A DNA stretch of 64,000 nt from Octopus vulgaris (lineage: Eukaryota): the NCBI GenBank assembly GCA_951406725.2, contig OX597833.1:8804001-8868000 (forward strand), read 5' to 3'. The position numbers were made by a program, and so were the translations under genes. Positions 1-64,000 of this stretch are shown in pieces. The notes below the pieces were generated by a model, which was not told the origin of the DNA, did not search any database, and worked only from the letters and a program-made list of their open reading frames with translations. The stretch's first letter is position 1. Each line of letters opens with the position of its first letter.

Positions 1-424
1 CGCCCATTGGATGCCTGCTGAGCCCAGGGTCAGCTTCTTTACAATCCTCTGTTGTTCAGCAGCCACTCTCCACACTGCATCTTCTTAACCCACCTTGGGC
101 CCAACATCCATTCTCAGCTTGCCAACCTGCTGGTATGTATGTGTTTATGCATATGCAAATCCTCCACTCTTAACCCATTAATGCCCACCACCAACATTTT
201 TGAATTCTTTACTTTGTTATGCTCACATGAATCTAGCACAATGTATAAATGATCAAAGCATGGCTTTGATGCCAAATATGGTCAGAAAAATTATTATTCT
301 TTATCTTCAGAAAGTTTTTTGATGCCCAAATTTATGAAATTATTTTAAATGAATATTTTCATTAAAAAAAAAAGGGCATTAATGGATTTTAAAAAGGTAC
401 AGATAGGGTGTATGGAAAGACGAG

Positions 425-528
<104 letters not shown>

Positions 529-614
529 GTAGGTACTGTAAATTTAGGGTGAATACTTGATAAGTGTAAGCACCTGTATATGCCAGATAGTGGCAGAGGT
601 GTATGTATGTATGT

Positions 615-672
<58 letters not shown>

Positions 673-889
673 CTACAAAATTACAAAATGGAGAAACATA
701 CTTAAATCAATCAAACATCAACCATCAGATGATACCCAATCAATATTTTATTACACCATTACATAACAGTAAAGGCATTATACAAAATATATTGTAAATA
801 TAATTAGACAAGGAAATAGAAATATAAAATATAAAATATAATATGTAATTATATCATATCATGGTGGGTTGAATTTTCAACCCCTATCT

Positions 890-1180
<291 letters not shown>

Positions 1181-1411
1181 TGTAAATTTTATATATATAT
1201 ATATCGCCATGATTGACCGCTAACTCCACAAGGTTTTTTTATTCTCTCTGTTTATTTCCTTGTGTTCCTTTCTGTTGAAGAGCGTAGGTTCGAAACGTAA
1301 AAGACTTTCTCATCTTCCTGAGTGTCAAACTAATACACCTGCTTGTTGTTTATACACCTGTTTTCGTCTTGTTTTTCTTTAAATTTCAACTATATATATA
1401 TATGTATGTAT

Positions 1412-1746
1412 GTAGGGAAGGGGCTCCAAAAGGGGTTCCAGGGTGTAGCATACCTGTCTTCCTAAGCTAGCTTTCCACCTCATTTCTAACAAATCATGGT
1501 GGAGCCCTTGGTCTTGGGACCGCTGATGCCTAGAAACTAAGGTTGGGAGTAAGCATGCTCCCTGTAGAAAATACACAACCTAACGAGCCTCATGATAGCA
1601 AAAAGGAATGGGCACCAGGCAGCCCAAAGGTTGGGGTGGGCTGCATCTGCCAACGTCAGTTGCTATGGCATTGAGGTAGATCCAGCCACCCCCGTTAATG
1701 GGGACAAAACCCAGATTTAAAACACTGAATGATGATGATGATGATA
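1412..1746 (+). mobile_element. Retroposon fragment with (GAT)n tail (paralog 32294-32636)
   Basis: GC-richer block ending cccagatttaaaacactgaatgatgatgat. Confidence 0.5.
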
Positions 1747-2944
1747 TATATACAGACACACACACACACACACTCACACACACACACACTCACAAGTAAT
1801 CATTTGAACTTTGTGTATATGGCTACTATTATAACAATTCAAGCACTTTCACTGTTCTGGCTACCTGATGTCATCCACTGATTTGATATCACTTTTACTG
1901 GATCTTGTAAATGTGTGGAAATGAGATGATCAGAAGAAGGCATTTTGGAGGGCGGCGGTGGGGGGGGGGGTTAACATAACACAGATTTATTTAAAGAGAG
2001 GGTAACATGGTGTAAGAAATAAACAAAGGTAATTATGATTTACACCTGTGTGCAATGATAGAAATAACAATCTGCTATTTCACATAGCATGCACACCTAC
2101 CTAGAAAATTCTACCTCACGTCATTGATTGAGAATGCACTCAGTCACTTTTGCAGCTGCACTCTCTATTGCTCGTGTATGCACACTCGCATGCACGCTGA
2201 TCCAGGCATGCAAATACTGCACAATTCATACACAAAGCAATACATCACTATTCGAACTCACCTGAATAGATACCTGTTCCCGTATACATTTACATGATTC
2301 TCTCTCTTGATATGCACAATTTTTCTCAGTTTCGCATCACATTCATCTGAAAACAAAATGCTTCATACTTTTCACAATTTTCTGCGTTGTTTTTCCTTTT
2401 ATGCCTAATTCACATTCATGCAATTGTTTTCCTTACTCGATGTTCTGAAAACTATACTTTCTACCATTCCACATGCACTCCAATCTCGCACACGTTCACT
2501 GTATATTTCTTAGTTTTCTCCACTTGCATTTTCTCTTTTACTCACTTTCCCTAGATCCTCCTTTTCTTCAGAAACTCTTTAGGTGGGGAATATTGTGAGT
2601 GACCATTTTCTCCTGTGGTTACTCAAGATTGTAAACCGAATCCACATACCTGTTGCTTGTCACATGGTTGTCTCATCCTTTCTGTTTTATTAAATTGTGT
2701 AAATTGCTGTTTTACACCTTATTTTAGAGATGTCAAAGAACAGACGAGAAAATTTTTGTAGACATTCGAGGATTTGACAGGTGTAAACAATATTGGTTTC
2801 AAACATTGGTACAAGGGAGAAGTCGATTGCATTGACCCCAATATTCAACTGGTACCTTTTAATCAACCGCAAAAGGATAAAGGGCAAAGTCAACCTTGGT
2901 GGAATACAGGTATAAGTAATATTTCTGCATGAAAGCAAATTCGA

Positions 2945-3370
2945 TGACTGGCATCCGTGCTAGCGGGGTGCAAAGAGCACCATCCGTGCTAGTGGGGTGC
3001 AAAGAGCACCATCCGTGCTAGTCGGGTGCAAAGAGCACCATCCGTGCTAGTCGGGTGCAAAGAGCACCATCCGAGTGTGATCGTTGCCAGAGCAGCCAAC
3101 TGGCTTCCATGCTGGTGGCACGTAAAGGGCACCATTCGAGCGTGATCGTTACCAGTGTCGCCTTACTGGCACCTGTGCCGGTGGCACATAAAAAGCACGC
3201 ACTACACTCTTGGAGGGGTTGGCGTTAGGAAGGGCATCGAGCTGTAGAAACTCTGCCAGATCAAGATTGGAGCCTGGTGCAGCCATCTGGTTCGCCAGCC
3301 CTCAGTCAAAATCGTCCAACCCATGCTAGCATGGAAAACGGACGTTAAACGATGATGACGATGATGATGA
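2945..3370 (+). mobile_element. SINE-like repeat with (GAT)n tail; 29-bp unit x4 at its 5' side
   Basis: Ends catgctagcatggaaaacggacgttaaacgatgatgac. Paralogs lie at 15445-15810 and 35702-36043. Confidence 0.75.
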
Positions 3371-3523
3371 CAATTAGAAGAGGCGAAGGGAAACATTTTG
3401 TCGTTATCTTCATTGCAGGGAAAAGAAGCAGCAGGTTACATTACAAAAAGAAAAGAGAAGCAAAGTCTATTCCAGGTGGAGACCATTTCTCTACCAGAAT
3501 GTGAACATCTTTTCTTTCAATTG

Positions 3524-3554
<31 letters not shown>

Positions 3555-3702
3555 CCCACCTTAACTCCTCCCCCCCCCCCCCATCTATCTTCCCCTCTCC
3601 CCCTCTCATGCCCCTCTAGCAGTTAATCTCACTTGTATAATGACAATATTAATACAGTGGGATGTAACACAGGTTTAACATTTTTTTCTTTTCTTTACCC
3701 AG

Positions 3703-5880
3703 GACTCTGATGAAAAAATAAAATTTTACAGGATAAAAGTTGAAGAATTTCCAAACATGCTGGAAGAATGTTTTAACCTTAAAGTGAATGCACTTAAGGC
3801 CAAGTTGCAAAAAGTTGAAAATGCCTTAAGAAATGAGATTTTGCTTGATTTACAAGAAGAAATTTGCAACCAACATGCTAAAGTCTTCCTCCTTTGGACT
3901 TTACATGAGCAAATATTGGCCAAGGAAATCTCCATTGAAATACTGGGAAAAGATCCGGATAACTTGTTGGCATTAACAAACCAAGCGTTAATGTTCGTGC
4001 ATTATGAAAATTTCCCTGAAGTCGATAGAGTGCTGGACAAACTGAACACTTTAAAAAGCAGCCCCAATTTCCCTTCATTGGAAGCAAGAGGTAAAGCTGA
4101 AATTGCCTTTGCATTTCTAGAATATCTTTTCACCATTATCAACGTGCCATTGAACTTTTCAAAGAAGCTCTCTTCAGGTTTGCCCAAACAATTACTTTTG
4201 GCTTTTTCGCCTGGCTCTGCTAATTTATCGTAGGATGAGGATATTATATGATAAAGAAAAGATAGAAAAATCTTCAAAGGAAGCTACTGAAATTCTTCAA
4301 AGAATTACTTCTAATTATCCTTGTTATGTTAATGATCATCTAATGGCTAAAACTTTGGCTTTGCTAGGCTCTCTTGAAAATCATCCATTTCTTCATATAC
4401 GTACTCCAAGAACAATTGAATATTTCCAGAGGGCTTGTAGTATGTTTCCCCAAGACCGATTTGTAATGGAAAAAAGTGCTACTTTCTATTTATCGATAGG
4501 TAAGTATGAAGATGCACAGAAATTGCTAGAGGAAGCCATTAAAAGAAATGAGACCTCACTTTCACATCATCGTCTTGGTACTATTTATAAAAATCAAATT
4601 CCTGAATACAGAGATTTGTGCGTTAAAGAATTACCCTTCTCCAATTGTGAAACACAAGAACTAAAAGAATTAAAAGTAGAAAAACGAATATTAAAATGTC
4701 CTGAGAGAATACCTGATATTGAAAGAAATGAAAATGTGGATAAGGCTGAATACCATCTTAAAAAAGCTTACAGTCTGGATCCTCGGAATATACCTGTCAT
4801 GCTTGATCTAGCTTTGTTATACAGAAGTGTGCGTGAATATGAAAATGCGATGAAATGTTTTGAAGATATTGACTTTTCACTTATGAACGTTTGGGACACC
4901 ACAATCAAATACTTCATTCAATATGGAAAATTTTGTTTTTTTCTGGCTGACAAAAAAGAAAGTGAAGAAGAGAAACAAGATTTAATAGATGTTGGTACGG
5001 ATATGTTTGTCTGTGCCATCAATCATTTATCTGAGATTCTGGTGCTCAATAAAAGACAGAAAGAAATTTGGGAAATCAAAAAGATAATGGAAGGAATTTA
5101 TAACTTTGCTGACACCGAATACAAAAGTAATCTAATGAAATTAATTCAGTCTATAAAAGAATTGCCTGATGAGGGAGGAATTTTCCCAAAACTTCTCAAA
5201 GAATGCGGTGGAAATGAACTTTCACAAAAATTACGATTGTTATGCCGACAGGAGGAATTTCAACAAGCTTTTCTCCATTTAGAGTTTTCTGGTTGTCAAC
5301 AAAGTGAAATTGATGTCGACCTGAGGAAAACAATTTATCTTCAATATGCTAAAGAGTTCCATGGAAAGAGACAGAAGGTAGCTACGATAATTTTCAAAAA
5401 ATATTACAAACTTTGCTTTGGCCAATCCCAAGAATCTGAACACAAAGCAGGTACTGTTGGCTCATCAAAGATTCCTTTTTTCAATATGATGTCTACATTT
5501 TAACATCCAAAAGTGATAATGGTGATGCTAAACATCTAGCAGAGAGTTTGGTGACATATTTTGGATTGCAAACTAGCTACGGAGACTCTGATTTCACTCT
5601 AGGAATAGGAAAAATGGTAAATGTTAATAAAGTAATGGAAGACAGCTGCCATATTGGAATCTTTTATTCCAAGGATATTTTATCTGAAACGAAATATGCC
5701 GTGGAAATTATGAAAAACCGAAAACTGAAAACTGGAAAGATTTTTCTGATAAACAGCAATAACAGTTCTGAGATAGCCAAACATTTACAAAGTTTTCCTA
5801 ATGTCGACTACAAGAACAAGAACAACATAGAACTGTTAAGACTCTTTGAATTGCTTTGTTCTTCAGAGAAAGATAGATAG
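3703..5880 (+). pseudogene. TPR-TIR gene copy 1, main coding exon (IFIT/TTC22-like TPR plus TIR-like domain); frameshifted in this sequence; exon 1 is upstream of the window
   Basis: Acceptor ttttcttttctttacccAG at 3701-3702. ORFs 3757-4233, 4235-5503 and 5548-5880 together match the intact 707-aa ORF at 36445. Indels relative to copy 3: -1 T (~4108), +2 TC (~4168), -1 T (~5478), all in simple repeats, so they may be assembly errors. Confidence 0.85.
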
Positions 5881-6091
5881 ATGGATGGATGGAATGGAGG
5901 ACGGACGGACGGACGGACGGACGGATTGACGAACAGATGGATGGATAGGTGGATGCATGCATACATATATACATATATACTCTTTTCCCTTGTGTTTTCT
6001 CTTGTACTCCATCACTACTAACTTTATTGTCTTCTTCCCAGCTACTCACACCCTGATATGAAGCAGCCATGTATCTCTTCTATAGCAAAAC

Positions 6092-6342
6092 TCCTGTGCA
6101 GGTGGCATATAAAAAGCACCATTTGAGCGTGGCTGTTGCCAGTACCGCCACACCGGCCCTTGTGCTGGTGGCACGTAAAAGCACCCACTACACTCTCGGA
6201 GTGGTTGGCCTTAGAAAGGGCATCAAGCTGTAGAAACTCTGCCAGATCAGATTGGAGCCTGGTGCAACCATCTTGTTTGCCAGTCCTCAGTCAAATCGTT
6301 CAACGCATGCTAACATGGAAAGCGGATGTTAAATGATGATGA

Positions 6343-6346
<4 letters not shown>
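6092..6346 (+). mobile_element. SINE-like repeat, same family, downstream of copy 1 (paralog 18541-18795)
   Basis: ggcacgtaaaagcacccactacactctcggagtggttgg...gttaaatgatgatg. Confidence 0.75.
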
Positions 6347-6409
<63 letters not shown>

Positions 6410-6539
6410 TATCCATATATATGTTAGGAATGGCCATAATAGGACATTCGACTCACTAGAAAGAGCAGTTAAACTCCAAACCACTAATAGTTGTAATTCT
6501 GAAATGGAAAGAGAAATAAAAACGTTTACCCCCTCCTAT

Positions 6540-6614
6540 CTGGACTATGCATAGTTTCGGCAATCTTTAGTAAATAAATTAAATTTATTTACAACTGGCG
6601 TGCCTCTTCAGCAG
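6540..6614 (-). ncRNA. Hammerhead ribozyme motif (type I, palindromic stem III)
   Basis: Minus strand reads CUG-CUGAAGA-GGCA...UGCC-GAAA-CUAUGCAUAG-UC-CAG. A paralog lies at 18957-19031. Confidence 0.75.
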
Positions 6615-9026
6615 AAAACTAAGGACTACCATATAGTCACAAAGCAATAATAACCATGCTTCGAGTCTATATGCTATAACTTTTCAAAATCCACCATGTA
6701 CATCAATGAGTAATATGATACAATAAGTAGGGTGTACATTAATGCGACTAAAAATAGTATGAAACAACGACTAAACTATCATAGATACACTTTTAAAAAT
6801 AAAAATAGGATGAATTCTACGGGGTTAAGTACTTATATTTGGGAACTTAAGAGCAAGAATATAGATTTTGATTTAAATTGGAAAATACTCACTTCCGCAC
6901 CAGTATATAATAATAGAAATAAAAAATGCTCTTTATGTATCAATGAAATTTTCTTCAACATCAAGGCTGGCCTACCCATTATTAATAATATTAATGAGCG
7001 GAATTAATTTTGCCTTCACAGACTAGCGTATACCTTCTCTAGATTTAAATAGCGCCTAGTTTTTTTACCAGTAATTTTTTAACATTTTTCTATATCGAAT
7101 TGTGCTCTTGGACATTATAATTTATAATTTTATATCTCCATATATGTGTTCTGTATTGATTTGTTTTTGTCTCGGCTTGAAAATATATTGAAATATATAT
7201 GTATATTCTGATATATACATGGTATTTTGATCTTCATGGAGTTTTCCATTGGTGTTGGGTATATTTACTTATATATTTACTTATATATTTACTTATATTT
7301 TGTGTGTATGTATATGTATATGTTTATGTGTAGGTGTATGTATTAGTCTACGCATACATGTGTATACGTATGTTGATATATGTGATTGTATATATATATA
7401 TGTATATATATATCTTCCTAGTAAGCTTTCCCATGTATTTGTTTGGCAGTTTTATATATTGAGTTCTCTTTGTATACGTCTAAATTTGTATTTCATTTTA
7501 TCATTTTTTTTAATTTAATTTTTTTTCTTCTTTATTATTACTATTATTATTATTTTATTTTATTTTATTTTTTATTCATTATTTATTATTTATTATTTTT
7601 TATTTTTTATCTTTTATTTATTTTTTTAGTTACAGGCACCTATTAATTTATAATTAATTTAATTTATAATTAATTTATATCTTACATTTTATATTTAATA
7701 ACACTTTCTGTATATTGTATATGTGTTTATATGTCCTTCGGTTGTTTGGTTATGAATGTATATATATGCAAAGCTGTGGGCAGACTTGTATATCTATAAT
7801 TTCGTACGTATATGTGGATATGTCTACATATGTTCATGTGTATATGTATATATATATGCATATGTATATTTATATGTATATATATATTCATGGGTGGATA
7901 TATGTGTATATGTTTCTTTTTATATATATATCAATACATATATGAGTGTGTATGTATGTATATGCAAATGTTTGCGGATGCAGTGCATGCGAGTGTATAT
8001 ATGTATATGGCTGTGTGCGGGGGGGGGGGGGTATGTATGTTGGTGCAGTTTTCCCATGCCTATGCTTGTTTATTAGGGAAGGTTTGAGTGGGAACACAGT
8101 CGAAATTGTGGTTATCTGGAAGGTTTCACAGCACGATAACTGTTTACGAAATTTGTGGTGTAATTTCAATTATGTATCTTATGCTAATAACGTACTTCGA
8201 CTGAGTATGGGTGTCTGTTTCCATGCATGTATGTATATTTATGGATATATGTGAGTAGTTGTGTATGTAAACATATATGTGTGTATGTAAGCTTGTATTT
8301 CCTGTATTATGATTTATCCATGTATATATGTGTAAGCGCACATATACGTGTGTACGTCTGTAAGTATTTCTTAACAAACCAACCGTAACGAAGACAATTG
8401 AAATTCAAATGTGCCGCCCAATCGTATTGGCGTTCGATCTTTAGCTATCTCTGAACTTAATACTTTACACATATCACAGTCAAAATTATGGCTGGCACCC
8501 GTGTATATGCTTGTGCACCTGTGAAATTTGCTATGATGTAAATTAATGTTTTTCTTTTTTCATTTTTATGGTACTGTATTATTGTTGTTGTTTTTGCTAT
8601 TATGTTGCTAACCGCGTGATGCATATATTGTTTTGCTGGTATTAATGTTAATGTTATTAATAATAACAATAATGATATTAGTAGCAATAGTGGCAATGAT
8701 AATAGTAATGATGGTAATATTAATGACATTTTGTAACTTAATATAATGAACTCTTGACTTTGTATATCTGCATTTGAATATAGATATGTGTATGTTTGTA
8801 TATTGTAATATTCTAATATATTGTTTTGAACAACTGTAACCTTGAATATAGAACATATGTATGTATATTGCTGTATATTATTATGTGTATGTATATATAT
8901 ATATATATAGGAGTATGGGTATATGCACTCATATGTATGTGTATATTATATATTATGGGTATGTACCCACTCTTGTATGGGTGTACCTCGTCTGATATTC
9001 ATATTTAATTTAGTTTGTACTTCATA

Positions 9027-9153
9027 ATCTCTGAAGAGGCCTTGGGATATTTTTGTAAGTGTCTCATTTATAACCACATATTAACTTATCACACATGGCT
9101 AATATGAGCATAATGACATACCCATATCTGCATGGCTGAAACAGCTGTAAGAT
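9027..9153 (+). ncRNA. Hammerhead ribozyme motif with extended stem II
   Basis: AUCU-CUGAAGA-GGCC...GGCU-GAAA-CAGCUG-UA-AGAU. Confidence 0.7.
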
Positions 9154-9522
9154 GTACTTTATATTTATATTTATTTATATTTACTTATGCATATTGTACT
9201 TATTGTATAATATTACTCATTGATGTACATTGTTTTGTTCTATACTATTATGTTTGACCTTAATGTTCATATGTAGTGGTTTAATAAATTATGTGATTGG
9301 GTATTATCTTGTTGTTGATTATTGATTAAGGTGTATTTCTCCATTTTCTTATTTTGTATTATTAATTTGTGGTAAAACATTTTACCTTTGCCCATATAAT
9401 ACAGTAAATCAATTAATTGCATCACAATTCTTAACATTTATGTATTAAGTTTGTTGGGTGCTTTACTGGCAGAATATTGGATATATGTTATCCCATGGAG
9501 GGTTATACTCACAACCCCTATC

Positions 9523-9568
<46 letters not shown>

Positions 9569-10927
9569 TAGTAAATCCAAACAAAGAAGAAACAAGAAAA
9601 AACAATGATGCGAGGACGTGGTACAAGTCCTGTCTTATCAGACGCTCAGGAAACGAAGGAAAGGGTATTTAACGTTTCGAGCCTTGCTCTTTTTCAGAAA
9701 TAGAAGAAAGAAGGGAAAACATAAGAAGAAAATCACCACCGATACCCACCTGGTTAAGACAGCAGAGTGCAAGAGAAGGAGACGTGTGTGTGTGTGCGCA
9801 GGTCTGTGTGTGTAATAATAGCACGTGTATGTGTGTGAGTGTGTGTGGTTTTGGTTTATGTGTGTGTGTGTGTGTGTGTGAGAGTGGACTTTGTGTCAAT
9901 GTCGTAGGAAGAATTTATGGTAAGAATATTAGGTAGGAGTTTTTTTGTGTGTGTGTCCCTTCACATGCGCTGAGGAGAATGATCAGTAGAAAGGTGTTTA
10001 CCTGGTAGTTTGAAGTATGTGTGTGTCTGTGTGTGTGTGTATATGTATATGTTGTGTGTGTGTTTTGTATGCTTGTTTATGTGTATGCATTGGGTTGTGT
10101 GTGGAGTTGTCTGAAGCAAATGTGCATTACTCTGTGTGTGTGTGTGTGTGTGTGTGCATGTATATATAATTGTGTGCGTGTATGTATGAGTGTGTATGGC
10201 AGGTATGTGTGGGTTCATTTGTCTATGTGTATGTGCGCGTGGGTGTATGTGTGTGTGTATTTTTTCGTGTGTGTGTGTATGTATGTGTGCGTGTATACAG
10301 AAATAAAATAAAAAATAAATTATAATAAGGTTGATAGGGGATAAAGAAGAAGAAGTTGATACGATATAAAGTGGAGCAATTGAAAACAAAAATGAAAGAA
10401 AGTTGCTTTGTTAGGTCTGTCGTTCTTCGTTATTTCTGTAATAAAAATAGTTTTGAATGATTTCTGTGCGAGTGTATGATATGGGTGCGTGTGTATGTGT
10501 GTGAGAGAGCAAGAGCGAGAATTTCATTAAAAACTGCCCATTTTCCTGCAAGTTATAACAATCGGAATCTACTTCACCAGAAAATATGTTTGTAGAAAAT
10601 TTCGTTAAAAAACAAAAATACGTATTAAGTGGGCGGCTCTAACTTATGCTTGTATACCCTGATAACGGGAGGCCCCGAAACGGCCCTCATTCTCTCCTGT
10701 TCACCTCCATAAACGTGACAGTATCTGGAGTGCAGGGCTCTGAACTGCTAGCACTTGCACTGGCAAGGTGTTTGCAAGCACAGAAATAAATGAATGCCCG
10801 CTTTCTACGTCAGTCAGTGAAGGCAGTCACTGACGTAGATTTTAAAATACGTATCTTCGTAAATTCACTCAATACGATAAGGTTGTTTGGCAAAGTCCAG
10901 TAAATAGGATAAAGGTTGTCATGAGAT

Positions 10928-11216
10928 AAAAGTGAAACTACATTTAAAATTGTTTTGACAACTTGTAACTTCTTTCGAGAAGTTTCCAGCTTTGAAAAAC
11001 ACTTCAACACATTCCAGCTGTGAAGAATCTACACAAAACTTAGACTAAACTTCTTCTGTCGTCTAATTTGTAGAATTTATTTCACTGACAGAAACTAAGA
11101 AGGATAAAAAAGAAAGAGAAAGAAACGTTTGAACTGTTTCCCGTTTCATTTCCTTATTTCCTCGCTGTTAACCTGATTCCATCAAAGTCTTTCTTCGCAC
11201 TTGTCCGCTTTATAAA
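10928..11216 (+). promoter_or_regulatory. Putative promoter of copy 2 with IRF/ISRE-like motifs and TATA box
   Basis: AAAAGTGAAACT at 10928-10939, GAAAGAGAAAGAAAC at 11112-11126, GTTTCCCGTTTCATTTCC at 11136-11153, and TATAAA at 11211, 35 nt before the ATG. Confidence 0.5.
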
Positions 11217-11245
11217 TTCTTTCCTGACACAACTTCAGCGACGAG

Positions 11246-11287
11246 ATGGAAACAGACTTCCTTCGACAAATGGTCAACTTGACACTC
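11246..11287 (+). CDS. Predicted coding exon 1 of TPR-TIR copy 2 (METDFLRQMVNLTL)
   Basis: ATG in gagATGg context, 14 codons, then canonical donor GTAAGT at 11288. Phase 0 joins in frame to the acceptor at 16160. The exon is conserved at 23445. Confidence 0.7.
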
Positions 11288-11542
11288 GTAAGTATAGAAT
11301 CAATCATTCAATCAATCAATTTATATCGGTTATTGTTCACAACTTGTTTCAAATGGCATACATTACGATTATAAGGATTTTGTGGCTAAAATCTTTTCCA
11401 AGGGGGTGGCGAGATGACTTCGGAAGATTCACAAGATCCGAGTTTCTCCCTCATAACTGTAGATATGTGTGTGTGTGTGTGTATATATGTGTGTGTATGG
11501 GTGTGTATATATATGTATATAATATATATATGTATATATAAA

Positions 11543-11630
<88 letters not shown>

Positions 11631-11914
11631 ATGTATGTATGTATGTATATGAAAAGAGTAATATTGTCTCAGAGAAACAAAAGGGTTTATAGGACTGTAA
11701 AAGAAATGCTCAAATATAAATGAGTCGAAGATAAGCTGTTCTATTTGTATTATATTTGGATATATATATATTTTTTACATTTTCTGCTTTTCTGTATACG
11801 TTATATTTCTTTTGTGTTTGTAGACCACGGGGTTTTATATGATTAAATGTTTGAGGGGTCATGTTGTATGGAAAGTCGACCCAAAATTAATGTTTGTTCT
11901 ATAACTAATGCTTC

Positions 11915-13425
11915 TGTAGCAATATCGTTACACTCATTGCCGCTGCATGTATATATGGTCAGTAAATATTAATGGGATCGCATGCGATTGTATTCCCTAT
12001 ACGATACGAACGCATGTGATCCTATTTTTATACTGGTGACCCCCTTTAATACGCAGCCATTCTGATATACTGCGCGGCCGACGGTAAACATAAGTTACGG
12101 AATTGACACAAGAGAACGCTGAAGAAGGAACTTTTTAAGAAAAAAAAAAAATATATATATATATATATAATAATATCAATTTTATCGCCGTTTTATCGTC
12201 TGGCAAGAGGCTATATGTAGCAATATCGTTACACTCAATGCGATCTTCACTGTTTGAGAAGAGTATTAAGAATAATCTCGTTCGAGATTACAAACATCTT
12301 CGGCTAGTTTAACATTGTTGTAAACACTAATTCTATTGGCTGACACGTGGTCTCTACTACGTTCGCACCGCTGGTTGTCACGTGACGCGATTTGCCTCCG
12401 CTTATTTTCGCGCCATTGTTCCAAGCAGCCAATCACAGCTTTCCATTTCTGAAGTTCGTTTTGAGCCTCATAAACCTTACATAAAGAAGGGTTCTCAGAC
12501 AAATATTCGTCTTTGGTTCAAGTCCTTCTCAGGGCGAACCTCTGACCACAGAATCCGTCTTTGGTTCAAGTCCTTCTCAGGGCGAACCTCTGACCACAGA
12601 GTTCGTCTTTGGTTCAAGTCCTTCTCAGGGCGAACCTCTGACCACACAGAGTTCGTCTTAGGTTTCTAGTCCTTCTCAGGGCTAACCTCTGACCACAGAG
12701 CTCGTCTTTGGTTCAAGTCCTTCTCAGGGCGAACCTCTGACCACACAGAGCATACCAACTATGTTCCAGTTCGAACGGCAGGCGACCATCATTATATCAA
12801 GAGAAAAATAACCAAGCAGAATATATGATGAAGACGCAGCAAAAACCAAGCAACAGACGCAACTCATCGCCGAACATCGAAGATTTAATTTCTACACAAG
12901 ACAACTACAGATTCAACTATAGCGGTTAGGTGAAAATCTCACCACGGGAAAAACGGCTACAGTTAACACATCTGGAAGTATATTCATATCAAGAGAAAGA
13001 TAAACACAAGTGATTCAATTAATCTCAACTACGAGACGCAACATCTTGATATGGAACTCTTACCCTCCGTGTACCTCATAAACGGTAAATCAATTATCTG
13101 TTTTGAGTTCTAGTTCTTCTAAGAACTACCTTAAGCTATCTGCTACTACCTGTTGCTAGGCTGATACCAACAACAGGAACTGTGAACCAAATTCCATTGT
13201 TATTTCTCTGGTCAGTACCTTTTATGCCTCACGAACACACAACACAAAAACATGCTAACACTTACAAACTTCCAACCAACGTGATTGTAAAATATGTAAA
13301 ATAAATAATGTATATATCTCAAAAAGAAATCTTGTTGTCATTCCACTTGTGTTCTATTGCCGCTGTATGGCCACGTGCGACCGTGTCTCCTATACGATAC
13401 GACCGCATGTGAGCCTATTTTTATA
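11915..13425 (+). mobile_element. Non-autonomous LTR element: internally deleted 5' LTR (11915-12032), PBS-like site, ~180-bp interior, 3' LTR (12216-13425)
   Basis: Both repeats start TGTAGCAATATCGTTACACTCA and end cgcatgtga.cctatttttata. TGGTGACCCC lies at 12034. A 4-bp flanking duplication CTTC sits at 11911-11914 and 13426-13429. Confidence 0.75.
12506..12750 (+). repeat. Five tandem 48-50-bp units inside the LTR
   Basis: Unit ttcgtctttGGTTCAAGTCCttctcagggcgaacctctgaccacagag, with no unique spacers. Confidence 0.95.
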
Positions 13426-13467
13426 CTTCTTTATATATATATGTATGTATATAGATGTATGTATGTA

Positions 13468-13567
<100 letters not shown>

Positions 13568-13975
13568 TAGATAGATAGATATATATATAGAGAGAGAGAA
13601 AGTAATAACGAGTGAATGAGAACCACGGAAGGGTTTAAAAAGCGGGAAAATAATTGAAGATAAAATAAAACGAAATAGGGAGCCAAAACATTAAACATTA
13701 TGGTTAATGTTTACATCGCCCCCTATTATTGAAAGTGGGTAGAAATAAAAAGTAAATTAAAATTTCATTTAACCCCCCACCCCCCACCCCGTTTTCCTAA
13801 AAGTTATGAGGGAAAACCTCGGATCTTGTGAATTTTCCCAGCTCCCCTCCACACACTCCTCTTCCTTTGCGCGCATTTTTTCTCTCATATTCGCTTCCTA
13901 CACATATTTTTACAGCCGTTGCACTATTTTTTTCTTATTTTTGTTTTCGGGTCAAGTTGTACACATTAACCCGTT

Positions 13976-14505
13976 AATCCGTTAATTCTTGGAAAATGTA
14001 ACAAAGTTAACGTTAATCCGTTTACGGTAACTTTTATTGTCAAAGGCATAACTACAGTTTAATACCCCACCGATTTTGTTGCCACGTAACTTCCAGAAAA
14101 GTGGATACTTTTTAACTAAACTTTCACCAAATAATCCTGAAGATTAAGTGTGTGTAATAGATTTGTTTGAAAACATTTCCGAGGGGTTAGAGAGAGGAGT
14201 TTCGGAAAATTCACAGGACCCGACATTTTCCCGTCAACATACAGTTTCACACCTGTAGCATGTCTGTATTAGCTTTAGTTAAAACATGCATTTCTGGACT
14301 TCAAGGTGGGCTCAAGTGACACTGTCAGTTTACAGTTTTACTCAGTCTGTGATTTGGCTGAATTCACTCGCTTCCTCGGACAGTCGTTCTCTGTTATGTC
14401 CGCATTCCATCCAGTTCCTTGACTTCCTCGCTTCACTTTCAAGGGACACCCGGGATGCTGTTTTCTTCCAACGCCGTTTATGATGGCCTTTCTCACACAA
14501 GAACA
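13976..14505 (+). repeat. ~530-bp intronic segment present in inverted orientation at 24142-24671
   Basis: aatccgttaattcttggaaaatg...cacacaagaaca is the reverse complement of 24142-24671. Confidence 0.92.
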
Positions 14506-15444
14506 TTCTTAATGTTTATATCCTGGCCCAGAAATGAAAATCCCCCCAAAGGACTACTGGAATGGGTGTAAAAAAATGTGTAGGAAATGTTGCCAAGCAA
14601 CGTGAGGGTGGGGAGAGGACTTCGGGAAATTCACGAGATCCAGGTTTTTCGCTCGTAACTTTCAGGAAATTGGGAGGGTTTTCTTTCAATGAAATTTTAT
14701 ATATAAATACCTTTCCAACGGCATACATTATGATTGTAAAGTAATTTGAGGGGGAAATCTTGAGGTGGAGAGAGGAATTTCGAAAGTTCCCACGATCCGA
14801 ATAATTCCTCGTTCTAATCCGAAATCACATTCAACTTTCTACAGATACCCTACTATACTACATAGTGTTTATTTCTACCCACTTTCAATAATTTTGAATG
14901 TTTTGGCTTCAATTTTGCACAATTGTTTTCCTTACTCGATGTTCTGAAAACTATACTTTCTACCATTCCACATGCACTCCAATCTCGCACACGTTCACTG
15001 TATATTTCTTAGTTTTCTCCACTTGCATTTTCTCTTTTACTCACTTTCCCTAGATCCTCCTTTTCTTCAGAAACTCTTTAGGTGGGGAATATTGTGAGTG
15101 ACCATTTCCTCCTGTGGTTACTCAAGATTAGAAACCGAATCCACATACCTGTTGCTTGTCACATGGTTGTCTCATCCTTTCTGTTTTATTAAATTGTGTA
15201 AATTGCTGTTTTACACCTTATTTTAGAGATGTCAAAGAACAGACGAGAAAATTTTTGTAGACATTTGAGGATTTGACAGGTGTAAACAATATTGGTTTCA
15301 AACATTGGTACAAGGGAAAAGTCGATTGCATTGACCCCAATGTTCAACTGGTACCTTTTAATCAACCGCAAAAGGATAAAAGGCAAAGTCAACCTTGGTG
15401 GAATACAGGTATAAGTAATATTTCTGCATGAAATCAAATTCGAT

Positions 15445-15810
15445 GACTGGCATCCGTGCTAGTGGGGTGCAAAGAGCACCATCCGTGCTAGTGGGGTGCA
15501 AAGAGCACCATCCGAGTGTGATCGTTGCCAGAGCAGCCAACTGGCTTCCATGCTGGTGGCACGTAAAGGGCACCATCGAGCGTGATCGTTACCAGTGTCG
15601 CCTTACTGGCACCTGTGCCGGTGGCACATAAAAAGCACGCACTACACTCTCGGAGGGGTTGGCGTTAGGAAGGTATCCAGCTGTAGAAACTCTGCCAGAT
15701 CAAGATTGGAACCTGGTGCAGCCATCTGGTTCGCCAGCCCTCAGTCAAAATCGTCCAACCCATGCTAGCATGGAACACGGACGTTAAACGATGATGACGA
15801 TGATGATGAC
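15445..15810 (+). mobile_element. SINE-like repeat with (GAT)n tail
   Basis: Paralog of 2945-3370. Confidence 0.75.
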
Positions 15811-15972
15811 AATTAGAAGAGGCGAAGGGAAACATGTTGTCGTTATCTTCATTGCAGGGAAAAGAAGCAGCAGGTTACATTACAAAAAGAAAAGAGAAGC
15901 AAAGTCTATTCCAGGTGGAGACCATTTCCCTTACCAGAATGTGAACATCTTTTCTTTCAATTACTTTTACTT

Positions 15973-16016
<44 letters not shown>

Positions 16017-16159
16017 CACCTTTACTCCTCCCCACCCCATCTATCTTCCCCTCTCCCCCTCTCATGCCTCTCTAGCAGTTAATCTCACTTGTATAATGAC
16101 AATATTAATACAGTGGGATGTAACACAGGTTTAACATTTTTTTTCTTTTCTTTACCCAG

Positions 16160-18333
16160 GACTCTGATGAAAAAATAAAATTTTACAGGATAAAAGTTGA
16201 AGAATTTCCAAACATGCTGGAAGAATGTTTTAACCTTAAAGTGAATGCACTTAAGGCCAAGTTGCAAAAAGTTGAAAATGCCTTAAGAAATGAGATTTTG
16301 CTTGATTTACAAGAAGAAATTTGCAACCAACATGCTAAAGTCTTCCTCCTTTGGACTTTACATGAGCAAATATTGGCCAAGGAAATCTCCATTGAAATAC
16401 TGGGAAAAGATCCGGATAACTTGTTGGCATTAACAAACCAAGCGTTAATGTTCGTGCATTATGAAAATTTCCCTGAAGTCGATAGAGTGCTGGACAAACT
16501 GAACACTTTAAAAAGCAGCCCCAATTTCCCTTCATTGGAAGCGAGAGGTAAAGCTGAAATTGCCTATTGCATTTCTAGAATATCTTTTCACCATTATCAA
16601 CGTGCCATTGAACTTTTCAAAGAAGCTCTTCAGGTTTGCCCAAACAATTACTTTTGGCTTTTTCGCCTGGCTCTGCTAATTTATCGCAGGATGAGGATAT
16701 TATATGATAAAGAAAAGAGAGAAAAATCTTCAAAGGAAGCTACTGAAATTCTTCAAAGAATTACTTCTAATTATCCTTGTTATGTTAATGATCATCTAAT
16801 GGCTCAAACATTGGTTCTGCTAGGCTCTCTTGAAAATTATCCGTTTCTTCATAAACGTACTCCAAGAACAATTGAATATTTCCAGAGAGCTTGTAGTATG
16901 TTTCCTCAAGACCGATTTGTAATGGAAAAAAGTGCTACTTTCTATAAATCAATAGATAAGTATGAAGATGCACAGAAATTGCTAGAGGAAGCCATTAAAA
17001 GAAATGAGACCTCACTTTCACATCATCATCTTGGTACTATTTATAAAGATAAAATTCCTGAATACAAAGATTTGTGCGTTAAAGAATTACCCTTCTCCAA
17101 TTGTGAAACAGAAGAACTAAAAGAATTAAAAGTAGAAAAACGAATATTAAAATGTCCTGAGAGAATACCTGATATTGAAAGAAATGAAAATGTGGATAAG
17201 GCTGAATACCATTTTAAAAGAGCTTACAGTCTGGATCCTCAGAATATACCTGTCATGTATGACCTAGCCTTGTTATACAGAAGTGTGCGCGAATATGAAA
17301 ATGCGATGAAATGTTTTGAAGATATTGACTTTTCAGTTTTGAACATTTGGGACACAATCAAATACTTCATTCAATATGGAAAATTTTGTTTTTTTCTGGC
17401 TGACAAAAAAGAAAGTGAAGAAGAGAAACAAGATTTAATAGATGTTGGTACGGATATGTTTGTCTGTGCCATCAATCATTTATCTGAGATTCTGGTGCTC
17501 AATAAAAGACAGAAAGAAATTTGGGAAATCAAAAAGATAATGGAAGGAATTTATAACTTTGCTGACACCGAATACAAAAGTAATCTAATGAAATTAATTC
17601 AGTCTATAAAAGAATTGCCTGATGAGGGGGAATTTTCCCAAAACTTCTCAAAGAATGCGGTGGAAATGAACTTTCACAAAAATTACGATTGTTATGCCGA
17701 CAGGAGGAATTTCAACAAGCTTTTCTCCATTTAGAGTTTTCTGGTTGTCAACAAAGTGAAATTGATGTAGACCTGAGGAAAACAATTTATCTTCAATATG
17801 CTAAAGAGTTCTATGGAAAGAGACAGAAGGTAGCTACGATAATTTTCAAAAAATATTACAAACTTTGCTTTGGCCATTCCCAAGAATCTGAACACAAAGC
17901 ATGTACTGTTGGCTCATCAAAGATTCCTTTTTTTCAATATGATGTCTACATTTTAACATCCAAAAGTGATAATGGTGATGCTAAACATCTAGCAGAGAGT
18001 TTGGTGACATATTTTGGATTGCAAACTAGCTACGGAGACTCTGATTTCACTCTAGGAATAGGAAAAATGGTAAATGTTAATAAAGTAATGGAAGACAGCT
18101 GCCATATTGGAATCTTTTATTCCAAGGATATTTTATCTGAAACGAAATATGCCGTGGAAATTATGAAAGATCGAAAACTGAAAACTGGAAAGATTTTTCT
18201 GATAAACAGCAATAACAGTTCTGAGATAGCCAAACATTTACAAAGTTTTCCTAATGTCGACTACAAGAACAAGAACAACATAGAACTGTTAAGACTCTTT
18301 GAATTGCTTTGTTCTTCAGAGAAAGATAGATAG
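16160..18333 (+). pseudogene. TPR-TIR gene copy 2, main coding exon; single -1 frameshift near 17628
   Basis: Acceptor AG at 16158-16159. ORFs 16214-17734 and 17689-18333 match copy 3. Copy 2 reads gatgagggggaatt against gacgagggaggaatt in copy 3. Confidence 0.85.
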
Positions 18334-18791
18334 ATGGATGGATGGAATGGAGGACGGACGGACGGACGGACGGATTGACGAACAGATGGATGGATAGGTG
18401 GATGCATGCATACATATATACATATATACTCTTTTCCCTTGAGTTTTCTCTTGTACTCCATCACTACTAACTTTATTATCTTCTTCCCAGCTACTCACAC
18501 CCTGATATGAGGCAGCCATGTATCTCTTCTATAGCAAAACTCCTGTGCAGGTGGCATATAAAAAGCACCATTTGAGCATGGCTGTTGCCAGTACCGCCAG
18601 ACCGGCCCTTGTGCTGGTGGCACGTAAAAGCACCCACTACACTCTCGGAGTGGTTGGCCTTAGAAAGGGCATCAAGCTGTAGAAACTCTGCCAGATCAGA
18701 TTGGAGCCTGGTGCAACCATCTTGTTTGCCAGTCCTCAGTCAAATCGTTCAACGCATGCTAACATGGAAAGCGGATGTTAAATGATGATGA

Positions 18792-18826
<35 letters not shown>

Positions 18827-18956
18827 TATCTATATATATGTTAGGAATGGCCATAATAGGACATTCAACTCACTAGAAAGAGCAGTTAAACTCCAAACCA
18901 CTAATAGTTGTAATTCTGAAATGGAAAGAGAAATAAAAACGTTTACCCTCTCCTAT

Positions 18957-19031
18957 CTGGACTATGCATAGTTTCGGCAATCTTTAGTAAATAAATTAAA
19001 TTTATTTACAACTGGCGTGCCTCTTCAGCAG
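18957..19031 (-). ncRNA. Hammerhead ribozyme motif, paralog of 6540-6614
   Basis: Identical core and stems. Confidence 0.75.
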
Positions 19032-21431
19032 AAAACTAAGGACTGCCATATAGTCACGAAGCAATAATAACCATGCTTTGAGTCTATATGCTATAACTTT
19101 TCAAAATCCACCATGTGCATCAATGAGTAATATGATACAATATGTAGGGTGTACATTGGTGCGACTAAAAATAGTATGAAACAACGACTAAACTATCATA
19201 GATACACTTTTAAAAATAAAAATAGGATGAATTCTACGGGGTTAAGTACTTATATTTGGGAACTTAAGAGCAAGAATATAGATTTTGACTTAAATTGGAA
19301 AATACTCACTTCCGCACCAGTATATAATAATAGAAATTAAAAATGCTCTTTATTGTTCATCATCAAGGCTGGCCTACCCATTATTAATAATATTAATGAG
19401 CGGAATTAATTTTGCCTTCACAGACTAGCGTATACCTTCTCTAGATTTAAATAGCACCTAGTTTTTATACCAGTAATTTTTTAACATTTTTCTATATCGG
19501 ATTGTGCTCTTGGACATTATAATTTATAATTTTATATCTCCATATATGTGTTCTGTATTGATTGTTTTTGTCTCGGCTTGAAAATATATTGAAATATATA
19601 TGTATATTCTGATATATACATGGTATTTTGATCTTCATGGAGTTTTCCATTGGTGTTGGGTATATTTACTTATATATTTACTTATATATTTACATATATA
19701 TATATTTACTTATATTTTGTGTGTATGTATATGTATATATATGTATATGTTTATGTGTAGGTGTATGTATTAGTCTACGCATACATGTGTATACGTATGT
19801 TGATATATGTGATTGTATATATATATATGTATATATATATATCTTCCTAGTAAGCTTTCCCATGTATTTGTTTGGCAGTTTTATATATTGAGTTCTCTTT
19901 GTATACGTCTAAATTTGTATTTTATTTTATCATTTTTTTAAATTTAATTTTTTTTCTTCTTCTTTATTATTACTATTATTATTATTTTATTTTATTTTAT
20001 TTTTTATTCATTATTTATTATTTATTTTTTTTATCTTTTATTTATATTTTTTTAGTTACAGGCACCTATTAATTTATAATTAATTTAATTTATATCTTAC
20101 ATTTTATATTTAATAACACTTTCTGTATATTGTATATGTGTTTATATGTCCTTCGGTTGTTTGGTTATGAATGTATATATATGCAAAGCTGTGGGCAGAC
20201 TTGTATATCTGTAATTTCGTACGTATATGTGGATATGTCTACATATGTTCATGTGTATATGTATATATATATGCATATGTATATATATATTCATGGGTGG
20301 ATATATGTGTATATGTTTCTTTTTATATATATATCAATACATATATGAGTGTGTATGTATGTATATGCAAATGTTTGCGGATGCAGTGCATGCGAGTGTA
20401 TATATGTATATGGCTGTGTGCGGGGGGGAGGGTATGTATGTTGGTGCAGTTTTCCTATGCCTATGCTTGTTTATTAGGGAAGGTTCGAGTGGGGACACAG
20501 TCGAAATTGTGTTTATCTGGAAGGTTTCACAGCACGATAAATGTTTACGAAATTTGTGGTGTAATTTCAATTATGTATCTTATGCTAATAACGTACTTCG
20601 ACTGAGTATGGGTGTCTGTTTGCATGCATGTATGTATATTTATGGATATATGTGAGTAGTTGTGTATGTAAACATATATGTGTGTATGTAAGCTTGTATT
20701 TCCTGTATTGTGATTTATCCATGTATATATGTGTAAGCGCACATATACGTGTGTACGTCTGTAAGTATTTCTTAACAAACCAACCGTAACGAAGACAATT
20801 GAAATTCAAATGTGCCGCCCAATCGTATTGGGCGTTCGATCTTTAGCTATCTCTGAACTTAATACTTTACACATATCACAGTCAAAATTATGGCTGGCAC
20901 CCGTGTATACGCTTGTGCACCTGTGAAATTTGCTATGATGTAAATTAATGTTTTTCTTTTTTCATTTTTATGGTACTGTATTATTGTTGTTGTTGTTTTT
21001 GCTATTATGTTGCTAACCGCGTGATGCATATATTGTTTTGCTGGTATTAATGTTAATGTTACTAATAATAACAATAATGATATTAGTAGCAATAGTGGCA
21101 ATGATAATGGTAATGATGCTAATATTAATGACATTTTGTAACTTAATATAATGAACTCTTGACTTTGTATATCTGCATTTGAATATGAATATGTGTATGT
21201 TTGTATATTGTAATATTCTAATATATTGTTTTGAACAACTGTAACCTTGAATATAGAACATATGTATGTATATTGCTGTATATTATTATGTATATGTATA
21301 ATCATATATATATAGGAGTATGGGTATATGCACTCATATGTATGTGTATATTATATATTATGGGTATGTACCCACTCTTGTATGGGTGTACCTCCTCTGA
21401 TTTTCATATTTAATTTAGTTTGTACTTCATA

Positions 21432-21558
21432 ATCTCTGAAGAGGCCTTGGGATATTTTTGTAAGTGTCTCATTTATAATCACATATTAACTTATCACACA
21501 TGGCTAATATGAGCATTATGAGATACCCATATCTGCATGGCTGAAACAGCTGTAAGAT
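21432..21558 (+). ncRNA. Hammerhead ribozyme motif, paralog of 9027-9153
   Basis: Same core and stems. Confidence 0.7.
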
Positions 21559-21927
21559 GTACTTTATATTTATATTTATTTATATTTACTTATGCATATT
21601 GTACTTATTGTATAATATTACTCATTGATGTACATTGTTTTGTTCTATACTATTATGTTTGACCTTAATGTTCATATGTAGTGGTTTAATAAATTATGTG
21701 ATTGGGTATTATCTGGTAGTTGATTATTGATTAAGGTGTATTTCTCCATTTTCTTATTTTGTATTATTAATTTGTGGTAAAACATTTTACCTTTGCCCAT
21801 ATAATACAGTAAATAAATTAATTGCATCACAATTCTTAACATTTATGTATTAAGTTTGTTGGGTGCTTTACTGGCAGAATATTGGATATATGTTATCCCA
21901 TGGAGGGTTACACTCACAACCCCTATC

Positions 21928-21987
<60 letters not shown>

Positions 21988-22999
21988 TAGTAAATCCAAA
22001 CAAAGAAGAACAAACAAGAAAAAACAATGATGCGAGGACGTGGTACAAGTCCTGTCTTATCAGACGCTCAGGAAACGAAGGAAAGGGGTTTTAACGTTTC
22101 GAGCCTTGCTCTTCTTCAGAAATAGAAGAAAGAAGGGAAAACACAAGAAGAAAATCACCACCGATACCCACGTGGTTAAGACAGCAGAGTGCAAGAGAAG
22201 GAGACGTGTGTGTGTGTGTGTGCGCAGGTCTGTGTGTGTAATAATAGCACGTGTATGTGTGTGAGTGTGTGTGGTTTTGGTTTATGTGTGTGTGTGTGTG
22301 TGTGTGTGAGAGTGGACTTTGTGTCAATATCGTAGGAAGAATTTATGGTAAGAATATTAGGTCGGAGTTTTTTTGTGTGTGTGTCCCTTCACATGCGCTG
22401 AGGAGAATGATCAGTAGAAAGGTGTTTACCTGGTAGTTTGAAGTATGTGTGTGTCTGTGTGTGTGTGTATATGTATATGTTGTGTGTGTGTTTTGTATGC
22501 TTGTTTATGTGTATGCATTGGGTTGTGTGTGGAGTTGTCTGGAGCAAATGTGCATTACTCTGTGTGTGTGTGTGCATGTATGTATAATTGTGTGCGTGTA
22601 TGTATGAGTGTGTATGGCAGGTATGTGTGGGTTCATTTGTCTATGTGTATGTGCGCGTGGGTGTATGTGTGTGTGTATTTTTTCGTGTGTGTGTGTATGT
22701 ATGTGTGCGTGTATACAGAAATAAAATAAAAAATAAATTATAATAAGGTTGATAGGGGATAAAGAAGAAGAAGTTGATACGATATAAAGTGGAGCAATTA
22801 AAAACAAAAATGAAATAAAGTTGCTTTGTTAGGTCTGTCGTTCTTCGTTATTTCTGTAATAAAAATAGTTTTGAATGATTTCTGTGCGAGTGTATGATAT
22901 GGGTGCGTGTGTATGTGTGTGAGAGAGCAAGAGCGAGAATTTCATTAAAAACTGCCCATTTTCCTGCAAGTTATAATGATTCGTGTGAATTTTCTGAAA

Positions 23000-23415
23000 T
23001 TCCCGGAAAATGTTTTTTCACAAAAAAATCCGACACAATCGGAAATGAAACCAGAAAATGTGTTCACTCAATACGATAAGGTCGTTTGGCATCGTCCAGT
23101 AAATAGGATAAAGGTTGTCAGAAGTTAAAAGTGAAACTACTTTTTAAATTGTTTTGACGACTTGTAACTTCTTTCGAGAAGTTTCCAGCTTTGAAAAACA
23201 CTTCAACACATTCCAGCTGTGAAGAATCTACACAAAACTTAGACTAAACTTCTTCTGTCGTCTAATTTGTAGAATTTATTTCACTGACAGAAACTAAGAA
23301 GGATAAAAAAGAAAGAGAAAGAAACGTTTGAACTGTTTCCCGTTTCATTTCCTTATTTCCTCGCTGTTAACCTGATTCCATCAAAGTCTTTCTTCGCACT
23401 TGTCCGCTTTATAAA
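23000..23415 (+). promoter_or_regulatory. Putative promoter of copy 3 with GAS-like and IRF/ISRE-like motifs and TATA box
   Basis: TTCCCGGAA at 23000-23008, GGAAATGAAACC at 23041, AAAAGTGAAACT at 23127-23138, GAAAGAGAAAGAAAC at 23311-23325, GTTTCCCGTTTCATTTCC from 23335, and TATAAA at ~23410. Confidence 0.5.
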
Positions 23416-23444
23416 TTCTTTCCTGACACAACTTAAGCGACGAG

Positions 23445-23486
23445 ATGGAAACAGAATTCCTTCGACAAATGGTCAACTTGACACTC
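23445..23486 (+). CDS. Predicted coding exon 1 of TPR-TIR copy 3 (METEFLRQMVNLTL)
   Basis: ATG, 14 codons and GTAAGT donor at 23487. Phase 0 is in frame with the exon starting at 36391 (DSDEKIKFYRIKVEEFPN-MLEE...). Confidence 0.7.
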
Positions 23487-23726
23487 GTAAGTATAGAATC
23501 AATCAATCAATCAATCAATTTATATCGGTTATTGTTCACAACTTGTTTACAACTTGACCCGGAAAAGAAAATGAGAAAAAAATACTGGAATGGGTGTAAA
23601 AAACATGTGTAGGAAACGAATATGCGGGCAAAGTAACGGGAAGGTGGGGAGAGGAACTCGGAAAATTCACAAGATCCGAGTTTCTCCTTTTTAACTTTAA
23701 GGAAAATGGGTTTTTTTTCTATGAAA

Positions 23727-24091
23727 TCTCTCTCTCTCTAAAGCTGAAGTTGTTTGGGTGTGGCAGGTTTGGTAGCCTTCAACTAACACTATCTCCTCTG
23801 AGACCAAAATTGAGAGTATGATAGAAGAAGGCTTGCTCTTCCATCCGTAGAAGAAAAAATTCAAATCGGACCATGTTAACACCGAAAGTTATTTACACCG
23901 AAATGGTACTTTTTTTTCTATGAAAATCCCTATTTTTTACGATTTTTTGACTGCTGTGTCACCATTTTTCGGTGTATTTCAACCAGAAAAATGTTCACTC
24001 AAAGAGAATAACAAGCTAAATTTTTACTTTTCAAAAATTCTAATTCTAAAGGGTCGAAACAAACCCGAGCAACGCCGGGCGATACTGCTAG
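23727..24091 (+). mobile_element. Non-autonomous Helitron-like element
   Basis: A|TC 5' end. The 3' end has a GC hairpin cccgagc-aac-gccggg followed by CTAG|T. No TSD. Confidence 0.7.
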
Positions 24092-25595
24092 TATATTATA
24101 TAAACCCTAACCTTTCAAGCTGCCTACATTACGTTACCGATTGTTCTTGTGTGAGAAAGGCCATCATAAACGGCGATGGAAGAATACAGCATGCCGGGTG
24201 TCCCTTGAAAGTGAAGCGAGGAAGTCAAGGAACTGGATGGAATGCGGACATAACAGAGAACGACTGTCCGAGGAAGCGAGTGAATTCAGCCAAATCACAG
24301 ACTGAGTAAAACTGTAAACTGTCAGTGTCGCTTGAGCCCACCTTGAAGTCCAGAAATGCATGTTTTAACTAAAGCTAATACAGACATGCTACAGGTGTGA
24401 AACTGTATGTTGACGGGAAAATGACGGGTCCTGTGAATGTTCCGAAACTCCTCTCTCTAACCCCTCGGAAATGTTTTCAAACAAATCTATTACACACACT
24501 TAATCTTCAGGATTATTTGGTGAAAGTTTAGTTAAAAAGTATGCACTTTTCTGGAAGTTACGAGGCAACAAAATCGGTGGGGTATTAAACTGTAGTTATG
24601 CCTCTGACAATAAAAGTTACCGTAAACGGATTAACGTTAACTTTGTTACATTTTCCAAGAATTAACGGATTGGGTTAGTTTTTAGGATTTGACCCGGGTT
24701 AATGTTTACACCTAACCACTTTTTCATATTCGTTTCCTACACTTTTTTTGACGCCCATATCACTTATTTTTGTCTGATTTTCGTTTCCGGGTCAAGTTGT
24801 ATAAATTTTCTTTTTATATGTTTGTTTTCTTTTACCCAATGTTAAAAAAACGGCTAAAAACTTTCTGAAGCAGCAACCCCGACTAATTTCATCCACGAAC
24901 CACCACTGGTGCCCGGTCACCAAAACAAACAAAAAAAAACCCAGTCTAATAGGTGTACAAAAAACGTGTAGGAAACAAATTATATGGAAACAATAATTTG
25001 TGCAAATGAATAGGGTGTGGGTGGTGGTAGGGCTTTCGGAAAATTCACACAATCCGATTTTTCCCCTCTTAACTTTCAGGGAAACATTTTCCCCCGCAGA
25101 TTTCTTTATAATCGTAATCTATGCCATTTGAAAGGTGCTTCTGTAAGATTTCATCGAAAGATATCCATATTCCGCCCATTGGATGCCTGCTGAGCCCAGG
25201 GTCAACTTCTTTACAATCCTCTGTTGTCCAGCAGCCACTCTCCACACTGCATCTTCTTAACCCACCTTGGGCCCAACATCCATTCTCAGCTTGCCAACCT
25301 GCTGGTATGTATGTGTTTATGCATATGCAAATCCTCCACTCTTAACCCATTAATGCCCACCACCAAAATTTTTGAATTCTTTACTTTGTTATGCTCACAT
25401 GAATCTAGCACAATGTATAAATGATCAAAGCATGGCTTTGATGCCAAATATGGTCAGAAAAATTATTATTCTTTATCTTCAGAAAGTTTTTTGATGCCCA
25501 AATTTATGAAATTATTTTAAATGAATATTTTCATTAAAAAAAAAGGGCATTAATGGATTTTAAAAAGGTACAGATAGGGTGTATGGAAAGACGAG

Positions 25596-25628
<33 letters not shown>

Positions 25629-26976
25629 GTATAAAGATGGCGCTGAACTAACAACAAGTGTGTTAACGTCTCTCTCCTAAACATTAAACAAGTCCTTCCA
25701 GAGATCGATGTTATCAGAAGCGAAATTGTCTGCAAAGCGAATATAAGTGAAAGTACAACAAGTCACTGTATTTGAGAAGAATATTTTCGCTTTTGATATA
25801 GTGTTTTGTAACTAGAACATACTCGCGAATACACGTGTTAAAACGCACGTGTGTTACTTTCCCGAAATTGAAGTGAATTTTATTCTTCGTCTGTGAATCA
25901 ACAAGACACAGGATATTTTCGTTTTTGATGTATATCTGCGTGTTCTGAAAAAAGCCTCTGAAAAATTTGCTGCTTAATACCAAATCGCTTAGGGAAATAC
26001 AGAAAGTATTCCTCAATCTGTTGCACGTGCTAAATCGAAACTCAAATCCCTTTTGTTTACAAAGTGCGCTTGGGGAAAAAAAGGTCTGTCTTGTCTATCT
26101 ATCTTCCTTTCTCATAAAAAGGAATCGCGTAAGTACTCTCTCTCAGCCGGTAAGGTAAGGAAAAAAAAAATATTACTTATTTTGTTATCATTAGTGTTCT
26201 TTCAAACAGAAAATAATAATATATCTATGTGTATGTATATGTGTGTGTTAGAAGTATAGCCGCAATTATTTTTAGAAGACATTGTTTTAGCGACGGACAA
26301 ATGTATATCTTCTTTTCTCTTTTTCTCTGCTTAAATTCTGTAAAATCTCTATGTGTATGTATATGTGTGTGTTAAAAGTATAGTCACAATTAGTTTTTAT
26401 TTTAGAATACATTGTCTGTAGCGACAAATACATATTTTCTTTTCTCTTTTTCTCTGCTTAAATTCTGTAAAATCTCTTGGATTGTTTTCTTTCAGCTATT
26501 TCATTATTATTATTATTGTTTCTTTATATACTCACTTGGTACTACTGTTTATATATGTGCATGTGCACACGTGTGTATATGTGTGTATGTGTATGTATGT
26601 ATACGCGTGTGTGTGTGTGTACAAATAGCTTCGCTTAGAATTCTCCCCTCTCTTTTTCTCTGCTTAAATTCTGTAAAATCTCTATGTGTATGTATATGTG
26701 TGTGTTAAAAGTATAGTCGCAATTAGTTTTTATTTTTTATTTTAGAATACATTGTCTGTAGCGACAAATACATATTTTCTTTTCTCTTTTTCTCTGCTTA
26801 AATTCTGTAAAATCTCTTGGATTGTTTTCTTTCAGCTATTTCATTATTATTATTATTGTTTCTTTATATACTCACTTGATACTACTGTTTATATATGTGC
26901 GTGTGCACACATGTGTATATGTGTATGTATGTATACGCGTGTGTGTGTGTGTACAAATAGCTTCGCTTAGAATTCT

Positions 26977-27013
<37 letters not shown>

Positions 27014-27667
27014 TCAGTTTCTCTCACTCACGCTTCTCCTTGTCTCTTCATAGCTCTCATTCTATCTTACTCCCCTCTTTCAAATATATAAATTCTCTCT
27101 ATATTTCTTCCTTCTCTCCCTATCTCTTCAGTTTCTCTCCCGCTTCTCTTTGTCTCTCCATTACTCTCTTCTATCTCTTCAGTTTCTCTCCCGCTTCTCC
27201 TTGTCTCTCCATTTCTCTCTTCTAACTTACTCTCCTCTCTCGGATACATATAAGGACATAGACGCTTTCTCTCTCTTCCTTCAGCTCTCGGTCTCTCCTC
27301 TTCCTCTTCTCTCTTACTCTCGGCTCCCAATTTCTTCTTAAGTACATAGACGCTCCCTTTCTCTTCTAACTTACTCTCCTCTCTCGGATACATATAAGGA
27401 CATAGACGCTTTCTCTCTCTTCCTTCAGCTCTCAGTCTCTCCTCTTCCTCTTCTCTCTTACTCTCGGCTCCCAATTTCTCCTTAAGTACATAGACGCTCC
27501 CTTTCTCTACTTTCTCCCTACCCCCCTATTGCACTATTAGATTAATATAAATTAATATAATATAATATAATATAATTCCTCCCTTCCTCACAATCACAAT
27601 CTCTTCCTCTCTCCTCCCTTCTCCCTTTTTCCCTCACAGCTTCTCTCTCTCTCCCCGCTACAACGGA

Positions 27668-28603
27668 ATGGACAACATGCAAAAATTAGAGGTGAATGCA
27701 AACACTGGCGTCAACAAAAGCCAGCGTAACTGGACGAAAGTAGAGCTGGAAGTTTTCATCAGAGGATGGAGCTCGGCCGACAGATCGCAACCAACTAAAA
27801 ACATAGCGGCGACCCTGAAAAGCCATGGCTTTATGAGGACGTTGGCGCAAGTAGAGAGGAAGAAAAGAGAAGTCGAAAGGGCCTACACTCTCATTGCACC
27901 ACACATGGCTTTGCTAAGCCAAGTCCTCAAGGTGGACAAAGACAAAGAGAGAGAGATGGAAACAGGAAACACCAACCACAGAGTGTCAAAAAATGACACG
28001 CCCACTGCCACAGTCGAAGAAGGCAAGCAGGGCAAACAACAGATAGGCGGCGATGGGGAAACAGAAAATAACCACCCGGATGAAAAGACCTATGCAGAAA
28101 GGAACCAGTGGACAACCGTCCAACGGAGGAAGAAAAAACAGAGAGGAACTGGGGACAAGAAAACCCAGATAACATGCAAATTCTTCCGGAATGGAACCTG
28201 CTGGCATGGAGAAACAGGGGAAGGATGCAGGTTCGCTCATCCCAGGCCCTATGGAAATTGCATCAAACCCACTCGACCAAAATGCCTTAACCAAAACCAG
28301 AACAAATACAAGCTGCCCCAGAAATATGCAGACATAGTGCGTAATGCCCCAACAAGGAGAAGGCGCACATTTGCAGAGGAAATGCAGACGGCGGCAGCAG
28401 AACAAAGAAATTTTGTGGAAATGGCAGAGAAAATTGTGGGACAACTGGCCTGGATACATCGTCTTCAGAGCCAGGGGCACTCACAACAGCACTCAAGACC
28501 ACCACAATCAAGGGACCCAGGGTGGCCACCGCTGACGCCGGCCCAGGTGCCACACCGTCAGCCTTTATTGACACCCCGGGTGTCTCACCAGTGCTTCTGC
28601 TGA
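27668..28603 (+). CDS. LINE A ORF1: Myb/SANT-like N-terminus plus CCCH zinc finger
   Basis: NWTKVELEVFIRGW...IAATLKSHGFMRTLAQVERKKREV (trihelix/SANT-like) and CKFFRNGTCWHGETGEGCRFAH (C-x7-C-x8-C-x3-H). Homologous to 55104-56000. Confidence 0.8.
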   Translation: MDNMQKLEVNANTGVNKSQRNWTKVELEVFIRGWSSADRSQPTKNIAATLKSHGFMRTLAQVERKKREVERAYTLIAPHMALLSQVLKVDKDKEREMETGNTNHRVSKNDTPTATVEEGKQGKQQIGGDGETENNHPDEKTYAERNQWTTVQRRKKKQRGTGDKKTQITCKFFRNGTCWHGETGEGCRFAHPRPYGNCIKPTRPKCLNQNQNKYKLPQKYADIVRNAPTRRRRTFAEEMQTAAAEQRNFVEMAEKIVGQLAWIHRLQSQGHSQQHSRPPQSRDPGWPPLTPAQVPHRQPLLTPRVSHQCFC

Positions 28604-31545
28604 ATGTCAGAGGTCTGGTGAAACCCACTAATATGGGTAAAATTCCTTACCTTAGGGACTTGAGCACAAGCAACCATGCAATATGCATAGCGCTGACTGA
28701 AACGCACCTGTCAAGCAGTATAGCAGATGCAGAAATACACATACCGAAGTATACTGTTTTTCGGTCGGACAGGAAGGAAAGAACTCATGGTGGGGTTGCC
28801 CTGTACGTCCGTGAAGATGTCACACCCATAATACTGTTGACACACTCAAACTCAGTCTGTGATACACTGATAGTACACATGAAACAACCGAAAATAGTAA
28901 TATGTGTCACATATCGGCCACCAGACACCCCTAGTCATGAAGGAGTGTTTGAAGATAGCCTCAGAAGAATAGAAGAAGTCCTGGACAAACTGGACCAGGG
29001 TAACACCATTCTACTGCTGGGAGATTTTAACCTTCCGAAAGTCAAATGGCCAGATGGCCATCTCCTCCCTGGAATGACATCACTTGAACAGAGACAGACA
29101 GAGTCCTTGTTGGCTCTCACACGCAAGTTTTTCATGGAGCAAGCAGTGCTTTGGCCAACAAGAGGTGAGAATGTCTTGGACCTCTGTTTCACAAGCAACC
29201 TGATGCTCATCCACAACATAATGGTAACACCAACAATTCTCTCAGATCACAACTTAGTAGAGGTAATGATATATGGTATGAGAGAGTTAGTTGAGACGCA
29301 GCCATTAGAAAATACCACAGGCCTATCCAGTCTAAACTTCCATAAGGCAAACTGGAAGAAGATCAACGAAGAGATCCGAAAACATGACTGGAGTGACTTC
29401 ATCACCACACAAGACACCAACACACATTTCCAACATTTCATGACAACAATACAGAACATATGCCATAAGTTTGTCCCGGAGAAAAAAGCCAGCGGGCATA
29501 GGAACGTTATTCCCAGAGACAGGAAAATACTTATGAGGCGAAGAGCTAAGCTCTCGAAGCAACTAAATGCACGGCAGAGAAACAATGAGGGACTCCACCT
29601 GAAACTTTTTGAAACGGAAACTGCACTCAAACTTTCCTATGAGAAGGAGAGGGCAGAGAGAGAAGCCAGGGCCATAGAGAATATTAAAACAAACCCTAAA
29701 GCCTTCTTTAAATTTGCGAAAGAAACCACCTCGGTACACTGCAAGATTGGCCCACTCTTTGATAAAAAGGGCTCTCTAACTGAGGACCCCCAAGGGATAA
29801 GTGAAATACTAAAGGAACAGTATAAAAGTGTGTTCACATCCCCTCTGGGGCACATGCAAATCACAAACCCAGAAGTTTTCTTTGATGCCACAACACTCCA
29901 AAACCAAACAACAACCATCGACCACATAGACATAACAGAGAGGGATGTAATATCTGCCATAGAAGAAATGAGAATAAATTCAGCTGCTGGACCAGATGGA
30001 TTCCCAGCAGTCCTCCTAAAAACATGCAGGCATGCCCTAGCGGGACCACTGAAGAAGCTCTTCAGTGGTTCCTTGGCTAACGGTAAACTACCCAGGGCGC
30101 TAAAAGAAGGCACCATATGCCCTATCCACAAAGGAGGGAGTAGAGCAGAGGCCAAAAACTACAGGCCAGTCTCCCTGACGTCACACATAAGTAAGGTCAT
30201 GGAACGAATCATCAGAAAAAAACTCATCACGTTCCTCGAAGAAACTAACCGTCTCACTGACACACAGCATGGCTTTCGCCCAGGAAGAAGCTGCCTTACG
30301 CAGCTGTTACAACACTACGACTGGGTACTGAAACAACTACTGGATCGCTCACAGGTGGATGTGGTATATCTCGACTTTGCGAAGGCCTTTGACAAAGTCG
30401 ACCACGGAGTGATATGTCACAAATTACTCAGACTCGGCATAACAGGAAAAGTAGGTGAGTGGATACATGACTTCCTGAAGGACAGAAGCCAGATGGTTGC
30501 AGCCAATGGAGCCCTCTCGGGAAAGACACCAATAGCAAGCGGGGTGCCACAGGGCACAGTCTTGGGACCCTTGCTGTTTTTGGTGGCGCTCTCTGACATG
30601 CCCTTGGTAGCACAAACAACATCCCTCACTAGCTATGCTGATGACACAAAGGTGGCACAGGCAATCAAAAACCCAGCTGATGCTGACCTTTTACAACAAG
30701 ATCTGGATGCCATATACAAATGGGCTGAAGACAACAACATGCAATTTAATGCTGGTAAATTTCAAGCCTTACAATATCAAGCTGTAAACACATATACATT
30801 ACAACACAACTATACTGGTCCAGGAGGGATCGAAATCCCAGTATCGAAATCAATACGGGACCTGGGGATAGACATGAGTGACGATGCATCTTTTTCTTCA
30901 CACATCGCGAAGGTGGCGACAATGTGCAGACGACTCACTGGCTGGATCCTGAGGACATTCCGGACAAGAGACTGCGAGACCATGTTGACACTATGGAGGA
31001 CATTTGTCCTAAGCCGCCTGGACTACTGCTCCCAACTGTGGTCACCGCATAGTGTCAAACTAACCACAGAGCTTGAGACAATCCAAAGACATTTCACCAA
31101 GAGGATTTCCACCATGAAAGAAAAGAACTATTGGGAGAGGCTTAGGGAACTCAATTTGTACTCCTTGGAACGAAGACGAGAGAGATATGCAGTGATATAC
31201 ATATGGAAAATCCTGGAGGGACTAGCACCAAATTTTGGAATTGAGAGCTGTTCCAATCCCCGTACAGGACGTCACTGTGTGGTGCCAAAGGTCCCGTCTT
31301 CCACATCCAGGGTAAGGAGCAGATACTGTAATAGCCTGGGGTTCAGGGGCCCTCAGCTGTTCAACAAACTGCCAAGAAAACTAAGAGATCTACATGATGC
31401 GGATGTGGACATTTTCAAAAAACATCTAGACAAGCTGCTTTCCGGGATCCCAGATGAACCCACTGCAAGGTACGAAGGTAACCTAAGGGCAGCAGCTACA
31501 AACTCTCTCTTAGATCAGTGGCCAGCCACGGCAAACTGGACTTAG
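28522..31545 (+). CDS. LINE A ORF2: AP endonuclease plus reverse transcriptase
   Basis: Motifs [51 protein letters not shown] and YADD. 1007 aa uninterrupted, opening on GTG. Confidence 0.95.
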
Positions 31546-31610
31546 AGAGGGTAGCAACAAGGGCGGTGCCCCAGCATGGCCTCAGCCGGATGGCTGAAAC
31601 AAGTAAAAGA

Positions 31611-31710
<100 letters not shown>

Positions 31711-31845
31711 GTATATATATATATGTATATATATATATGTATATATATATATGTATATATATATGTAGGTACTGTAAATTTAGGGTGAATACTTGATAAG
31801 TGTAAGCACCTGTATATGCCAGATAGTGGCAGAGGTGTATGTATG

Positions 31846-31878
<33 letters not shown>

Positions 31879-33971
31879 CATCATCATCATCGTTTAACGT
31901 CCGTTCTCCATGCTAGCATGGGTTGGACGGTTCGACCAGGGATCTGGGAAGCCGGAAGGCTGCACCAGGCTCCAGTCTGATCTGGCAGTGTTTCTACAGC
32001 TGAATGCCCGTCCTAACGCCAACCACTCCGTGAGTGTAGTGGGTGCTTTACGTGCCACCTGCATGTAAATTTTATATATATATATATCGCCATGATTGAC
32101 CGCTAACTCCACAAGGTTTTTTTATTTTCTCTGTTTATTTCCTCGTATTCCTTTCTGTTGAAGAGCGTAGGTTCGAAACGTAAAAGACTTTCTCATCTTC
32201 CTGAGTGTCAAACTAATACACCTGCTTGTTGTTTATACACCTGTTTTCGTCTTGTTTTTCTTTAAATTTCAACTATATATATATATATGTATGTAGGGAA
32301 GGGGCTCCAAAAGGGGTTCCAGGGTGTAGCATACCTGTCTTCCTAAGCTAGCTTTCCACCTCATTTCTAACAAATCATGGTGGAGCCCTTGGTCTTGGGA
32401 CCGCTGATGCCTAGAAACTAAGGTTGGGAGTAAGCATGCTCCCTGTAGAAAATACACAACCTAACGAGCCTCATGATAGCAAAAAGGAATGGGCACCAGG
32501 CAGCCCAAAGGTTGGGGTGGGCTGCATCTGCCAACGTCAGTTGCTATGGCATTGAGGTAGATCCAGCCACCCCCGTTAATGGGGACAAAACCCAGATTTA
32601 AAACACTGAATGATGATGATGATAATGATGATGATATATATACAGACACACACACACACACACACACACTCACAAGTAATCATTTGAACTTTGTGTATAT
32701 GGCTACTATTATAACAATTCAAGCACTTTCACTGTTCTGGCTACCTGACGTCATCCACTGATTTGATATCACTTTTACTGGATCTTGTAAATGTGTGGAA
32801 ATGAGATGATCAGAAGAAGGCATTTTGGAGGGCGGGGGGGGGGTTAACATAACACAGATTTATTTAAAGAGAGGGTAACATGGTGTAACAAATAAACAAA
32901 GGTAATTATGATTTACTCCTGTGTGCAATGATAGAAATAACAATCTGCTGGAGTGAGTCTGTCAGAGAAAAGAGTCAACTCACTGAGGAGCAGTCAAAAT
33001 CCATGCATTGTGTGAAAGAGAAAATGCAATAACTTGCTTCCAAGTGAGTTTTTAAGAAACCAATTAGCGTGTCGTTCCATGTGACCGAAGTCGCTGGACA
33101 GTTGAGGATCGCTTGTTAACCTTCTAGCTTCTAGGTAGCTCCTGACTTTCCTAACTTGAATTTTGGCACCTGTTCTTCTGGGCAGACAACATCATATTCT
33201 TCTACTGCCAGTTCCTAAAGGCCAGAGGAATGCAGTGCTAATGTGTTGCGACGCTGAAGCAAAGTATTTCGACTGCACTGCTACAAATGTTGAATTTTTG
33301 CTGCATTATTCAACATTCAAACACACATGCCTGCATCCCGTTACATACATGCACCTCAATATTGTGCTTTAACTCCCTTGTTTCATCACATCTGTGCCTG
33401 ACTCGACTCCTTTGCCTGACTCAGTGCACACTGCATAGCTCATCGTGCTCTCTGCACCCTTCTTTTCAGACACAACTTGCATCTGTAAGACCACAGGTTG
33501 ATCACAGTGTACATAGAGAACGTTTGCTTCTCTCTCAACATTCCACGCTTTGCTGTTCTTGCTTAACCACAGCAAATACCCCCAGACACAGGTGAGACTC
33601 ATTTTGTCTCTGCAATTATTTTCAGGTATTTCACATAGCATGCACACCTACCTAGAAAATTCTACCTCACGTCATTGATTGAGAATGCACTCAGTCACTT
33701 TTGCAGCTGCACTCTCTATTGCTCGTGTATGCACACTCGCATGCACGCTGATCCAGGCATGCAAATACTGCACAATTCATACACAAAGCAATACATCACT
33801 ATTCGAACTCACCTGAATAGATACCTGTTCCCGTATACATTTACATGATTCTCTCTCTTGATATGCACAATTTTTCTCAGTTTCGCATCACATTCATCTG
33901 AAAACAAAATGCTTCATACTTTTCACAATTTTCTGCGTTGTTTTTCCTTTTATGCCTAATTCACATTCATG

Positions 33972-35223
33972 CAATTGTTTTCCTTCCTCGATGTTCTGAA
34001 AACTATACTTTCTACAGATACCCTACTATACTACATAGTGTTTATTTCTACCCACTTTCAATAATTTTGAATGTTTTGGCTTCAATTTTGCACAATTGTT
34101 TTCCTTCCTCGATGTTCTGAAACCTATACTTTCTACAGATACCCTACTATACTACATAGTGTTTATTTCTACCCACTTTCAATAATTTTGAATGTTTTGG
34201 CTTCAATTTTGCACAATTGTTTTCCTTCCTCGATGTTCTGAAACCTATACTTTCTACAGATACCCTACTATACTACATAGTGTTTATTTCTACCCACTTT
34301 CAATAATTTTGAATGTTTTGGCTTCAATTTTGCACAATTGTTTTCCTTACTCGATGTTCTGAAACCTATACTTTCTACAGATACCCTACTATACTACATA
34401 GTGTTTATTTCTACCCACTTTCAATAATTTTGAATGTTTTGGCTTCAATTTTGCACAATTGTTTTCCTTCCTCGATGTTCTGAAACCTATACTTTCTACA
34501 GATACCCTACTATACTACATAGTGTTTATTTCTACCCACTTTCAATAATTTTGAATGTTTTGGCTTCAATTTTGCACAATTGTTTTCCTTCCTCGATGTT
34601 CTGAAACCTATACTTTCTACAGATACCCTACTATACTACATAGTGTTTATTTCTACCCACTTTCAATAATTTTGAATGTTTTGGCTTCAGTTTTGCACAA
34701 TTGTTTTCCTTCCTCGATGTTCTGAAACCTATACTTTCTACAGATACCCTACTATACTACATAGTGTTTATTTCTACCCACTTTCAATAATTTTGAATGT
34801 TTTGGCTTCAATTTTGCACAATTGTTTTCCTTCCTCGATGTTCTGAAACCTATACTTTCTACAGATACCCTACTATACTACATAGTGTTTATTTCTACCC
34901 ACTTTCAATAATTTTGAATGTTTTGGCTTCAATTTTGCACAATTGTTTTCCTTCCTCGATGTTCTGAAACCTATACTTTCTACAGATACCCTACTATACT
35001 ACATAGTGTTTATTTCTACCCACTTTCAATAATTTTGAATGTTTTGCTTCAATTTTGCACAATTGTTTTCCTTCCTCGATGTTCTGAAACCTATACTTTC
35101 TACAGATACCCTACTATACTACATAGTGTTTATTTCTACCCACTTTCAATAATTTTGAATGTTTTGGCTTCAATTTTGCACAATTGTTTTCCTTCCTAAT
35201 GTTCTGAAACCTATACTTTCTAC
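33972..35223 (+). repeat. 121-bp tandem satellite, ~10 copies
   Basis: tctacagataccc recurs at 34011, 34132, 34253, 34374, 34495 and so on to 35099. Confidence 0.97.
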
Positions 35224-35701
35224 CATTCCACATGCACTCCAATCTCGCACACGTTCACTGTATATTTCTTAGTTTTCTCCACTTGCATTTTCTCTTTTAC
35301 TCACTTTCCCTAGATCCTCCTTTTCTTCAGAAACTCTTTACGTCGGGAATATTGTGAGTGACCATTTCCTCCTGTGGTTACTCAAGATTGGAAACCGAAT
35401 CCACATACCTGTTGCTTATCACATGGTTGTCTCATCCTTTCTGTTTTATTAAATTGTGTAAATTGCTGTTTTACACCTTATTTTAGAGATGTCAAACAAC
35501 AGACGAGAAAATTTTTGTAGACATTTGAGGATTTGACAGGTGTAAACAATATTGGTTTCAGACATTGGTACAAGGGAGAAGTCGATTGCATTGACCCCAA
35601 TGTTCAACTGGTACTTTTTAATCAACCGCGAAAGGATAAAAGGCAAAGTCAACCTTGGTGGAATACAGGTATAAGTAATATTTCTGCATGAAATCAAATT
35701 C

Positions 35702-36043
35702 GATGACTGGCATCCATGCTAGCGGGGTGCAAAGAGCACCATCCGAGTGTGATCGTTGCCAGAGCAGCCAACTGGCTTCCATGCTGGTGGCACGTAAAGG
35801 GCACCATTCGAGCGTGATCGTTACCAGTGTCGCCTTACTGGCACCTGTGCCGGTGGAACATAAAAAGCACGCACTACACTCTCGGAGGGGTTGGCATTAG
35901 GAAGGGTATCCAGCTGTAGAAACTCTGCCAGATCAAGATTGGAGCCTGGTGCAGCCATCTGGTTCACCAGCCCTCAGTCAAAATCGTCCAACCCATGCTA
36001 GCAAGGAACACGGACGTTAAACGATGATGATGATGATGATGAC
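35702..36043 (+). mobile_element. SINE-like repeat with (GAT)n tail
   Basis: Paralog of 2945-3370. Confidence 0.75.
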
Positions 36044-36205
36044 AATTAGAAGAGGCGAAGGGAAACATTTTGTCGTTATCTTCATTGCAGGGAAAAGAAG
36101 CAGCAGGTTACATTACAAAAAGAAAAGAGAGGCAAAATCTATTCCAGGTGGAGACCATTTCTCTACCAGAATGTGAACATCTTTTCTTTCAATTGCTTTT
36201 ACTTG

Positions 36206-36248
<43 letters not shown>

Positions 36249-36390
36249 ACCACCTTTACTCCCCCCCCCCATCTATCTTCCCCTCTCCCCCTCTCATGCC
36301 TCTCTAGCAGTTAATCTCACTTGTATAATGACAATATTAATACAGTGGGATGTAACACAGGTTTAACATTTTTTTCTTTTCTTTACCCAG

Positions 36391-38568
36391 GACTCTGATG
36401 AAAAAATAAAATTTTACAGGATAAAAGTTGAAGAATTTCCAAACATGCTGGAAGAATGTTTTAACCTTAAAGTGAATGCACTTAAGGCCAAGTTGCAAAA
36501 AGTTGAAAATGCCTTAAGAAATGAGATTTTGCTTGATTTACAAGAAGAAATTTGCAACCAACATGCTAAAGTCTTCCTCCTTTGGACTTTACATGAGCAA
36601 ATATTGGCCAAGGAAATCTCCATTGAAATACTGGGAAAAGATCCGGATAACTTGTTGGCATTAACAAACCAAGCGTTAATATTCGTGCATTATGAAAATT
36701 TCCCTGAAGTCGATAGAGTGCTGGACAAACTGAACACTTTAAAAAGCAGCCCCAATTTCCCTTCATTGGAAGCAAGAGGTAAAGCTGAAATTGCCTTTTG
36801 CATTTCTAGAATATCTTTTCACCATTATCAACGTGCCATTGAACTTTTCAAAGAAGCTCTTCAGGTTTGCCCAAACAATTACTTTTGGCTTTTTCGCCTG
36901 GCTCTGCTAATTTATCGTAGGATGAGGATATTATATGATAAAGAAAAGATAGAAAAATCTTCAAAGGAAGCTACTGAAATTCTTCAAAGAATTACTTCTA
37001 ATTATCCTTGTTATGTTAATGATCATCTAATGGCTAAAACTTTGGCTTTGCTAGGCTCTCTTGAAAATCATCCATTTCTTCATAAACGTACTCCAAGAAC
37101 AATTGAATATTTCCAGAGGGCTTGTAGTATGTTTCCCCAAGACCGATTTGTAATGGAAAAAAGTGCTACTTTCTATTTATCGATAGGTAAGTATGAAGAT
37201 GCACAGAAATTGCTAGAGGAAGCCATTAAAAGAAATGAGACCTCACTTTCACATCATCGTCTTGGTACTATTTATAAAAATCAAATTCCTGAATACAAAG
37301 ATTTGTGCGTTAAAGAATTACCCTTCTCCAATTGTGAAACACAAGAACTAAAAGAATTAAAAGTAGAAAAACGAACATTAAAATGTCCTGAGAGAATACC
37401 TGATATTGAAAGAAATGAAAATGTGGATAAGGCTGAATACCATCTTAAAAAAGCTTACAGTCTGGATCCTCGGAATATACCTGTCATGTATGACCTAGCC
37501 TTGTTATACAGAAGTGTGCGCGAATATGAAAATGCGATGAAATGTTTTGAAGATATTGACTTTTCACTTATGAACGTTTGGGACACCAAAATCAAATACT
37601 TCATTCAATATGGAAAATTTTGTTTTTTTCTGGCTGACAAAAAAGAAAGTGAAGAAGAGAAACAAGATTTAATAGATGTTGGTACGGATATGTTTGTCTG
37701 TGCCATCAATCATTTATCTGAGATTCTGGTGCTCAATAAAAGACAGAAAGAAATTTGGGAAATCAAAAAGATAATGGAAGGAATTTATAACTTTGCTGAC
37801 ACCGAATACAAAAGTAATCTAATGAAATTAATTCAGTCTATAAAAGAATTGCCTGACGAGGGAGGAATTTTCCCAAAACTTCTCAAAGAATGCGGTGGAA
37901 ATGAACTTTCACAAAAATTACGATTGTTATGTCGACAGGAGGAATTTCAACAAGCTTTTCTCCATTTAGAGTTTTCTGGTTGTCAACAAAGTGAAATTGA
38001 TGTCGACCTGAGGAAAACAATTTATCTTCAATATGCTAAAGAGTTCTATGGAAAGAGACAGAAGGTAGCTACGATAATTTTCAAAAAATATTACAAACTT
38101 TGCTTTGGCCATTCCCAAGAATCTGAACACAAAGCAAGTACTGTTGGCTCATCAAAGATTCCTTTTTTTCAATATGATGTCTACATTTTAACATCCAAAA
38201 GTGATAATGGTGATGCTAAACATCTAGCAGAGAGTTTGGTGACATATTTTGGATTGCAAACTAGCTACGGAGACTCTGATTTCACTCTAGGAATAGGAAA
38301 AATGGTAAATGTTAATAAAGTAATGGAAGACAGCTGCCATATTGGAATCTTTTATTCCAAGGATATTTTATCTGAAACGAAATATGCCGTGGAAATTATG
38401 AAAAACCGAAAACTGAAAACTGGAAAGATTTTTCTGATAAACAGCAATAACAGTTCTGAGATAGCCAAACATTTACAAAGTTTTCCTAATGTCGACTACA
38501 AGAACAAGAACAACATAGAACTGTTAAGACTCTTTGAATTGCTTTGTTCTTCAGAGAAAGATAGATAG
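36391..38568 (+). CDS. TPR-TIR gene copy 3, intact main exon (~739-aa spliced protein): IFIT/TTC22-like TPR array plus C-terminal TIR-like domain
   Basis: Uninterrupted 707-aa ORF plus 18 upstream in-frame codons. TPR-like helices include YQRAIELFKEALQVCPNN, YEDAQKLLEEAIKRNE and AEYHLKKAYSLDPRNIPVMYDLALLY. The C-terminus YDVYILTS...FGLQTSYGDSDFTLG...VMEDSCHIGIFYSKDIL resembles TIR box1/box2/betaC. Confidence 0.9.
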   Translation, partial: DSDEKIKFYRIKVEEFPNMLEECFNLKVNALKAKLQKVENALRNEILLDLQEEICNQHAKVFLLWTLHEQILAKEISIEILGKDPDNLLALTNQALIFVHYENFPEVDRVLDKLNTLKSSPNFPSLEARGKAEIAFCISRISFHHYQRAIELFKEALQVCPNNYFWLFRLALLIYRRMRILYDKEKIEKSSKEATEILQRITSNYPCYVNDHLMAKTLALLGSLENHPFLHKRTPRTIEYFQRACSMFPQDRFVMEKSATFYLSIGKYEDAQKLLEEAIKRNETSLSHHRLGTIYKNQIPEYKDLCVKELPFSNCETQELKELKVEKRTLKCPERIPDIERNENVDKAEYHLKKAYSLDPRNIPVMYDLALLYRSVREYENAMKCFEDIDFSLMNVWDTKIKYFIQYGKFCFFLADKKESEEEKQDLIDVGTDMFVCAINHLSEILVLNKRQKEIWEIKKIMEGIYNFADTEYKSNLMKLIQSIKELPDEGGIFPKLLKECGGNELSQKLRLLCRQEEFQQAFLHLEFSGCQQSEIDVDLRKTIYLQYAKEFYGKRQKVATIIFKKYYKLCFGHSQESEHKASTVGSSKIPFFQYDVYILTSKSDNGDAKHLAESLVTYFGLQTSYGDSDFTLGIGKMVNVNKVMEDSCHIGIFYSKDILSETKYAVEIMKNRKLKTGKIFLINSNNSSEIAKHLQSFPNVDYKNKNNIELLRLFELLCSSEKDR

Positions 38569-39239
38569 ATGGATGGATGGAAGGAATGGAGGACGGACGG
38601 ACGGATTGACGAACAGATGGATGGATAGGTGGATGCATGCATACATATATACATATATACTCTTTTCCCTTGTGTTTTCTCTTGTACTCCATCACTACTA
38701 ACTTTATTATCTTCTTCCCAGCTACTCACACCCGGATATGAGGCAGCCATGTATCTCTTCTATAGCAAAACACTTATAATTGTCCTCCAGTCATAGTTTA
38801 ACACTTCCCCCATCTCAAATACTTACCATTAGTTAAGGGTTCTTTTACCTTTCCTTTTTCTGTCTTGCACGTTATTTGGTAATGGAACGAGCTGCCAGGA
38901 CATTCAATAAAGGGATTGGCATACATATTAGGCAACTTGATGTAGTTGTGTGTGCTACCTGACATTGGAGCGTGATGCCGACCTGTGGCTTGCAGGAACT
39001 GGTCAAACCATCCAACCCATGCCAGCATGGAAAACAGATGTTAAATGATGGTGGTGGTTATGATGATGATGATGATGATTACACATGCACACACACACAC
39101 ATTGACTGGATCTTAAGATGATTTTATCTCATATGATGCAAGCTAAATCTGAATCTAAACAACTTCAGCCATTATGTTACTCCAAGTATCAGTGTACCAC
39201 ATCACCTGATTTCCTCATTTTATATGTTTTAATGTTACT

Positions 39240-40130
39240 CATCGTATAAGGAAAGCTCTCAAGTGTGCCTGGCTTGCAAATCTGCCATCAAATCAGTCTG
39301 CCTATGGGCTTTGTTCATCTTTCATCTCTTGGATCATATGGCCATGGCATATGTGGATCTCGTTCTTTCTGTCCCTCTTTCTACTGACTCTGGCATGCCC
39401 CATGGTTCAGTTTTCTCCCCCACTTTCTTCCCTTTCTACATCTATGACTTATATTGCCACAACATTCCACGACCCCTACTCTTACACAGATGACACAACC
39501 CTTCAATACCTCCGTAACATTCCCCAACCATCCACTCCCACCCCAGACACCAAACCCACACTGATGCCAGAAACAGAAACCTCAAAAGCATCTTCCAGTG
39601 GGGCCAGGCCATTCTTCTCTCTTTTGACAGCAAATAAAAACAGGCAGCATTCCTATCAAGAAAACATCATTGCACCACATCCCCTAAACCATGAGGAGCA
39701 CTCAACTAGAGCCCTCACAATTGCTACAAATGTTGGGTCACACTTTCATTGAGGATCTCTTCTAGGGTCAACATATGATTAACATTGCTAGGACTACCTC
39801 CCAACAGTTGGTTTTTTTGTTGTTGTGACTTCTGAGCACCAATTAGCTGGTGAGTGGAGTGGCTTGGAATTTAGTGCTATTGAGATGAGGCCCACAGCTG
39901 CGGCCCTACTACTTCTGCTACTGCTGTATAGAAATCATTGAGCACATCCAGAAAAGGACCATTTATTGATTGGCAAAAAATCATTCACAGACTCACTACA
40001 GATCCTGCCCACACAGACATATGTATTGTGTCTTCCCTTTGTCATTTTTACCAATTCTGTAATGATCTCTGCTATGCAGATCTAGCTGATCTCATGCATT
40101 TTTGTGCCTCTTGTCTTTCCATTCCTTCAA
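39240..40130 (+). mobile_element. Highly degraded LINE RT fragment
   Basis: SGMPHGSVFSPTFF (GVPQGSVLSP-like) and SYTDDTTL (YADD-like) in broken frames. Confidence 0.65.
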
Positions 40131-40419
40131 TTCCTCCCTAACATTCCCCAACAATACAGCATCCACTCACAACTCCCCCCCACTTCTCCACTGACCAGCA
40201 TCCCCATTATTAAATTGCATGTTGTCCTCAGCCCATATGTATCTTTCGATCTCTCTGTTTACGAAGATTAGCATCAGAAAGGTTCCTTGACTGCTGTTGT
40301 AACTACTATTTTGTATTGTCAGACTTAGTCATTCGCCCCTAGAATATCTGCCCTTTCGAATCACATCCCTGCTCATTTCTTTCCTACAAGTTCCACAAAC
40401 AACCTCAATCTCATCAGCC

Positions 40420-40885
40420 TAGGGAGCCCAGCAAATACCTTTGGCTCTGCCTCTTCCTCTAGACAATCCTGATCACCCAAATATTTACAGGTTTCTACAA
40501 AGCCAATCTCCAGTTTACTGTGGGTTTGACAAAAAAAGTGACAAAGGGGTGTCTGAAACTCAACACCCGTGGACATATTTACAAAGTCAGAAAGCAGCAC
40601 AGCTCCCATGACTTTCAGAAACATTTTTTCACGTTAAGAGTTGCTGAACAAACTGCCGGCATCAGTTGTTAGTTGTCGGAGCACTGCATCCTTCAAAACT
40701 TCCATGCTTTCTGAGATTCGCTAACACTACACCTGATTTTCTCCCCTCCATACACACACAAGCATGTATCTGACTCATACACTGTTCACTTCCCAGACAT
40801 TTGTACATTACTGCATATGCTTTATATGCACTTTTGACAAGTTGTGGAGCACCTGAGCACTGTATACAATAATTTCATTATTATT
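40420..40885 (+). mobile_element. LINE 3' end with (ATT)n tail
   Basis: FRKHFFTLRVAE-like C-terminal remnant, then a UTR ending tgtatacaataatttcattattatt. Confidence 0.55.
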
Positions 40886-41968
40886 GAAGAGTGCCAGCAG
40901 TTCTAGATTTCTGGCTGAAGTTGCTATAATTCCGATCTTGCAACTGGGCCATTCAAACACAAGAACTCTTGCATGCACAGAACTCTCATTTTTTATTTTA
41001 CAATATGCAGGTGTGGAGTCTCTGATCACCTCTATATATAATACATATAAACAAGAAAATGGAGATATCAATCACTGCTTCCCTGCCAATCAACAATATT
41101 AGATTTAGAGTAATCTTCACTTCACAATACATTACCTGCTGACATCGTTACAGTTTCATTGCTGGGGTCACGTAGCAATGTCTTGACATAGCAGCAACCA
41201 TGAGCAACTTACTCTTACTTAGCTCTCTCTCTCACTCTCTCACTCTCTCTCTCATCTTCCGCTTCATTTTTTCTTAATCACTCATTCTCATTTAATTGTA
41301 TATATTTTAATTGTTTGTTTATTCATAATTTTCGTCTCATTCGATCCCCTGACCCCAATGTTTGTTTTGTCTGTCCTCGTATCGCACACTCTTTTTCTCA
41401 ACCTTATGGTGAATAAAGAAATTCTTTCTCTCTCTCTAACCATGTGGTTGAAAAGCAAACCTCTAACCATAGAGCCATGCCTGGGCCTACACACATTTTC
41501 ATTATGTTATGTAAAAGACAGTTTCTTTTTCACACTTGTGGTATTAAATAAAATTGCCATACTTCCTATTCTTTATTGTACACAATTATCTTTATAGTTA
41601 TAAACAAGAATTTATTAATACAGTTCTATGTTGAGAGATGACACGGATTATTTACATTATTTACATTTGACGGATATTTGTCCTCATCTTGTTTGTTGTT
41701 AACACGTTTTGACTGATATACCCTCCAGCCTTCATCAAGTGTCTACACTTTCTACACTACAAATTATACAGTTGACTTTGTAAAACAGAAATTTCAAACC
41801 TGGGTTTTCATTCCTAAGGTATTTTTCGTTGCTGTTGTTGTTATTATTATTGTTACATTGAAAAATACCTTAGGAATGAGAACAGGTTTGAAACTCTCCC
41901 AAGTGTCTTCTGCACATGACTGGAGGTATCAGTCAAACGTTGCGTTAACAATAAACAAAAGAAATGTA

Positions 41969-43399
41969 AATGATAAACACTCCCTATTGTAATTATATAC
42001 ATATCTACATCCTTGGTATATATATATACTAGTAGCTTAAAAGCTACCATACTGGGCAGCTTTTAAGCAACTGACCCTGAATGGGATTTATCTGAAGTTG
42101 GCAGGAAATAGGTCTCTGACTTGTTTTGGAGGGTCGTTGCAGTTGCTTCCTCCAGAGTCATATCCAAATGATGATCATATCCATCACAAAGAATCACTTT
42201 AATTTTCTACACTTCTAAAGGAACCGAGCACTTGAAAACGAAAACATAGGAATCCAAGGTCTCTGGATTTGGCCCAGAATGTTTTTTGAATTTACTAATT
42301 TCAGTCAGCTCTCATTCCAAAATGGTAGGATATGTTGTAAAAGTGTGACACACTTTTATTATGAGATACATGGAAACAAGATTTCAATTGTGGTGGAGAT
42401 CTCAGTTATTAAAATAGATCCACCATTGGTTGTTTTATATATTGGCGTTAGGAAGAATTTTGGCGTTATGCATTTGGCTATGGGAAGGGCATTTGGCTTA
42501 CCATGTCTAACTATGAATGTCCATCTCTATTAACTTACTATTACTCTCACCCCCTAGAAGTGTAGAAAATTAAAGTGAACAGCACAGAAGATATGGGATC
42601 TGGTGTGTATATAACACAGGAAGTGTATACTCTACATCTAATATAAAAATGCGAAAACTAATTCCTGTGTGCAGAAATCTAGGGCTATTGTGGCACTCTT
42701 AAAGAGACAAAGAAATTCAGGGAGAGTTGATGTTTTAAAAGTAGTAGTATTGATGGATGCAGTGTCCGACAACTAACAACACATTCCTGTGGCCAACAGA
42801 CTGAACACTATCTGTTTTATATTTTGCTTTCTTTAATTTGTATATATACATATATACATCATACATATAGAAATGAGCAGGGATTTAATTCGAAAGGGCA
42901 GACTGGTGGATGATGGGGGGGTTGTGAGTGGATGCCCCAAAGTTGGGGAATGTTAGGGAGAATCTGAAGGAATGGAATAGACAAGCTGTGTTGCACAAAA
43001 ATACATATATACACATACATATAAAATACACTTTAGAGATCATTGCAGAATTGGCAGGTATCATACCATTTTGGAATGAGGCTGACTCAGTTAGTAAATT
43101 AAAAACATTCTGGGCCAAATCCAGAGACCTTGGATTCCTATGTTTTCGTTACTGCGATTGTTTTCGGCATTTTTTTTTACATGATTCTTTGTGATGGATA
43201 TGATCATCATTTGGATATGACTCTGGAGGAAGCAACTGCAACGAATTCTCCAAAACAAGTCAGAGACCTGTTTGCAGATCTTCCCATTCAGGGTCAGTTG
43301 CTTAAAAGCTGCCCAGTATGGTAGCTTTTAAGCTACTAGTATATATATATACCAAGGATGTAGATATGTATATAATTACAATAGGGAGTGTTTATCATT
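41969..43399. repeat. Inverted repeat pair (41969-42332 and 43059-43399)
   Basis: For example, ggaatccaaggtctctggatttggcccagaatg versus cattctgggccaaatccagagaccttggattcc. Confidence 0.9.
42637..43339 (+). mobile_element. Helitron-like element with a Rep/helicase coding remnant
   Basis: A|TCTAATATAAAAATGCG start. DMTLEEATATNSPKQVRDLFA resembles Helitron RepHel. A terminal hairpin gcttaaaagctgcc/ggtagcttttaagc is followed by CTAG|T. Confidence 0.6.
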
Positions 43400-43549
43400 G
43401 AGGTATTGAAGGGTTGTGTCATCTGTGTAAGAGTAGGGGTCGTGGAATAATTATCAATATAAGTCATAGATGTAGAAAGTTTTAGATGATTAACAAAACT
43501 GAACCACAGGCAATGCCAAGAGTCAGTAGAATAGAGGGGACAGAATAAC

Positions 43550-44260
43550 GAGATCCACAATGTAACAATAATAATAACACATATGATCTGTAGAGATGAA
43601 AGATGAACAAAGAACGTGTTAACAACAAAAAAAAAGAGAAAAGAAGATATACATTTGTCCGTTTACATAACATAAAATACATTGCGGCACATACTTCTAA
43701 CACACACATATACAATACACATAGATGAAATATTTTCTGTTTGAAAGAACACAATAATTTTACAGAATAAGCAAACAAAAGAAAAGAAAATATGTTTTGT
43801 CGCTTACCTTACCGGCTGAGAGAGAGTACTTACGCGATTACCTAGAGATTTTACAGAATTTAAGCGAAGATAGAAAGAGAAGACAGATATACATTTGTCC
43901 GTCGCTAAAACAATGTCTTCTAAAAATAATTGCGGCTATACTTCTAACACACACATATACATACACATAGATATATTATTATTTTCTGTTTGAAAGCACT
44001 AATGATAACAAAATAAGTAATACTTCTTCTGAGAGAGTACTTGCGATTTAGGAAGATAGATTTCAGACCTTTTTTTAGCGCACGTAAACAAAAGATTTGA
44101 GTTTCGATTTAGCACGTGCAACTTGTGTCTTGTATTTCACTAAGCGATTTGGTATTAAGCAGCAAATTTTTCAGAGGCTTTTTTCAGAACACGCAGATAT
44201 ACATCAAAAACGAAAATATCCTGTGTCTTGTTGATTCACAGACGAAGAATAAAATTCACT
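43550..44260 (-). mobile_element. Degenerate solo fragment of the LINE A/B 5' UTR
   Basis: Matches 25875-26540 in reverse, e.g. cttaccttaccggctgagagagagtacttacgcgatt and aagcagcaaatttttcagaggc. No ORFs are attached. Confidence 0.8.
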
Positions 44261-44395
44261 AGGTTTGCTTTTCAACCACATGGTTACAGCATTAGTCCCA
44301 CTGCATGGCACCTTGGGCAAGTGTCTTCTGTTATAGCTCCAACCTAACCAAAGTCTTTTGAGTAGATACAGTAAATGGAAACTGAAAGAATCCTC
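44261..44395 (+). mobile_element. tRNA-derived SINE fragment
   Basis: caaccacatggtt...agtcccactgcatggcaccttgggcaagtgtcttct resembles a SINE head and core. Confidence 0.55.
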
Positions 44396-44540
44396 TTTCT
44401 CTCTCTCTCTCTCTCTCTCTATTTATATATATATAAATATACCGCCAAGTAAGTTAGGGGTTATGGATCCAACCCACTAAGGGATATCAATGGATATACG
44501 TTTATGGTATGTGATATGTATTTATATATATGTATATGTG

Positions 44541-44571
<31 letters not shown>

Positions 44572-45369
44572 ATGTCTATATGTGTATATACATATATATA
44601 AAATTTATATAACATGGTTGAATTTTTATATGCTTTATTAAACTTTGTAGATAAATATTCATGTATTAACTGACACTTATATTGCTTATTATAAGAATTC
44701 TTTGTTTACGATTAATATTTGAAAGTTAATTTAAGGATATAAATGTGACTATGAGAGATTAACACGGTTTATTTACTTATCATTCGATCTTCTATTAACT
44801 AACCGTAGCTGAGATGTAGAAATTCAAATTTGTTAACCAATTAGATATAACTTATGATTAAAAACAATCACTCCCTATCTCCCAATAGTTTTAAAACTCT
44901 AAAATATTAATATATAACATATAACATGGCTCTTATAGCTTATCTATTATATCTTAACAAACGTTTTCTTATTATGAAATATTCTGTAAAAATATTCTGT
45001 GAAATCATATTAATTCGATGGATAAACATATAATTTAACTGTGACGATAAGAAGAAAAAAATCCTCATATAGATATTGATGTATATTTGTACGTATGTAT
45101 ATATATGTACATGTTGCTTCTTTTTGTTGCCCATATGCATGGACTTGTGTGTATGAAGAAGAACAATATTGTAACAACCCTGGTCTAAATGTATGTTTAT
45201 ATATATATATATCTGTTTTGTATTGATTGTGGCTTTAAAATTTATAAAATTTAATCTACAGTAATGAATTGTTTACATTGTATTGCAATATATGATATAT
45301 TGGAATCTATTATAATATGTATTGTGAAGTGAAGATTACTCTAAATCTAATAATAATAATAACAACAAT

Positions 45370-45404
<35 letters not shown>

Positions 45405-45729
45405 TAATAATAATAATAATAAATATTATAATAATAATAATAATAATAATTATATTAGCAACAATTAAATATTGTTTATGTAGTCATGAGCATGGACGTA
45501 TATGTTCCAGTATATATGTATATGACAAATGGTCTATTTGCTTGGACCTATGGTTTAATTGTGCTTATTTATGTATTTATACACATGTAAAGGTGCATAT
45601 ACTTTGCTTATGTATGTATATATATATATATGTGTGTGTATGTATATATGGATATTTGTTTATATTTATATATATTAAATTGTACATGTATCCTGTTTCA
45701 TGTATTTATATTTTTTAAGTTCTTTATAA

Positions 45730-45853
45730 TCTCTGACGAGGCCTATGGTTATATATAAGTACCCTATTTTTAAATGCCTACAACCTCAATATAATTGACA
45801 ACTGCAGGCATTGAAAAAATACTTTTTTCCATAGGCTGAAACAGCTGTAAGAG
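45730..45853 (+). ncRNA. Hammerhead ribozyme motif of another PLE-like remnant (~44430-46020)
   Basis: UCU-CUGACGA-GGCCUAUGG...CCAUAGGCU-GAAA-CAGCUG-UA-AGA. Confidence 0.75.
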
Positions 45854-46091
45854 TGATTTTAATGATTTCAATTGTTTATATTAAGATTTTTATAATTGTA
45901 TTCTTATCTTATATCTATTGAATTATTCTGTATGTATGTATGTTATTAAGGTTCTCGTTTTTGTTAAATAAATAAATAAGTCAACATTCTAATATCCAAA
46001 AGCTGATGAACCAATTAAATTGTTTCTCCATTTTCTTGTTTGTATTATATATATATATATATATATACATGTGTGTATATATATATTTATG

Positions 46092-46143
<52 letters not shown>

Positions 46144-46227
46144 TAAACATGTATATATAATTATATATACACATATATAAACATGTATATATATATATAT
46201 ATATATATACATACACACACACACATA

Positions 46228-46295
<68 letters not shown>

Positions 46296-46334
46296 TGTAT
46301 ATGTATATATACATATAGTTGGAATTTACAAAAA

Positions 46335-46990
46335 TAACAAAAGACAAAGACAGGTGTGGCCATGAGTTACACAGCCACACTTACTAGCTATGCTGACAAT
46401 ACAAAAGTAGTTCAAGCAGTCAAGGAACCTTCTGATGCTAATCTTCTACAGAGAGATCTAGAAGCCATATATATGGGCTGAGGACAACATGCAATTTAAT
46501 GTAGCCAAATTCCAAGCCCTCCACTACCAGCTAATTGGTGCTCAGAAGTCACAACAACAATACTTTGGACCAAAACTAGTGGAAATCCTAGAATCACATA
46601 TGGTGCATTATCTGGGGATTGATATGAGCAACGATGCCTCATTTCACATGCATGTTACCAAGATGGTGGCATTGTGCAGGTGGATTCTGAGAACCTTCAG
46701 AACAAGGAACCAGAAACTATGCTGGTCCTGTGAAGGACATTTGTCCTCAGCCATCTAGAATACTGCTTTCAACTATGGTCACCTTACACTGTAGGATTAA
46801 TAGGAGGCAGTTCAGAGATACTACATGAGGAAGATTGCATCAATGGAACAACTTGGCTACTGGGAGAGACTGAAAGAGGTAAGACTCTAATCCCTGGAGT
46901 GAAGACGGAAGTGGAGGGATATGCAGTGATATATGTATGAAAGATGCTGGAGGAGTGGCAGCAAACTTTTGAATTGGCAGAAAATCATTG
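46335..46990 (+). mobile_element. Degraded RT 3' fragment of the A/B/C LINE group
   Basis: SYADNTKV and MQFNVAKFQAL...LGIDMSNDASF...WILRTFRTR with stops and frameshifts; lies next to a TA-rich tract. Confidence 0.85.
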
Positions 46991-47111
46991 CAGATTGAAG
47001 AGGCAGCCAGAAGATCGATATCTGACATATATTCTCAGAGAGCTAACCTTAGCAAAAGTATGAGTAAAAGCAGCAGCAAAGTACAAAGAAAAGAGTGTTG
47101 GGGTAAGGATG

Positions 47112-47630
47112 TCACCCTATATCCATTGTCCCTCTACCAAATTGGAAGCCACATTGAGATTCAGATAGGACATCATTTACATGACACCCATTCAGACGGG
47201 TAAGAAGAATATTTGCCAGAATCTTGCCAGCAACTGATAGCAGAGCAATACCTCTGTAGTTACCACACATTGTTCTGGCTCCTTTTCCTTTATATAGAGG
47301 TAGAATAATTGCATCCTTCCAGTCCTTAGGGATTGCACCATCCCTCCAGACTGCACTAATAAGTTCATGAAGGGACTGTGTGATGCAATTACCACCAAAT
47401 CGCAAGACCTCAGCACAAATTCCATCCTTTCCAGGTGCCCTACCAAGATTCAATTTACTTATTGAGGTTATTACCTCATCTATTGAGGGTGTAGAATTTA
47501 AGGAGCCAATGATGGGTCTTTGTTGCATAGCATCAATCACTGTTTCATCCACAACTGACTCGTTGTTTCAGAGTTCAGAGAAGTGTTCAATCCTGTGGTT
47601 TCTGTTGATTTAGTAAATCGAGTAGAAAAC
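47112..47630 (-). mobile_element. RTE-like LINE reverse transcriptase fragment
   Basis: APGKDGICAE...WKDAIILPLYKGKG...NYRGIALLSVAGKILANILLTRL...ESQCGF. Confidence 0.85.
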
Positions 47631-47899
47631 TCCTTGGAAAGCAAAGGAGCTCTTAGGCCCATAAACTTGCTTCATAAGATGGTAAAGCTTCTTGCTGTCA
47701 TTTGCATCAGCAGCAGCCTGAACATCACGAGCAAAATCCTGCCACCAAGTGTTCTGCATCTTCCTGAGAGATCACTGCAGGAGTGGTTTTACACTGCTGC
47801 AGTGTTTAAGTGCTAGATTTTGCTGCACAGCAGAAAGCCATCTGTGTAGCAATATATTGTGGGCACAGCGCTTTACAGCCAATAGTCAGTATGTATGTA

Positions 47900-47934
<35 letters not shown>

Positions 47935-48231
47935 ATGTATGTATGTATGTAGTTATAGATGTGAGCTCCAGGAACTTGAAGCAAGATTCCAAGCAGACCA
48001 TATATACCTTCCAACAATACAAAGTTCTTAATTTAATTAGTTCAAGTTCCTGGAACTCACTTCTATAACTTTATAAGTATATTTACACCCTCTAAGATGT
48101 TTGGAAAACCTATATGAAATTAGCTGAAGATTACTTGACATTATATTTGCTGTAATATTTGCAGCTTTAATAAATTGTTATAGTATGAAACAATTGTACT
48201 AAACTACCGATCCATTCTTGTTGCTTATTTT

Positions 48232-52069
<3,838 letters not shown>

Positions 52070-52146
52070 TAAATCCTTAAATCCTTAAAAATGTTTTAGC
52101 CCGAAGGCCGCGGCCATGCTGGGGCACCACCGCTGAATGAGCTACA

Positions 52147-55100
52147 CTAGTTTGTGAATCCACCTCTGATACGTGGCACTTGATCAACAAGGGAGTTCGA
52201 TGCTGCTGCCCGCATCCGTGTCTCCTGTCGTGAGGTAGGTTCATCTGGGACTCCCAACAAGAAGAGATCCAGTTTAGTTTTAAAGAAACCCACATCCACA
52301 CCATGTAAGTCTCTCAGGCATTTAGGGAGGATGTTAAAGAGCTGTGGTCCTCTGAAACCCAAGCTGTTGCAGTATCTGGACCTGTATTTTGATGGTGATG
52401 TTGGAATCCTTGGCACCACGCAGCGGCGCCCCGTTCTGCGGTTGGAGTAACTTTGAATGCCAAAGTTTGGGACAAGACCCTCCAGGATTTTCCAGATGTA
52501 TATCACTGCATATCTCTCCCGCCTCCGCTCCAGGGAGAAGAGGTTTAATACCTTCAGTCTTTCCCAGTAGCTGACATTTTGCATTGAGACGATTTTCTTT
52601 GTGTAGCTTCTCTGAGTTGCTTCGAGTTCTGCTGTTTGTTTTATATTGTGTGGTGACCAAAGTTGGGAGCAGTAGTCCAAGCGGCTGAGGACAAATGTTT
52701 TCCATAGGACCATCAGTGTCTCCTTCTCTCTTGTTCTGAAAGTTCGGAGAATCCATCCAGCTAGCCGTCTGCATTTTATCACCAGATTAGCAATATGCAT
52801 TTGGAAAGATGCATCATTGCTCATGTCAATGCCCAGGTCACGCACTGATTTTGACTCAGGGATTGCAATTCTTCCTGGGCCAGTGTATCCAGTCTTCACG
52901 TCATTTACCTTTGTGTGCCAGTAGCGCAGGGCCTGGAACTTACCTGCATTAAACTGCATGTTGTTGTCCTCAGCCCACCTGTATATTGTGTCCAGCTCAT
53001 GTTGCAGATGCGCAATATTTTCAGGGTTTTGTATTGCGTGGGAGACTTTTGTGTCATCTGCATAGCTAGCAAGGGTGGTCATCGTAGCAACTGAAGGCAT
53101 GTCTGAAAGGGCCACTATGAACATCAGTGGCCCCAAGACAGTGCCCTGTGGGACACCGCTTGTTATTTGCGTTTCCCTGGAGGTGGCTCCATTGCTCACA
53201 ACTGCCTGTTTTCTGTCTTTTAGGAAGTTGTGCAGCCACTCTCCAAGTTTCCCGCCTATGCCGAGACCACGCAGTTTGTGACAGATCATACCATGGTCGA
53301 CTTTATCAAAGGCTTTTGCAAAGTCAAGATATATTACATCCACATTTGAGCCATTTAGTAGCTGTTTCAACACCCAGTCATAGTGTTGCAGGAGCTGTGT
53401 TAGGCAGCCTCTACCTGGTCGAAATCCATGCTGGGTGTCAGACAGTAAGTCATTTTCTTCAAGGAACATGATTAGTTTCTTACGGACTATTCGTTCCATG
53501 ACTTTGCTGATGTGTGAGGTCAGAGAGATAGGCCTATAATTTTTAGCATCTGCTCTGCTACCTCCCTTGTGGATAGGGCATATTACCCCCTCTTTCAGTT
53601 TGACTGGGAGCTTACCACTTGCAAGAAAGCTCTGAAAAAGAAGCTGTAGCGGTTTTGCAAGGGCTCGTTTGCACGATTTGAGAAGGATCGCTGGGAATCC
53701 ATCAGGTCCAGCAGCTGAGTTTGTGTCAATCTCATCAATGGCTAGTGTGATATCATCTTCTTCGATGTTGATGTACTCAATTTTTGTCTCTTTGGCCGCT
53801 GGTAAAGTGGCAAAGAATTCTTCTGGGTTGTTTACTTGCCTGTGTCCTAGAGGTGTAGTGAACACACTTTGGAACTGTTCGTTCAGTATTTCACTTATCC
53901 TCGTGGGATTTCCTGTGAGAGAGCCATCTTTTTGGAAGAGAGGTCCTATTCTCTGGTGCACTGTGGCTGTCTCTTTGGCAAACTTAAAGAAAGCTTTAGG
54001 GTTTGATTTTATATTTTCTATTACCCAAGCTTCTTTATCTGCTCTCTCCTTTTCATGGGACTGATGTAGACTTTTCTCAGTTTCCATTAGCATTCTTTCG
54101 AGCCGAGACTTCTCACCACTTTTGGTGTGCTTGCTCAGGCGGTTTGCAATCCTTGTCCGTCGTCTCATAAGAATCCTCCTTTCTCTAGGGATCCTGTTTT
54201 TATTCTTGTGTGTGCTGGCCCTGCACATTGGGACATATTTGTCACATATGGCTTGTATTATGGACATGAAGTGTTTGTGTTTCATGTTTATGTCCGGTGT
54301 GGAGAGACATTCAGGCCAATCCTGTTTGAGGATCTCTTTCTCAATCGACTTCCAGTTGGCTTTATGAAAGTTTAAGTTGGAGAGATGGTGGGTGCTTCGT
54401 ATAGGCTGTGTGTCTGCGGGGGCTTTTGTTCCATACATAGACAGCTCTATTATGTTGTGATCCGAGATCATTGTCGGCATCACATTAACATTATGGATAA
54501 TATCCATATTGTTTGTAAAGCAGAGATCCAGTATATTATCTGCCCTTGTTGGTTGCAGAACTATTTGCTCCATGAAAGAGGTATTTGTGAGATGGAGCAG
54601 GGACTCCACCTGTGCCTGCTGATGGTGTGTCATCCCTGGGAGCATCTGCCCCCCAGGCCATTCCACATTGGGGAGGTTAAAGTCACCCATGAAGAATACA
54701 CTGTTGTGCTGTTCAAGGTTGGTGAGGACTTCTCCTATTTTTGTTAGGCAGTCTTCAAACATGCCTGAGTGTTTTGGGGCATCTGGTGGGCGATATGTAG
54801 TGCATATGACGATATTCAGTTGTCTTATGTGTACAATTTGAGTTTCACATACTGAGTTTGAATATGACAGCAGGACCTGGGGCGTGAGGTCATCTCGGAT
54901 GTACATTGCAACTCCACCATGGCTCCTCCCTTTTCTATCTGTGCGTATGACTGCATATTGCGGCATGTGTATTTCTGCATCACCTATATCGGGTTCAAGA
55001 TGCGTTTCTGTGAGTGCCATGCATATAGCTTGATTGCATGTCACAAGGTCTCTCAGGAATGAAATTTTCTTTTTACAGTTTCCGCGCAGCAGCCCTCCTA

Positions 55101-55158
55101 CATTCAGTAGAAATATTTTTGTGGTGTGTGTGTTGGTGTTGGTGTCTGTGGTGGCCAT
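52147..55158 (-). CDS. LINE B ORF2: AP endonuclease plus reverse transcriptase
   Basis: All EN and RT motifs present (TETHL, GDFNLP, SDHN, KAFD, GVPQG, YADD). The likely start is MATTDT at 55158, by alignment with A and C. Confidence 0.95.
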   Translation of the reverse strand: MATTDTNTNTHTTKIFLLNVGGLLRGNCKKKISFLRDLVTCNQAICMALTETHLEPDIGDAEIHMPQYAVIRTDRKGRSHGGVAMYIRDDLTPQVLLSYSNSVCETQIVHIRQLNIVICTTYRPPDAPKHSGMFEDCLTKIGEVLTNLEQHNSVFFMGDFNLPNVEWPGGQMLPGMTHHQQAQVESLLHLTNTSFMEQIVLQPTRADNILDLCFTNNMDIIHNVNVMPTMISDHNIIELSMYGTKAPADTQPIRSTHHLSNLNFHKANWKSIEKEILKQDWPECLSTPDINMKHKHFMSIIQAICDKYVPMCRASTHKNKNRIPRERRILMRRRTRIANRLSKHTKSGEKSRLERMLMETEKSLHQSHEKERADKEAWVIENIKSNPKAFFKFAKETATVHQRIGPLFQKDGSLTGNPTRISEILNEQFQSVFTTPLGHRQVNNPEEFFATLPAAKETKIEYINIEEDDITLAIDEIDTNSAAGPDGFPAILLKSCKRALAKPLQLLFQSFLASGKLPVKLKEGVICPIHKGGSRADAKNYRPISLTSHISKVMERIVRKKLIMFLEENDLLSDTQHGFRPGRGCLTQLLQHYDWVLKQLLNGSNVDVIYLDFAKAFDKVDHGMICHKLRGLGIGGKLGEWLHNFLKDRKQAVVSNGATSRETQITSGVPQGTVLGPLMFIVALSDMPSVATMTTLASYADDTKVSHAIQNPENIAHLQHELDTIYRWAEDNNMQFNAGKFQALRYWHTKVNDVKTGYTGPGRIAIPESKSVRDLGIDMSNDASFQMHIANLVIKCRRLAGWILRTFRTREKETLMVLWKTFVLSRLDYCSQLWSPHNIKQTAELEATQRSYTKKIVSMQNVSYWERLKVLNLFSLERRRERYAVIYIWKILEGLVPNFGIQSYSNRRTGRRCVVPRIPTSPSKYRSRYCNSLGFRGPQLFNILPKCLRDLHGVDVGFFKTKLDLFLLGVPDEPTSRQETRMRAAASNSLVDQVPRIRGGFTN

Positions 55159-56000
55159 CCTGCATCTGTTGGAGGTGGCCTTATGTGGTGGTAGTTCCAG
55201 CTTTGTGCTTGTAGCCAGGTCAGCTGCTGAACAATTTTTTGTGCCATGCACAAAAAAGACTGCTGTTCAGCTGCCGCCCTTCTCACATCTGGGTGAAGCT
55301 GGCCACCTGTTGGGTTTCCGCGCACCACATCTGCATACCGTCTTTCAGTAGTGGTCAGTGCGCTTTTTTCCCTTCTTTTAACTTTTTGTTTTTGTTCTCC
55401 CTGAGGGAGGGACCTCTGTCTCGCGTCCGTGCGGTTTTGGTAGGGCCTCCGATGTGCAAAGCGACAGTTTGCACCTTCAACGCCGTACCAGCAGTCCCCC
55501 CTCAGGTAGAATTTGCAGGTGTTTCTTTCCCTGCCCTTACAGTTTTTGCTGGGGTCCCTCTGCTTTCTCTGGACAGGGCTTCCTTTAGCCTTGATTCTGT
55601 CACCCTTTACCTCCTGCTTCCCATCAATTCCAGGGTGCCTTTCCTTTCTTGCGGCCATCGCACCTCTTTGGTCTTCAGTTGTGGTGTTGGAAGCTGGACA
55701 TGTGTCATCGTTTCCCTGTGTTCCAGGCTTCTCCATTTGGCTCTGGATGCTTTCCTCATCCTTTTGGCCCTCCCTGCTGCCGTCACCTCCCAGGATGATG
55801 TCCAGGGTGTCCACATGTTGCCTGATTAGAGCGTACGAACGGATAACTTCTCTCTTCTTTCGCTCTATCTGGGCGGTGGTTCTCGAAAAATTGTTGCTTT
55901 TCAGCGCCGCAGCAATAATTTCGTTCGGCGAGTCGTCCTCAGCGATCTTCCAAGCGCGGACGAACAATTGCACCTCTCTCGCAGACCAGTTTCTTGCCAT
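55104..56000 (-). CDS. LINE B ORF1: Myb/SANT-like plus CCCH zinc finger
   Basis: NWSAREVQLFVRAW...IAAALKSNNFSRTTAQIERKKREV, CKFYLRGDCWYGVEGANCRFAH, and C-terminal [22 protein letters not shown] shared with A. Confidence 0.8.
   Translation of the reverse strand: MARNWSAREVQLFVRAWKIAEDDSPNEIIAAALKSNNFSRTTAQIERKKREVIRSYALIRQHVDTLDIILGGDGSREGQKDEESIQSQMEKPGTQGNDDTCPASNTTTEDQRGAMAARKERHPGIDGKQEVKGDRIKAKGSPVQRKQRDPSKNCKGRERNTCKFYLRGDCWYGVEGANCRFAHRRPYQNRTDARQRSLPQGEQKQKVKRREKSALTTTERRYADVVRGNPTGGQLHPDVRRAAAEQQSFLCMAQKIVQQLTWLQAQSWNYHHIRPPPTDAGWPPQTPTPTHTPQKYFY

Positions 56001-64000: not shown

Follow-up and report, generated by a model that had tools for sequence, protein, structure and literature searches.

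Three distantly related LINE families of Octopus vulgaris, designated here A, B and C, share an almost identical front end. Full-length copies of A and B lie in the window (the whole stretch of 64,000 nucleotides analysed here), and their comparison with copies from the rest of the genome makes it probable that the 5' module of family B was recently captured by C and then, together with the C UTR, by A. Both recipients survive with older heads too.

LINE elements of the window and their common 5' module

Element A (25634-31611, plus strand) is a full-length LINE of subfamily A1, inserted in a TA tract and apparently composed of a B head, a C UTR and an A body. It opens with AAGATGGCG (25634-25642), the first nucleotides of a 5' module (25634-26221) that probably derives from family B. 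At the B-C joint (AATAATAA[TA]TATCT) the two parts overlap by two nucleotides of TA microhomology (26220-26221) within an AT-rich tract. A pyrimidine-rich, putatively C-derived UTR body with simple repeats follows (26222-27577), in which the window copy carries a 340-bp tandem duplication (26316-26993) absent from the other A1 copies checked. The C-A joint (27577/27578) directly follows an (ATAAT)n tract and has no overlap. Behind it come what appears to be a stub of A's own older UTR (27578-27667), common to subfamily A0, then ORF1 (27668-28603, 311 aa), ORF2 (28633-31545, 970 aa, AP endonuclease and reverse transcriptase) and the 3' end (31568-31611), where a GCCCCAGCATGGCC motif common to A, B and C precedes a family-specific short repeat tail.

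Element B (52071-57669, minus strand) is a full-length member of the presumed donor lineage and lies in TA arrays. Its module (57094-57669), delimited by BLASTN alignment and taken as native to family B from the module tree, is followed by a pyrimidine-rich B-specific UTR body (56001-57093), ORF1 (55104-56000, 298 aa) and ORF2 (52147-55158, 1003 aa). Directly downstream, on the same strand, lies a 5'-truncated copy of the C/D clade (48473-51797, 5' end approximate), whose ORF2 (48561-51557, 998 aa) belongs to D, the sister subfamily of C. A short 5'-truncated C/D-clade copy is found at 58474-59341 (minus strand). A more divergent endonuclease-RT LINE (61400-64000) starts immediately beyond a 2-kb TA array and is cut by the window's end.

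BLASTN aligns 25634-26217 (plus) with 57669-57094 (minus) at 92.5% identity over 590 columns, gaps counted; with gaps excluded, 545 of 568 aligned bases are identical (96%). The local alignment score is 972, the maximum in 30 block shuffles being 41, and AAGATGGCG opens both copies immediately 3' of a TA tract. Past the module, comparison of the A-type with the B-type UTR gives a score of 58, which is the level of shuffled sequence (mean 55, maximum 69), so these remainders are not alignable; the sole exception is an internal repeat of the last 40 nt of the module in B (56963-56924). The proteins have diverged at many residues, with 43% amino-acid identity in ORF1 and 65% in ORF2. For the A and B ORF2s dS is 1.87, near saturation at silent sites, and only 40% of four-fold sites are identical. 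Across all three TA-targeting families the ORF2 proteins are 65-73% identical and ORF2 dS ranges from 1.1 to 2.3, whereas the module is 96-97% identical. Evidently, the 5' similarity of A and B is far younger than their ORFs. The first-pass annotation had described a nearly base-for-base match with a common start at the TA junction, followed by unalignable UTRs and divergent ORFs, and all of this is borne out; the agreement between 5' and silent-site identity which would have spoken against its idea of a recent exchange is absent.

The same annotation listed a solo degenerate piece of the module at 43550-44260. This piece consists of module positions ~239-585 together with the following A/C-type UTR and is therefore not a solo module. 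We list it as a scrambled A1-type UTR fragment (43631-44260, minus strand), holding the 3' part of the module and C-type UTR; its perfect blocks are split by many indels (403 of 484 positions identical, 64 gaps). A similar patchwork of perfect blocks and indels occurs in copy L140, in which the module is mixed with a B 3' end. Both may be assembly artefacts.

The module is likely the internal promoter of family B, since full-length copies begin at one motif (48 exact 19-mer module starts in the genome), its CpG content is raised over that of the window (observed/expected 1.23 in the B copy against 0.55) and both chimeras spread after the capture. With 35% GC it is not a GC-rich CpG island. The CAAGATGGC motif of mammalian L1 type is present at its 5' terminus and is, by identity to the YY1 motif that opens mammalian L1 (PMC5381506), a putative YY1 site. 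The base preceding the motif is C in 24 of 51 starts examined. In three copies (L049, L051 and L063) the opening nucleotides of the element recur as short repeats in the TA flank upstream of its true start, which might reflect more than one attempt at 5' joining.

The ATG inside the YY1-type motif opens a five-codon frame at the extreme 5' end (25636-25653). The UTRs contain 5-22 upstream ATGs each and their 3' ends are pyrimidine-rich, so translation of ORF1 may require reinitiation or internal entry.

Elements A, B and C are not L1. Their ORF2s match Pfam RVT_1 and Exo_endo_phos above cut-off, domains common to many LINE clades; human L1 ORF2p aligns to residues 220-783 of 1003 only, at 95 bits, while relatives lacking clade names match over half the protein at about 510 bits or more. 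A poly(A) tail is absent, and the tails are family-specific tandem repeats of 4-8 nt. An ORF2 with APE and RT and a short tandem-repeat 3' tail are features of the CR1 group, the tail being a CR1 trait. The three families accordingly look CR1-like, a label that leans, beside the tail, on C-terminal motifs which we take to be typical of CR1; the 120 listed ORF2 relatives bear no clade names. An ORF1 of L1 type (Transposase_22) is absent by Pfam, and the described CR1-group types (esterase, PHD, RRM/CCHC) gave no Pfam match at E<=0.1. As ORF1 is variable in the CR1 group, the lack of a known type does not exclude membership.

Instead, ORF1 of both A and B shows a Myb/SANT-like N-terminus and one CCCH zinc finger, matched below Pfam cut-offs and conserved between the two. 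Only four database relatives of ORF1 were found, all named Octopus, and Atlas gave no usable match for it. It is possibly an undescribed ORF1 type; the study of ORF1 shuffling in CR1/L2 elements (PMC4120745) contains none of the terms CCCH, Myb or SANT. Near the ORF1 end, about 72 nt (55213-55285) are 87.5% identical between B and C, the rest of ORF1 being barely alignable, and contigs from other families join B at this place only. The segment could be an RNA signal or a crossover point.

Apart from LINEs, the window holds three copies, 96-98% identical, of a segment that carries an intronless TPR-repeat gene (3010-22976 and 35095-38771). One copy (36445-38568) is open for 707 aa, and its two counterparts are either split or shortened. 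The C-terminus of this gene presumably resembles a TIR domain, for which Pfam gave no match there. A tandem array at 33972-35223 comprises 10.4 copies of a 121-bp unit, 99% identical.

Module copies in the genome and the probable order of transfer

Besides the window copies, 55 module loci were fetched from the genome. The module is followed by B in 32 of them, by A in 12 and by C in seven, so that 51 lead into LINE ORFs of these families; two continue into a broken C-type UTR and two reach contig ends. A solo module with its own 3' end was found at none of the 55 (two being cut by contig ends). A search for the module-end pattern listed 77 places with two continuations only, 49 of B type and 28 of C type. 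Of 39 C-tether ends, 29 lead to C and 10 to A.

These counts bear on the proposal, also made in the first-pass annotation, that the module is a separately mobile unit. An independent SINE- or MITE-like element, before or behind which LINEs land, could account for the two copies without ORFs of their own, for an extra 250-nt head fragment in L072 and for the window fragment at 43631-44260. However, both ORF-less copies enter the C-type UTR for 250-730 nt before it breaks off, the 77 module ends have just two continuations, and the ageing of the module parallels that of B ORF2. We regard such an element as barely credible.

Most C copies and subfamily A0 open with an unrelated TTCCGG head. These older heads begin (AC)TTCCGG(T/C)T, which we take to be ETS-like, and cannot be aligned with the module except for one 22-nt match. 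Twenty A copies were selected by ORF1, with enrichment for a different upstream frame, and 14 of them have only the last 82-91 nt of the UTR in common with A1; their ORF2 differs from that of A1 by 0.7% on average. Complete A0 heads (L131, L133) begin ATTTCCGGTT. Among 40 C copies chosen by ORF1 start, at places not already found via the module, none has the module; C heads, where present, and D heads begin ACTTCCGG. Of 20 older B copies selected by ORF1, eight have a module that has aged to 72-84% identity, and no other head type was seen among these 20. Taken over the 90 copies with a recognisable head, the module is found in 36 of 36 B copies, most of which were sampled through the module itself, in 6 of 31 C/D copies, the other 25 being ETS-type, and in 16 of 23 A copies, one of these labels (L140, a scrambled head separated by TA) being spurious.

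The UTRs of A1 and of C1, the form of C that bears the module (C0 being the form with the older head), are 91-95% identical over about 1.4 kb, nearly their whole length. This near-complete sharing is what resolves the A UTR into module, C-type body and a stub of about 90 nt. The copy closest to the A1 UTR body belongs to C1 (L047, 97.8% over 360 nt). The suggested recent exchange of 5' ends between families is supported, but it would have run through the third family C and not directly between A and B; likewise, the module is indeed shared, yet what A received would be a hybrid UTR of about 1.6 kb and not merely the ~600 bp first noted.

On the ORF2 tree, built from 90 of 134 rows with the 44 headless ones left out, UTR type is non-monophyletic. 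Within each recombinant family the breakpoint is sharp and common to the copies. The module occurs at every depth of B, the six C1 copies nest within 25 C/D copies with ETS heads, and the A copies fall into two sets, 16 labelled as module-bearing and seven A0. In the module tree, from which L140 and five short modules were left out, the age ladder of B reappears, with A1 and C1 standing at the young end. In AU tests, which left out six near-identical or noisy rows, holding together the 24 non-oldest B rows without A1 and C1 was rejected (p-AU 2.7e-5), as was holding together the 25 ETS-headed C/D rows without C1 (p-AU 0.009), both groups having been named after the trees were seen. Holding together all 28 B modules against A1 and C1 was not rejected (p-AU 0.23), and as such an unrooted split cannot show nesting, the direction rests on rooting with the old B copies. 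Both trees, the AU tests and the closeness of the A1 body to L047 give good support to a transfer order of B to C1 to A1.

ORF2 distances within groups are 0.3-1.2% and very young copies are present in all three families. With a rate of 0.0036 per site per million years, borrowed from PMC13282606, both swaps would roughly fall within the last few million years. Some modules are mosaic: four G variants are common to A1 and young B and absent from C1 and mid-age B, and one B copy (L041) carries C1/A1 alleles. Recombination inside the module is weakly supported (p 0.033). These patterns hint at later homologous exchange among the shared modules.

A common front end might also have been inherited, as a promoter or first exon that selection preserved in the three lineages, with the remaining UTR as an intron. 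Several points favour this: the module ends about 60 nt past a donor-like GGTAAG, acceptor-like tracts precede ORF1 in A and B, and UTRs of lizard L1 are conserved across divergent families (PMC5381506). Yet the module drifts to 72-84% within B alone, so conservation cannot account for 96% identity across a dS of 1.9. Furthermore, other heads exist in A and C, and the family junctions lie away from GT/AG sites. We consider this explanation very improbable. As for a 5' UTR intron as such, contigs of four runs, whose RNA status is a guess, span the B UTR, and a donor-to-acceptor joint is absent from the five joints listed; contigs drop rare forms, and the rejection of this candidate is therefore provisional.

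Junctions and possible routes of capture

Both joints of element A lie in AT-rich tracts resembling the TA sites that these LINEs target. Of 76 3' flanks, 66 are TA-rich and the remaining ten are short AT sites. Fifteen apparent 5' truncations lie in TA tracts, and seven of them show TA microhomology of at least 2 nt, with 15% expected; at least two rows of this small set (L128, L145) are doubtful, and the set was drawn from 67 apparent 5' ends, most of which are alignment breaks at internal duplications. Because insertion at TA sites, the AT-rich joints and these truncations point in the same direction, we tentatively favour nested insertion as the route of each capture, and put it somewhat below an even chance. 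A recipient cDNA truncated at its 5' end would join an AT-rich stretch resembling the target, located within a genomic copy of the donor UTR; transcription from the donor promoter would then pass through the intact recipient, and the resulting chimera would spread as a new subfamily. In this manner the head of family B would first have been joined onto the C UTR, giving C1, and the hybrid UTR of B head and C body would later have been joined onto A, giving A1. Against this route stands the C-A junction, which has no microhomology. Founder nests were not found either: an A tail before a C start occurs in none of 43 cases, and a C tail before a B site in none of 100 among the sites listed (100 of 103).

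The same relay could have proceeded by template switching, reverse transcriptase passing from recipient RNA to donor RNA while insertion took place at AT-rich landing sites. The very young copies in every family suggest that RNAs of A, B and C coexisted, the mosaic modules and the lack of a founder nest agree with this route, and most cases in mouse L1 are consistent with it (PMC3600994). On the other hand, junction homology is just 2 and 0 nt, and the joints are in target-like tracts. In addition, the stem of the A1 module (0.015) exceeds the ORF2 distance between A1 and A0 (0.003-0.007), as if an aged genomic copy had been captured, which an unsampled transcribed copy would also fit. On balance we find template switching doubtful. 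Quite unlikely, in our opinion, is a deletion at the DNA level between same-strand neighbours in one TA array, fusing an upstream head to a downstream body. Such an event would leave no nest, in agreement with the founder-nest results, and in 5 of the 33 full-length copies a relative on the same strand lies no more than 2.5 kb downstream, the arrangement of B and the C/D copy in the window. But a loss of about 5 kb ending within two UTRs would be needed twice, and the observed neighbours are mostly short 5'-truncated pieces.

If nested insertion is the route, TA targeting might turn AT-rich UTR tracts into docking sites for promoters, making capture by nested insertion a built-in and repeated process. 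Heads would then toggle between YY1 and ETS types, the two 5' motifs that vertebrate L1s also use, with the YY1 head sweeping across long-split lineages against the promoter-niche rule. We offer this wider reading as an unlikely, though conceivable, extension.

Comparison with known cases of UTR exchange

Acquisition of promoters by LINEs has been argued mostly from mammalian L1, with donors often unknown. Recruitment of 5' UTRs is already known in mammalian L1 and in tobacco RTE LINEs, and the octopus families appear to add a genuine instance of 5' UTR capture, resolved in detail. A search of published papers returned no report of UTR recruitment in CR1-like invertebrate LINEs or between such divergent lineages, and no description of these families. 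Thirteen recently active CR1 families with 787 insertions have been reported in Octopus vulgaris (PMC13282606). They may include A, B and C, which the repeat library deposited with that study, or its supplement, may contain; the available text of the paper describes no family structures, UTRs or chimeras. The three families are not described in the available text of PMC5786205 and PMC9115989 either, and the scope of PMC13343379 is vertebrates only.

Close in kind is the tobacco SolRTE (10.1101/2022.11.04.512097), which likewise combines conserved bodies with exchangeable 5' UTRs. One chimeric SolRTE UTR was assembled in several steps, and the same candidate mechanisms were discussed. SolRTE belongs, however, to the RTE clade of plants, the switching takes place among variants of one subfamily, and donors are partly unknown. 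In octopus, the presumed donor, the intermediate, the final chimera and both pre-swap forms coexist in one genome, with junctions placed at nucleotide level. For CR1/L2 elements, it was proposed, speculatively, that a 5'-truncated LINE inside another LINE gives rise to a hybrid (PMC4120745); that proposal concerns ORF1 and ORF2, whereas the octopus swap concerns the UTR, with the same nested-insertion route being favoured.

As in mouse and primate L1 (PMC3600994, PMC5381506), octopus copies with the same UTR type do not form one clade on the ORF2 tree, and, as with the F type of mouse L1, heads pass between simultaneously active families (PMC3600994). The octopus module opens with CAAGATGGCG, as most mammalian L1s do, while the older octopus heads resemble the starts of zebrafish (GGACTTCCGGTT) and lizard clade 1 L1, with a match to the sequence GACTTCCGGT with which these L1s begin; the zebrafish motif was named an XrpFI site (PMC5381506). 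Replacement of UTRs is reported there as almost absent from L1 of non-mammalian vertebrates. Unlike mammalian L1, the octopus elements have an AT-rich head and are not L1 at all, so that UTR turnover would be extended to an invertebrate, non-L1 group. Exchange in mammalian L1 involves members of one ladder-like lineage, whereas in octopus it crosses lineages with ORF2 dS of 1.1-1.9.

The pairs A1/A0 and C1/C0, in which the ORF2s of the forms with and without the swap are as much as 99% identical, are natural matched pairs for the effects of a swap on tissue of expression, strength and silencing. Long co-existing L1 lineages are reported to differ in their promoters (PMC3600994), whereas A1 and C1 are young and may not have coexisted for long. 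In octopus, three young but diverged lineages have one head in common, an outcome not predicted by the promoter-niche idea.
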